Of a stretch of 64,000 nucleotides of DNA, positions 1-64,000 are shown piece after piece. The translations under genes and the position numbers were made by a program. The notes under the pieces are model-generated. The model saw only the letters and a program-made list of their open reading frames with translations, searched no databases and was not told the DNA's origin. Numbering within the stretch: position 1 is the stretch's first letter; the number at the start of each line of letters is the position of its first letter. Source of the DNA: Mobula hypostoma (lineage: Eukaryota); contig NC_086097.1 of the NCBI RefSeq assembly GCF_963921235.1, forward strand, positions 128,342,001-128,406,000, given 5' to 3'.

Positions 1-383
1 ATTTTTCCAGCTGGTCCAAATCCCTTGCAAGCTTTGAAAACCTTCCTCACTGTCCACTACACCTCCAATCTTTGTATCATCAGCAAATTTGCTGATTCAA
101 CTTACCACATTATCATCCAGATCATTTATATAGATGACAAATAACAATGGACCCAGCACTGATCCCTGTGGCACACCACTAGTCACAGGCCTCCACTCAG
201 AGAAGCAATCCTCCACTACCACTCTCTGACTTCCTTCATTGAGCCAATGTTTAATCCAATTTACTACCTCTCCATGTATACCTAGCGACTGAATCTTCCT
301 AGCTAACCTTCCTTGCGGGAGCTTGTCAAAGACCTTACTGAAGTCCATGTAGACAACATCCACTGCCTTCCCTTCATCCACTA
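1..383 (-). mobile_element. CR1-clade LINE ORF2 reverse transcriptase fragment
   Basis: ORF 97..402 has [14 protein letters not shown] and [22 protein letters not shown], followed by the KFADDTK equivalent at ~70-95. Confidence 0.92.
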
Positions 384-2419
384 GATAAAATGTATTAACC
401 ATCTATTACAAACTTAGTACCTTTGCCAAGATAGTTCTCAATTCTGTGCTAAGGAGATCTCTAAAATGCTGTTTGAAAATAATATAGTGCAAAATTTTGG
501 CACTTGGTGGGCTTTCTGCTTTTTCTTTGTCTTTGTTTTCAACTTCCAAGAGTTAACTATTTCAAAATATTACACCAAATGTTAGCTGTGACCATTACTT
601 TTCCCTTTAAGCCTCAAACCTGGCTGGAAATCAGTCATGTTTCTCTCTGATGGTCAGTCCAGTTTCCCTTGGGAAATTACATACTGGGCAGTTTTTGAAG
701 GTTCATCAGGTAAAAAAAATGGAAAGCAAATGATGTAACTAGAATGTAAAATCAGGCACAGGTACCGCAACATAAACATTGGTTCGTAGGAGTGTAGATC
801 CCTGGCTTTCTTCTAGGTTTCCAAAGAACCACATATTAATGATGCTGAAGGAATGAGTCGCCTTTGGAGAAAATGTGTGCAAAATGAAGGATGAAATAAA
901 CAACTGTTGTAAACCATCTCCGACCTCTCACCTAGCACTGAAAACCCAAATCCCTGTGCTGGAGTTACTTCTACTCCTAAGACAGCAAAGGGAATAGTTT
1001 CTGGGAAAAGAAATAGGAAAAAAGACCTTAAAATAGACTAACACATGTTGCGAACATTGAGATAATTATGCAGTACATGCTATAGCTAATTCTAAATGAT
1101 TTAAGAAGGAATTACAGAATTTGACTTTCGTCCTAATCTACACTCAATTAAATTCCCAACTTTCATGAATAGTTCCTTTCATGAAAGAACAGAGCCTAAA
1201 CATGAAAAAAAAATCAGTTAATTACAACAAAAACTGTTTCATGACATTGTAATTGGACCTTAGTGTAATCAATGACTCCACTGGGGATGCCCTAATGAAT
1301 GTTAAAATCCAAACATAAAGCAGACACTTAAGCAGTCAGGTCAATGCTTCCTAATGAAATCAAATGAAATCAAATTACAGAGCAAGGCATTTTTATTGAA
1401 CAGATTCCTTGTTGGCAGATTCCCAGAACAAAAATATTTTCTCTCCAAACTGTAGGAAAGAAGTAGCAAAGTGTGTTCTAGTACCTTGCAGCTATTTAAC
1501 AAAGTCGTTTAAACATGAAATGAGCTAAGTTTAGAATTGTGAATAATCTTGTGCACGTGTAATATTGACTGCAGTTAAGGATCACCATGGTAAACGATTG
1601 ACCTCAGGTCACATAACTAACTACGAGCCTCATAATAACCAAAATCCATGGCTCAAGGCTTGATTGCTCTTAAAGCAGTTTGTTATTTCATTTGAGTGGC
1701 TGCCCAATTGGCATAGAGTGAGGCATGGTGTTAAATGTTATTTAACTACACAAACACACCAGTAGACTCAATGCCACACATCATGCTGCACTTTATCGTG
1801 CAGTTACACTTGGCCGTGGCTGTAGGTAAGGAGGTGAATCCCAAGAGGAATTCCAAATCCATACATTATTTCCTAAAGTTACACACTCTGACCTCATTCT
1901 CTCTGCAAACACTACGACCTATTGTTAATGTGTAACATAACAACCATGAAATTTAAAACAAAAGAGGAAGGATTGTGTGGAGTGGGTGCAGGAGAGGAGG
2001 GCAACAAGGACATGGGCTTCTCTCCAATAGTCATATGGAATGTTCGGGAGATATTCAAGCATATAAGCATAGTGTATATTTAATATGGTTCCCCTTCCCC
2101 TTCCACCACCAAAGGTGGTTAACATCATTTCCATGCATTATCCTGGGTCGGGAGGTCCAATAGATTATGAGTCACCAACAAACATTGGAAAAGTTGGGTG
2201 TTATCATAGAGATATTATCGCACAGAAGGAGGCTATTCGGCCTGTTTAGTCTATGCCAGCTCTTGGTAGCAATCACCTCGGTTCCATTTCACTGTGATTT
2301 TCCTGCAGATCTGCAAATTATTTTTCCTGAAGCACCCACACACTTTCTTCTTATATGTTTTGATTGACTTTTATCATCACCTTTATTGAGTTGCACCACA
2401 GAAATACAATCTCACCTAG

Positions 2420-2720
2420 AGCCTCAAGGTCAACAAGAGGTCATGGGTTAAGGGTGAAAGGTGAGAAATTTAAGGGAAATATGAGGGGAAACTTCTTCAC
2501 CCAGGCGGCCATGGGGAAGTGGAATGAGCTGCCATCACAAGTGGTGCATGCGAGCTTGATTTCAACGTTTAAAAGAAGTTTGCATAGGTACATGGAAGGT
2601 TGGGATATGGAGGGCTATGATCCCGGTGCAAGTCAATGGGAGTAGGCAGTTTAAATGGTTTTGGCATGAACTAGATGGGCTGAAGGGCCTGTTTCTGTGC
2701 TGTACTTCTCTCTGACTCTA
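2420..2720 (+). mobile_element. CR1 LINE 3' end fragment
   Basis: Encodes TRGHGLRVKGEKFKGNMRGNFFTQ...WNELP; CR1-type 3' UTR (gggctgaagggcctgtttctgtgctgta). Confidence 0.85.
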
Positions 2721-3431
2721 ACCTCAACATACTCTGTTCAGTAGCTTGTCAGTTTGTAAATGATTAAAGCTCACTGCAGAAAGTTGGAGCTGATATTTAA
2801 CAGCGCATGGGATTCTGCAACCTCCGAGGCTCCGACAGGAAGCACTTTCAACTATAGAATCTCATTCATACGTTGTGACAGAATCCTAATGAACAGCCGC
2901 TGACCTGAAACATCAAAACTCTTTCTTACTTTTTTTTGTAGTTTATTTTTTATTGAAGTTCATCTTCAAACAAAAATTTCCATAAGATATACTTCCTGAC
3001 GTGCTGATGACTTCCAGTATTTTCCATTTTTTTATTTTAGTAAATAATTCTAGCCCCAAACTGATTACTCCCAGAGCAGAAGCACATTATTCCAGTCTCT
3101 TGGTGTACAATGGGAGAGCGTATTTGAGGTGATAAGATTAAATGGAGCTATGCACAACCAATTTTACATTAAAATATTTTATTTATATGACTACTTTAAC
3201 ATAGAAAAATATTCCAAGGGGCTTTGAAGGAACATTACCAAACAAAAAGTGATATTGAGGTACAGTTTAGGAAAAATGACCAAAAGCTTTCTTAAAGAAG
3301 TAGATCTTAAAGACTATTGTTAAGGAGGTGCTAGAGAAAGGAAAGGCAGTAGGTTTCCAGAGAATTCTAGAGTTTAAGTTCTTGCCAATGATTAGCTTCA
3401 GAAAAGAATTGGAGAAGCACAGATATCCTGA

Positions 3432-4124
3432 ATGTTGGAAGGAATGCTGAGAACATTAGAATCCGAAATCAATTTCCTCTTCAGAATGTAGAAACCCTGT
3501 TCATGGTTCATGGTTTGCCAGAACAAAGATGATAATATTACTGGACCAGGTGGACTAGGGACAAGGCTGTTACATTTTAGATTGGTTACGTACCAAAGAG
3601 TTCAGGAGACCATACAGGAGTATGTTGGATGTGAGATCCAAGGACAGCAAAGACATAATTCACTTGCTTTGTATTCATTTAATAATTTTGATTTCTTGAA
3701 ATCATTTGATGATGTTAATTACCAGACAAGATGGCACACAGTTAATATTACCGCTGCACAACTCCAGATTTGATCCTGATTTTGGGTGCTGACTGCATGG
3801 AGTTTGCAAATTCTGCCTGTGACTTGGTTGTGTTTCTCTCTGTTTACCTCTCACGTCCCAAAGACTGACGGGCAGGCTGCTCCACTAGAAATAAACCCTG
3901 GTTTAGTTGGATGGCAGAAGAAACAAATGGGGAGATTGACGCCAGTATGTGAGAGAGAAGAGGCTATAGGGAATTAAGAAAGGGAATGACTCATGAGATT
4001 TCTCTGGATATCAGTATTATGTTGATAAGTGAATGGCCTCCTTCTATGTTGGAAGGAATACTGAGAACATTTGTATCCTAAATCAAATTCCTCTTCAGAG
4101 TGTAGAAACACTGTTCATGGTTCA
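3432..4124 (+). repeat. 79-bp direct duplication (3432-3510 and 4046-4124) flanking a SINE-containing segment
   Basis: atgttggaaggaat(g/a)ctgagaacatt...ttcctcttcaga(a/g)tgtagaaac(c/a)ctgttcatggttca occurs twice with a few mismatches. Confidence 0.85.
3730..4045 (+). mobile_element. Degenerate tRNA-derived SINE (V-SINE/HE1-like)
   Basis: tgcatggagtttgcaaattctgcctgtgacttgg resembles the V-domain core; CR1-like 3' end gaatggcctccttct. Confidence 0.6.
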
Positions 4125-5244
4125 ATTGTCATGTCCCAGACTGCACCCACTTTATGTTTCCCTGAAACATAGAATACTTCCTGAGGCAGGAAGGGAACAA
4201 TACAAAACCCCACCACTCTGACCCTCTCTTCCAGGTTTGCATCTGCTGTCGTTGTAAGTAGATCCTGTCCTAACCCTAAATCTTCCAATCCAGGTATCTC
4301 CTGGTCCTATCAGATAAACAAACTCATGTCAATTTTGGGGCCTCAGAAGTTATAACATTACAATAGTCTGCCTCTGTATGGAAATGCAAATTGGGCAGCT
4401 TTTATAACCTGAAGTAATTCGCTACACCAGACCATTACCCTTGTGGTAAGGATGACAGCTACTTCCAGCCTCCACTCCGTACTTCCCCAAGTAAAGCTAT
4501 AAATCTGAAAAGCAATAACTTTATATTTCACATCATCAGCTTGGAGTGTTCCCCCTTGAGTAACATGATGTACTTGAATACACGATCCTGTACTGATGAC
4601 TTCTGAGATGTCCATGAAGTTCAAATGTTTCAGCTATTGAAGATGATGAACTGTACCCCTGACCCATTATCAATTTAAACCTTCCTTTAAATGACAAAAA
4701 AATAGATAAAGTGCATTCCATATGCTCAGTTCCAAGAAGTAATACCTCTCAACTGTAAGTCTAATTCTCCTGTACATTTATCTAGTACTCTCCACTTCAT
4801 GGAGAGTATGTCCCATATTTTAAACACCTTATCCCTTCTAAATTTAAGTCTGTGGTCTGTGTTTGTGGAGTCCACGGTGACTCTCAATTAAATGCAAGTG
4901 ACTTTAACAGCAATTAAGCAAGGACAGTCAAAATGTACCTCAGTTTATGGTACAATCAGACTTTTATCATTTAAAAGAAAATCACTCTCTGGGTGGTTCC
5001 CTCCAAGAGGAACGCAGACTTGTCGTGGTTTGGCAGCACCTCCGATAAATACTGTTGATAGAAGAGGTGGGGAGTGATGTGCCTCTGATGTATTGAGCTG
5101 AGTCCACTTCCCTGCAGCTTCTTACATTAGCATGGGCAGAATGGGTCAAAAGGTTTATTTTTCATATTGTTGGTGATGGGTGGAGATAGAATTTCCTTGG
5201 GTGTTCTTGTACCAACTACTGTAAGACTGCTTTGCCATCAAGGT

Positions 5245-7420
5245 TCAAAGAAAATTATTATCAAAGTACATATACAGCATGTCACCAGATACAACCCTGA
5301 GATTCATTTTCTTGCAAGCATTCACAGTGAATACAAGAAACACAATAGAATCAATGAAAGACCGCACCCAACAGGATGGCCAACAACCATTGTGCGAAAA
5401 AAAACAACAAACGGTGCAAATACAAAAAGAGAAAAAGTAATAATAAGTAAATAAGCAATACATATCAAAAACTTGAGGAGTTCTTAAAAGTGAGTTCAGT
5501 TCAGTGGGAACAGTTCAGTGATGGACAAGTTGAGTGAAGTTATCCCTTCTGGGTCAAGAATCCAATGGTTGAGCATTAATAACTGTTCCTGAACCTGTTG
5601 GTGCAGGTACTGAGGTTGCTGCACCTTCCTCCCAAAGGTGGCAGCAAGAAGAGAGCATGACCTGAACAGTGGGGTTTCTTGATGATAGATGCTTCTTTCC
5701 TGCAACAGCACTCTGTTCAGGTGTGCTCAATGGTGGGGAAGGCTTCACGCATGATGGACTGGGCTGTATCCACTACTTCTTGCAGGCTTTTTCATACAAG
5801 GGCATTGGTGTTCCCATACCAGTCCATGATGCAACTAGTCAATATACTCTCCACCATACAGCGATAGAAGATCGTCGAGGTTTTAGAAGACATGTCAAAT
5901 CTTCGCACACCTCTAAGAAAGTAGAGGCACTGCCATGCTTTCTTTGTGTGGCACTGACATGCTGGACCCAGGACAGATCATGTGAAATGATAACACCAAG
6001 AAATTTAATGTTGCTGACCCTCTCCACCTCCGACCTACCGATGAGAACTGGTTCATGAATCTCCAGTTTTCTCCTCCTGAAGTCCTTTGTCCTTTCTCCT
6101 TGGTCTTACAGTCATTGACTGAGAGGTTGTGGCTGCGGTGCTGCTCAGCCAATTTTTCAATCTCCCTCCTATATGTTGACCCATTACCACCTTTGATTCG
6201 GCCAATGACAGTGGTGTCATCAGCAAACTTAAACATGGCATTGAGGTTATTGCTTAGCTTAGTATAAAGCGAGTAGAGCAGGAAGCTAAGTACACAGCCT
6301 TGTGGTGCATCTGTGCTGATGGAGCTTGTGGAGGAGATGTTGCTGGCCAATCCGAACTGACTGGGGTCTACAAGTGAGGAAATCAATAATCCAATTGCAC
6401 AGGGAGGTATTAAGGCCGAGGTCTTGAAGTTTATTAGCAAATGTTGAGGGGATGATTAGTATTGAATGCTGAGCTGTAGTCAATTGAGATCATCCTGATG
6501 TTTGCATCTTCCCTGACCAGATGTTCCAGGTTTGAGAGAAGAGACAATGAAAAGGCATCTGCTGTGGATCTGTTGTGACATTAGGCAAATTGGAGTGTAA
6601 GCAAGTCACTTCTCAGGCAGAAGTTGATATGTTTCATCACCAACCTGGCAAACTACTTCATATCTGTGAATTTAAGTGCTACTGGATGATAGTCATTGAA
6701 ACAGGTGACAACATTTTTCTTGGGCATCGATATAATTGAAGTCTGCTTGAATCGGGTGGGTACTTCTGTCTGCCGAAGAAAGAGGTTAAAAATATCAGTG
6801 AACACTCCAGTCTATAAGAAGATAAGATGTAGGAACAGAATTAAGCCATTCAGCCCATCGAATCTGCTCCGCCATTCCATCATGGCTGATCCCTGATCCC
6901 ACTCAACCCCACACACCTGACTTCTTGCTATATCCTTTGATGCTCCGACCGATCAGGAAATGATCAACTTCTGCCTTACATATATGCATGGACCTGGTCT
7001 CCACCGTAGTCTGTGGCAGAGCATTCCGCAGATTTACTCCTCACTAAGTAAAGATATTCTTCCTTACGTCTGTTCTAAAGAGTCTCCCCTCAACTTTGAG
7101 GCTGTGCCCTCTTGTTCAGGATATCCCCACCATAGGAAACATCCTCTCCACATCCATCCTATCCAGTCCTTTCAACAGTTGGTTGATCAGCACAAGTCTT
7201 TAGAACACTCTCCTGAAGAACAGCCTCCTTTCAGCCTCAGAGGCTGAACTCATAGGGTCATCGGAAGCAGTGGGAGTGCATGAAAGTGCCTCCATGTTTT
7301 GATGGTTAAAGTGAGCATGAAAGGCATTGATCTTATCTGGGAGTGAAGCCTTCTTGTTACCTATGTTGCTTGGTTTCATTTTGTAGGAGGTGGTAGCATT
7401 CAAGCATCGACAGAGGAGGA
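5245..7420 (-). mobile_element. Rex1/Babar-clade LINE, degraded RT plus 3' UTR, interrupted by a CR1 3' fragment at ~6815-7180
   Basis: ORFs with [67 protein letters not shown]. Confidence 0.88.
6815..7180 (-). mobile_element. CR1 LINE 3' end nested in the Rex1 element
   Basis: Reverse complement of CR1 3' UTR (ccattcagcccatcgaatctgctccgccattccatcatggctgatc) and RGHSLK-like coding tail. Confidence 0.8.
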
Positions 7421-7523
7421 GAACTGGCAATCAGAATCAGGGTCAGGTTTAATACCACTGACAAATGTCATGAAATGTGATGCTTTGCGGCAGCAGTATA
7501 GTGCAATACACAATAAAAACTAT

Positions 7524-8150
7524 TGAAACACTCTGGTTTCCTCGGCCGCATAAGTCTAGGGAAGACAATCTCTGGCCCTGCCAAACGTGTGAGAGTGAGG
7601 CGCGAGCCCCCCTTCAGACCCCTGTTTGTGTGGATGCTGTGTGATTCGTTACCCTGTTACAAATGAGCGCCACAAAATAACAGAGAGTACACTGCCAATA
7701 AAGATTTAGCTTTATAATTCTTATTTTGACTAAAGGGTTAGTAATGAAAAGAACAAAAAAAAGAAAAGGGTCCAGTTTAATGAAACAGTATGATATGTAC
7801 AAGTTGGAGCTCACAGTTTCCCTAAGTCACCGATCCTCAATCGATCTCACCCTAGGCTTCGTCGAATCACGGTTCCACCCTGGGTCACATCCTACGGCCT
7901 CTTCTCTCTGGCGTCTTCTCTCTTCATCCCTCTCGAACCACACAGAAAAAACCCAAGCCCAACCTTAGTGTCCCTCACCAGAGAAACCTCCCCTTCAATT
8001 TGACCATCCTAATTGGATGGCAGACATGTCTCCTCGTCCCTTATCTTCAACAATAACCCAAACATAAGCTGGAAACAAGCAGCTCGCACAGAGCAGCACA
8101 GAATGAAATACATACAGCATAACAGTAAAAAATATGAACCGGACATTAAA
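7524..8150 (-). mobile_element. Probable solo LTR inserted in a Rex1 3' UTR
   Basis: On the plus strand it starts tgaaaca and ends cattaaa (degenerate TG...CA). Near-TSD ctat/atat; CCAAT box on minus strand; Rex1 3' sequence (7430-7520) resumes at 8151. Confidence 0.5.
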
Positions 8151-8560
8151 ATATAAATTACAATAAGTATAAACAAAAAATTTAATTAAATTAAGTAAGT
8201 AGAGCAAAAAGAGAGGGGAAAATTGCTGAGTTAGTGTTCATGGGTAAATTGTCCATTCAGAAATCTGATGGAGGATGTAAAAAAGCTGATCCTGAAATTT
8301 TGTCTGTGCATCTTCACGTTCCTGTAGCACCTCCTTTATAATAGCAATGAAAAGAGGGCATGTCCTGGGTGATGGGGGTTCTTAATAATGGATGCCATCT
8401 TTTCGAGTCATCGTCTTTTGAAGGCATCATCAATGCTGGGGAGACTTGTGTCCATGATGGAGCTGGCTGAGTTTACAACTTTCTGCACATTTTTCTGATT
8501 CTGCGCAGTGGCCTCTCCATACCGGACAGTGATGTAACAAGTTAGAATGCAATCCACGGT
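8151..8560 (-). mobile_element. Rex1/Babar LINE 3' end fragment
   Basis: Reverse complement of ...ITVRYGEATAQ...; HHPGHALF-like 3' coding end; (gattct)-type tail at ~7430. Confidence 0.75.
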
Positions 8561-8959
8561 AGCAAGGAATCTGACCCCTAATACTGCAAAAGAAATCCTG
8601 AAAATCTTGGAAAATCTGCCAACTTTTTACACCTCGCTGGTTTTCAATCACACTCACTCATACTCCTGACCAAGCTGGAACTTTGTTTGATCTCTGTAGG
8701 TCAGCACCATGGTACCACTGGCCTCCTTACTAAATCTCCGACAGAGCACATAGACCAGGAACCAATCAAGTCTTTCATGATTCAAGAATTTATAAGTCAC
8801 GTATACATCGAAACATACAGTGAAATGTACCATTTGCATTAACGACCAATGCACCTGAGAGTGTGCTGGGGGCAGCCCGCAAGTTTCGCCACATATTCCG
8901 ACACCAACATCACCTGCCCATAATGCTCAGCAGGGCACAACAACCAACAAACCATGGTA

Positions 8960-9230
8960 CGTAGAGGTTGGGGGGGGGGTCAGAGATCAGAGTTCGATTG
9001 CAGCGCCCTCTGTTAGAAAGTTTGTACATTCCTCCTGTTTGCATGTGTGTATCCTCCAGGTGCTCTGGTTTCTGCCCACAGTCCAATCTACCGGTTAGTA
9101 GATTAACTGGTCATTAATTGGTAAATTAACTGGTAGATTAATTGTCCTGTGGTTAGCCTAGGGTTAAACTGGTGGGTTTCTGGGCAGTGTGGCTCAGTGG
9201 GCCGGAAAGACCTGTTCCACGCTGTATCTT
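8960..9230 (+). mobile_element. V-SINE/HE1-like tRNA-derived SINE
   Basis: B-box gagttcgatt; tcctccaggtgctctggtttctgcccacagtcc V-domain; CR1-like tail. Confidence 0.65.
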
Positions 9231-9529
9231 TAAATAAGTAAATAAACAACAAAAACAACAAGCCCCATTCCTCCCACCCACCCACATACATATGCAGTCC
9301 TTTAACACTGTGGTTCTGTCCATAGAATCAGAAACCAATACATTTCTTGCACTGTAAGGTAGATATATTTCAGGGATAGAGTCTGCTGTAGAAAATTCAT
9401 AATAGTAGAGAGAAAGGCATCATAGAAATAGGCCCTTCAATCTACTGAGTCTGTGTTCACACTCAAATCCTACGCTATTCTCCCCACATTCTCATCAACA
9501 GCCCCCAGATCAGACCTCATGCGTACACA

Positions 9530-9710
9530 CTAGGAGTAATTTACAGTGGTCAGTCACTTGGCAAATGCATATCTATCTTTGGAATGTGGGATGAAACTGG
9601 AAGCCCATGTGTTCACAGGGAGAACATGCAGACTCCACACAGAGAGCATCTGAGATCAGGGTTTGGCACCGTAAGGCAGCAGCTTTACCAGCTGTTCCAC
9701 TGCGCCATCC
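9530..9710 (-). mobile_element. V-SINE/HE1-like SINE
   Basis: Reverse complement reads ggatggcgcagtggaacagctggta (A-box) ... ctgtgtggagtctgcatgttctccctgtg. Confidence 0.65.
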
Positions 9711-11039
9711 AAATTTAAGGATCCTGTGTCTAAATTTGAAACGATGTTTGTGAATCTACTTTTGCTTCTATTTCTTTTCTTGTTGTGTTTGCCTCTTGTA
9801 GAGCTCATCAGATTTTCCCATAGATGGCAGCATTTAACAATGCACTCATTCTGATGCTTTGTAAAGTGAAAAAAGAAACTTGGAAAATACTTGATTCCCC
9901 AGACAGGACTGATGAGACAGTTCAATTTATATCCTTCTCTTCACTATCACAAATAAATGCTTTGTGACCTAAATCGCTGAAATTAGTTTCAATAACTCCG
10001 CAGAGGACATGCTGAGAACAAGGGGTTATGTTGCTGCAATTTTTAAAACATAGTTAAAGTAAGTTTCTTTTGTATCATGTTAATGCATAATGACACATGT
10101 CTTTCCTTGTTATCTCAGTTGAATAGGTCTAATAGCAACTGATAGATAAGCAACAGACCTGACACGCTTTACTACATCTTTTAGTGAATTTTCAATCTAT
10201 ATTACATTTCACAGACTAATAAATGGAAATACTAAGATAACACTGGTATTCTCTCAAAGAATACCACTTAGCAAGTACTTCTTGATTCACAATGCACCAG
10301 CATTGTTCTGATACTGGTCCACAGAATGCCCTAGCAGTGTTGAGCTGACTTCATTTGCCGGCCCCCTGTCCATTAAGTCTGTAGCTTTTGTGCAGCGACT
10401 TTCCAAACAAAGCCAACTCTAACAAGGACATTGTGATAATCCTGGTGACATCACAGGTTTAGTTCAAACCCCTCCCACAGAAATAATTTGGTAGCTGGTT
10501 AAACTGCAGGCCCCAGGCTAAACTGGTTGACGAAGTTCCCAAGCAATTTGAATGTTTGTGTACATCTCAGATACATTCATAAACAATATAAAAATAATTA
10601 TTTTAAAATATAAAGTAAATAAATTGAAATTGTTCAAAAATATTTTTAAAGTATGTTAACTTAATAAACTGAAATTAGTGTGAACTACCTTTTCTCCATC
10701 AGAGCAATTCTGGTCTATTAAAACGTAACTGAGTTGCTAAATTCACTCCAAATCTAAGTTGGCCCAAGATACGTTGAGATCATTACTGGGAAGTTATAGG
10801 GAGTTGGTATTGCTTGCTGGACTCCTTGGGAACGTGAATCCGGAGTGCAGTCGGTCAACAATAGGCATCTCAGGAAGTTTATGTGTGAAAACCTGCCAAT
10901 GCCTTACTTTGGATCAGTAACTTCATAGCATATCCCCACTGATGTCAGAAATCTAGGTTATTCATTATTTAATAGAGCATGAATGGAAGTTGTCGGATGT
11001 TTAAAATAGATGAAAAACTATCTCTAACACCTGGCAGAA

Positions 11040-11360
11040 TGATGTGACTGAAATGTTGCTGACTGCAGCTCCAGTGACCCAGTCTCGATTCTGACCTCTG
11101 GTGCTGTTTGTATGGAATGTTCACATTCTCCCTGCGAGCGTATCAGTTTTGTGACAGTGCTGTGGCTTTTTCTCACATCCCAAAGGCAGGCTGGCTGGTT
11201 AGTCAATACGCCACTGTAAGTTGCACCTAGTGTGCTAGTGACGGGTAGAATCTGAAAACAGTTGATGGAAAGTGGGTGAATAACAATCAGTTTATTGTGT
11301 ACATATTGTAGGTGCTTAACGGCTGGTGTGGGTTCTGTGGACTGAAGTGCCCATTTCTAT
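11040..11360 (+). mobile_element. V-SINE/HE1-like SINE
   Basis: cagctccagtgacccagtctcgattctgacctctggtgctgtttgtatggaatgttcacattctccctg; CR1-like 3' tail. Confidence 0.65.
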
Positions 11361-11629
11361 GTTATGTTAGTCTGATGTGGCAATGAAGTGGAATAATCTT
11401 TGAAGAATTTTTATATTGCAACACAAACAGAAATAAACTGGGGATACAAAATGTTAAGGATAAACCATTGTGCATGTGACATTCTTGTCCAAAATTGGCT
11501 GGCTGAGTTTGAATTACCTGAACGAGAAAGTGTAGGTTATGCTGACTGATCAGACATACCAGAATAACCTGCAAGAAGATCTATGAAAACCCTCTCTATG
11601 GAGCAAAATCAATTGTTTCTTTTGGCATT

Positions 11630-12710
11630 GTGATGGGATTGGGTTTGCTGAACTTAAAGTTCTAAACTCAAACAAAAACCTTAAGCCTCTCCGACATGGA
11701 AAGCTATGCATACCCTCACTAAAAGAAGGTTATACTGTAACTGCACAATCTTTGAAAATTAGTTCACTTCCCTGTGTATTCTCTATGGTGAATTTAGCTG
11801 CCAATGTCCACTATTTGAATGGTGACCCCCCCCCCCTCCACCTTCCAAGCAAGGTAAAGATGCTTCCAGCTAACAAAGTGTTTAAGTGCAGTTTATTTAC
11901 TTTTAGTGATTCAGGTTTAAATCCAAGCAACATTTTTTAAAACACATTTAAATTCACAGATTATTTCTATCTTATACAATTTCCATATTACAAACCATTT
12001 ATAAAACACAAAGGATTACCAAAGCACAGGTACAATTCCTATAAGCTAAAAAGACATTGCATGAGCTATAGTTGAACCAGTCATCCATCAAGGAAATTCA
12101 AGGCAGAAGAATGGATTCTAGTTCACCCCCATGTTTCTGTCATTCTTTTAATGTTTCTGGACCATTCCTAATAAGCCTGAATTTCACTCCACATTTATAC
12201 TATATTTCTGCACTTGGGTAACTTCACACGCATATGATTTCTTTTACAGATACATTTCAACACAAGTGGTTTAAAAACTTCTGGAGTCAGAGCTTCCAGG
12301 TACCCACAATTAATGCTATGAAGCTAACTCTTTGAGCACATAAATCTTCTAACTATTAATAGATAGTAATATATACCAGTCTGGTCTTCCTCCTTAAACT
12401 AAATGACTTAGCCAGCATTGTCAAGTTTGAAACAAGTCCAATTAACATGGCCCATTGTCTTGCACTGCATCTCTTGAGCAATCAGTCCAAGTGCTGGTAA
12501 TCTATGGCAGTGCTTATTTGTAAAGCTGACTTTTTAACTTCAAACTGATTATTCCTTGCCAATTACATTAAGAACTGAAGACTGGCGCCTGTTAACGACA
12601 AGCAGCTAAACAAAGAGTATTAGTTGCAAGTTTCACTTACTCAAAGACAACACTTTGATCTTTATAAGCTCATAACTGCTGTGTTTAGAAAGCTGAGCTT
12701 GGCAAAAAGG
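11630..12710 (-). mobile_element. Second, diverged foamy-like ERV fragment: 5' LTR plus start of gag
   Basis: Colinear similarity to 60343-61470 (cttccagctaa(c/t)aaagt, cacaggtacaat, aagctaact(c)tttgagcacataaa, tttagaaagc). Minus strand encodes ...LKVFV*VRTLSSANPIPS, matching LKVFVRVRTSRSANPIPS at 60220-60468. Confidence 0.8.
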
Positions 12711-13419
12711 CCTCACTTGGCCCTTGAGTGAGAGAAGTGCTGCTCCAGGATCACCCATTGCAGAGTGATCGCATTCATTCCTTTACTTCCGAAGTTATTG
12801 ATTTGTGTCCCAATCAAGGCTGAGAGATGCTTGGCAATCACAGGTACTAAGATACAATGAAAATCTTTGTTTTGCATGCCATCCATACAGATCCTTTGGT
12901 TGTATTGAGATAGTGTAAAGGATAAGCAATAGTTGAAGAGAGAATATAGTGAGACAGTTACAGAGAAAGTGTAGTGCAGACAGGTAATAAGGTACAAGGG
13001 TCCTGACAGGGTACTTTATGAGGTCAACAGTCATTCCTATCATACAATAATCTTATAACTGCAAGATAAAAGTAATCCGTGAGGCTGGTGATATGTGGTT
13101 TCAGGCTTTTGTAACTGTGTTGGCTTCTTTCCCAATAAAACGAGTAGGGTGGACAGAGTCCAAGGATTGGAAACAATTTTCATGATGTGCTGCACTGACT
13201 GCACAGCTCCCTATCATTTGTTTGCAGTCTTGGGCAGAGCAGTTGTGATAACAAGTTGTTATGCATCTCTGTAACTGTAACACCATAGTCTGCATTTTGT
13301 AATTGTGTTTCTCTTGTGCTAGATCAGTGTTCTGATGTGAAGAACAGATCGATATGAAAACTAATTTTTTACTGTACCTTGGCACATGCGGCAATAATGA
13401 ACCAATTTTCCAGATGAGG

Positions 13420-13590
13420 CTTCAGTTTAATTTTGAATACAGTGCTGTCTCCTGAGCAATCCAGTATTCCTTCAGTACTGCACCACATCTCAGCCCTGAT
13501 TCTTGTACTCTAGTCTCTTGAGTGGGACTTGAACCAACAACCTCCTGACTCAGAAGCAAGGGGGCTACCCATTCAGCCATGGGTGACAGA
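13420..13590 (-). mobile_element. tRNA-derived DeuSINE-like (SacSINE1/AmnSINE-type) 5' fragment
   Basis: Minus strand: A-box tggctgaatgg, B-box ggttcaagtccc, then actcaagagactagagtacaag...tgcagtactgaagga. Confidence 0.6.
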
Positions 13591-14833
13591 AAAAAACATT
13601 GCCCACAAGGTTGAAAGTGAGACAATATTAATAAAGTGCAGTAATTAATCTTCTTGCCTTTTTATATCAACAGACATAGAAACAGATAGGTTTTCTCCTT
13701 GACTTCTGACATCAGAAATGTCTGTTATAGATAGAAAGTACAGTGGATGGCTTTGCTTAGAGCAGGCTCATTAATCATTGCCCTGACTGCACTCTATGTC
13801 ATTAGTGATTTTAGTCTTTTTTACCATTATTTCAACTTGTGATCTAATCACTTTCATACAAGTATCTCCACAGCAAGATCTTTGTAGGATCTGTTGGGAG
13901 ACCAGGAGAATGGAGGCAAATGACAGCCAAAATCTCTCAAAGAAGACTCTAAATTGAATTTTCCCTGTAAAATGATCACAAATTGACTTCTATAGTCAAT
14001 TGTTTTTGGAAAAGTAAGTTGAATTGAAAAGGAAAGTAATAAATGAACTTTGGTTATTCAAAAAAGCAGCTTGTGTTTTGAGGTCACAAAACTTGACAGG
14101 GTCATGTGTAATGATACTGCACTGGAGACCTCAGAGTACCAGCCAGCACTCACTGGCTGTGCTGACTTTGCCATCCTATCTACTTTAATCCTCATTAGAA
14201 ATGGGTGATCAAAACCCAAATGTAAGTTGGGCAAGCTGAATTGTGGTGTGCAGAGATTGTAGGGAATCTGCAGGTGGTCCCATTAAAATCTAGTTTGACA
14301 TCAATAGATTTGGACTGCAGTCTCGGGGAGTAACAGGTAAATAGTGAGCTACGTGCAAGGCTGATATAACTGCCAAGTAATTCCTGTGAGGGAGTGTGTT
14401 GTCACTGAGTCATTGTTGAAGCACAGCATCAGTGAAAGCTGTGGGAATTGTATGTATGGAGTAGGCACTGGATTAAAGTGGAAGAGGTCATCATATAATT
14501 TCAATGAGACTTCTATAATTGGTCATTATGGAGTCATAGAACCAATTAGACTATGCCAACCAAGACTAATCCCATTTTATTCTCCCACTCTTTCGTTCAA
14601 CTTCTTCCAGAATCTCTACCACTCACCTACACACCAGGGACAACTTACAGCAAGCAGGCATTTTGGATGTAGGAGGAAACTAAGCATTGAAGATGTGGGA
14701 GGAAGGTGGTGGAAGACAAGTGACCATAGAAAAAGATGCAAATTCTATGCAATCTGCACAGGTCAGGATTGAGAGAAGTTTATTTGATCTGTGAGGCAGC
14801 TGTGGCAAACAGCATGTCTGAGATTTAGCTTAT

Positions 14834-14834
14834 T

Positions 14835-14886
<52 letters not shown>

Positions 14887-14985
14887 TCTGTACATCTGTG
14901 TGTGTATGTGTATGTGTGTATGTGTACACTGTAAGTGTGTATGTGTGTATGTGTATAGTATTAAGTGTGTGTGTGTGTGTGTGTG

Positions 14986-15024
<39 letters not shown>

Positions 15025-15066
15025 GTGTGTGTGTGTGTGTGTGTGTACTGTAAGTGTGTGTGTGTG
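14834..15066. repeat. Compound (TA)n/(TG)n microsatellite
   Basis: Directly visible (TA)~20 followed by interrupted (TG)n blocks. Confidence 0.97.
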
Positions 15067-16044
15067 GGGGGGGGTGCTTGGTCAGCTCTTAAGATTTTCA
15101 CATCTCAGTTAGTGAGCAATAGAGTTAAAGGTTCCAATTATCATGGCTTGGATGAGTTCTTAAATGTTTTAGTTCGCTGACTGTAAAGAATTAAAATCCC
15201 ATTTTATTTTTAGTTTGATGTTGTATAAGGGAGAAAAACAACTTGCCACTTAACTTCCTCGTTCTCAAAACGCGAGGCTCCAAACAATGTAGGCCAGACC
15301 GGGCTGCAGTCCAAGAGAGTAGATGTGTGCTCCTCCTAAGTGCTTTGAAATTGTTTGTCACAGCAATAATGGAAAGGTGTGGTGCATAACTTCTTTAAGT
15401 ACTGATCTGTATAAAGGTACTTACGAATGGCAGTTACAGAACACAAAGCACCCAGCACACCTATCAACTGCTTGCTCCTACTCCACCCCCTCCCTCTACC
15501 TTTTTACACCGGCTATCTCTCCTCTTTCTTTCAGTTGGTGCAAGGTCTTGACCCGAAAAATGTTGATTGTCCATTTTCTTCCATAGATGCTGCCTGACCC
15601 CTTGAGTTCCTACAGCACTTTGCATTTTGCAGTAACCTGCTCAACTGCCTCCGTGAAATCGGGGTTTAGTTCCCAAGCTCATTCCCGTGCCCCTGAATGA
15701 TTGGGAGCTGGGTTTAAGATGGAGGAGCTATCTGTAAAGAACAACCTCATATTACTCATTGATTCCCTGAATGTCCAATTATCTATTGATCTATGTTTTG
15801 GAAGAATTTGATGACTTTAGTGCTCCAGGGTAGAGAATTTCACTAACCTCTAAGGGAAGAAATTTCACAATCATCTCTATCCTAAACAGCCATTAGTGTG
15901 AGGCAGTGACGCTTGATTCTAGATTTCTCAACCAGAGGAACCATCAACCTCCATTCACCCCCTTGAGATCTGTAAAAATTTTGGAAGTTTTAATGTATCT
16001 TTGAGTCTTTAATGCATGAGGGTTAAATAAGTCCTGTTATGATG

Positions 16045-16230
16045 GTTCACAAACAAGAGAAAAGCTGCAGGTGCTGGCCAGGCAGCATCTATGGAAAAGA
16101 GTACAGTCAGTGTTTCGGGCCAAAACGTTTCAGTCCTGCTGAAGGGTTTCAGCCAGAAACGTCAACTGTACTCTTTTCCATAGATGCTGCCTGGCCTGCT
16201 GAGTTCCTGCAGCATTTTGTGTGTGTTGCA
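16045..16230. mobile_element. Penelope-like element derived inverted-repeat remnant
   Basis: ggccaggcagcatctatggaaaagagtacagt...actgtactcttttccatagatgctgcctggcc inverted arms around a mutated hammerhead core (ctgctga...gaaacgtc). Confidence 0.7.
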
Positions 16231-16389
16231 CTGTTATGATTGTAGAGTGGTTATTGAGACCTTGTTTGGAGTATTGTGAGCAGTTTAGTTCTCCATACCC
16301 AAATGAAGACTCTTTTCTGGTATGAGTTGTTTGCCTTTGAGGAGGGAATAAGATGTAACATTCCAACTGACTGCATCACCATCTGATCT

Positions 16390-16857
16390 GGGGGGGGGAG
16401 GAATGGGAGAGGACTACTGCACAACATCGAAGAAAGCTGCAGAGAGTTGTAAACTTAGTCAACTCCATCATGAGCACTTGCCTCTGTAATATCCAGGACA
16501 TTACAAGGAGCGATGTCTCAAAAAGGAGGCATCCATCATTAAGGACCCCATCACCCAGGTCATCCCTTGTTCTCCTTGCTACCATCAAGAGGGGGATACA
16601 GAAGCCTGAAGGCACACACTCAATGATTCAGGAACAGCTTCTTCCCCTCTGCCATCTGATTTCTGAATGGACATCGAACCCATGAACACTGCCTCACTAC
16701 TTTTTTATTTCTATTTTTGCACGTCTTATTTAACTTAATTAATTTAATTTACTGTAATTCACATTTTTTCTCTTCTATTATGTATTGCATAGTACTGCTG
16801 TCACAAAGTCAACAAATTTCATGGCATATGCCAGCGATAATAAACCTGATTCTGATG
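16390..16857 (+). mobile_element. Rex1/Babar LINE 3' end
   Basis: RKKLQRVVNLV..IMSTCL, ...[13 protein letters not shown] end, 3' UTR ending gataataaacctgattctgat. Confidence 0.8.
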
Positions 16858-18459
16858 AGTAAATGAGTCAGTGGGTCACAAGATTCTGAAAGTCATCATC
16901 AGGCGAGATGCCGAGGAAAGGTTTCCTCTGGAACCAAGGACAGGATCTTAACGTAAAGGAGAAGCTACTGGGAAAAAAGAGAACACTTTCCTTTGCAAAG
17001 AGTTTCAAACTCTTGGAATTCTTCACTTCTGAGTAAATTCAAGGCTAAACTTGATTGTGCGTAGGTCTTGTCACACTATTAAAGGAAGGGTGTGGAGGCT
17101 TTGGAAACAGTGCAGAAGAGGTTTACCATGACGCTGTCTTGAAAATAGAGTATGAGCTGTAAGGAGTGATTTGGCAAACTTTGGTTATTTTCCCTGGAAA
17201 AATCTAATAGAATTTTATAAAATAAGGAAAGGTCTAAATACAGTAGACAGTCAGGGCAGAAATATAAAATTTTAGAGGATATGCACTTGAGATGAGAGAA
17301 GGAAAGATTAAAGAGGATGTCTGGGGCAAGATTTTTAGTTTGGAGAATAGTTATGTATGGCTTGCACTGCCAAGCATTCCAGTGGAAACAAGTATGACAG
17401 TAGCAGACAAAATTTAGTTTAAAATGCATTGTGTTTAGATAGACATTGTGGGCTCCTGTGCTGTATTGTTTTAGGCTCTATGGTCAATGCTAAATTTTTC
17501 CAAACCAGGACAATCAGAAGCTGCAATCAGATTGGGCGATGTGTTGGTGACAGCCCTGATTTTTACTGAATGACAGAACAGTCCTGAGGAACGATTAGAC
17601 TCCTGTTTCCAGCTCTTATGTTTTGATTGCAAACAAAATCATGGAGTTGTAAGACTGCCAAACACCAGTGTTTTTGATCTCTGGTCAGTAGTTCTGCAAA
17701 AATATATCAATATTCATAACTGCTTGTTTTCTTTACCAGTATTCTACAGCAGCTTATTGGACATCAATGAGATAATGTCTATGGTTTTTAAGCGTGGTCA
17801 GTATGAATACAATCACACCATATGCACAGCTTCTATGGTATTCTGGTATGTAATTCCTTTTTTATTAATATTAATAGAGGGGCATGCAGATTTACCAGAA
17901 GCTACATCGGTTGATGATGAGTCTTTTGCAGATTTTAGATTTTCCTAATATATATGAGTAATATTCCAGCTTTTTAATATATGTAACTGAATATGAAAGA
18001 CAGATAATACAAAACCTGTATAAAGGGTGTGATGTTATAAATCATTTATTCACACTACTTTAATATTCACCTAAAAGCTCCCCAAATAGAAATCTTCTGG
18101 TGACATTTTAACCTCACTCAGAATTGAAAAAATAGCTTTTTTGGGTTGTTTTTGCCAGAAAAGATGAAAAGAGGAGTTCAAAGTGAAAGTAAGTGATTCT
18201 CATTCAAATCCAAGCAAATTCATCCAGACTGTGCATTGGTTTTGTCTTTGAAATGTGATATTCTGGATGGTAATGCTGTTTTAACTATAAGTGTCTCTAA
18301 CCAGTGCACTGAAGTGTCTGCAGTGGATATTTATCTTGAAGCCCGAAGGAAGGTTGAAATGCAAATTTACATCAAGGAGATAACAGATTTCTTTAAGTTT
18401 AAGGAAACCTTGATATTGGTAAATTAACACATTTCTGCACCACTTCACTCACCCTGTAT

Positions 18460-18570
18460 TCAGGACTTTACAGCACTTTACAACCAATGAAGTATTTTTT
18501 GAACTGAAGTAATGACGTAATGTAGGAGATGCTGTGGTCAATTTGTGCACAGCAAGCTCCCACAAGATGC
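18460..18570 (-). mobile_element. DeuSINE-like 3' fragment
   Basis: Reverse complement tgtgggagcttgctgtgcacaaattgacc...cattggttgtaaagtgc. Confidence 0.55.
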
Positions 18571-18597
18571 ACGTTGCATGGCTTGAATTTTACAGCA

Positions 18598-19263
18598 AAC
18601 CTACGCACATCCTCCCGTATACTTTAAATCATCTCTAGATTACATATGATACCTAATACAATGTAAATGCAATGTAAATAATTGTTATACTGTATTGTTT
18701 AGGGAATAATGACAAGAAGAAATTTTATTTCCAACAAAAATATTCAGTAAAACATAAAAATATACAGCTTCAAACGAACCGAATCAAACACATGGTAAAT
18801 GACTTATTGGAATAAATGCAGAATGTCACTGTCACTATAAAACTTCAGTAACTTGTCTTTCTGTTTATTTAAATCATAATCAGTGGTAGTTCGGACACTA
18901 TTTTCTTCAGTAAGATGCCGCACAGACACACCACGATCAAGCTTCTGCAATAACTCCACTTTCTGCGTTATTGATAATGATAAATGTTTCCTTCTCTTTT
19001 CTCATTGTTACCCATAGGGATATCTGCAGCTCTTTTTGACATTTTCACAGTGAAATTAAACACAAAGTCAACAGTGAACACAACATATCAGCGAACAGCA
19101 AATGTGTGTGTAACCAGTATGAGCGCTGAGCCACAACTGACTTCTGGCGGCCTCTGCTCGTGCTGCCACGTCACACCTGAGTGACATCAGCTGTTGGCGA
19201 AAAAAACTTCAGTTTTCGGAGCTTTTTGGTTTTCAGAATTTCAGATAAAGGAATGTGCACCTG
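18598..19263. mobile_element. Tigger/pogo-family non-autonomous DNA transposon remnant with MER2-like segment (18598-18722)
   Basis: cctacgcacatcctcccgtatactttaaatcatctctagatta...gggaataatgacaag matches the recalled MER2 internal sequence; right end ...gataaaggaatgtgcacctg|ta looks like a Tigger-type TIR followed by TA. Confidence 0.65.
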
Positions 19264-19346
19264 TAGTTGTATTATATATTATACTGTGTATATAGTTGAG
19301 ATGCAGTCTCTATTAATTTGGAGTTTATAGCTAAGCAGGGAGGAGT

Positions 19347-19585
19347 GTTGTGTATTTAATATTTCAGTAACATTTGAGTAATATTGTAAATATATTGTTT
19401 GTTCAAGCATTCTTTGTTATTTACATAATACTTTGCGGGTTATCTGTTGAAGTATGTAAATGGTATATGTCATGATGCGTGATAAGTGCATGCCTCACCT
19501 AAAGTGAAAATGAAGTTAGACTCGCATTCCAAGCTCATTGGCATTTCTTTCAATTAGTTTTGAAGTTTTGGAGTTACAAAACACA
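19347..19585 (+). mobile_element. Short solo LTR (Gypsy-like), same family as 23153-23668
   Basis: TGTTGTGTATTTAATATTTC start and agttacaaaacaca end, shared with the 23153-23668 copy. Confidence 0.55.
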
Positions 19586-19859
19586 ATGGTAATAGCCAAC
19601 TCTTACCTGGTTCAGACTTCGAAAAAGTGATTTGGCAGGCCAAGGTTTGGAGGCATGCAGATTCTTGCCTCTGTATCTAACGTATGTGAATGGCACCCAT
19701 CAAGCATGAAACAAGAAAAGCTTCGACTGACAGGAAAGTCCGACCCCCACTATGCCTCTTGTTGAACCTGCCAAATACAACATTACAAATAAAACAATTT
19801 TAATAATTATTATTACAATTGTAATAATAATTATTAATAATTACATAACTAAAACTGTG

Positions 19860-21130
19860 CACATTAGTCCAAGTACTGCCTCACCAACTTTCTATATAAC
19901 TGCAACATAACTTCCCCACTCCTATCTTCAGTGTGCTGAATGATAAAGGCTCGCGTGCCAAATGACCTCTTCACCACCCTACATACTTGTGACCCCCTTT
20001 CAGCGAACTACCCACTTGTATTCCAAGTCCCTCTGTTTCATAGCACTCCACAGAGCTCTACCAATTTCTGCCAATCTACCCTGATCTCCCTACATGCAGT
20101 ACCACACATATATCTGGATTGAAAACTTATTTACCAGTCCTCTGCCAACACAGCCAGCTGATCTATATTACCCTGTAATTTTTCAAAACATTCTACACTA
20201 TCTACGATACCACTTATTTTACCATCATTGCAGTCTTACCAATCATGCCATGTACATTCATGTCCAAAATGTTAATATAAATTACAAGCAACAAGAGTCC
20301 CAGCTTCAATTCTTCTAGCACACCTCTAGACATAGGCCTCCAGAGCTAGAAAAAACCTTTGACCATCATTCTCTGCTTCCTATCACTGATCAAATTCACT
20401 ATGGTCCCTTGGACCCCGTGCTGTCTTTACCTTCCAGACTAGCCTGCCATGACGGGCATTGTCAATGACTGCAAAAGTCCATTTATGGTAAGATCCACTG
20501 TTCTACACTTACCTACCCTCTTGATTATTTTTTCAAAAGACTCCAAGAGATTCGTCAGACATGACTTCTCGCAAATAAAGCTGTGCTGACTGCCTTGAAT
20601 CAGACTCTGTCTTTCCAAATTTTGGTAATCTTGTCCTTCAGCATCTCCTCAAGCAATTTGCCCTCTGTTACTGTAGGCTCACAGGCCTGTAGTTTCCATA
20701 CTTGTTTTTTGTACCCTTTTTGAACAATGGTACCACATTAGCTACTCACCAGACGTCCAGTGCCTCATCTGTGGGTAGAAATGAAACAAAATTCTTTGCT
20801 AGGGCCTCCACTTTTTCCAGATTCCCGCTTGGTCCAAGAATGTACCATGTCAGGTCCTGGGGATTTGCCTACCTTAATGTATGTAAGGCCTCCGGTACCT
20901 TATCCCTGTTAATTCATATGCAGTCCAAGACAACACACTCATGCCAACCACACCCCCATTTTCTTAGCTTCCATTGCTTTCTTCACAGTAAAAACCAAAG
21001 AAAAATATTCATTTAGAGTCTTATTCTTTTCCTTTGATTCCTCACCCTGATGGTGATGCTGATGTTTAAGAGGACCTATTCGCTCGCTAGTGACCCTTTT
21101 GCTCTAATTTTCTGATCGAATCTCTCGGGA
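19860..21130 (-). mobile_element. Old degraded CR1 LINE ORF2
   Basis: Reverse complement contains remnants of SQHSF, DV*VANVVPLFKKG..GNYRPVSLT, PGPDMVHSW and RPHLEY-like motifs. Confidence 0.65.
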
Positions 21131-23039
21131 ATTTGCCTCACCTTTTGTTATCATTAGAGTTTTGAAGTGCATTTGCTATCTTTTGGTGAAAATGTGATTG
21201 CTAATGGCAATGCCGGCGTGAAAAGTCTGCTAACACACTAGTAGGACTTTATAGAAAACCTTCCAGTGAGAATGTATTGCCTTTTGCACTGGAACTCCAC
21301 AGCTTCATGTGAGCCTTATGTTATTTGAATGCTGAGAGTTATGTTAGGACTATAAATCAAGTCATTAGCAAGGTTCAGTGCAACAAGAATTACCAATCTT
21401 AAACTGCTGTGCCAGAAACACTTAGTAATAACATCTTAATTTGAGCATGTTGTTGATTACTACTGGGTTCAATGGGAACCCCACACAGAGCAGAGAATAA
21501 TGCTTTGTTGAGGCTAATAGGGGAGTGGTGTCAATGGCCCAGAAATTCGTGGACAATTTAAGCAAGCAGCATTTCCCTTTTCACTCGGCAAACTGTTGAA
21601 GCGTCCACAGATTTATTGCGACTGGACAAAATTAATGCTATGTGGTAAAATTTCCCATGGTTTCTGTCCTGTTTCCTTCGGAAATCCAGGGGAATGCTGA
21701 GGCGAATCAAATAAACTTATAATTTAAGTGAGTGAATGGTTTTCCATTAATGTAATGATATGGGTTCTCTAATAAAACATGGTGCCCAGAATGTGACCGG
21801 AACAGATAAGCTGTGAAAGAGCATTGAGGTCGCTGACCTTTCTGTTACTGCTTGTGTATCAAAAGCTGCTTTATAATAAATGATATGTTATCATTCCCAC
21901 TGATGTATGGTAGCCAAATATGTCATTTATTTTCTATAATGAAGCATTGCTCTGGAGTTCCAATTCCATGAATCTGGCCACTTTCTGTGACAGAAATTGA
22001 TCTTGCCAGAGGTCAAAAACCTACTAAAAACTTAGAAGCCAAAATAAGCCATTCAAACTCTCAGACCTAGTTCACCATTCAACAAGATCGAGGCTCATCT
22101 GTTAACTTGGTGCCATTTTTCTGCACCTACTCCATTACTTTTTATTCCCTTAAAATCTAAAAGCTATCAATCTCAGTCACTAGGCCTCTGTAGCCCACTT
22201 GGGTAGAGAATTCCAAAGATTTCCCACTCTTTGGGTGAATGTTTTTTTTCTTTTCAGGTCAGTTCTGAGTGGGCATACGCTTGTTTTGTGTCTGCGATCC
22301 GGAAATCCAGTCACCCAAGCGAGAGAACATTTTCACTCTGCAACAAACCTATCAAGTACCTGATAATTTTTTAAATTTTCACCAAAATCACCTTTCATAC
22401 TTCTGAACATAGCTCCACTAACACTCAAAAATCTAGATGAACTCAGCAAGTCAGGCAGGACCTGCGACTGAAAATAGATAGTTGGCGTTTGGGGTCAGGA
22501 CCATTCATCTGAACTGTTGAGTTCCCTCAGTATCTTATTCCTTGCTCCAGATGTCAACATCTGCAGTCTCTTGTGTCTCCATTAAAAAGGCTTTTCAGTT
22601 TGCTGAGTCTCTTGAAGCAACATACCTGCTGTCCTGTCATGTCACAGTAAATCGCAAATGGAAAGATATAATCTGATTTGGATGTTCCAGTTTAGTGCGT
22701 TAATAGTTCTTTCAAATTTGACCTCAGATGTAGCCTGCCCATCGTTGGGTTCAATTACAGGCAGGCTACATCTACTGTCATGACCTGGTGTTCATATGGT
22801 TCTGTTAGAGCACTCTGCAGACAAATGGTTGTGATTTGAGTTTCCCTCCTCGAGAACCTCGAACATTAGATTCCAGCCAAATTGCTGGATAGGTCGTGCT
22901 GCATTGTCTGAAGTTTCTATCTTGGATGAGATTTTAATCTCAAAGTTTCTGTCTCCTCTCCAAGGTATTGGAACTAGAATAAAATTCCAATACTGCTTGC
23001 TTGCTCAAGATTTTTAGATTTTAATCACAAACATAGAGC

Positions 23040-23830
23040 ATCACAGAATTACAAAAGGTTGCAGAGGATTATAGATTCAGCCAGCTCCATGATGATCACA
23101 ATCCTTTCTATTGTCAGGGACATCTTCAACAGATGGTACTTCAAGAAGACAGTATTGTATATTTAATATTTCGATATTATAAAAGTAGACTTGACTGGTG
23201 GCGTAGTAGCATCTGTGCCGGACTTCGGGATGAGAGGTCCCGAGTTTGAATCCAGCTGGCTCCCCTGCACGCTTTCCATCCGTGCTGGATTACAAGCTGG
23301 TGATCCCTTTGGAAACTCACCCGGCAGAAGGCAATGGCAAACCACTGCTGTAACTTGCCTCGTACGCGGTTCCCCACTACGTCAGAGAGGCGTGGAGGGA
23401 AATCGTCCGCTAACCGGAGAAACTCCGGATGTGACGTACCTTTCCTTTCCTTTTATGTAAGTAATCTTGCATATATATTGGTTGATTAAGAATTCTTGTT
23501 TGATTAAAAACTTCATTATGTATTATATGTATAAATATGTGAATTGCATACATCATCACACATGATATGTGTGCACCTTGCTTAAAGTAAACTTGAACTT
23601 AGAATTGCATTTTGGACTCCAGTTTGTCCTTTGAATTGTTTAATGCTTTAAAGTTACAAAACATAACAGGCAGCATCCATTATTGACCATCCAGGACATG
23701 AGCTCTTCTCATTATTGCCATTGGGGAGGAGGTACAGGAGCCTAAGGGCCCATACTCAACGATTCAGAACCAGATTATTCCCCTCTGCCAACAAATTTTC
23801 TGAATGGACACACAAACACTATCCTGTTAC
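23040..23830 (+). mobile_element. Rex1 3' fragment interrupted by a solo LTR (23153-23668), which contains a SINE
   Basis: caggacatcttcaa...ctcaagaagacag| insertion |ggcagcatccattatt...GRRYRSL; near-TSD gacag/ggcag. Confidence 0.7.
23193..23455 (+). mobile_element. tRNA-derived SINE with RTE-type 3' region and (CCTTT)n tail
   Basis: A-box tggcgtagtag, B-box gagtttgaatcc, motif gaaggcaatggcaaaccactg, tail acctttcctttcctttt; retains many CpGs. Confidence 0.7.
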
Positions 23831-24109
23831 TCCATTTTCTTTGCCATATTTATTTACTATTGTAATTTATAATATAATTACAAAAAACAAATAAACTGAG
23901 GAAAAGGGTCAAAGATTACAGGGAGAAGGCAGAAGAATAGGTTTGAGAGGGAAAATAAATCGAAAATGTCAAATGGGGAGCAGACTTGATGGACTGAATG
24001 GCCTAATTTTCTCCTGTGTCTAATGGTGTTAAGTTCTTACAGTAAATTTATGTCCTTGTACCATACTGGTACTGCTGTTGTAAAACAGTGAAGTTCACAT
24101 CTTAAGTCG

Positions 24110-24615
24110 ATGATAATAAATTTTATTTAGATTCAGATTCATATAAGTAGTATCACAAGAAAAACAAATTATTCACAATTATTACAAGGAAGAACACAAT
24201 TTGAACAAAAGTAAATGAAGTCCATTTTAGTGCAGAGTGGTCAAAGTGTTCGTAGTGTAGTGATTTGGGTTGTGCCAGTGGTTCTACAACTGAATGATTG
24301 AAGGGCAGGAAGCTATTCTAGAACCTGATGGTGGGGGACTTCAGGATTTTGTACCTGCTGCCTGATTGTAGCTGCAGGAATCTGGTATGGCTCAGTTGGT
24401 AAGAATCTTTGATGACGGATGCTGCCTTCTTAAGGCAGTGTTTCCTGCAGATACTGCTATTTGTGGAGAGGGGAATGCCAGTAATGTACAATATTGAGCT
24501 GAGTCTATTAGTCTCAGCAGCTTCCTACATTCCTGCACATTTGAATTGCCATATCACATCTTGATGCCACCTGTTAGGAGACATTCAGTAGTACACCTAT
24601 AGATGATTGTTACAG
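24110..24615 (-). mobile_element. Rex1/Babar LINE 3' part, apparently resuming at ~26745-26900 after nested insertions
   Basis: Minus-strand 3' UTR and coding tail; ttggtgacgtgccaaacctcctt...aggaatttaaagctgctgactct at 26745-26885 continues the same reading. Confidence 0.6.
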
Positions 24616-24699
24616 CTTAGGAACATGGTGTCATGACAACATCAATGACAACAACACAAAAGAGCTGTTTATTGTGTTCATGAATGTGGGGGAGGGAGC

Positions 24700-25170
24700 C
24701 AGTGCACATCCGCGTTTTCATCAAAGGTGCTGAGGTTGAGAGAGTTGAGAGCTTCAGGTTCCTAAGTGTGAGCATCACAGACAGCCAGTTCTGGACCAAC
24801 CACATTGATTACACAGCCAAGAAAGCTCACCCATGCCTTCACTTCCTCAGGAAGCTAAAGAAATTCATCATGTCCTCATCAACTCTTACCAATTTTTATC
24901 AATGCATGATAGAAAGAATTCTGTCTGGATACATAATAGCTCAGTATGGCAACTGCATGACATGTGACTACGAGAAACTGTAGAGTTGTCGACACAGCTC
25001 AGCACATCACGGACTCTGTCTTTACTTCTCTCTACCCCAGTAAAGCAGCCAGCATAATCAAAGTCCCCATCCATCTAGGGCATTTTCTCTTCTCCCTCTC
25101 CCATCGGGCTGAAGATGAAAATAGCACAAATGAATATACAACCAGGCTCAAGGATGGCTTCTATCACACG
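24700..25170 (+). mobile_element. Rex1/Babar LINE 3' fragment
   Basis: ORF 24684..24983 with EVERVESFRFLSV..TAKKAHPCLHFLRKLKKF. Confidence 0.82.
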
Positions 25171-25174
25171 GTTA

Positions 25175-26390
25175 TCACCTGGACAACACAAACACCTACA
25201 TCAGGATGCTGTTCATCGACTATAGCTCAGCATTTAATATCATCATTCCCACAATCCTGATTGAGAAATTGCAGAACCTGGGCCTCTGTACCTCCCTCTA
25301 CAATTGGTTCCTTGACTTCCTAACAGGAAGACCACGATCTATGCAGATTGGTGATAACATCTCCTCCTCACTGACAATCAACACAGGTGCACCTCTGGGG
25401 TGTGTGCTTAGCCCACTGCTCTACTCTCTATATTTGCATGACTGTGTGGCTAGGTGTAGCTCAAATACCATCTATAAATTTGCTGATGATACAACCATTG
25501 TTGGTAGAATCTCAGGTGGTGATGAGAGGGCGTACAGGAGTGAGATATGCCAACTAGTGGAGTGGTGCCGCAGCAACAACCTGACTCTCAATGTCAGAAA
25601 GACAAAAGAGCTGATTGTGGACTTCAGGAAGGGTAAGACAAAGGAACACATGCCAATTCTCATAGAGGGATCAGAAGTGGAGAGAGTGAGCAGCTTCAAG
25701 TTCCTGGGTGTCAAGATCTCTGAGGATCTAACCTGGTCCCAACATATCGATGCAGTTAAAAAGAAGGCAAGACAGTATCTATACTTTATTAGGAGTTTGA
25801 AGAGATTTGGCATGTCAGCAAATATACTCAAAAACTTCTATAGTTGTACCATGGAGAGTATTCTGACAGGCTGCATCACTGTCTGGTATGGAGGGGCTAC
25901 TGCACAGGGCCGAAAGAAGCTGCAGAACGTTGTAAATCTAGTCAGCTCCATCTTGGGCACTAGCCTACAAAGTACCCAGAACATATTTAAGGAGTGGTGT
26001 CTCAGAAAGGCAACGTCCATTACTAAGGACCTCCAGCACCCAGGGCATGCCCTTTTCTCACCGTTACCATCAGGTAGGAGATACAGAAGTCTGAAGGCAC
26101 ACACTCAGCAATTCAGGAACAGCTTCTTCCCCTCAGCTACCTGATACCTAAATGGACATTGAGTCTTTGGACACTACCTCACTTTTTAAGAAATATATAG
26201 TATTTCTGTTTTTGCACATATTTTTAAAAATCTATTCAATCCACGTAATTGATTTCCTTGTTTATTATTATTATTATTTTAAATTTTATTTGTTATTATT
26301 TTCTTTTCTCTCTGCTAGATTATGTATTGCACTGAAATGCTGCTGCTAAGTTAACACATGCCAGTGATAATAAACCTGATTCTGATTCTC
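25175..26390 (+). mobile_element. Young 5'-truncated Rex1/Babar LINE with uninterrupted 312-aa RT/C-terminal ORF (25206..26144)
   Basis: [44 protein letters not shown]; tail cctgattctgattct. Confidence 0.93.
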
Positions 26391-28906
26391 TTGAATGAAC
26401 CTCTTGCGTGATAAGGTGGACTCAGCCTCACAATGTTATAAGACCATAAGACCACAGGAGCAGAATTAGACCATTTGGCTCATTGAGTCTGCTCCACCAT
26501 TTCATCATGGCTGATCCATTTTCCCTCTCAGACCCAGTCTCCTGCCTTCTCCCTCACGCCCTACCAATGATCTTGCACCTTTATTGTTTACCTGCGCTGC
26601 ACTTCTTCAGTGGCTTTTACACTTTATTCTGCATTGCGTTTGTTTTACTTAGTCTATCTCAATACACTGTGGAATGATTTGGTCTGTATAAGGCAGGTGT
26701 TCCACTATATTTTGGTACATGTTACAGTAATATACCAATACAGTGTTTGGTGACGTGCCAAACCTCCTTACTCTCCTAAGAAAGTCATAGCATCAGTGTG
26801 CTTTCCTTGTGATTACACCTACGTGCTGGACCCAAGACAGGTCATCTGATATGTTAACACGCAGGAATTTAAAGCTGCTGACTCTGTTTATCCTGATCCC
26901 CCAGGATAGACTGGTACATGTTTGCCTTCCAACTCATTTCTAACTTACTTTCAGTTATTGCACAGCATAGTAGCATTATAACCTATAACCTATAGGTTTC
27001 TAGCAGCAAGCAAAACAAAACCAGCTGATGTTCAAGGGAGTGCAGGAACCAGCAGCCGTAGTGCACTGGAGTGAGTGTGGAGCCAAGATCCTGCTGAGTT
27101 TCAAGGGATACAGGGACTGGGGATATGATATGTGAAAGGGAGGCACTGGAGTTTTAATGTACGCCAAAGAAGACATGGATGAGAATCTGGATTCGATTCT
27201 GTAAATGGATTTGAAGTTGTTCTCATTACCAAAGCAAAAATAGTAATAATAAACTTTCAGAAGAATTCAGTGGGTCAAACAGCTCCTGAAGGAGGAAAGG
27301 AAATGTTGAAGTTTTGGGTCGAGACTATAATTCGGACTGAGCGTGTCGAGGAGAGCTAGTCGGTATGCGGAAATGAGAAGGATGGGAGAGACAGAGGCTC
27401 CAGGGTAGAATCAGATGGGTAGGGAAATGGTGTTCAGAGGGTGAGGGGAGAGTGTTAAGTCAGAGACTGGTGGGTAAGAAGTTAAAATAGGTAGGGGAAC
27501 AACGTAGATCTCCTCATGTCATCCACTAACTTTGTTCACACTCTTCACACTCTTACAGATTCCGTGTCCTCTCCACAACCTGCTAACCCAATTGTCTTTG
27601 TATCAGGGAAGAAACTCTACATTTCTAATGGTCCTTCAATATAAACAGTTGAGCCCTCCCCGTTGATTCCGATAGTACCCACTTTACTGATTGTCATCTG
27701 GAAAATGATTCATTTATTCTGACACTCTGTTCTCTGTTTTTTAGCTGTTCTCCTATCATTGTCGATATAACATTGTTCACTCCTCTCTTCTCTGAGAGAC
27801 CAAGCTGCAGCACCAGCAGTTCTTAAAACATCAGCACAATAATGCAGCCCACCTCACTGGCACTCCAGCATCAACATAAACATTTACTTCCCTGACCACC
27901 AGTGTACCACAGCATACTGAATGTGCCACCCATGATACGCCCTGATCTTGACCATCTACATTTCAATGTTTATGGAAACATACTAATATGCTCTCGAGTG
28001 CTGATGACTCTGGACATGGTATAAGGGTATCTCAGTCTTGGTGCAGGATTTCAGCCTAAAAATCAGCCCTCTGCCACCACAAATGCTGAACAATATGCTG
28101 AGTTCCTCCAGTAGTCTGTTTTTTGTTCCAGATTCCAGCATCTCAAACTTGCTATAGAGTTCAAACATGAAACGTCAAGTGACATTGATGTACTGTATTG
28201 GAATCTGTTGAATTAATGGTCCAATGAGTGTAGATAATGAATGCCTCAATTATATTTACTGTATGTATTATGAATGAAGGTATATATTTGGCAAAAAGAA
28301 TCCTTCTAATACTGTACCAAGAATACCAGGACAGCAGGAATCCCAACAATCATAATTTTCTCTCCATTACCTACACCATTTCCAGAAAGAAATATATCAG
28401 TATTCCTTCATTATCATTGGGCATAAATCTTGGTAGTCCTTCCTGCCACCATTGTGGGAGAACCTTCACCAAAAGGAGTGCAAAGGTTCAAAAAGACAAC
28501 TCTCTGACACCTCATAAAGGGCAGTGAATTATCAGTAAAGTCCGCGGTTGAATAGAACATAGAACAGGAACAGGCCCTTCAGCCCACAATGTTGTACCAC
28601 ATTAATAATGCTAATGACACCTAACTAAACTGATCCTTTCTTGCCATCATATCCTTAATCTGCGTATTCATGGACTATCTAAGAGCCTTTTACACTTCTT
28701 ACATATTTAGCTCCACTACCACCCCTAGAAGGCCATTCCAGACACCAGTACAGAATAAGTTCAAACAACTAATACTGTTAATTTCATAAGTTTGAGAGGA
28801 TAGTGGGCAGTTTTGTAAAGTTTGCTTTTTCTTTTCTCCACTAGGTGGTAGTGTTACCTTTCTTCAAGGTTTACTGTTTACTGTAGAAACAGTTTATTTC
28901 CGGAGA

Positions 28907-29100
28907 TATGTTGCAGTTCCTGCCTCCACCAATGGGGGCATTGTTCTGCCAATCTGGCTCCTCCACTGGGGGCACTGTGGTGTCACTCCTGCCTCATCTA
29001 GTGGGAACACCGTGCTGCACTTCCCGCCTCTTCCAGTGGAGGCACTGTGCTGCAGTTCCTGCTTCTTCAGATGGGGGCACTGTGCTGCAGTTCCTCCCAC
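28907..29100 (+). repeat. ~35-bp degenerate minisatellite, about 5.5 units
   Basis: Unit consensus tgtgctgcagttcctgcctc(n)ccagtgggggcac repeated in tandem. Confidence 0.85.
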
Positions 29101-30029
29101 TTGTTTGATCCACCTCAAAATGGTTTTATGCATGAATCCAGGTCTCCCAAGATGTTTCTTTCTTCATCCATGCAGTCTCCGTCAAGGATGTGGCTCAAAT
29201 TTAGTTGTGTTTTTGAAGTTCATAGGCTTTGTTTTGGGGATAGAAAGGAGAGACAGGGGTCATATAACGGTTTAAGGACAGGGATGTGTGAGAAATTAGA
29301 GGTCAGGCCTAGTCTAAGCCTCGCTTTGCCTTTAAAGGCCAGCAATGCAGACATGAGACATCTATGGTAAGATGTTGGGCTAGCAGACAAGCATGGACAA
29401 AGCCTGGTGGCCCCCTTTCCAGGGTTAGCCAGTGTTGGTAGGTTCCAGAGTTGGAGTTACTTGTGGGCAGGAGAATTGAGGTCTGATAACCCCTGGGGTT
29501 CAAGGCCTAGTGATTGGGATCACTGGTGACTTCAGTGTTCAAGACCTAGTGCTCAGTGATCAGCAGATCTTGAAGTCAATGGAAGTCAAAGTCCATTGAC
29601 CAGAACTCAAATTTCTGCGAATTTCTGCAAATCTGCTGAGAAAGTCAAAGGCCCAATGTCTGCGAGTACAAGCCCATATCTGCTTTGGGCCGGAGGCTGA
29701 AGCTGGCCTGTTCTCAGGTTGGAGGATTGTGTATGTGCATGGGTAGGAGGAAGGAACAGATCTTGTTTTCCGATAAGATGGTGGTGTGTTCAATTGCAGT
29801 GGCTTCCACGGGTCAACCAGAAGCGGTGCTGTCTTTTATAGATACATTTTTTTTATGATTGCAAGACCCTGCTGGTCATTAAAAATTTAAATTCTGCAGG
29901 TCTACCCAATCAGTGAGCTGCTCATTGGCAGAGAAACTGGAGGAGCTGGATGGTGTAGATCATCCTGCTGCCTGCGTCAGAGAGGCATCAGAGGAAGCAG
30001 TGTGCAGTCTAACAGCAAGTCATTAAGAG

Positions 30030-30706
30030 TCGGTAAGAGTGAGCAATTTCAAATTCCTGGGTGTCAATATCTCTGAAGATCTAACCTGGACCCAACATAT
30101 CGATGCAACTACAAAGAATGCATGACAGCGGCTATATTTCATTAGGAGTTTGAGAAGTTTCGGTATGTCATCTAAAATAAATGCAAATTTCTACAGATGT
30201 ACTGTGGACAGCATTCTAACTGGCTGCATCACCATCTGTTATTTGGGTGGGTGGGGGCTACTGCACAGGTTCAAATTCGTAAACTTAGCCAGCTCCATCA
30301 TGGGCACTAGCCTTCATTGTATCCAGGACATCTTCAAGGAGTGAGGTTTCAAAAAGTCAGCATTCATCATTAAGGACACCCATCAACAAGTTCATGCTTT
30401 GTCCACTTTACTGTCATCAGGAAGGAAGTACAGAAGTGTGAAGGCACACAATCAATGATTCAGGAACAGCTTCTTCCCCTCTGCCATCCAATTTCTGAAT
30501 GGACGCTGAACCCATGAACACTACCTCATGACTTTTTTATTTCTATTTTTGCACTACTTATTTAACTTAACTATTATATATATATATATATATACTTATT
30601 GTGATTCATGTTTTGTCTAATATTATGTATTGCATTGTACTGCTGCCACAAGGTTTACAAATTTCACAACGTATGCTGTTGATATTAAACCAGATTCTGA
30701 TTCTGA
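30030..30706 (+). mobile_element. Rex1/Babar LINE 3' fragment
   Basis: [33 protein letters not shown]; tail ccagattctgattctgat. Confidence 0.85.
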
Positions 30707-32619
30707 TTTGTCTTAGTCGCCTTTATCGTGACCACAAGACCCTGTTGGACATTGTTCATGTGGAATGCAGCAAGTCCAATTCACTGATTTATTGGCAGAC
30801 AGCAGGAGCAAATGGCAGGGGGAGCTGCGTGGCCTTGGTTCTAGCGAGGACTAGGCCTCGAGCTGTGGTGTTGCCTGTTTACAGCTGCCCAGGAGAGAGG
30901 CAGTGGAATTGGTGCACTCCACTGGAGTGCTGGCGGCTGTACGGCATAGTGTCCAAAATGGAGTCGGTGCTACGCCCCGGTGTTCACTCGGCAAAAGACA
31001 AACTGCATTGTGTTCAACTGCAGACTGCCACAACATTCATGGACTCATGGTCTTGGACTATGTATTTTTTGTGTGTGACTGTACTTTACTAATACATTAT
31101 ATGTGCTTGCTACCTTAGATGTGCTATATGTGCCTTGTGCTGTGTGTGACTATTGGTACTGTGTTTTGCAGCTTGACCCCAGGGTAATCCTGCTTCATTT
31201 GGCTGTATTCATGGGTATTCATGTATGGTTGAATGACTATTGAGCTTGACCATGAAAGTAAACTTGTTTTGCTGTTGTTGACTTGTTGCTTGGTGCATTC
31301 TGTTTTGCTGTGCCCTGTGCTGTTCTGCCAAGTACTTGGGGCACGCTATGTTGGCACCGGAATGTGTGGCGCTACTTGTAAGTTTTCCCCAGCACATCCT
31401 TGGGTATGTTGATTGTTAATGGAAATGGCATATTTCACTATATGTCTTGAGGTACATGCGATAAATAAATTTGAATCTTGAGATGGTCCCTTTGTTGCAG
31501 TTGCTGCAACCTCTGTGGACAGTGATATTCAGAGGTTTTTGCTTCATCTAGAAGCAGCCGCTTGCTGCAAAGTAGAATGTCATGGAAATACTCAGCAAGT
31601 CAAGCAGCGACTATGGAGAGAATTTGCTGCTCAGAATGAAGACCTTTCACCAAATCATAGATGTGCAACGTTAACTCTGCTTTCTTCTCTGTGGGTGCTG
31701 ATAGGAAGATCTTTGACCTGAGATTTAACTGTTTCTCTCACCGCAGATGCTGACTGTTCTGCTGAGCTTGGGTGTGTGGCCTAAATTTGGCAGTGGTTCT
31801 AAATTTCCTGGAGGCATTTTTTTGTGTTTGGTTAGGCACACAGGAAAATAACGTTACCATTAGTCTTTCCCTACTACTTGCTACTAAAGATTAATTTGTC
31901 AAGGCTAGTTTCAAACAACATACAGTTAACAGTAATTACAAAATTAAATTACAAAAGGATATGACAGTTTTAGCAAATTGTCAAAACGGTGCCAAGTAAA
32001 TTTCTGTGTAAAAAATTGTCCGATCTTTCCCATAGTACTATCATATTGGAATATTGAACAACAAAAAAATCTGCTGGAGGAATTCAGAGAATTGAGGAGC
32101 ATCTGTGGGAGAATGGAATTGTTAACACTTTGGGATGAAACCCTAAATCAAGATTGCATCAGAGTAGAATATTTCCTATTTGAAGTAAAGCTAGAAGTTG
32201 AGATCTGTATACACCTGGACACAGATCCTTGAAGTGTATTAGACTATTTGAAAAAGTAATCTAAGATGTTGGTGGAAACCTGAACTTTATATCTAGAGCA
32301 GCATCTCCCAAACTTTGGCATGTGGTCTCTTCAGAGCAATGTATGCACTGTAGGTCTCAGGGAGTCACGGAGGTTTTAATATACTATGAAGGTACTTTAC
32401 TTTGAAGGTGCAGAAAACATTATGGAAATGCTGTGTACCAAGTTGTGAGATCTCCCATAGTACCCAGAAATCCCCAGAATAACCTTAACCCCTTAAAGAA
32501 ACAGTTCATGATGTCATCAGGTGTTTTAATGGGGCATGTGCTTGACCAAATGCAAAGGTTAGAAACATTTATTCGGAAAGTTTGGAACCACTGCCCTTGA
32601 GGATTATAGCACAGGAAGT

Positions 32620-34605
32620 TAGGAGGCATGTCACAACAGAGGGACCTGGAAGCATCAGTACACAGTTCGCCTAAAGTAGCTGAGCAAATAGAGAAGCTGT
32701 GAAGAAGGTCTTTAGTACGCTCGCCTTCATTAGTCAGAGCATTGAGTTTAGGAGTAGGGGCATTATGTTGTAGTTACATGTCATTAGTGAGATCACACTT
32801 TGAGTGTTATGTAGTTTTTGTCATCGTGTTATAGGAAAGACATTGTCAAGCTGGAAAAGGCACAGAGAGATTTACACGGAGGCTGACTGGACCAAAATGC
32901 CCAGGTTATAGGGAGAGGTTGGTTATGAGGCGTTTGGATAAGGTGGACAGTCATAGTCTTTCCCCAGGGTTGGTGAGTACTCAGATACAAAATGAAACCG
33001 GAGAGATTTAAAAGAGAACCGAGAGGTAACTTCTTTACACAGGGGGCAGTGAGCGCCTGGAATGAGCTGCCAGAGGAAATGGTCGAGGTGGGCACAACTG
33101 CAATATTTAAGAGGCATTTGGAGAGATAATTAAGGAGAACGGCTTAGAGGGTATTGAAATGCATGCAGCTGCGACTAACAGGGAACAATGTTCCCTCTAA
33201 GTTTTAGTAGTCAGTGTGCGTAAAAACCTTATGTTGTGCGATTTTTTTTCCTGTGACAAAAGTATGTGCGCACTGAATGCACACATAGCACAGTCTATGA
33301 AGGTTTACAAAATATTTGACATAAAACTGCACAAAATAACATACGTATTTAACTCACTCAGTTATTTTTTCTCTCTTCTGTCTTTGGCATTTACCTATTC
33401 TTTGTAAACTCTACCTAGACTAATAGAACTTCCATCCAGTTGTTAGCTTTTGATTCTCACTAACATATCCAAATGACATTCACCTAAACAGTTTCTCAGC
33501 TTGTTTTTGAGTTGATTCATGAGGCTAAAACCTCACTCACAGTCCGCACTAGATGCAAGAAAGGTTCCCCCAATGTCCATCAACTCTGCAAGGTCGCAAA
33601 ACTGTTTATTTTGAAGTACAAATGAGTCCATTTGAGCAAAGTTTGAAATCAGTTTGGATTTAATTTTTTCTTGCATGGAAAATTTGAAATCATTAAACTG
33701 TCTAACTATTACAGTATTTTCAGGCAGAAAATCATGATATTTTAGACATAAGGCATTAACTTGTTCATCACCAAATGTGAAGTCACAATCTGCAATTGCG
33801 GAGAAATCAAAAGCTGACCATTCTTGTACCTCATCTTCAGGAAACCTTTCTTCTAAATGAACACAAAGACTATTTATAAAAGTTAACAGTGAATTTGTAT
33901 CTACTGTGATATTTTCTTCACGTTGTTGGCTTAGCAAAAATTTAACCTTGTCACTGCACGAAACATTGTCTCCCAGATACTGCTTTCTGATCTTGTTAAT
34001 TTTGCCTCGCGCAAAATGAAGTGAATCAATGGGTGTCAGGCCACTCTTTTGCAGAATCTTGCACAATGCAGCCAGTTCATCAAAGACATCACTTAAGACC
34101 TGTAAAGCTACTTTGTATGTGATGTTTATCAATTTCTTGTGACAGTATTTAGCCACAGGGTCATTTGACTGATCTTTTTCAATAAAATCTTAGTAAGCTA
34201 TCTACTGGATTTGAAACAGATCTTTGTAAACTTTACGATATGAACACTGTTCGCCAAAGATGGCTGCCGCTGTGATGCAGCTGTACAAACTGGAACAGGA
34301 AAGGTGAGGTGACGTAAGTTAGTGACGTGCATTGTGGTATTTGAAAAAATGACTGACTAGTTAACAGAAACATTTAGCTAAAAGATCATTTTCAGTAAGT
34401 ATAATTATTAATTACTACATTTTTTAGGTAACTAACCTTTTGTGCGCACATTAATTTCCTTTGTGTGCTGGTTGAAAAACATGTGTGCGCACGCACACGC
34501 GCACAGCTTAGAGGGAACATAGACAGGGAAGATGCTGTGTTTACCATGGACCATTTGAACAAAAGTGCCTGTTTCTATGCTGTGTTACTCCATGACTATG
34601 ACTTT
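32620..34605 (+). mobile_element. Degraded CR1 3' portion interrupted by a hAT element
   Basis: QRDL...LAFISQSIEFRS...RGNFFTQ..WNELPEE remnants up to 33185; CR1 3' UTR resumes after 34530. Confidence 0.7.
33186..34522 (-). mobile_element. Internally deleted hAT DNA transposon with C-terminal transposase fragment (33533..34156)
   Basis: 16-bp TIRs caatgttccctctaag / cttagagggaacatag; exact 8-bp TSD acagggaa (33178-33185, 34523-34530); ORF ends FLASSADCE*GFSLMNQLKNKLRNCL (hAT dimerisation motif). Confidence 0.92.
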
Positions 34606-34944
34606 ACATTTATACAAGGCCCAAGGTAGACTACGTCTGGTGTTCTGTGAACAATCCTGTGTAAAACAGCTTACATTGACCTGGGAGGAAGTGCAGTGTT
34701 GGTTTACAACAATGATAGCCCAGACTCCAGCCATTAAATTATGAGCCAGTTAAGTGGTTACTGGAACTTGAACAATTAAGTGATGACGTAATTGAAGTTT
34801 TCAAGATTTTATGGGGAGCTAATGGGTTTAATAGAAAGAAACTATATCTCCTGTTAGATGAGTCTAGGGTTGGTGGAAGTCAGAAAGTGATGGTCGAATG
34901 TTTCAGAAGTGAAGTTAGGAGTTTTATCCAAAATGCAGAGAGCA

Positions 34945-35150
34945 TCACTGTGGTGCAGTTAGTAGAGGTGCTGCTTACTGTGCTGGAGACCAGGGTTTGA
35001 ACCTGATCATTGATGCTGCTGTCGTGTGCTTCCACTCACATCACAAAAGCTCCTATGTCTCATGGTCTTATAGTCTAAACACGTGCAGGTTAATCGGTTA
35101 CTTGTCCACAGTAGGTTGTCCCTAGTATGTGTCTGAGAGGTAGAATCTGG
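34945..35150 (+). mobile_element. Degenerate V-SINE/HE1-like SINE
   Basis: tggtgcagttagtagag A-box, gggtttgaacc B-box. Confidence 0.5.
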
Positions 35151-37874
35151 GGAGGGTAGAGAGAGCATGAGAAGAACAGAATTCTGTTTCTTAGAATAAC
35201 TTCAAACAAATATTGTCTGTAGTTGCAAAATTCAAGAATGTTTAATGTAATTTCCTGTACACATGTGTAAAGGAGAATGAAATACAGTAATTGTACTGCG
35301 GATCCAATCCAGCACAAAAAACACAAAGAAAAACATATATCATATATTTTTAAATATATAAGATAGCTTGTATAACTAGATGGATTGTACGTCCATAAAA
35401 TTACACTAGGCTATACATGAGGTAAGTGACAGGAAATAATGAAGAAGTGGTTCTGTCAGTGGGTAAGGTTTTTGGTCAGCTTTGGGAAAGTAATGTTTTA
35501 ACCTGTAGAAGCCTATCTGCCATTGGTTCACTGACTTTATAAGTTTCAGTTCCATTGACTTCTGGGCCTAGTTTTACTAATAGTGACGTGGCCTCCTTGT
35601 ATGGTTCCAACTTGAAATTGCTGTGACGTGAAGGGAGGGCATTTGAACAGTGCAAATAGGGAAGGGAAGGAAAGAGAGATCAGCAAAGAATAAAGAAAGA
35701 AAGAGAAATTTTCAAAGAGGTCATGCAAGAATTTGAAGGAACTGAAATCCAGAGCAAGAAACAAAAAAAAAACACAAACTACTGGAAGAAGTCACAGGTC
35801 AAGCCACATCTGTGGAGGGAAACAGACAGACGACAATTCAGGACAAGATGATTCATCAGAGAGGAGTTTATTTCTTTATCCCAGCTTGATTACCATTCTT
35901 TTTTCTTGAAATTCTTAGAATAAATGGAACATTCTTGTGGAAGCTGAACACAAAGAAAGGCAAAGTGAAAGATGAGAGAGAGAAACTTGCTTCTCCTTTT
36001 CCATTCTTGCTTAATATTTCACTAATGAGAATTGCAGTGCCATTAATGAAAATCCTAGCCACAGTGTGCTGGTTCTTGTGTCTGTTCCACTTTTTGGGGG
36101 TCATAAGATGTTTATGTACACCCCAGTGCTCTGTCTGAGGGAACTGACATTTCTTAAAAGGGCACCATCTATGTCCTCATACTGCCAACTACAGAAATCT
36201 GTAGTGAAGTGGAAAGGGGAGAAATCAGCATTGGATGATTCACAGGACTGTATAACTGAAGAATATGAGAAATAAAAAAAATTGATTTTAGTAACCATCA
36301 GATGACCACAAGCTCTCCTTGAAAATAGCTGTGTCACCAGAAAATCTATTGAAACGACTCTGATTCAGAGGTGCATAGTGGCCAAGGTATTTGAATCATA
36401 AATTCGTAGATTTTTACAACACGGAACTGACATTTCAGCCAAGTTAGTTCATGCTAACCAAATTGCTACCTCAGCTAATCCAATTTGCTTGTGCTTGGCA
36501 TTTCACTGGTTACCCTCCCCATGGTTTTCACCTCTGTCCACCCCACCTCTCTCTCTTGATTCCATGCTCAATCTATCTCTCCTATCAGACTCCATCATCT
36601 CCAGCCTCCAACTATCACTTCCCAGCCTCTGTCAGTATCTTCACTCTTCCTTCCTACATCTGCCAGTCACACCTCCTCATTTGGATCACCTATTGCTTAC
36701 CAACGCTAGATCCACCCTTTTCTCTCACCTCCTTATACTGGCTATTCCCCCTCAGTCTTTCAGTCCTCAAAGAGGAAGCATTTTGACCCAAAACATCACT
36801 GCTGATTTCCCTTCCTAGCTGCTGTCTGGTCAGTTGAGTTCTTCCAGCATCTTTAATGTTGCTCCACCTTCCTCTAAACCTTTTCTATCCCTGTACCTGT
36901 CCAAATATCTTTGAAATGTTGCAATTATACCTACCTCTAACACTTCCCCTGGCAGCTCCCTCCATGAACCCAGCACTCCGTGTCAAAAAGTTGTCCTTCG
37001 GATTCTCTTTAAATCTTTCTGCTTTTACCGCCTCTATGTCCTCTAGTTTCAGATTTCTGTACATTGAGTACAGAAACCATGACCACTTACATTATTACCA
37101 CCCCTCATTATTTTATATACCTTTGTAAGGTTACCCCTCATCCTCCTTTGTTCCAGTGAAAACAATCCCAGCTTATGGGAAGTCTCCTTATAGCTTAAGC
37201 CCTCCCGACCTGGTAACATCTGTGTAAACCTGTGGTGACATCACTCCTCCATTGCTTCAAAATCATAACATGCAACCTTTTGCATATACACAAGAGAACA
37301 GATAAGGTCTCAGATTAATATCTCCAAAAGGTGTCCGCCCGAGCAGTACGCTCCTTCCGTTCTGCTTCAATAAATCGAAACTAAGGACCATTGCCCCTTA
37401 TGCTATTAAAATATATTCAGTAACAGATTGATTCCACAGCATTAAAAAAGCTGAGTATTTCCAAATTGTTACATTATCTTTTTAATTAATAATGTATTTT
37501 TTGTAAAGATGCACATGGTAGAGATTTTTTTCAGTTACACTTTTAGCATATTATCAGATTTCAATTTTATTTCCATAGAATAAGATAAACTCACTCGGTT
37601 CTGCAGAATTTCTCAAGGGATCTGAATGAGTCACAACTGTGAAAACCTTGAATGCATCTGTATATCGTTCCTACTGTGCTATTCTTAGTTTGATTTCCAA
37701 GTTTGTCCCAGGGGAGTGCTTTCTGAATTCAAAGTGAGAGTCTAGATATTAAACATGAGTATTATAAATAAATTAGCATCAGCGGCAACCTACAGCAAGG
37801 CTCTCAATGAGATTAGGGAATACCACCTCCCATAATATGACATCTTTTTGCTTGTTTTGCAGTTCTTCAGTACT

Positions 37875-40100
37875 GCTTAAGAACATAATAAATAGGAGCA
37901 GGAATAGACCATCTGGTCGTTTAAGCTTGTTCTGCCATTCTGCAGATCAGAGCTGATGTGATCTTGGCTTGAACTCTACTTTCCTGCCTCTTGCCCATTA
38001 CCCTCGATGCATTCTCCCAACCCCAGTAGACCTGTGTCAGTCCTGAATGTACTTATTCTTTGGGATACAGAATTCCAAAGACTCTCAACTCTCGAAAGGG
38101 AAATTCTTCTCCATCTTATTTTAAATGGGTAGCCCCTAATTTTTTCTTATTCATGTTCTTTAACTGATGTGCACAATCCTAATCCTACCTCAGCAATAAG
38201 CACTATGGGTCATACCCTCTCCTTGCAGCTACCATCAGGCAGGAGGTACAGAGCCTGAATTTCCACACCACCAGGTTCAGAAACGGCTACTTTCTTATAA
38301 CCAACAGGTTCTTGAACTGACGTGCACAGTCCTAATTCTACCTCTATGAACCTCTTGCACCACCATGGAATTGACCTTGTATTTTCTTTTCCACAAGAGT
38401 ATTTGTCTGTTGTCTGAACCTACATGTCTGTGACACTGCTGTAAGCAACTATCCCATTACATTTATATCTCACCAAACTTGACAATAAACTTGATTCGAC
38501 TTGACCTTAAGCTGTCTTCCAGTTCTAGAATCCCCCATGAGAAACACTGTCTCAGAATTTTCCTTGTTGAACCCCCCCACCCCGCCCGAATTATATTTGT
38601 TCAGTAAGGTCACTTCTCAGTCTTTAGAATCCTAATGAATAAAATCTCAGCCTGTTCAATCTTTGCACTTAAGAAAATACCTTCAACCCAGAAGCCAACC
38701 TGTTAAATCTTCTTTGAACTGCCTCTATTGCCTCTTAACTAGTGAGACGAGAGCTACCAGTTATAATCCTGATCTGATCTCACCCATGCAGCCTTTTTTA
38801 GGTTTTTTTCATTTTATTCTCACCAACGAAGGTGAACATTTCATTTGGCTCCCTAATTCTCATTTCTCTATCTGTAATTGATGTATAAAAATACCTCATC
38901 TCTCCCTACCACACCAATCTGTAGTCTTTCCATTTAATCAATATTCTGCTTTCTTAATGTTCCTACCGATGTAAATAACATCCCATTTCTCCGCAATATA
39001 CCTGTCAAATGTTAGTCCACATATTAACTATTTGTACCTCGGCAGCTTTAGTGGTTAATTAATGAATTTGGCAACAATGTCCCAAGTTCCCTTATTAATA
39101 GAGACTGAATATTCAATGTCCCAGTTCTGATTCTTGTGGAAGCAAATGAATTCTAGTCTGTCAACCTAAAAATGTCCCATTTGTACCAACTTGAAGTCTT
39201 CTGCTAGTCAGCCAATCCTCCATATTGCTATTATCTTGTATAGTCAACATTTAATGTGGAATTCATTAAATGCTTTTAGAAATCCAAATATTGAGCATCT
39301 TGAGTCTGCTTATTATTATTACAATTTTCATAATAATAGATTCCAGCATTTTCTTACCAACCGATATCAACCTTTCTCCATCTTTCTCCTTGAATTAGGA
39401 CTTTACACTTGCAGTTTTCTTATCAACTCAGACATTCCTACAATCTAGTGAATGTTGATTGATCACCACTAATACATATATATATATATCTGCAGCTGCT
39501 TCTTCCAGGGAATTATCAATCTTAAATCACCTAACTACTGAACTTTTTCCTTAATGATCATAATTTGTTCTTGCCTTACACTTGTTCTCTGATTTTCTGT
39601 TGTTATTGATAACATTTTTGTGTCTTCCATCATAGATATTAAACACTTTCTCAACATTTCATTATGAATTTCATAAGATCATCCTCTAAGGAACCAAAGT
39701 TAAATTTAACTAATCTTTCCATTGCTTCTCTTGATAAGAAATGCTTTTGCAATGTGATAAATAATATTTGCTAGATTACTTTCATAACCCTTTTCCTTCT
39801 TTCCCACTTTATTGTCCTTTGCTGGTTCCTAATACGTTTACTATCTTCTATTTATAACATTGTATACGTTTTCTTGCAGCACCATGCCATATTTCATTTC
39901 CTCGGTCAGCTTTGAATGTATCTCCTCAGAGTCTTTATCTCTCAGAGGAATATATCTTTGTGGAGAATTATGAAGCATTTCCTTGAACACTTGTCACTGC
40001 TGTCTATCATCTTACCTTTCAATCTGTTTTCGTAATCCACTTCATTTCTTCCTTTGTATCTTTGTGATTGTAGTTACTTAAACTTAATACATTAGTTTTC
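37875..40100 (-). mobile_element. Ancient highly degraded CR1 LINE, with a Rex1-like 3' fragment at ~38150-38500
   Basis: CR1 tail reverse complement taagaacataataaataggagcagga; scattered ORF2 remnants. Confidence 0.5.
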
Positions 40101-41089
40101 CAATGTAAATTTCTTATTCTTAATTCTCATTTCAATTATCATATGATGAAGAATCTAGCACTTAATAATCAAAGGCAAATCTCCAACTATTGATCAGAAA
40201 CCCATTTGGGCCTATCGTATAACTAGGGTTTCTGCAAGAACAGTTATCTTGCGATGAATGAACTACCTCGGCGTCCCAAAACCCTTGCAGTATCTACAAG
40301 ATACTACAGAGATGCAATGAAATACTCTCCAGTTCTCTCATATTCTGAAATTCGAACAACATAAGAGGCTTAGTATCATCAAGGACAAAGCAGCCCCATC
40401 CACCACTCTAAGCGTTCATTTTCTCCACCACCCTTGCATGGTGGCTGTTTTAAGTATCATTCGCAAGATGTACTGCAGTTATTCACCCTTCTCACTGTAA
40501 AAGCACCTCGCAAATGTGTGACTGATGCACAAGGACATGAGACATAGGGGACAATCAAATGCCTGCAAGCTCTATTCATTGTGGATTATCCTGATGTGGA
40601 AATATATCCTTGCTCCATTATTGTAGCTGGGTCTAAATTCCAGGCTGAATGCACAGTTGGAATATCTTCACCAGAGGAACAGGAGTAGATCATATGTTGG
40701 CTCAATCCCACCTCTCAAAGGCAGTTAGGGATGGACAATAAATGCCGTTGTATTAAAAGAAAATTCATCTGGGTCTTGCAAAATGGCAGACTGATGGCCA
40801 AGCAACTAATGCTGCAAGGGTAAATATTACGTGGGAAACCTATTCTGTTTACCATCCCATGACCTATAGGTATTCTTTATATCAATAGGGCAGGTAGGAA
40901 TTCACTGTAATGCTGGAAACTGACAGCTTAAAATCTGCCACAGGAATGTAGCAGGTTTTTAATATGCATCTGAGAACTGAATATATAATCTATTGATTTG
41001 GAGGCAAAAGTGTTACCCAGCAAGATTAAGTACCACCACAACGCCTGACAATTCTTTTCCCTACATACCTGCCCACAGATGATATATAA

Positions 41090-41260
41090 ACACAAGAGAT
41101 TCTGCAGATGCTGAAAATCCAAGGCAACAGACACGAAATGCTGGAGGAACTCAGAAGGTCAGGCAGCATCTATGAGAATGAAAAACAATCAATGTTTCAG
41201 GCTAAGACACTTCATCAGAACAGCAAATGAAGGGGGAAGATGCCAGAAGGTGGGGGAGGG
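41090..41260 (-). mobile_element. Penelope-derived repeat with hammerhead-like core
   Basis: Minus strand ctgatgaagtgtcttagcctgaaacattg...gatgctgcctgaccttctgagttcctccagcatt. Confidence 0.65.
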
Positions 41261-42094
41261 GTGATTGTTGTTTAATATAGTTTAAAATGTAGCTTCCAAT
41301 GAGGTGTAACATTTTCAATGAAGGTATTGAGTAAACTATTTAATTTTCTGCATAATAATTGTGACTAGATTGTCTTAACAGTGATATAGCAACTTCTGGA
41401 TCTTTGCATATGAACTGCAGATTGAGGTGCTCCAGAAGCTGTTGTGAGATTGGATATATTATTGCTAGGTGAAGTTTATAGTTCCCATAGGAAACTCAAG
41501 ACCAGTCTCTTACCCTTTCTTTGAAATGTTTCAATTGCATTTATTTTCAAATAAAAACTGATAAACAATTATGAGTGACTGTTTTACATATTGGATACAG
41601 ATACGTTCTCTGTGAGAAGAGATCGAAGATGGAAAATATCCATGGTCATCTCTTCTTCTGCATTTCCAGACTTAGCCTAGAACTTGCGCACTAACTCAAC
41701 GTAATACCATGGAGGACCATTGAAGTTGTGTGGATTTGCCAACTCAAAGGAAGTGGAAGATGATAATGGTGATTAACTTCTGGGCTGTCAAAACTCAATA
41801 TACAGCATGGTTGAACACAAGTTAAAATAGGTCAGATCTTACTGACCAGTCCAGCACTGGAGCCACTGAATGTCTGTCAAACAGGAAAGCTTCGGAACCA
41901 CTGATAGTTTTGGGAATCACATCTCATGTCCTATATCAAGTTAACGGCCCAACATGAGATCCAGTACTGATGAGAATTTTAGGGAATGTCATGTTTAGTT
42001 TAGTTTTTGTTTAGTTTCAATATGATCTTACACTTTATCATCTAACTGCACTGCACCTAATTCTGCATTGTTACTATTTCCCCTTACTCTAGTT

Positions 42095-43330
42095 CAGCAG
42101 TCTCCAACCACTGGGCCGCGGACTGGTACCAGGCCGCAAAGCATGTGCTACCGGGCCACAAGGAAGCGATATGATTTGGTGATATGAGTCAGCTGCACCA
42201 TTTCTCATTCCCTGTCACGTGCTGTTGAGCTTGAACGCACGCGAGGTCATTACCCGCACATCATCCGTGTCAGCGCGGGAAGGAGATCAACTCCTTGAGC
42301 TTGCAAATGATGGCGGGCTGAAAAGTATGTTTGAAAAAACATCTCTGCCGGCATTCTGGATCAAAGTCAAGGCTGAATATCCTAAGATAACCACGAAAGC
42401 ACTGAAAATATTGCTTCCATTTCCAACATATCTCTGCAAAGCGGAGTTTTCTGCAATGAATGCAACGAAAACTAAATTGCGGAATAGACTGGACATAAGG
42501 AACCCCCTTCGAGTATCACTGTCTCCCATCACCCCGTTAGGACTGTCTTGCTGCAGGGAAACAAGCACAGGGCTCCCACTGATTCGGCGATATTGGTGTG
42601 TTGCAATGATTTTATATGTTCATATGGGGAAAATATGTGCTGTGTGTTTAATATCCAAACATTACTTAAAATGTTATGATGCTGTTGACTTATAAGTGAC
42701 TTATATAACCATATAACAATTACAGCACAGAAACAGGCCATCTCTGCCCTTCTAGTCCGTGACGAACACTACTCTCACCTAGTCCCACCGACCTGCACTC
42801 AGCCCATAACTCTCCATTCCTTTCCTGTCTATATAGCTATCCAATTTTTCTTTAAATGATAACATTGAACCTGCTTTTACCACTTCTACTGGAAGTTCAT
42901 TCAACACTTACTTCAAGCTCCCCTGTCCTCCCCTGATAATTGACTTATCACTGTGTTCATGCAAGGAAAATATGTGCTGTGTGTTTAATATTAAATTCGT
43001 TAGATAGACCCTTTTAGAAACGAAATTGAGTGTATTAGCCACTTACCAACTATATTCTGGTCATGATTAACACACCCACCCCCGAACAGAATCGCCAAAA
43101 ATGATTTGCAGAAAAAAATCAACACGTACACGCATATGCAGGTCACACATGCGCACTGTGCCCGTGCAAGGCTTCATGGTCATTGTAGTCTTTCTTGGGG
43201 TAAACACAATGTATTTGACTGCTACTCTTGTCCGTCGGCAACCCTACCCTCCCCCCCAGGTCGGCCGGTCCGCAAGAGTGTTGTCAATAAGAAACCGGTC
43301 CGCATTGCAAAAAATGGTTGGGGACCCCTG
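42095..43330 (+). mobile_element. Charlie/Buster-type hAT deletion derivative with C-terminal transposase fragment
   Basis: TIRs cagcagtctccaacc / ggttggggacccctg; exact 8-bp TSD ctctagtt (42087-42094, 43331-43338); ORF 42219.. FWIKVKAEYPKITTKALKILLPFPTYLCKAEFSAMNATKTKLRNRLD; carries a CR1 3' fragment at ~42705-42900. Confidence 0.92.
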
Positions 43331-44686
43331 CTCTAGTTCACTGCACTGTGTAGTGATTTGATCTGTATGAACAGTATGCAAGACAAGCTTTTCGCTATAT
43401 TTTGGTACATGTGACAATAATAAAACAGTACCATGACCAAATTCAGGAAGATTGTGAAAATCATAATTTTATTGAATGGCGGAGCAAGCACGAGAAGTTA
43501 AATGATCTTCTCCTGAATTTATTTCTATGTTCTTTCTCTAAACGTTCTTTGAGTTGGTATTTAATTATTGACAATTATTTAATTTACACAGTTAAATGGT
43601 TTTGAATTCCAAAAGAAAGTATGGACCTTTATTTGAAAGTAATACTTTGCTGGGTTTCATAGCTGTTAGACATTTTCTGGGGCCGCCTTAGTACACAACC
43701 AGTGGCTCTGACACCATCCTGATTATATCACTGACATCCAAGCTGTTCTGGACAAATGTGATCAGTGTTCAGCTGCTGGACTGGGTGAGGATAGACATGG
43801 TGGGGCAACAGAAGACACACTGTAAAAATATATTTGTTAAGTTTTAAAAGGACATTTATTTCTAAGGCCCGAATGGGGTTGGGATAGGAACAGCTCCATT
43901 GTATTTAGAGCAAGTGCACTTCACAACTCAAGTGGACCTTTAAAGAAGCAAGTGATTGAAAGAAGGATAAGTAAATAGAAGAAAGTTGTACATTTGTATC
44001 TTGCCTTGTGGAACATTGCAAATTACTTTATGACTCTAAACCCTTAAAAGTAAAATGTATTTTGAGTATAATCACTGATGTAGCATAGGAAACACAACGA
44101 CCAATTATCACACAGAGAGCTCCCACAGACAGTCATCAAATAAAAGTCAAGGTCAAGTTTATTATCATGCAAACAAATACAAGTATGCACAGGTGCAATG
44201 AAAATCTTATTTGCAGCAGTATCACAGGTAAATAGTATCAGATACATAATACTCATAAGAAGAAAAGCATAGACATAAATTAATAAAAAATCACACAAGC
44301 AAGAACACAGTTAGGACAAAGAGAGTCTATTGTATTGTAAAATGATTAAAGTAGTCATAAGATTGCCTTACTACAGTAGTGAGCAATCTCATGACTATTA
44401 TGACTGCTAGGTTGGGCAGGTTGGTTAAAGAAGCAAATTGTTGAAGTAGCTGTCCTTGAACCTGGTGGTATGGGACTTCAGGTTTCTGTATCTCTTGACA
44501 AACTATAGCTGCAAGAAGATTAGAGAATATTGTTCTGGTTGCTGCTATGGGATAAACCCACTGAATTCTACGCAACCATCCAGAAGTGCCTTTGTGCTGC
44601 ATTTCCTTTCAACTACACATAAGCTTAAATTCTTGCACTCATATCTCTGGAACGGAGCCCAGCCTCATTAGCATGTGTACACAGTA

Positions 44687-45036
44687 GAAAGTTTACTTAC
44701 AACTGTTTGTGAATTTTCACATGGAAGCTGCTATTTAGAAAGCAAGCTTTGCAAACAGGAGATAGAAGCGGATATCTATCACACACAAAATAATCTGCAG
44801 ATGCTGGGATCAAAGCAACACTCACAACATGCTGGAGGAACTCAGCAGGTCGGGCAGCATCCGTGGAAATGATGAGTGGACGTTTCAGGCAGGAACCCTT
44901 CATCAGAACTGAAGAGGGAAGGGGCAGAGACCCTATAAAGAAGGTAGGGGGATGGTTGGAAGGCGAAGGCGTTCTCCTTCCAACCCTCCCCCCACCTTCT
45001 TTATAGGGCCTCTGCCCCTTCCTTCTATCTATCACA
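44687..45036 (-). repeat. 3' LTR remnant (first 97 bp, starting TGTGATAGATA), split by a Penelope-derived insertion
   Basis: 44687-44783 aligns to 61401-61497 with about 10 differences in 97 columns (manual count). Confidence 0.85.
44787..45025 (-). mobile_element. Penelope-derived insertion with hammerhead core and 14-bp TSD
   Basis: TSD tatctatcacacac at 44773-44786 and 45026-45039; minus strand CTGATGA-agggttcctgcct-GAAACGTC at ~44879-44906; internal inverted repeat gaagggg cagag..cctataaagaaggt / accttctttatagg..ctctgccccttc. Confidence 0.8.
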
Positions 45037-45058
45037 CACCACCCCACCCCACCCCCTT
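45037..45058 (-). promoter_or_regulatory. Polypurine tract of the provirus
   Basis: Minus strand aagggggtggggtggggtggtg immediately precedes the LTR start TGTGATAGATA. Confidence 0.7.
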
Positions 45059-45890
45059 GATTAGCCAGGATTTCTGACCCAGGCTATTGCGGAGAGTTTA
45101 AACTAGAATTGCTGGGGGGTGGGAATCAAACTGAAGAGATGGAGGAAGAGGCGGTTGGCTCACAAATAGAGAAAGCTTGGAGACAATGGGAAAGGGTGGA
45201 TAGGCAGGTGATAGAGAAGGGGCGCGCTCAAACTGATGGTTTGAGATGGATCTATTTTAATGCAAGGAGTATTATGAACAAAGTGGATGAGTTTAGAGTG
45301 TGGATCAGCGCTTGGAGCTCTGATGTTGCGGCCATAACAGAGACTTGGATGGCTCAGGGGCAGGAATGATTACTTCGTGTGCCAGGCCTTAGATGTTTCT
45401 GAAAGGACAGGACGGGAGGCAAAAGAGGTGGGGGCATGGCACTGTTGATCAGAGATAGTGTCACAGCTGCAGAAAAGGAGAAAGTTATGGAGGGATTGTC
45501 TACAGAGTCTCTGTGGGTGGAAGTTAGGAATAGGAAGGTGTCAATAACTCTACTGGGTTCTTTTTATAGACCACCCAATAGTAACAGGGATATCGAGGGG
45601 CAGATCGGGAGACAGATTCTGGAAAGCTATTATAATAACGGAGTTGTTGTGGTGGGAGATTTTAATTTTCCAAATATTGATTGGCATCTCCGTAGAGCGA
45701 GGGGTTGAGATGGGGTGAAGTTTCTTAGGTGTGTTCAGGAAGGTATCTTGATACATATGTAGATAAGCCTACAAGAGGAGAGGCTGTTCTTAATCTGGTA
45801 TTGAGAAATGAACCTGGTCAGGTGTCAGATCCCTCTGTGGAAGAGCATTTTGGAGATAGTGATCACAATTCTATCTCCTTTACCACAGAA

Positions 45891-46843
45891 GTCAAGTCAA
45901 GTCAAGTCAAGTCACTCTTATTTTCATTTCGACCATAACTGCTGGTACAGTACACAGTAAAAACGAGACAACATTTTTCAGGACCATGGTGCTACATGAA
46001 CAATACAAAAACTACACTGAACTGCATAAAAAAACAACACAAAACTACACTAGACTACAGACCTACCCAGGACTGCATAAAGTGCACAAAACAGTGCAGG
46101 CATTACAATAAATAATAAACAAGACAATATGCACAGTAGAGGGCAGAAGGTTGATATCAGTCCAGGCTCTGGGTATTGAGGAGTCTGATGACTTGGGGGA
46201 AGAAATTGTTACATAGTCTGGTCATGAGAGCCCGAATACTTCGGTGCCTTTTGCCAGATGGCAGGAGGGAGAAGAGTTTGTATGAGGGGTGCGTGGGGTC
46301 CTTCTTAATGCTGTTTGCTTTATGGATGCAGAGTGAGGTGTAAATATCTGTAATGGCGGGAAGAGAGACCCCGATGATCCCTTCAGCTGACCTCACTATC
46401 CACTGCAGGGTCTTGCGATCCGAGATGGTGCAATTTCTGAACCAGGCAGCGATGCAGCTGCTCAGGATGCTCTCGATACATCCTCTGTAGAATGTGGTGA
46501 GGATGGGGAGTGGGAGATGGACTTTTCTCAGCCTTCACAGAAAATAGAAACGCTGCTGGGCTTTCTTTGCTATGGAGCTGGTGTTCAGGGACCAGGTAAG
46601 ATTCTCTGCTAGGTGAACACCAAAAAATTTGGTGCTCTTAATGATCTCCAAGGAGGAGTCGTTGATTTTCAGCAGAAAGTGGTCATTCCGTGTCCTCATG
46701 AAGTCAATAACCATCACTTTTGTTATGTTCATATTCAGAGACAGGTTGTTGGCTCTGCACCAGTCCATTGCACCTCCGCTGCATCTCCTTTCTGTATGCT
46801 GACTCACTGTTCTTGCTGTTGTGACCCACCAAGGTCGTGTCAT
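45891..46843 (-). mobile_element. Rex1/Babar LINE 3' part nested in CR1
   Basis: [39 protein letters not shown]; (TTGAC)n tail; cagaa duplicated at 45886-45890 and 46844-46848. Confidence 0.88.
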
Positions 46844-47075
46844 CAGAATTGGAGAGGGATAGGAACAGACAAGTTAGGGAAACATTTATTTGGAGTAAGG
46901 GTAAATATGAGGCTATCAGGCAGGAACTTGGAAGAATAAACTGGAAACAGATGTTCTCAGGGAAACGTACGGAAGAAATGTGGCAAATGTTCAGGGGATA
47001 TTTGCGTGGTGTTCTGCATAGGTACATTACAGTGAGACAGGGAAAGGATGGTAGGGTGCAGTAACCGCGGTGTAC

Positions 47076-48632
47076 TTAAGGAAGTGCTTAAGGAAGTGGC
47101 CCAAGAAATAGTGGATGCATTAGTGATAATTTTTCAAAACTCGTTAGATTCTGGACTAGTTCCTGAGGATTGGAGGGTGGCTAATGTAACCCCACTTTTT
47201 AAAAAAGGAGGGAGAGAGAAACCGGGGAATTATAGGCCGGTTAGCCTAACGTCGGTGGTGGGGAAACTGCTGGAGTCAGTTATCAAGGATGTGATAACAG
47301 CACATTTGGAAAGCGGTGAAATGATCGGACAAAGTCAGCATGGATTTGTGAAAGGAAAATCATGTCTGACGAATCTCATAGAATTTTTTGAGGATGTAAC
47401 TAGTAGAGTGGATAGGGGAGAACCAGTGGATGTGGTATATTTGGATTTTCAAAAGGCTTTTGACAAGGTCCCACATAGGAGATTAGTGTGCAAACTTACA
47501 GCACACGGTATTGGGGGTAAGGTATTGGTGTGGGTGGAGAATTGGTTAGCAGACAGGAAGCAAAGAGTGGGAATAAACGGGACCTTTTCAGAATGGCAGG
47601 CGGTGACTAGTGGGGTACCGCAAGGCTCAGTGCTGGGACCCCAGTTGTTTACAATATATATTAATGACTTGGATGAGGGAATTAAATGCAGCATCTCCAA
47701 GTTTGCGGATGACACAAAGCTGGGTGGCAGTGTTAGCAGTGAGGAGGATGCTAAGAGGATGCAGGGTGACTTGGATAGGTTGGGTGAGTGGGCAAACTCA
47801 TGGCAGATGCAATTTAATGTGGATAAATGTGAAGTTATCCACTTTGGTGGCAAAAATAGGAAAACAGATTATTATCTGAATGGTGGCCGATTAGGAAAAG
47901 GGGAGGTGCAACGAGACCTGGGTGTCATTATACACCAGTCATTGAAAGTGGGCATGCAGGTACAGCAGGCGGTGAAAAAGGAGAACGGTATGCTGGCATT
48001 TATAGCGAGAGGATTCGAGTACAGGAGCAGGGAGGTACTACTGCAGTTGTACAAGGCCTTGGTGAGACCACACCTGGAGTATTGTGTGCAGTTTTGGTCC
48101 CCTAATCTGAGGAAAGACATCTTTGCCATAGAGGGAGTACAAAGAAGGTTCACCAGATTGATTCCTGGGATGGCAGGTCTTTCATATGAAGAAAGACTGG
48201 ATGAACTGGGCTTGTACTCGTTGGAATTTAGAAGATTGAGGGGGGATCTGATTGAAACGTATAAGATCCTAAAGGGATTGGACAGGCTAGATGCGGGAAG
48301 ATTGTTCCCGATGTTGGGGAGGTCTAGAACGAGGGGTCACAGTTTGAGGATAGAGGGGAAGCCTTTTAGGACCGAGGTTAGGAAAAACTTCTTCACACAG
48401 AGAGTGGTGAATCTGTGGAATTCTCTGCCACAGCAAACTGTTGAGGCCAGTTCATTAGCTATGTTTAAAAGGAAGTTAGATATGGCCCTTGTGGCTACAG
48501 GGGTCAGGGGGTATGGAGGGAAGGCTGGGTTCTGAGTTGGATGATCAGCCATGATCATAATAAATGGCGGTGCAGGCTCGAAGGGCCGAATGGCCTACTC
48601 CTGCACCTATTTTCTATGTTTCTATGTTTCTA
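47076..48632 (+). mobile_element. Young 5'-truncated CR1 with uninterrupted RT/C-terminal ORF (47048..48535)
   Basis: 495-aa ORF with [41 protein letters not shown]; (TTTCTATG)3 tail; tgtac duplicated at 47071-47075 and 48633-48637. Confidence 0.95.
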
Positions 48633-50808
48633 TGTACAAAGGCTGTTGTAAATCTAGTCAACAAGAAAAGAAAAGCTTACGAAAGGTTCAAAAACTAGGC
48701 AATGATAGAGATCTAGAAGATTATAAGGCTAGCAGGAAGGAGCTGAAGAATGAAATTAGGAGAGCCAGGAGGGGCCATGAGAAGGCCTTGGCAGACAGAA
48801 TTAAGAAAAACCCCATGGAATTCTACTAATATGTGAAGAGCAAGAGGATAAGATGTGAGAGAATAGGAGCAATCAAGTGTGACAGTGGAAAAGTATGTAC
48901 GGAACCGGAGGATGAATACTTCACTTTAGTATTCACTACGGAAAAAGATCTTGTCAATTGTAGGGATGACTTACAGTGGATTAAAAAGCTTGAGCCTGTA
49001 GATATTAAGAAAGAGGATGTGCTGGAGCTTTTGGAAAGCATCAAGTTGGATAAGTCACCGGGACAGGACGAGATGTACCCCAGGCTACTGTGGGAGGCAA
49101 GGGAGGAGATCACTGAGCCTCTGGCGATGATCTTTGCATCATCAATGGGGACAGGAGAGGTTCCAGAGGATTGGAGGGTTGCAGATGTTGTTCCCTTATT
49201 CAAGAAAGGGAGTAGAGATGGCCCAGGAAATTATAGACCAGTGGGTCTGACTTCAGTGATTGGTAAGTTGATGAAGAACATCCTGAGAGGCAGGATTTAT
49301 GAACATTTGGAGAGGCAGAATATGATTAGGAATAGTCAGCATAGCTTTGTCAAAGGTTGGTCGTGTCTTACGAGCCTGATTGAATTTTTTGAGGATGTGT
49401 CTTGTCTTAACACATTGATGAAGGTAGAGCAGTAGATGTAATGTATATGGATTTCAGCAAGGCATTTGATAAGGTACCCCATGCAAGGCTTATTGAGAAA
49501 GTAAGGAGGCATGGCATCCAAGGAGACACTGCTTTGTGGATCCAGAACTGGTTTGCTCACAGAAGGCAAAGGGTGTCTGTAGACAGGTCATATTCTGCAT
49601 GGAGGTCAGTGACCAGTGGTGTGCCTCGGGGATCTGTTCTGGAACCCGTACTCTTCATGTTTTTTATAAATGACCTGGATGAGGAAGTGGAGGGATGGGT
49701 TCGTAAATTTGCTGATGACACAAAGGTTGGGGGTGTTGTGGATAGTGTGGAGGGCTGTCAGAGGTTACAGCAGGACATTGATAGGATGCAAAATTGGGTT
49801 GAGAAGTGGCAGATGGAGTTCAACCCAGATGAGTGTAAGGTGGTTCATTTTGGTAGGTCAAATATGATAGTAGAATATATTATTAATGGTAACTCTTGGC
49901 AGTGTGGAGGATCAGAGGGATCTTGGGGTCTGAGTCCACAGGACACTCAAAGCTGCTATGCAAGTTGACTCTGTGGTTAAGAATGCATACGGTGCATTGG
50001 CCTTAATCAATCGTTCCCGGTGCTAGAAAAGGCTCTCTTTACTCTTTCCAATCCTATGCTCAAAAGCCCTCATTGGTACTTCCCAGTGTAGGATTTCCCT
50101 GTGCGATTTTCACGTTATAATACAGTATTCACTTCCTTAATCCTAGCTGGGACATGTTTTCCAAACCTCAAAGGAACATAACCATTATAACTTTCCATAA
50201 AGCTGCGACAATAACGCATCAATGTCCATTTTATAAGTACATATTAGTCCATCTTTAGAATCTCCTTCCCCACAAACTGTTCTTTCCAATTTCTTGATTC
50301 AAATCACTGTCTCAGTCGCCATCAGTTCATTCAGTCAGCTAGCAATATGTTTAAATCTGTTGAAGATAGTTAGTTCACCTCCTTCACAGGTGTGTTCACA
50401 TGGCTTTTAATGTAGTGCACGACTTTACTCAGATTTCCTGAAAACAAGTCTTGTAAATAAATTACTGATACTGTAGTGTTGTCTTCTTTTGCCTAAAGAT
50501 TAGTAATCTCACATCTTAATTATAGAAATTTATATCCATCAGTTACACGATTTCACAATGTAATAATATACATAAAAAATGAAACATTTACAAAAGTAAG
50601 GAAGAATACAGTTCTCCTGTTGAGAACTCAGTCTATACCTTTCATTCTAAGCTCCCAGAAAAAAACATGTCGCAATGTAAGAGTTGGTTTTGTCCCTCCC
50701 CTAGGAGTGAATACCCATCAGTATGCTGTAACTTAATATTCTAACACCAACCATACCATCTGCATGAGTTTCTTCCTATTTTCGTGATTTCAAACTCTAC
50801 ATATAATT

Positions 50809-50955
50809 GGAAAAGAGTATAGTCGACAATTTGGACCAAGACCCGAAACGTCGACTATACTCTTTTCCACAGATGCTGCCTGGCCTGCTGAGTTTCTCCA
50901 CCATTTTGTGTGTGTTGCTTGCATTTCTAGCATTTACAGATTTTCCCTTGTTTGT
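50809..50955 (+). mobile_element. Penelope-derived hairpin remnant
   Basis: Perfect 19-bp inverted repeat ggaaaagagtatagtcgac (50809-50827) / gtcgactatactcttttcc (50850-50868) around cccgaaacgtc. Confidence 0.75.
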
Positions 50956-51786
50956 GACTGATTGACATTTAATTCTTCCAGTCTTTCTCCTTCACTTTTT
51001 TTAAGGATTGGACCTAACTGAGAACTTTTGTGTTTACCCAGAAAACTTTAACTGAACAAGGACTAGTCAGTCTGTTCTGTCAAACCACAACCCATGGGAT
51101 TTTATAAATCTAATAATACAAATTGTTCTGGCAGTGAATATAACACAAATAGCACTAGTAATAGGCTTGGTGGTCCTTCTTGTTGTTTTGTAGGAGTACC
51201 ACGTACAAAATACATGCTTATACCTGAGTAACAAGTAAAAGACCCACAGACAGTTCTACCTTGTGACAATATCACACTTTGTAGACCTTGGAACTGTTAG
51301 GATTACATCTCCATTTCCAAAAGAAATCACAACAAAATAAATAAAAAGCTATCAGGAGAGTACTATGTCTCAGAGATAGCTATCTTTCTCCTTCTGTTAA
51401 GTCTTCCACCATTATGTATCATTACATAGTACAATAGATGGTTTTAAAATTCAAAGGAGTAAACCACGATGGAGTAATATCATTATTGGCAAAGAATAAC
51501 ACATATACAAAGTACATTATCTAAAATCTTAAGCACCATCTATATAAAAAGTTACCTTTGTTAAAAGGTAAATATGCAACATCCAAATAGGTAATTAAAA
51601 ATAACATTTATCAACTCATCTTTCCGTAGGATTGTAATATATTCGCAACAGACATATCCCAACCCCCAAAAGGATGAGGCGAGAAACATGCATGTTTGTA
51701 TGCAATGTTTGTGATCAGGATTAGGAAAAGGAGAGGAACAAGGATAACATGATCAGGGCAGTCCCTGTTCTTCACTTTCATGTCGC

Positions 51787-53075
51787 ACTCATCTCAATAA
51801 TAAGCAAATGCTTTGAGAGGCTGGTCAAGGATTACATCTGCAGCTTGCTACCACCCAAAATGAGCCCCCTACAATTCGCCTAATAACCCAACGGTCGACT
51901 GACGACGCAATAGCCACTGCTTGACATACTGTCCTTACACATCTGGAGAAGAAGAATGCTTATGTGAGAATGCTGTTCTTGGACTACAGTTCAGCATTCA
52001 GCACCATAGTTCCAATCAGGCTTGACAAGAATCTCAGAGACCTGGGCCTTGACCCTGCGTTGTGCAGCTGGATCCTGGAATTCCTGTCAGATCGCCAGCA
52101 GGTGGTAAGAGTGGGCTTCCTCATCTCCAACCCTCTGACTCTCAATACAGGAGCCCCTCAGGGCTGTGTACTGAGTCCCCTCCTTTACTCCCTGTATACC
52201 CATGACTGTGTTGCCACCCACAGCTCTAATCTGCTAATTAAATTTGCCAAAGACACCACATTGATTGGCCTTATCTCAAACAATAACGAAGTGGCCTACA
52301 GGGAAGAAATCACCTCTCTAACACAGTGGTGTCAAGAAAACAACCTCTCCCTCAATGTCGCAAAAACAAAGGAGCTGGTTGTGGATTACAGGAGGAATGG
52401 AGATGGGCTAACCCCTATTGATATCAATGGAGATGGAGTTGAGAGGGTAAACAGCTTCAAGTTCCTTGACATCCACATCACCGAGGATCTCATGTAATCT
52501 GTACACATCAGCTGTGTGGTGAAAAAAGCACAACAGTGCCTCTTTCACCTCAGACAGTTGTGGAAGTTTGGCATGGGCCCCAAAATCCTAAGGACTTTCC
52601 ACAGGGGCACAACTGAGAGCATCCTGACAGGCTGCATCACTGCCTGGTATGGGAACTGTACCTCCCTAAATCGCAGGACTCTGCAGAGAGTGGTGTGGAC
52701 AGCCCAGCGCATCTGTAGTTGTGAACTTCCTATGATTCAGGACAATTACAAGGACAGGTGTATAAAAAGCACCCATAGGATCATTGGGGACCCAAGCCAT
52801 CCCAACCACAATCTATTCCAGCCGCTACCATTTGGGAAGCGGTACCGCAGCATAAAAGCCAGGACCAACTGGCTCCGGGACAGCTTCTTCCACCAGGGCA
52901 TCAGACTGATGAACTCACACTGATTTGAGTGCACTCTATATTACATTGACTGTTCTATTTATTTTAAGTTATTATAAATTACTATGATTGCACATTGCAT
53001 ATTTAGATGGAGAGGTAACATAAAGATGTTTATGTATGTGAAGGATGTAAGAAATGAAGTCAATTCAATTCAAAT
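51787..53075 (+). mobile_element. Rex1/Babar LINE RT plus 3' end nested in the provirus
   Basis: [51 protein letters not shown]; (TCAAT)n tail. Confidence 0.92.
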
Positions 53076-53621
53076 TCAGGGTGAGGATGACCCAGAGGAA
53101 TAGCTAAAGAGGTAAGTAAGTGGCAGTGTATAGCAAAGCAGTTATACAAGAGATAACCCATGGTAGTGCTGATTAGATATGGGAGTTAACAAAGTCTCAG
53201 GAGTGGAGCCGTTATACAAAAAGCAGAAGTCACCAAACTTCCATCCTTGCAGTCTCCAGTGTCACTCTACAAAAAGAGCAATACAAAAACAATAATTCCA
53301 ATAGCCAAGGGAATTCTCCATTGGAAAATTGCAAAAAAAAATCTGTAACCCAATTTAAAGTTGTTCCAATCCACCCAGAAACTATTTGCTACCATGGAAG
53401 TTAAATGTGCAGCAGCTAGGAAGGTCTTAGCTATTGTTTCAACGTGAGCATTAAGCCAGCCAGGGGTTTAATATGAGTGTCCCAAGGAAACTTATGAAAT
53501 GATGTGCCTCACTCTTCCGGTTGTGTCAGTTCTGTGACTCTCATACTGTACAGAGAAATACTCTTTTAATTTGGTTGTGTTTCTTCTAGCCTTTGTTAAT
53601 AAATACCAAGTCCTATTAGAA

Positions 53622-53692
53622 CAACCTTTTTTGATGCCATGGACCAAAAACATTAAACAAGGGGTCTGTGGACAGCAGGTTGGGAATACCTG
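53622..53692. mobile_element. Small hAT-type MITE remnant within env
   Basis: caacctttttgatgccatggacc...ggggtctgtggacagcaggttgggaatacctg with hAT-like terminal sequence. Confidence 0.45.
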
Positions 53693-54074
53693 TTTCAGAA
53701 CATTCGTTGTTGCATCTGTCATAAATTGTTCCTTAAAACCGGACTTGCATTTCCATCTTGAGATACACAACATATTGTAGATTAAATTATCAAATTACTC
53801 CAAGGGTCATTTCCTTTGTAATCCTTAAAAAGTGAATGGTAATCAGATAACAGTATGTCTGAGCATCTTTTGTTATTGGAAATTTCCGCTCTCTAAGTGA
53901 ACCAAAGGATCACATCAGTACAGTTGTGAGAGTGAGCACTGCAAGGGCATAACTGTACGGGTAGTTTTATTCTAATAATTTTTGTTAAGAATCATGGAAG
54001 ATGTTTCGGGCGAATTGTTTTCTTGTGTCTCTCTGCCTGTTGGGACTGATGTGACTGAATACATAACAATAATT

Positions 54075-54498
54075 TCTTCTCTGTGGATTGCCACCTTGTC
54101 ATGATGGAGAAGCTTGTGTGGTCCTGTGGTCCTGAAAGCGATGCCGTCTGGAGCTATGCTCCTGGTAGTGTCACCCATGGTGGTAAGGTCAAGGGTGAGG
54201 TCCCTGACAAAGAACAATCTAACCAAGACCTCAACGGTGGAACAGGCGGACGAAGTTACTTCAAACTCAATGGCTGTGAAGGCGAATGAAGGCTGCAACA
54301 AAGCTATCAGCTCCAATCGTTGTGGTTTCCATGCCATTGGAATCAGTTGTTTGATTTGTGAAGTATCGTGTGCTTCTTGGAGTGCAACACCAAGTACATG
54401 TTAAACAAATACATGCAGAGGCATCTTCATTCTGTGGGCCACTTCTTCAGAATGAAGACCATCATCCATGACCTCGAGAGATAGCCACGACGACGACG
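54075..54498 (+). mobile_element. RTE-derived short internally deleted non-autonomous element
   Basis: 10-bp TSD aacaataatt (54065-54074, 54499-54508); RTE/Expander-like 5' UTR (gccaccttgtc..ctatgctcctggtag..cacccatgg..gacaaaga); (ACG)n tail. Confidence 0.72.
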
Positions 54499-55194
54499 AA
54501 CAATAATTGAAAGATTGTCTGTGTACGTAACATTGTCGATTTAGGAAGTAATGTTATCTGTGTAACCCCAACATCTAGTTTTATCAATTGGTGAGAAAGG
54601 ATCTACAGCAGTACTTTTCAATTGGTTTCCAAGAGTAAATTTTGTTTTAGGCTTATTTCCCTAATTTCCAACTCATAGTAGAAATCTCTCTGAAATATAA
54701 TTGAACTCACCAATAATTCAGAACTAAATTTTGTTGTAAGGTGTTGTTCGTACCACAGCATGACTGTTTGATTAAGAGCAAATATGGAATCTGGGTCAAT
54801 CCAATTGTTTTCGGGACTATAATCTCTGAAAAAGCTTATTGGACTTATCAATTCCAGTTGACCAGGGAGGAAAACATTTTAGCTTCACCTTAGCTTCTGT
54901 TTCAGTGCATCTTTCCATGCAAAAACCTGTATCAAGGGCTTTGCTGAAGCCTTTTAGAATAGAATCCGCAAATGCAGGAAATTGTCATGTTACCTTGACA
55001 TTTAACAATGGAGTGGAACAGTACCTGTAGTTGGAGAAATGGAAATGTCTAAAATCTTTGAGTAAGTATCTTCATATGCTTGTGCCTATAAAGGGAAAGT
55101 GAAATAAGATATCTGACTAATGAGAAATCTTCATTAAAATATTAAGGTTCATCACAATGTTCGAGTCTGGAAGTTCTATTGAGTGTTCCCATTA

Positions 55195-57023
55195 GTTTTG
55201 TTTGTTTTATGGGAGTTGGTTTTGTGACTGCTCCTTTATTATAGACCAAACATTTTTTCACAATTTAAAAAAAATTGCTTCCATCACTCAACATGTAAGG
55301 TCACCAGTATAACATGGCTAATTTCACTTGAGTGGCTTGTCTGCCATCATGATTCTGAATGAATCCTTGATGGACTTCTTGAATCAGTGCTTCCTGCTTG
55401 TGGGCAGGTGGGATTTGCCTCATCTTTTTTAGGACAGTATACCCAAGCCTTACCTTCACTTTCAGCGTCAAATTTATACTGTGTTGAAAATCCTCTGGAA
55501 TTGGGTTAGTAGTATCTAGGAGACTCTTAAAACATGATCCTGGTTAATTTTTTTATTTGTTACTTTGTTACTACCAAAACTTTGGCCTTCCTTGCTGTAG
55601 TCAAGTCCACCCTGTCATCTTGTTTTACACGTTTATTACCATGGCTGTATAGGAGGCCTGCAATATGGCCTGGGATGTATAACGCCTGTACTAATGGTCT
55701 AGTCAATAATAACTCATAATTATTCTTCCACGTGGACAAATGTGGAAGCAGTTTACCTCTGTGTGTTCTTCATCTGGTAGTTGGCCTGAAGGAAAAATCT
55801 CTTTCTATTGCATTCCTAAAATAATTAGAATCAGTACACATCAAGACTGGTCTGTTGCCTTTACTTACTTTAGACATAATTCTGGGGCTTTAGCCTCTGC
55901 AAGTTGAGCTGTATGATTCCCTAAAGGATGCACTTGCAAGTCGTTGTTCAAATTCAATTTCCGATAAAAATTTTCCTTTTATAATCAAAAGCAAGGATTA
56001 TCATTGAGTGGATTTATCTCTCTGGAGTTTCAGTGCTGATCTATCATAATACCATATTTGAGAACAGTTCTCAAAAGGATCTCATGCTATATTAGGTCAT
56101 AGCAATGTTTGTTCCACAGCTTCCATGAAAGATGCAAGTTATACGTCATAGCTCTCCGGAAAGTATTCCAGCTTTAGGGTGTCATCTTGTAAAAGTATTT
56201 GCCATTCTTGTATCCAGTAAGGGTAGCTCTCCATTCATTTGTTGGGAACTTGCTAATTCTTTAAAGTGACAAACTCTGTTTGTATAATAATTGGTTTGTC
56301 CCTTTGCAGTGGTCTTACAGCAATAAGCATATAGAAACCATAGTAAGACATTGTTCTAAGATAGTAAATTTCTGTTCCGTTGAGATGAAATTACATGAGG
56401 CATGGTGTATGGCTGCTTGTGTTTCTTCTCGCTCATTATAGCAGATGGCTGCAGCGGTTTATGGAGAAACACAAAATCGCAGAACAAAAGTTTTTGTTAG
56501 CTCCATTGTCTGAAGGTCTATTGCTTGCTGACCTGTATTCGACAATTTCTTTCATGTCTCATAATCTTTTGGATTTCCTCAGTTTCCATCTGTCATATAA
56601 TGTTTTTGACAATTGAGCATAGTCAGGTAAGAAAGCTCTAACATAACTCAGTAGGTCTAGGGCTGATTGTAAGGCTTTATGGTCTTTGGATATCCTACTT
56701 AAGCAATTTTTTGTCTAAATTCAGGGGTTAGACCACATCCCTGATTAGTAATTGTTATATTGTTATAACTATGGTACTTCTGTATGAGAGAGCTGAGATT
56801 TTTTTAATGTTAATTACATATCTTTCAAAGCTTATTAGTTAGTCTGTTACTTTCAAGAAGTGGGAGTGACCAGAAGCCATTGGCCAGATATGGGCACAAT
56901 TTAAACTTCTAGAAGTCAATCCTTGCTGCATTTGTTGTAATGTCTATTGCCGTATCAAAACAGCAGAGCTAATTTTGCCACCAGTACAAGCTAGGCATAT
57001 GGAAAGTCCAGTATCGTATTCAT
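55195..57023 (-). pseudogene. pol: Foamy-like pol (PR-RT-RNase H-IN N-terminus), with large internal deletions
   Basis: ATG 57023 MNTILDFP; PR-like FDTAIDIT; RT LANGFWSLP, YVINIKKS..ITNQGCGLTPEFRQK..KDHKALQSALDLLSYVRAFLPDYAQL, FISTEQKFTILEQCLT; RNase H PLGNHTAQLAEAKA (55895-55927), PVLMCTDSNY, LPHLSTWK, IPGH..GN; IN GFSTQYKF, IPPAHKQEALIQEVH..HDGRQATQVKLAMLYW*PYM..CEKC. Confidence 0.93.
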
Positions 57024-57391
57024 CAGATGGAGCATTTTGGATAGAGTTATTGCTAAAATTCTCCTGTGCATTTTTATTACATTAATGTTAGCCTTCTCCA
57101 TCTTTAGATTTTGTTTTCCCTGAGCTGCAGGGAAGAGAGTAGGTGTTTGGGACTGACCCTGTCCCTTTGTATATTTAGAGGGTGAAAGATGAGGTGCTCT
57201 TCATGGTGTGTGCTCAGTTGTAAATTCTTCTCCATAAAATATTCCCTCTATTCTCGAAGGAGCATCTTGATCTAAAACTTTCTTCTGCAAAGAAAGGTGC
57301 CAGAGCTAAAGGCTGTGGCATATACCTAGTGTCTAGCCATCCAGGTAGTGGGTGAATATCTCCTACCTAAGGCTGGCATTCTCCAGGGAAC

Positions 57392-57598
57392 CGTAAACAC
57401 AAAATACTCTGCAGATGCTGGGATCAAAACAACACTCACAACATGCTGGAGAAACTCAGCAGGTCGGCAGCATCCATGGAAATGATGAGTCGTCGTTTCG
57501 GGCTCCTGACGAAGGGTTCCGGCCCGAAACGTCGACTCATCATTTCCACGGATGCTGCCCGACCTGCTGAGTTTCTCCAGTGTGTTGTGAGTGTTGCT
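57392..57598. mobile_element. Penelope-derived inverted-repeat insertion with intact minimal hammerhead core
   Basis: 14-bp TSD attctccagggaac (57378-57391, 57599-57612); ~70-bp inverted arms; CTGACGA-agggttccggccc-GAAACGTC at 57506-57533. Confidence 0.82.
57500..57538 (+). ncRNA. Minimal hammerhead ribozyme motif (Penelope type)
   Basis: CUGANGA box, GGG/CCC stem II, GAAA box, palindromic ACGU stem-III stub and GUC cleavage triplet. Confidence 0.6.
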
Positions 57599-58339
57599 AT
57601 TCTCCAGGGAACGTTGTTTGGTTTGCTGATTATTTCTTCCCTGCTGAGGATCTTGTGTGGGAGAATGCTGTGAATGTGATTGAACCAAGGAATAAGGTTG
57701 GTCTGGTGACTTGGTTATGGACCCTACATGCCCTTTAGGGGGGAAAGGGGAGGATCCTGTGCTGGTATCTCATTGCCCTTGTGTGGGAATGAACGGTAAT
57801 CCTGCTACCACCACGTGCGTGCGTAGGATCTCAACAACCTGAAATTGCTCACGTATCAGGTGTTGATTAAGGGCTATTTCCACATGGTTAAAGGACTAAA
57901 GCGGTAAATAGAATGAACTTGGTCTCCACCTGCCCTTGTTATTTGTTCTCATTTTAAAAGCTGTTATTAAGCCCTGGCTTCCAACTATTTTAATCATACA
58001 GCACAAAATCCTCCATGTATATCTCCACCATTAATCTGCTTATAAATTCACTCATAGATCTGATATGGATTTCCACACTTATGTGAAGGTGGTACCAAGG
58101 CTATGGGAAATATTCATAATAAGAATTGCTGAATATGTTGGGGAGTTTCACTGGCCCAGAAGGCCTGCAGCCTCCTGGCATTCTGAAGCAGCCACTTCAG
58201 AACTCCTTCAGCATCAGCTGGAGGCATGGAACAGACTGCCTGCAAACTCTCTATAGTCCAAGGTCCAAAAACTTGATGGGGAAGCTGTTGTGGCTCTCTG
58301 TACAGGAACCTATCCATGTATTCTTATTTTACTGCTACA

Positions 58340-59730
58340 GTCAACCTTTTTTTTAAAAAAAAGGATGTAGGCAAAAGAAGGGCAACTATAGGCCAGTCAG
58401 CTTAACATCTGTAGTTGGGAAAATGCTTGAAGCTGTCATTAAGGAAGAAATAGCGAAATATTTAGAGAGGAGTGGTTCCATTAGACAGACATAGCATGGA
58501 TTCAGAAGGGGCAGGTCCTGTTTGACAAACTTACTGGAGTTCTTTGAGGACATAATGAGTGCAGTGGATAGAGGCAAGTAAGGTACAGATGCAAGGAGTC
58601 GGAGGAAGCGTATTGGCAGGGATAGTGGATTGGTTAACCGATAGAAGGCAGAGAGTTGGTATAAATGGGTGTTTCTCCGGTTCGCAGTCTGTAGTGAGTG
58701 GGGTGCCGCAGGGGTCGGTGCTGGGCACGCAGTTGTTTACCATTTACATTAATGATTTGGAAGAGGGGCCTGAGTGTAGCGCAGCAAAATTTGCCGATGA
58801 CACTAAACTAAGTGGAAAAGCAAATTGTACAGAGGATGTGGATAGTCTGCAGAGGGATATAGATAGGTTAAGTGAGTAGGCCAAGGTCTGGCAGATGGAA
58901 TACAACGTTGGTAAATGTGAGATCATCCATTTTGGAAGGAATAATAGAAGAGCAGATTATTATTTAAATTGTGAAAGATTGCAGCATGCTGTTGTGCAGA
59001 GGGACTTGGGAGTGCTTGTGCATGAAACGCAAAAAGTTGGCTTGCAGGTACAACAGGTTATTGATAAGGCAAATGGAATGTTGGCCTTCATTGCTAGAGG
59101 GATTGAATTCAAGAGCAGGGAGGTCATGCTGCGACTATACAGGGTACTGGTGTGGCCGCACCTGGAGGACTGTATGCAGGTCTGGTCTCCATATTTGAGG
59201 AAGGATATTCTGGCTTTGGAGGCAGTGTAGAGGAGGTTCACCAGGTTGATTCCAGGGATGAAGGGGTTAACCTAAGAGGAGAGATTGAGTCGCCTGGGAC
59301 TATACTCTCTGCAGTTCAGAAGAATGAGAGGGGATCTTATAGAAACATACAAAATTTTGAAAGGGATAGATAAGATAGAAGTAGGAAAGTTGTTTCCATT
59401 GGTAGGTGAGACTAGAACTAGGGGACATTGTCTCAAGATTCAGGGGAGAAGATTTAGGACGGAGATGAGGAGAAACTGTTTTTCCCAGAGAGTGGTGAAT
59501 CTATAGAATTCTCTGCCCAGGGAAGCAGTTGAGGCTTCTTCACTAAATATACTTAAGAAACAGTTAGATAGGTTTTTATATAGTAAGGGAATTAAGGGTT
59601 ATGGGGAAAAGGCAGGTAGATGGAGCTGAGTTTATGGACAGATCAGCCATGATCTTATTGAATGGCAGGGCAGACTCGATGGGCCAGGTGGCCTATTCGT
59701 ACTCCTATTTCTTATGTTCTTATGTTCTTA
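58340..59730 (+). mobile_element. CR1 LINE RT plus 3' end nested in gag
   Basis: [39 protein letters not shown]; (TTCTTATG)n tail; internal deletion near 58575. Confidence 0.93.
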
Positions 59731-60517
59731 ACATTTTTAATAATTCTAGTGCATTTTCCCAAGCAAACTGTTCTCTGGGCTTCATGAGTACCTCTCAGGT
59801 TTACTGGTGTGAGCACTATCTTACATGTGCCTTTAAATAATACATGATATCCCTACGAATCAGGATTAAGATATGGGTCACCAGGCTCTATCACATAAGT
59901 ATGTGGACTTCAACTGCGTGCTTGGTTTGTATCTAAACGGGGGCCAGTTTGTTGTCTCCAGCTACGAAATATGCTACATTGTTGGGATCTGGTACAAATT
60001 GTGATGGTCTGAGACCAGCAGGTCGTACAGCAGAATTTGGTATGTTTAATCTGCATCCTGCTCTATGTTCTATCCATTCATCATTCCAGTCTCTAGCCTC
60101 AAGAATGAAATATTCATCCACTTGAGGAGCAATCGGGGTAGTATCCTATATTTCTGTTATTCTGCGTATCGATAATATCAACCAGCATTTGCCTACTGAA
60201 AACCAGGATGTTGACCTTTTTATAATACTATGTGGTGTCCTGTAGCATTTATCAAGAACTGTCTGAGTTGGACTACTGCTAAACAATAATTCTTTCTAAA
60301 ATAATACTTTTGGTATAATGTGACCAAGTCGGGAGCCAAGTATGATGGTATTGGGTTAGCTGACCGTGAAGTTCTAACTCGAACGAAGACTTTAAGCTCT
60401 ATCTGATATATAATACCCATGAGTACGCTCACTAAAGGGAGATCAAATTGTAATGATCTAATCTTCAAAACCTAGTTTACTTCCCTGTTTATTCTCCATG
60501 GTGAGATTAGCTGCCAA

Positions 60518-61497
60518 TACTTACTATTCGAGCAGTAGGTCCCTTCTCCCTATGAAGGAGAAGATACTTCCAGCTAATAAAGTATTTTATTTACAGAGAT
60601 ACATGTTTAAATCCACACAATGCTCTTACAACACATTTAAAACATTCTAACTTAAACATTTCCCAACTAAAAACCATTTCTAAAATACAAACCATTTCCA
60701 GAGCACAAAGCATAAAGCATTTCTCAAACATAAAGGATTAAAGATTCCAAAACACAGGTACAATAGCTATAAACTAAAAAGACACACCAATAATGTAAAC
60801 AAACAGGTTGTCCATAGCAGAAATTGAAGCTGGTGGAATGGATTCTCATTCAGCCCTTGGTTCTTTCATGGCTTCCTGATGTTCTTTACCTCATTCTGAA
60901 TAAGCTTGAACCTCTCTTACATTTATCTCTGTGACTTGGGTGACTTCACAAGCATGTGATTTCCTCAGATATCCTTTTAACATAAGCAGTCTAAAACAAT
61001 TTTGGAAGACAAATTGTAGATCTTAGTTAGTTACAATTAATACTGTAAAGCTAACTTTTGAGCACATAAAACTCTTCAAACCATAACCACATCAGTTATT
61101 GATATGCTCAAAGATATTATCCATCTGGTTCTGCAAGCTACCTTGAACTAAGCAAACTAAGAGTCAGCCTGTCTGTTTGAAACAACCTAAATTAAATGAC
61201 TCTTTGTCTTATACTCTACTCTTGAGCAATAATAAAGCAGGTGCAGCATCTCTTTACAGAGATCTACAAAATAGAGAGCCTACTTGCATAGCTGTTCTAT
61301 AAAGAGTGCTTTTTAAAATCTCAAACTGCCTTCCATTTACATTTTAGGATTGAAGAAAAACTTCCACTTACAACCACAAGTTAAACAAAGCAATATAGTT
61401 GAAAGTTTACTTACAACTGTTTGTGACTTTTCAATGGGAAACTGATATTTAGAAAGCAAGCTTAGCAAACATGAGATAGAAGCAAATATCTATCATA
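60518..61497 (-). repeat. 5' LTR of the foamy-like provirus (~980 bp; 3' boundary tentative)
   Basis: First 97 bp shared with the 3' LTR remnant; whole length homologous to ~11805-12710; minus-strand AATAAA at ~60587-60592 conserved in both copies; followed by TGG. Confidence 0.72.
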
Positions 61498-61647
61498 AGC
61501 TCACTAGGAGTTGTCATTGCTACCTATGAATCAATGGCTGAATGTTTATTGCCTTCTTTCTACCTCACTTTACTCCAGAGATACTAAGGCTTTGATAAAG
61601 GTAGTAGTAACAATAGCAGCATTTGATGTCTCTGGGCCTGTCCTCGA

Positions 61648-62020
61648 TAGGCAGAAGTTCAGAAGGATGAGGGAGAATATTATTGAAACCTGCTGAATAC
61701 TGAAAGGCCTGAATACACTGAATGTGGACAGGAAGTTTCATTAGTAAGAGGGTCTGGGATCCAATGTCACAGCCTCAGAATAAAAGGATATCCCTTCAAC
61801 TGAGATGGCGAGGAATTTCTTCCGCCAGAGGGTGGTGAAATTGTGGAATTTGTTGCAACAGAAGACTGTGGAAGCCAAGTCATTGTGTATATTTACGGCA
61901 GAGGTTTATAAATTATGAGGAGAATTAAGGAGATAAGGCTTTAAAAAATCAGGATTATTGAATAGTGGAGGACACTCAAGGACCAAATAGCCTAATTCTG
62001 CTCCTACGTCTTACGGTCTT
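61648..62020 (+). mobile_element. CR1 3' end fragment
   Basis: KFRRMRENIIET, HSLRIKGYPF, RNFFRQRVVKLWN; 3' UTR gcctaattctgctcctacgtcttacggtctt. Confidence 0.8.
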
Positions 62021-63959
62021 TGCTAACATTAATAAGTAAAACGATTAACCTCCAAATGCAGGCCCTAAGACCTGAATCATAGTCAATTCCAAAAGTTGTC
62101 ATAATTATTTATCCAACTTTGCTCAGTAATTCAGGACTTACTGACATCAGAAATATGAATTTTTTTTATTGGAAATTAATCAGTGGAAGGAAATCATTGA
62201 TGTATTGAGCAGTGGACTGTTATTTTTAATCCAGGACAATTATTATGTCAAACCCACAGGCCGAAAAGTACAAAAAGTACTCATCTGTAGAGCATTTCTA
62301 GCAGAGGAACTGCAGGTGGAGGGTTGCGGCCAGGGGGTGGGGGTTGGTGTAGGTGGGGAAGCAAAGAGGAGGAAAGCAGAGTCTCCATTTCAAAACTCAT
62401 GCAAGTCTGCATCTGTGCTGACAATATATGAAAGCCCCGCCACATCACCTGCAGGCAAATTTCAAAAACTCTAAACCTAAGCATTAACTAAATTTGACAT
62501 ACAAAATCATCGGTAGTATGTGACTAATTTAGACAGCACAGGTGGGGGAACTTGCAAAGGAAACCTCCATCATTAAACAGACACAAGAATGTGAATTAGC
62601 ATATTTCTTATGATGAAGAAAGAGAAGTTGCAAAGGCAATATACAGAAGGAGTGATGTTCAGCAATGGAACAGGAGCAGCAATTATGAGTCCGAGTGGTT
62701 TAAGCTGGTTTAATACTAAGATATGCATGAGCACCTTCTAATCTGAATGGAAAGATAACCAAACAGCTCATTGCCTGTGGCTCTTATGATAAGGTACTGG
62801 CTTCAGTTCCTAAAAGTATTCATCAAATCTACACTGAAATGCAAAAATATACCAATCAAATCTGTATCGAATCCAATATCAAGTCAACATTTGAGTTGAG
62901 ATGATTGAATTGGCTTTGGCAATTCTTAAGTACTTTTAGACAATATTAAACAGATTTTGATAGCCTTTGTGCAGTTATTAATATGTTTATCTAAATTTCA
63001 GATAATCTTCAGGAATAGTGTGCCAATGATAAGACTTTTCTGGAGAACTAACTCTCTAGATTAATGATATATATTGTGTAGCAGCAGAGATTCAGAATAT
63101 GTTTCTGAAGTGTAAAGTATCTAAAATGCAAAGTGGAACTGTAATCTTCTCATCAATGTTCCATCAGCTTTTCTAGTCTCATTTTCTTGTCTCTTCCTCT
63201 TTGCATTCTCTTCCAAGATTTTTCAGTGAGACAACAAAGCAGCCTGATCTCCAAAGATGATTGACAGATGTCCAAATCAGTGTCAGTGTGCTTTGTTTTA
63301 ATTTGGCCACCAGTATTAATAATAGCTGCTGTTGATTGGTCTCTGACATGAAATGTTAGCTGGATTTCTCTTTTCAGAGGTGCTGCCTCATGTGCTGAGA
63401 ACTTCCATAATTTTCTGAATGTATTTCTGATCTCAACAAAATTTTTTATTATTGTTGACTAGTGTTGAAATGGTGTGTCTCATCCACTTGCCTATGGGCT
63501 GCAGTGGTGGTGGTAATGGGATGTGAAAATTCTGGCTGGTGACCATGGTTTTATCTAGAAGGCATGGGTTAAATAATGATTGGGGAGATGTTCAGAAATC
63601 TGGAAGGGCCCGTGAAATTTTATGGACCATCTTGGAGGATATGTGCCTTTCCTGGAACCACACAAATTTATGTTGTGTATCTTCGGGACAGAGTGTTTTC
63701 AATCCCTCCAGAGGCAGACACTTCAAACCAAGTGACATGCAGAAACAGTCATCCAGTTAAGACTGTCTAGGTGATGAGCAATGACCATATACTACACACC
63801 TAATTCTGGATTGTCTAATGCTGATAATTTCAAAATTAAAGCTGTACATTAGTCTTCCGTCTCTGTTTCCCACTAGGATAGCATTGTGGTTAAGTGAAAA
63901 TTTCTCCTGAATTAGTCCATTAATATTGCCATCTATGCTCTCTTGCAGTGTCAATATAT

Positions 63960-64000
63960 AAGATCATAAGACATAGGAGCAGAATTAGTCCATTTGGCCC
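63960..64000 (-). mobile_element. CR1 3' tail at window edge
   Basis: ataagacataggagcagaattagtccatttggccc is the reverse complement of a CR1 3' end. Confidence 0.6.

Follow-up and report, generated by a model that had tools for sequence, protein, structure and literature searches.

What kind of element is dispersed over 44683-61497 on the minus strand of the window, i.e. of the whole 64,000-nucleotide stretch of Mobula hypostoma DNA analysed here, and to which retroviral lineage does it belong? A first-pass annotation had read it as an ancient foamy virus provirus hidden beneath younger insertions. As detailed below, the locus is very probably a dead germline provirus from a family of foamy-like endogenous retroviruses (FLERVs) that is old and present in many copies in this 3.48-Gb genome. 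No present function is plausible for this copy, which is a useful and unsurprising addition to the comparable fossils known from sharks and other fish.

Retroviral layout and nested insertions

The locus displays a retroviral layout of LTR, tRNA-Lys-type primer-binding site (PBS), internal region, polypurine tract and LTR. Read along the minus strand, an LTR and the PBS are followed by a gag-sized region, pol pieces and an env-sized region, then by some 1.8 kb of additional DNA, a polypurine tract and the beginning of the 3′ LTR; this agrees with the gene order of the first-pass annotation, gag and env being assigned by size or position. The non-LINE segments are colinear, with order and orientation kept, with six independent copies on other contigs.

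The 5′ LTR (60343..61497, minus strand) comprises 1,155 nt as delimited by the match bounds of other copies and by reading of the sequence. The 5′ end of the element is placed at 61495-61498, where homology to other copies begins sharply; their matches start at window positions 61498-61491 (query 1103-1110), and many stop at 60343 (query 2258). The LTR opens with TaTGATAG and closes with CA, the sister copies opening with TGTGATAG. Four nucleotides past the LTR lies a decayed PBS of the tRNA-Lys(CTT) type (60321..60338, minus strand), in which 12 of 18 positions are complementary to the 3′ terminus of the tRNA-Lys(ctt) gene in the host genome. At the same place four sisters show 11-13 matches out of 18, and the summed matches amount to 59, whereas 1000 shuffles averaged 39.7 and never exceeded 58. 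At the opposite end, the last internal bases and the polypurine tract occupy 45037..45090 (minus strand), as judged by sequence and sister homology. The tract itself is AAGGGGGTGGGGTGGGGTGG (45039-45058), and 45047-45090 is homologous to the stretch directly upstream of the 3′ LTR in sister C2; purine tracts precede the LTR in both C2 and C91. The 3′ LTR remnant (44683..45036, minus strand), recognised by its homology to the 5′ LTR, which extends down to 44683, is split by a SINE-like insertion of 243 nt (44782-45025) flanked by duplicated TGATAGATA. Its first 11 nt are found at 45026-45036 and LTR positions 3-101 at 44683-44781, followed by a truncation, with about 110 nt surviving in all. 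The 99 nt of 44683-44781 are 89% identical to 61397-61495, compared with 62-79% for aligned LTR pieces of other copies. No further LTR-like DNA from this copy was found within the window.

LINE and SINE material makes up more than half of the 16.8-kb span. Nine LINE/SINE-type insertion events were counted, instead of the 'at least ten' given previously. They include a nest of non-LTR retrotransposons at 45091..50012 (plus strand; Pfam Exo_endo_phos and RVT_1), consisting of a LINE with endonuclease and a 499-aa RT frame, interrupted by a minus-strand LINE fragment at 45886-46847, and of a second LINE at about 48633-50012; the joints 45885/46848 and 47070/48633 are present in contigs from four runs. 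Further plus-strand LINE fragments absent from the sisters occupy 51779..53076 (RVT_1 E 3e-15) and, as a 3′ fragment of high repeat depth, 58352..59741 (RVT_1 E 6e-5, below the Pfam cut-off). A high-copy, unclassified repeat at 54075..54500 without a Pfam match is of high depth and missing from C21, C71 and C58, and a SINE-like repeat at 57392..57603 (repeat families D4, D5 and D7) is not found in sisters.

Coding remnants of the window copy

The leader and putative gag start (59742..60320, minus strand) and the middle of the putative gag (57604..58351, minus strand) are assigned by position only, the former being colinear with the sisters and the latter with five of the six. A 70-aa frame at 59936-60145 is the counterpart of a 194-aa open frame in C91, and the leader and gag-start segment has no Pfam, PDB or Atlas match. 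The middle segment scores at or near the shuffled null against foamy Gag and P0003 Gag. A CCHC knuckle is absent from the window and the six sisters; in three long-form copies (see below) the search gave a single low-complexity match, in one of them. The capsid-like Gag segment of the first-pass annotation could not be confirmed, no similarity to foamy Gag being detected, with scores near the null and no matches in Pfam, PDB or Atlas.

The end of the gag-sized region and the RT remnant up to motif A (LANGFWSLP) lie at 56843..57391 (minus strand), as defined by comparison with long-form copies, relative to which the window copy is devoid of about 320 nt and about 650 nt upstream of motif A. About 200 nt carrying RT motifs B and C are gone at 56845/56820. 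Directly downstream, 55238..56820 (minus strand) encodes the RT thumb and connection, RNase H and the N-terminal zinc-binding domain of integrase, and aligns to residues 339-855 of feline foamy virus (FFV) Pol with 11 frameshifts and 10 stops, i.e. at least that many within 1.6 kb. Integrase_H2C2 is matched here at E 4e-4, under the cut-off. Searches for a protease, whether A9 or RVP, found none in the window, in the sisters and in two long-form copies. At 55168..55190 (minus strand) comparison with the six sisters reveals a copy-specific deletion junction, where about 1.6 kb comprising the integrase core, the C-terminal domain and roughly the first 300 codons of env have been lost. All six sisters carry extra DNA at 55168/55190, at least four of them sharing about 1.3-1.7 kb of homologous sequence, and the integrase core is readable in C71. 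With an undetectable protease, a gutted RT, the integrase core and env start deleted and a 3′ LTR of about 110 nt, the element can hardly be termed nearly fully organised.

The Env-like segment (54501..55167, minus strand) is recognised by its homology to a sister segment weakly matching foamy Env residues ~340-410, the window counterpart of which is 54820-54984. In C2 the Pfam profile Foamy_virus_ENV yields E 0.0036 and 15.6 bits, below the 27-bit cut-off, and a strict first look with Gag_spuma_N and Foamy_virus_ENV over the whole genome returned nothing. Env scores exceed the null maximum in four of six copies tested, the window being one of the two without such support (51 versus a null maximum of 52). 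The two best PDB matches are foamy Env structures (8rm1 and 8ozh, E 0.2-0.3), with two colinear stretches each. Support from Env for a foamy identity is weak and comes from sister copies only. The distal env-sized region (53077..54074, minus strand) is colinear with the sisters and putatively assigned; it has no family match, and its frame 53270-53467 ends in a hydrophobic tail resembling a membrane span, ..WRIPLAIGIIVFVLLFL, followed by a stop. The post-env stretch totals about 1.8 kb (50013..51778, minus strand), with about 1.55 kb of family sequence colinear with the sisters and one SINE-like insertion at ~50810-51022. On the window, foamy Gag, Env, Tas and Bel2 all score no better than the shuffled null.

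Relationship of Pol to foamy viruses

Sequence comparison ties what is left of Pol, from RT motif A through thumb, connection and RNase H to the zinc domain of integrase, specifically to the Pol of foamy viruses. The peptide motifs quoted in the first-pass annotation were all recovered on the minus strand and align to real foamy virus proteins: PLGNHTAQLAE in 55868-55978, PVLMCTDSNY in 55773-55889, LPHLSTWK in 55563-55769, HDGRQAT..LYW in 55304-55543, GFSTQYKF in 55350-55505 and LQSALDLLSYVRAFLPDYA in 56562-56714, with LANGFWSLP and ITNQGCGLTPEFRQK seen in translation. The motif given as CEKC is partly borne out, one minus-strand frame reading CEKM and a C..C pair being obtained only through a frameshift.

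When the three minus-strand frames are compared with 177,635 PDB sequences (E up to 10), all retroviral matches are foamy, namely the PR-RT structures 7o24 (2e-12, from 55238..56820), 7o0g, 7ksf and 7kse, the foamy RNase H 2lsn (E 0.11) and prototype foamy virus (PFV) integrase (E 0.012); the sole other match is an unrelated hypothetical protein (1xuv, E 0.58). The RNase H-integrase frame of a sister copy has 14 matches among 1.84 billion proteins. Of the ten whose identity was looked up, FFV Pol (E 5e-7) is the only named virus, the others being six proteins from frogs or newts, an RNase H protein from a fish, an unnamed retroviral polyprotein of 1687 aa and an RNase H cluster with a Pseudomonas-labelled member. 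When tblastn bits are summed for seven foamy-type Pols (six named foamy viruses and one unnamed relative) on seven copies, 48 of the 49 pairs reach 36-194 bits, the exception being the unnamed relative on C58, whereas two gamma-like and two dUTPase-type references give 0 on all seven copies and three of six Gypsy references one match each of about 36 bits. In frameshift-aware alignment, foamy viruses score 305-327 on the window, compared with 36-71 for eleven non-foamy references and 38-47 for shuffled or reversed FFV; as a positive control, six class I ERVs of the same genome score best with the gamma-like guide. Among the HMMER profiles suggested with the first-pass annotation, Foamy_virus_ENV (in C2) and Integrase_H2C2 are matched below cut-off, and Gag_spuma and protease not at all.

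In a maximum-likelihood tree of 36 rows and 537 columns, the window's family joins foamy viruses, amphibian sequences and the unnamed polyprotein in a clade with support 100/99, in which the family itself (100/100) lies outside the mammalian foamy viruses. The frames for this tree were picked with a foamy guide; four class I controls read with FFV guidance join the gamma-like references (98), which counts against a bias without removing it. The tree places the family among foamy and amphibian sequences, its reference set being devoid of labelled epsilonretrovirus, ERV-L and lokiretrovirus sequences and of published fish or shark FLERVs. Taken together, alignments, searches and tree uphold the earlier reading of an ancient provirus with a foamy-like, not Gypsy-like or class I-like, Pol. 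For the window copy it is Pol and the PBS, and no other part, that suggest this identity, similarity of Gag, Tas and Bel2 being at noise and that of Env weak.

An improbable alternative is a class III (ERV-L type) or other non-foamy retroviral lineage whose RNase H and connection domain resemble foamy viruses only relative to few outgroups. It draws on the composition of the tree mentioned above, on the weak or absent foamy likeness of Gag, Env and accessory regions and on the undetected A9 protease. However, the 1.84 billion representatives should include such lineages, and FFV was still the sole named virus among the matches looked up. Moreover, two dUTPase-carrying ERV Pols fall outside the 100/99 branch and score at noise level on the window, the weak Env matches are colinear and to foamy Env, and the PBS is of tRNA-Lys type, as is described for most foamy viruses and teleost FLERVs in the available part of PMC5512871.

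A Gypsy-type (Metaviridae) LTR retrotransposon bearing an env-like frame, in place of a retrovirus, is a very improbable reading and contradicted by the Pol scores and the separate Gypsy clade. Gag is not recognisable, and a genome search with FFV Pol has as its top matches other, better preserved retroelements, six of which were classified, all as class I. Five Gypsy Pols, however, score only 42-71 on the window, the Gypsy references form a separate clade (100/100), and the RNase H is of retroviral type and preceded by a connection domain alignable to foamy virus PR-RT structures. That unrelated repeat fragments came to lie side by side by chance, as the preponderance of LINE/SINE material and the mere 99 nt of LTR pairing might suggest, has a negligible probability; it is contradicted by the colinearity with six sister copies, and LTR, PBS and polypurine tract are placed as a provirus requires, the two LTR pieces being 89% identical, compared with 62-79% for aligned LTR pieces of other copies.

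The family, its relatives and the age of the insertion

The foamy-like provirus is no rare, single hidden copy, and the 'rare' of the first-pass annotation is overstated. The search for sister copies places the family at no fewer than about 40 scored places in the genome, the 40 candidates scored out of 369 alone giving 62 matching pieces, and chondrichthyan foamy-like ERVs have been published. Over short pieces, paralogues elsewhere in the genome reach no more than 83% identity, and over long ones 71-78%. The window copy is a member of a 'short-form' sublineage, which compared with copies keeping motifs B and C has lost about 320, 650 and 200 nt (RT fingers and motifs B/C). Fourteen places are contiguous over the motif A-thumb junction and nine start there, again with 40 of 369 candidates scored; the six sisters were picked by contiguous match and are all short-form, hence an uneven sample of the family. 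Motifs B and C are present in all four long-form copies examined, and some copies keep a full RT. One long-form copy aligns to FFV 162-375 with 34% identity (E 3e-33; RVT_1 49 bits).

Short-form copies would be incapable of their own reverse transcription and were probably copied through proteins from complete relatives. Once integrated, the window copy shed another ~1.6 kb, comprising the integrase core and the start of env, together with most of its 3′ LTR, and decayed through the nine LINE/SINE-type insertions and the frameshifts and stops in pol. Deleted ERV forms can outnumber complete ones, as in the common pol- and env-deleted HERV-H. Similarly, the short-form sublineage shares internal deletions, here of RT catalytic motifs, at many dispersed places; in contrast to HERV-H, copying in trans is inferred here, and the ratio of short to long forms derives from 40 of 369 candidates.

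Compared with the foamy viruses (Spumaretrovirinae, e.g. FFV and PFV), the family shares the RT thumb, connection, RNase H and integrase zinc domain (FFV Pol 339-855), long-form motifs A, B and C within an alignment to FFV 162-412, a PBS fitting tRNA-Lys(CTT) and the succession of gag-sized region, pol, env-sized region and further DNA. It differs by an amino-acid identity of only about 30% in the aligned pieces, by the lack of detectable A9 protease, Gag_spuma, Tas and Bel2 similarity and by a marginal Env likeness, and the window element is endogenous, dead and deleted. With the FLERVs of fish and amphibians it has in common a Pol grouping with foamy viruses outside the mammalian clade, long LTRs, a tRNA-Lys-type PBS, which the available part of PMC5512871 reports for AciFLERV and AliFLERV, and extra DNA between env and the 3′ LTR, where FLERVs are described there as having 'acc' genes. 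Chondrichthyan relatives are CmiFLERV of the elephant shark (Aiewsakun and Katzourakis 2017, PMC5512871) and ERV-Spuma.0-Sca of the small-spotted catshark (PMC10699275). Amblyraja radiata and Pristis pectinata were among the 12 chondrichthyans screened in the latter paper, in the available part of which the catshark is the only one with a named element. Compared by description only, the present family differs from both in being multicopy and in its deleted short-form sublineage.

Runs labelled as three other organisms hold contigs of the window's locus. Divergence from the window is 1-2.6% for contigs of the run labelled organism B, which also span insertion junctions, among them that of 57392..57603, and 7-9% for contigs of the two runs labelled organisms C and D. 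A contig of organism D covers 54991-55752 and thereby crosses the copy-specific deletion junction. The insertion is thus older than the divergence of these three organisms from that of the window, since their runs carry contigs of the locus and one of these bridges the deletion.

Foamy-like affinity of the pol region

The minus-strand element at 44683-61497 is read here as a badly damaged copy of a multicopy foamy-like endogenous retrovirus (ERV) family, a call that for Pol is supported by several independent kinds of sequence comparison. Every peptide motif quoted in the first-pass annotation is present on the minus strand, and the motif region is spread over three frames by stops and frameshifts, as its split open reading frames had been described. 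With stops replaced by X, these three frames were searched against all PDB sequences (E up to 10). The only retroviral matches are foamy, namely the protease-reverse transcriptase-RNase H (PR-RT-RNase H) entries 7o24 (E 2e-12), 7o0g, 7ksf and 7kse, the RNase H entry 2lsn (E 0.11) and the integrase of prototype foamy virus (PFV; E 0.012). No HIV, MLV, RSV or Ty3 chain occurs among the matches, and the sole other one is an unrelated hypothetical protein (1xuv, E 0.58). In Pfam, the three minus-strand frames of 49900-61600 yield Integrase_H2C2 only (E 4e-4, under the cut-off).

The pol frame of the window finds no protein match at E up to 1e-3, the E-scale of the 5.8-billion database being too strict for a decayed query. 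The RNase H-integrase frame of a sister, that is one of six other copies of the family, gives 14 matches among 1.84 billion protein representatives. The ten that were looked up include Pro-Pol of feline foamy virus (FFV; E 5e-7), proteins from Pelodytes, Spea and Lissotriton, one fish RNase H protein, an unnamed 1687-aa Gag-PR-RT-RH-IN polyprotein and an RNase H cluster with a Pseudomonas-labelled member. In tblastn, seven foamy-type Pols (six named foamy viruses and one unnamed relative) reach 36-194 summed bits in 48 of the 49 reference-copy pairs formed with seven copies, the exception being the unnamed relative on sister C58. Two gamma-like and two dUTPase-type references gain 0 bits on all seven copies, and three of six Gypsy references have a single match of ~36 bits each.

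Frameshift-aware alignment with an own script separates foamy from non-foamy references: foamy Pols score 305-327 on the window versus 38-47 for shuffled or reversed FFV and 36-71 for eleven non-foamy references. Six class I ERVs of the same genome score 1068-1115 with a gamma-like guide versus 440-738 with foamy guides, so the method does separate the classes.

A maximum-likelihood tree (36 rows, 537 columns; support as ultrafast bootstrap/SH-aLRT) unites the foamy viruses, the amphibian sequences, the unnamed polyprotein and the family in one clade at 100/99. The Pol phylogeny thus agrees with the proposed affinity, among a limited set of references from which labelled epsilonretrovirus, ERV-L and lokiretrovirus sequences and published foamy-like endogenous retroviruses (FLERVs) of fish are missing. 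The family itself is monophyletic (100/100) and lies outside a grouping, at 88/77, of the newt sequences with the mammalian foamy viruses plus frog sequences. The frames used for alignment and tree were chosen with a foamy guide, and this choice might by itself have drawn the family to the foamy viruses. Four class I ERVs read in the same FFV-guided manner are placed with the gamma-like references at 98, which argues against such a bias without removing it. The first-pass annotation is largely right in what it observed, and its foamy virus reading stands for Pol, on the PDB and protein matches, tblastn, the frameshift-aware alignment and the tree, and falls for the nearly full organisation attached to it.

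Organisation of the element and its nested insertions

The 5' LTR occupies 60343-61497 with ends matching TG...CA. When the genome is probed with 59850-62600, homology to other copies starts sharply at 61491-61498 and in many matches ends at 60343, from which the length of 1,155 nt is deduced. A direct-repeat search returns a single pair of 99 nt (44683-44781 and 61397-61495, 89% identical); the 3' LTR remnant on the minus strand is made up of 45026-45036 and 44683-44781. The other ~1,050 nt of this LTR, including its 3' end, are absent from the entire window. The order "PPT - LTR" described earlier is real: a purine tract at 45058-45039 (the polypurine tract, PPT) is followed by the LTR start TGTGATAGATA at 45036, and a purine tract is found at the equivalent place in sisters C2 and C91. 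A SINE-like repeat at 44782-45025 interrupts the 3' LTR inside its first 11 bases and is flanked on both sides by TGATAGATA, a cleanly duplicated target; beyond the repeat the LTR restarts at 44781 and ends at 44683.

The sequence at 11628-12706 was considered as a 3' LTR displaced by 32 kb and was rejected, as it is 68% identical to the 5' LTR versus 89% for the true pair and has an LTR 5' part of its own. It is a separate minus-strand LTR of the family (~1.08 kb, 68-75% identical to LTRs of other copies), probably a solo LTR, with no family internal sequence beside it in the window.

The primer-binding site (PBS) begins 4 bases after the 5' LTR and matches the complement of the 3' end of host tRNA-Lys(ctt), for which the genome carries genes, at 12 of 18 positions. 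Four sisters show 11-13 of 18 matches at the same place. Summed over the five copies the matches amount to 59, against an average of 39.7 over 1000 shuffles, none of which exceeds 58, the copies being related and therefore not five independent tests. The element has a tRNA-Lys PBS in common with most mammalian foamy viruses and with the teleost elements AciFLERV and AliFLERV, for which it is reported in PMC5512871.

Alignment of the six sisters to the window (assembly of 3.48 Gb in 200 contigs) delineates family-specific segments whose order and orientation are identical in all six. On the minus strand these are 60342-59742, 58351-57604, 57391-55190, 55168-54501, 54074-53077, 51778-51023, 50809-50013 and 45090-45037. 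They are interrupted by sequences absent in the sisters, namely a LINE fragment at 58352-59741, SINE-like insertions at 57392-57603, ~50810-51022 and 44782-45025, an unclassified high-copy repeat at 54075-54500, a LINE fragment at 51779-53076 and a nest at 45091-50012. The nest comprises a LINE with an endonuclease and a 499-aa RT frame as well as a second LINE at ~48633-50012. The first nest LINE is itself split by a minus-strand LINE fragment (45886-46847), since 45885 is joined to 46848 in contigs of all four sequencing runs. Pfam supports non-LTR retrotransposon domains in the inserted LINEs, save that at 58352-59741, where E is 6e-5 and under the cut-off. Furthermore, the insertion boundaries agree with contig joints and repeat depth in the four runs. 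From sister alignment, Pfam and run contigs nine events are counted, one short of the "at least ten" previously given.

Near-identical pieces of the SINE at 44782-45025 recur at 57397-57503 and, inverted, at 50842-50957. The 499-aa RT frame in the provirus-splitting nest (47036-48535, plus strand) is free of stops and belongs to a very abundant LINE (RVT_1 E 1.5e-34). An Atlas search with a LINE RT points no closer than Chordata.

The gag-sized region is putatively gag, by its position. Gag_spuma_N and Foamy_virus_ENV have no genome-wide Pfam match, to which little weight is given as there is none in 14 control genomes either. Foamy Gag proteins score at or near null on these strongly decayed sequences, and the 194-aa gag-start frame of a sister has no meaningful PDB match and no usable Atlas match. 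A CCHC knuckle is found neither in the window nor in the six sisters, and of three long-form copies one shows a single low-complexity match; a GR-rich stretch is lacking in all ten of these strongly decayed copies.

For env, the counterpart in the window (54820-54984) scores at noise, 51 versus 52. In sister C2, Pfam Foamy_virus_ENV gives E 0.0036 and 15.6 bits against a cut-off of 27, over profile positions 339-398, and the top two PDB matches of the frame are the foamy Env entries 8rm1 (E 0.21) and 8ozh (E 0.29), each in two colinear stretches. When six foamy Envs are aligned locally, the match stops at Env residues 380-411 in five of the six copies tested, a set that includes the window, and in four of the six, at Env residues 380-437, the scores exceed the maximum of 12 shuffles. 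These matches lend weak, position-consistent support to a foamy-type Env in the sister copies. A hydrophobic, membrane-span-like tail closes the frame at 53270-53467, which we infer to be the transmembrane (TM) subunit. From the env-sized region to the PPT extends ~1.8 kb of family DNA that contains no long frame and displays no Tas or Bel2 similarity.

Short and long forms of the family

The description of the element as nearly fully organised does not hold, the copy being far less complete. The alignment to FFV Pol is limited to residues 339-855, whose counterpart in the window, 56820-55238, is broken by 11 frameshifts and 10 stops. At 55168/55190, DNA carried by all six sisters is missing from the window, at least four of them sharing ~1.3-1.7 kb of homologous sequence there. 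In sister C71 the core and the C-terminal domain of the integrase are encoded here; judged by spacing, the stretch would also hold approximately the first 300 codons of env.

Within the RT of the window copy, motif A (LANGFWSLP) leads to the thumb within ~15 residues, and motifs B and C are absent. A loss of these motifs throughout the family was considered and rejected: the six sisters, all of this short form, had been selected for a contiguous match and so favour that form, and the motifs are found in all four long-form copies examined. These copies (L036, L037, L038 and L007) retain motifs A, B and C and are longer by 200-330 nt, in which LPQGFxNSP and Y/F-x-DD-type motifs are encoded, so that the RT of the family is open to study despite its loss from the window copy. 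One of them aligns with FFV 162-375 at 34% identity (E 3e-33) and reaches 49 bits with RVT_1. At the motif A-thumb junction, 14 places found with the pol probe are contiguous across it and 9 start at it.

Compared with a long-form copy, the lineage of the window also lacks ~320 nt and ~650 nt further upstream. The ~650-nt gap takes in the RT fingers and, probably, also the region of the protease. No Spuma_A9PTase or RVP match is found in the window or in two long-form copies, nor does a protease appear in alignments with FFV 1-200 or the protease of the unnamed polyprotein; the region is partly deleted, and ancestral absence is not implied. In the lineage of the window, the junction between gag and pol has either been deleted or has decayed.

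A possible history would begin with a foamy-like retrovirus colonising the germline. A deleted genome without the RT active site may then have arisen and spread to many places by means of the proteins of complete relatives, a mode of copying suggested by deletions shared between dispersed places. The common deleted form of HERV-H offers a parallel for the spread of a defective genome. The window copy would subsequently have decayed, undergone nine LINE/SINE-type invasions and lost 1.6 kb as well as most of its 3' LTR. The locus is without plausible present function, and the window copy is of no functional importance. Tentatively, and with the balance tipping slightly against it, the family could represent an undescribed ray FLERV lineage, basal to the tetrapod foamy viruses and with dozens of copies, including a sublineage that multiplied without an RT active site.

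Spread, age and related elements

Endogenous foamy viruses had been introduced as rare, which is not the case for this family: the pol probe detects at least 62 pieces at 67-90% identity (71-78% for pieces >600 nt), with 40 of 369 first-look candidates scored. Of the 99 positions that can be paired between the LTRs, 11 differ (Jukes-Cantor distance ~0.12). With a rate of 1e-9 per site per year this distance corresponds to ~60 My, and with 2.2e-10, the rate assumed for the elephant shark by Han 2015 (PMC4422223), to ~270 My; the absolute age is therefore very uncertain.

Sequencing runs labelled organism B contain 51-57% of the sampled words of the locus; among the runs that contain it, none is listed as RNA. 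Their contigs show 1-2.6% differences and span the SINE/ERV and ERV/LINE junctions at 57569-58411. Contigs of the runs labelled organisms C and D show 7-9% differences, and one from organism D covers 54991-55752, crossing the copy-specific deletion. As long paralogous pieces in the genome are at most 78% identical, these contigs are read as the orthologous locus, which would mean that both the integration and the copy-specific deletion predate the splits of those organisms.

The classic example of viruses and hosts diverging together over very long times is that of the foamy viruses. The claim that retroviruses originated in the sea, in the Palaeozoic, rests on fish FLERVs, and FLERVs are reported from 28 species, of which a single one, the elephant shark, is a chondrichthyan (PMC5512871). 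A screen of 12 chondrichthyans, Amblyraja radiata and Pristis pectinata among them, yielded ERV-Spuma.0-Sca, an element of a catshark (PMC10699275). Published examples from chondrichthyans are few, namely those of the elephant shark and this one catshark element. Jawed vertebrates in general are said to be hosts of the foamy-related "clade Tu" ERVs (PMC6001957). The literature searched yielded no paper that deals with foamy-like ERVs in rays, most subscription journals and repeat databases lying outside its scope. The element belongs to a multicopy family of an already known kind; the family would add a data point from another cartilaginous-fish genome, with a complete RT kept in some copies, and its short-form sublineage exemplifies a defective foamy-like genome that spread. 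At least one integration common to several organisms would permit dating by insertion presence or absence, independently of the uncertain substitution rate. If the proposed lineage is true, individual integrations common to several species could serve as independent markers of minimum age for elasmobranch foamy-like viruses.

Probing the genome with FFV Pol mostly retrieves other, better preserved retroelements. Six loci on other contigs (L030-L035) were examined and are all class I (gamma/epsilon-like) ERV pol regions, three of them 65-85% identical to one another in protein; no autonomous foamy-like relative surfaced in this search, which does not imply absence. Two frog proteins, of Pelodytes ibericus (P0001) and Spea bombifrons (P0005), are annotated as uncharacterised proteins of the host but fall inside the mammalian foamy virus clade (12 rows, 100/99) and look like endogenous foamy virus Pol fragments. 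The unnamed 1687-aa protein (P0003), from an assembled contig of 10,956 nt, is an apparently complete Gag-PR-RT-RNase H-IN polyprotein, the protease match of which is RVP-type and not A9-type, and its place in the tree is basal within the foamy-like clade.

Follow-up and report, generated by a model that had tools for sequence, protein, structure and literature searches.

The window, which is the whole 64,000-nt stretch of Mobula hypostoma DNA analysed here, contains an ancient foamy-like provirus on the minus strand. Its accessory region, located between env and the 3' LTR, was mapped together with the other proviral features and the insertions as follows.

60343..61495, minus strand: 5' LTR, about 1.15 kb, with a match downstream of the accessory region in 41 of the 80 copies fetched
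60322..60342, minus strand: decayed primer-binding-site-like sequence adjoining the LTR end, an inexact reading from the window copy
59734..60330, minus strand: gag-like region, part one, named by position, without a Pfam match
58352..59733: LINE between the two gag-like parts
57601..58351, minus strand: gag end / protease region, named by position only, collinear with the sister copies, without a Pfam match
55196..57373, minus strand: pol (RT, RNase H and the start of integrase), with foamy Pol as the best PDB matches
53267..55170, minus strand: env, broken, with weak PF03408 matches in sister-copy pieces
53077..53266, minus strand: accessory block 1, 190 nt
51777..53076, plus strand: LINE insertion (RT fragment), later and non-viral, with RT-like ORFs and very high repeat depth, absent from the sister copies
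51531..53172, minus strand: open stretch A, with a family length of 119 codons, here split by the LINE and private frame changes
51408..51615, minus strand: open stretch A2, 72 codons in a different frame, overlapping the end of A, hydrophobic
50967..51776, minus strand: accessory block 2, 810 nt
50590..51245, minus strand: open stretch B, about 167 codons, interrupted by the SINE in the window copy
50810..50966, no strand assigned: SINE-like insertion, later and non-viral, of the high-copy repeat family D5/D7, absent from the sister copies
50018..50809, minus strand: accessory block 3, 792 nt, cut by LINEs at 50018
50018..50492, minus strand: open stretches C1, C2 and D, of 52, 51 and 58+ codons, all hydrophilic and without a significant coding signal
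44683..44781, minus strand: remnant of the 3' LTR comprising its first 99 nt, of which 88 match the 5' LTR start

The original prediction had recognised three non-LINE blocks after env, and these were recovered on the minus strand at 53266-53077, 51776-50967 and 50809-50018, with a total length of 1,792 nt. It had also placed the env stop at 53267; this stop is present in the window but private, with 42 of 52 copies stopping about three codons later. Besides its two insertions, the accessory region of the window copy has more than ten frame changes. This copy also lacks the polypurine tract and about 130 nt of the region, and nested LINEs and a SINE, together spanning about 5.2 kb, lie between the region and the 3' LTR remnant. 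Compared with sister copies, the window RT has lost about 200 nt including the catalytic motif, about 1.6 kb from the integrase core to the start of env were deleted near 55192, and env contains an insertion at 54075-54500; the sisters compared have neither of the latter two lesions. The integrase zinc finger was still detected in the window pol (E 1.6e-4). The sequence at 60322..60342 resembles, inexactly, the tRNA-Lys site given in the available text of PMC6955096. Signals common to the LTRs of different copies include TATAAA (0.52, n=29) and AATAAA (0.72, n=25). In env, 0.34 of 38 copies have TATAAA at a single column about 0.5 kb upstream of the gene's end; the window copy does not, and in AT-rich DNA a single occurrence of this word would be expected by chance. 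One RNA-type contig set gave little cover of the unique blocks and has no bearing on expression.

The proviral origin of the accessory region, which had been proposed from the window alone, was confirmed by the sister copies. In these copies blocks 1, 2 and 3 were present with their order unchanged, and the gene order env-block1-block2-block3-LTR was collinear. The region is clearly not lacking from sister proviruses: the three blocks were found in 65, 76 and 65 of the 80 fetched loci, respectively, and block 2 was found in 19 of 20 loci chosen by a query without block 2. The family has at least 150 copies in the genome and is old, with about 75% identity between copies and a star-like tree, and the insertion in the window is shared with two other species. 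In four other copies, the paired LTRs have 69-84% identity; in the window copy the value is 89% over 99 nt.

The assignment of the family to the foamy-like viruses was mainly based on RT. The RT of a sister copy matched five foamy Pol sequences with E values of 1.6e-30 to 1e-28, and the next-best matches of the same query (Ty3 and others) had E values of 1.8e-6 or weaker (8 matches in total at E<0.001). For env, two of four surface-unit pieces from a sister copy matched PF03408 (Foamy_virus_ENV) only, but too weakly (E 0.0012 and 0.0036) to reach the cut-off for a match, and the env pieces had no match in PDB. A genome search with the foamy Env family was blank, and this search was without a working control. 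The LTR of about 1,150 nt is within the range of long foamy LTRs, reported as about 950-1,700 nt in the available text of PMC6955096. Most of 11 copies showed a purine tract followed by TGTG at the LTR border, and the exact GGGTG, which the accessible part of PMC5210030 gives as a foamy-like feature of the polypurine-tract/LTR border, was found in a minority. An A9-type protease (PF03539) was matched neither in the window frames nor in the genome, in a search weakened by decay. Of 5,909 RT candidates, 150 were scored, and these gave no second foamy lineage in a better state: the matches were either further members of the family, with 29-65% identity and almost always carrying stops, or distant RTs with 24-29% identity.

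Open stretches in the accessory region were defined against stops common to most copies, not from the window copy alone. By this definition, the family has open stretches of about 119 (A), 72 (A2) and 167 (B) codons, then three of 51-58, and the start of B is an ATG common to 0.69 of copies. The long ORF anticipated for the consensus was found only in part, as many shared stops limit the stretches to 51-167 codons, but a modest coding signal is present in the first two thirds of the region. Shared stops numbered 95, compared with 122.6 ± 7.8 in column shuffles, and the three longest open runs (119, 97 and 94 codons) had p values of 0.034 and 0.014 under two stricter nulls, with p of 0.35-0.50 for the antisense control and 0.95 for the LTR control. 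Taken by itself, the longest run did not reach significance with the stricter nulls (p 0.08-0.12), and no coding signal was detected in the last third comprising C1, C2 and D (p 0.14-0.17). The same test gave p values of 0.013-0.057 for env and <=0.001 for gag and pol; in the first gag-like part, 170 codons in one frame were without shared stops (p<0.001, 9 aligned rows). The coding signal of the accessory region is modest, like that of env and weaker than that of gag and pol. Three-base compositional periodicity was absent from all 13 segments from the end of env onward (p 0.066-0.92), and the env piece preceding them did show it (p 0.001). The dN/dS values were 0.49-0.83 in every frame, without favouring the open one, and env was alike; this pairwise test has no power because the tree is star-like. 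Since the junctions sit in stretches of variable length, the number of genes (two or three) and their ends are not fixed. A paralogous relationship between A and B was rejected (hhalign probability 0.3%).

These results bear on whether the region was coding at all. It could have been non-coding viral filler, such as a long spacer or an untranslated region, with open stretches arising by chance. The modest p values from several tests and the lack of periodicity and of a homologue are consistent with such filler, and according to the available text of PMC6669660 an 'accessory gene' of the tuatara foamy virus turned out to be an artefact. However, the signal was limited to the sense strand and equal in strength to that of env, the LTR and antisense controls were null, and the length of 1.9 kb agrees with that of other foamy-like coding blocks in the portion of PMC5512871 available. 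Non-coding filler is considered improbable.

The nine peptides quoted in the original prediction were all literal translations of the window, but they were not derived from one or two ORFs. Only LLLVLFVLYSLPEQF and LNELM...IDALL are in a long family-open frame; MGYLLY... and KWTLMR... are in short open frames of about 37 codons, and CIQTCM..., NVLCICVILC and CEHTCEGG... are off the long open frame. Because most of the quoted peptides, and most of the Cys-rich ones, are off the family open frame, the 'Cys-rich' protein was an artefact. Two TGA stops had been called compatible with CpG decay. The one after TETVI does follow this pattern, being a stop in 0.40 of copies and a partner codon in 0.50. 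The one after HIAS occurs in 47 of 56 copies and partner codons are absent, so it is not a product of CpG decay.

The expectation of a multi-pass membrane protein was partly borne out. Stretch A contains three hydrophobic blocks with centres near codons 21, 52 and 103, a basic loop at 34-38, and two sequons at 80 and 83, which are present in 0.49 and 0.66 of copies, and AlphaFold predicted three long helices in a weak model (pLDDT 70, pTM 0.37). However, off-frame readings were similar. The hydropathy of A/A2 was not above that of other frames or shuffles (0.53 vs 0.68 and 0.22; shuffled 0.41 ± 0.18), an off-frame reading of A was equally blocky (p 0.007 vs 0.013), and one of nine LTR controls reached 0.015. 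A multi-pass membrane protein is plausible for stretch A, but in this respect the stretch does not stand out against T-rich DNA read off-frame. For stretch B, the first 60 codons had a mean hydropathy of 0.76, compared with 0.14 ± 0.24 in shuffles and 0.15 and 0.25 in the other frames. This predicted N-terminal membrane anchor and the two sequons at codons 78 and 96 fit a membrane-anchored glycoprotein; the structural model of B was unusable (pTM 0.22).

The T fraction of the accessory region was 0.37-0.44, compared with 0.26-0.27 in gag and pol. If the hydrophobicity came only from T-rich DNA and off-frame reading, the region might instead have coded for soluble regulators with a tas/bet-like role. 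The hydropathy peaks in all three frames and the values of A and A2 not exceeding shuffles agree with this, as do the teleost accessory genes, for which the available text of PMC5210030 reports no membrane motifs detected. However, the longest open frames are the hydrophobic ones, the anchor of B is frame-specific, and the T-richness is local and unusual for an A-rich genome. We consider soluble regulators unlikely and prefer membrane proteins.

No homologue of the region had been recognised in the original prediction, and this held in Pfam and PDB searches and, for A, in a large protein search. The Pfam search with six window frames (blocks 2 and 3) and 15 sister-copy pieces gave only two weak matches (E 0.09 and 0.16), which were judged to be chance, and none to Tas or Bel2/Bet. 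Profile searches of PDB with the alignments of A, B and C2 gave no match, and a full HMMER search with A against 1.84 billion proteins gave 0 matches at E<=0.001. Queries with A and with codons 1-57 of B yielded nothing usable in the ESM Atlas, phage records contained no homologue of B, and the predicted fold of A had no match in BFVD and PDB at E<=0.001. Two word-based searches with B also found nothing, but they were uninformative because the same tool missed the RT control.

A captured piece of host mRNA is a very unlikely source of the region, as A had no match among the 1.84 billion proteins and A, B and C had none in Pfam or PDB. Furthermore, no place scored in genome searches with A, B and C2 contained a gene of full length that was intact and free of stops, and none had a whole A or B open from start to end (of the candidates, 150 of 363 and 150 of 511 were scored). 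The latter result also argues against the window copy or another copy having been retained as a functional host gene. The insertion, like such a gene, might be expected to be, is old and shared with two other species, but the window copy is split by two insertions with its many frame changes, and the orthologous insertions differ from one another by 1-base gaps. Retention is considered extremely improbable, and the accessory region has no present-day gene function.

The accessory genes were broken in every copy examined. Of 73 rows within the family, 11 share a 20-nt deletion in B and 10 share a 13-nt deletion in C2. When other places were scored with a query that itself has the RT deletion, 31 of 39 had this deletion too. 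In env, stops were common to 26/37, 22/30, 37/41 and 36/50 copies, and CpG partner codons at these stops were rare or absent. Because env carries these shared stops, the founder of the family was likely already defective. Such a founder, without working env and accessory genes, would have multiplied within the germ line, for which these genes would have been dispensable, and sub-lineages with more deletions in the accessory region and RT may have kept being copied.

Our preferred explanation, which we regard as reasonably probable, is that the region represents two or three decayed accessory genes, with a small membrane protein of three helices predicted for the first and a membrane-anchored glycoprotein for the second. 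By analogy with foamy viruses, the infectious ancestor would have expressed these proteins from spliced RNAs, and they may have targeted membrane-located host defences or traffic rather than nuclear transactivation. A wider proposal, possible but distinctly tentative, is that a foamy-like virus of sharks and rays had membrane-embedded accessory proteins of a new kind (a three-helix membrane protein and an anchored glycoprotein), the regulators of all described foamy and foamy-like viruses being soluble, and that they were independent membrane-level antagonists of the host in the oldest retrovirus lineage.

Like tas/bel1 and bel2/bet of mammalian foamy viruses, the region lies between env and the 3' LTR, and its total length is similar, but it has no Pfam or PDB match and its first stretches look hydrophobic. 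Tas and Bet are soluble regulators. The teleost foamy-like ERVs (AciFLERV/AcERV, AliFLERV, DrFV-2 and PpERV-1) share the foamy-type pol and long LTRs with the ray family, and in the available text of PMC5512871 and PMC5210030 they have two or three orphan ORFs of about 230-250 aa after env, in which no domain is known. The Env of PpERV-1 (718 aa; same sources) is close to the estimated 690 codons or so of the ray family, and an internally deleted Env was rejected since a teleost Env of this size is known. According to these texts, the teleost ORFs are intact enough for dN/dS below 1, whereas those of the ray family are decayed, and further ORFs lie between pol and env in many teleost elements, with no room for them seen in the ray family. 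The lack of detected membrane motifs in teleost accessory genes (PMC5210030, available text) differs from the predictions for A and B, in a comparison made by description. The acc genes of newt, stork and sea-snake foamy viruses are likewise named by position without protein similarity, but in the accessible parts of PMC5512871 and PMC6955096 each has one acc ORF and the ray family seemingly two or three. CmiFLERV (PMC5512871) and ERV-Spuma.0-Sca (PMC10699275) belong to the same virus group and have cartilaginous-fish hosts, and the available portions of these sources describe no accessory region for them.

Foamy-like viruses replace their post-env genes from one lineage to the next, and those of fish are all without known function. 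The ray family is an elasmobranch data point with a hint of membrane-bound proteins, unlike the teleost set, and a likely case in which a foamy-like virus reached high copy number after env and the accessory genes broke. Env-defective, high-copy ERV families, as reportedly described by Magiorkinis et al. in 2012, are said to descend from a founder whose env was broken, as in the ray family; the ray family differs from them in keeping an env with shared stops, not a deleted one. Orphan post-env genes are already known in the foamy-like viruses of fish, amphibian, bird and snake, and the ray family adds one more.

The accessory region, three minus-strand blocks (53266-53077, 51776-50967 and 50809-50018) between env and the 3' LTR remnant, belongs to a provirus that is riddled with nested later LINEs and SINEs, in a host genome of 3.5 Gb. 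The order of the provirus is as follows:

61495-60343, minus strand: 5' LTR, start of the provirus
after the 5' LTR, minus strand: decayed primer-binding-site-like sequence
then, minus strand: gag-like region, pol, env and accessory region, in this order
44781-44683, minus strand: 3' LTR remnant of 99 nt

The pol pieces of the window matched foamy Pol structures only (E<0.03), and the RT of a sister copy, that is, another genomic locus of the same family, matched foamy Pol at E 1.6e-30 against 1.8e-6 for the next family. PF03408 was weakly matched by two of the four env surface pieces. About 1.6 kb from the integrase core to the env start is absent from the window copy near 55192 and present in the 10 sisters compared, where env begins with a hydrophobic leader-like segment. 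A 427-nt insertion in env (54075-54500) is absent in the sisters and matches an unrelated spot at another locus. A LINE fragment (47036-48615), nested past the accessory region and ahead of the 3' LTR, has an open RT frame of 499 codons and is much younger than the provirus. A more diverged, separate piece of the provirus's LTR family (11631-12356; 67.5% over 785 columns) is likely a solo LTR. Elsewhere, a frame of 170 codons (42183-42695) resembles the final part of a transposase from a DNA transposon, presumably hAT-like; near-perfect hairpins lie within or beside SINE copies (16073-16199 and 44913-45026), and units of about 35 nt form a tandem array at 28909-29098.

The accessory region is viral, as originally predicted. 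In DNA searches, the 40 places scored of 1,455 candidates for block 2 and the 40 scored of 231 for block 3 were 70-78% identical, leaving aside the window's own match and some short side pieces, and protein searches with stretches A and B (see below) each gave 150 of 150 scored places. Blocks 1 and 3 were each found in 65 of the 80 loci fetched, block 2 in 76 and the LTR start in 41. Since these loci were picked via accessory-region searches, the fair count comes from the 20 picked by an env-end query without block 2, and 19 of them carry block 2. In the sister copies, env is followed by the three blocks in numerical order and then by the polypurine tract and the LTR, with neither the LINE nor the SINE of the window; the full-length region is about 1.9 kb, of which the window holds 1,792 nt.

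Coding was assessed on the aligned copies themselves rather than on a consensus, from the proportion of them that carry a stop in each codon column. The measure performed on controls: stop-free runs reached 170 codons in gag and 177, 144 and 122 in pol (p<=0.001), and 91 and 97 in env pieces (top-three p 0.013-0.057), whereas the longest LTR run was 49 codons (p 0.95) and all antisense controls were null. Sense-strand runs in the accessory region measured 119, 97, 94 and 72 codons, and the top-three test gave p 0.034 and 0.014 under two strict nulls. These runs all lie within its first two thirds; the last third gave runs of 58, 52 and 51 codons (p 0.14-0.17), and the longest run taken alone was non-significant under strict nulls. 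Three-base periodicity was absent across the 13 segments tested, which counts against coding. The proposed check for purifying selection between copies was powerless, as dN/dS gave no contrast among accessory frames and none in env either. The proposed accessory genes are upheld in part: it is quite probable that the region was coding at all, accessory genes are its likely reading, and a version in which the first genes are of membrane type is favoured by a smaller margin.

The open stretches, defined by stops common to most copies, are A (51531-53172), A2 (51408-51615), B (50590-51245), and C1, C2 and D (within 50018-50492). Stretch B joins runs of 57 and 94 codons and, counted from an ATG that copies share, spans about 167 codons; 21 of 57 natural copies hold one frame across the junction, and several read through. 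A continues into A2 in a single frame in 16 of 58 copies. Because the junctions sit in variable-length stretches, A, A2 and B may be one, two or three genes. Stretch D is one frame that, in an uncertain part of the alignment, seems to run without shared stop from about 50178 past the polypurine tract and into the first part of the LTR (beyond 50018 in sister copies), much as the bel2 gene of foamy viruses overlaps U3.

Three hydrophobic blocks mark stretch A, the first followed by a short basic loop and the second by two N-glycosylation sequons, and its AlphaFold model has three long helices at low confidence. These features are consistent with a putative membrane protein of three helices, one of its loops cytosolic and the other lumenal. 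Stretch B begins with a hydrophobic segment specific to its frame, has two sequons further on, and would fit a membrane-anchored glycoprotein; the C stretches are short and hydrophilic, C2 being acidic. The multi-pass membrane protein first suggested is plausible for A, but the accessory DNA is T-rich and off-frame readings of A and A2 are about equally hydrophobic. No homologue or fold was matched by searches of the accessory stretches, with a sensitive large-library search for A alone, in agreement with the original prediction; word-based searches with B were void because the RT control failed in them too. Every peptide quoted in that prediction is a literal translation of the window, but the frames hop owing to more than 10 private frame changes in the window copy. 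Only two lie within long family-open frames, and most are wrong-frame. The suggested Cys-rich protein was not recovered, since the Cys-rich peptides lie outside such frames and the 119 codons of A include two cysteines shared among copies. One of the two TGA stops ascribed to CpG decay fits; the other is old and common to most copies.

The family is old. Across 73 aligned rows (the window and 72 of the 80 loci with >900 nt), mean pairwise identity was 0.748 with a star-like tree, and paired LTRs were 69-84% identical in four other copies. Contigs from two other species cover the window insertion: in species B a 921-nt contig (14 differences) and another crossing the LINE junction at 50018, and in species D a 625-nt contig (51 differences); it therefore predates those species splits. 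Env stops common to most copies (26/37, 22/30, 37/41 and 36/50) are not CpG decay, and their frequency is about the survival rate of any inherited codon at such divergence, which makes it likely that env was already defective in the founder. The stops and frame switches that copies share in the accessory region probably go back to the founder as well. Deletions that break the frame were also copied onward: one in B, carried by 11 of 73 rows (the window among them, and mostly within a single clade), and one in C2, carried by 10 of 73. Furthermore, one of two RT forms lacks about 200 nt including the catalytic motif (window 56820-56842), which the other keeps. The deleted form was found in the window copy and, with a query biased by carrying the deletion itself, in 31 of the 39 further places scored; as it multiplied, it was likely copied in trans. 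This would fit copying of the family within the germ line, to some extent in trans, for which env and accessory products were not required. Magiorkinis et al. in 2012 reportedly described germ-line copying without env as a general pattern. Nothing in the accessory region is functional today.

Foamy-like ERVs as a rule carry orphan ORFs behind env, according to three reports (PMC5512871, PMC5210030, PMC6955096). The cichlid element has acc1a, acc1b and acc2 (234-253 aa) and newts an acc of 164 aa (PMC5512871). Zebrafish and minnow elements have two or three, most with dN/dS <1 and without a detected membrane motif (PMC5210030); stork and sea snake have one each (PMC6955096). A tuatara foamy accessory-gene claim was judged an artefact (PMC6669660). 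The literature searched, whose coverage did not extend to Wang, Chen and Cui 2023, gave no account of an accessory region in an elasmobranch foamy-like virus. The accessory region resembles tas/bel2 by position, but by sequence it is a member of neither. Post-env orphan genes are already known in foamy-like ERVs, and the accessory region would add another such case.
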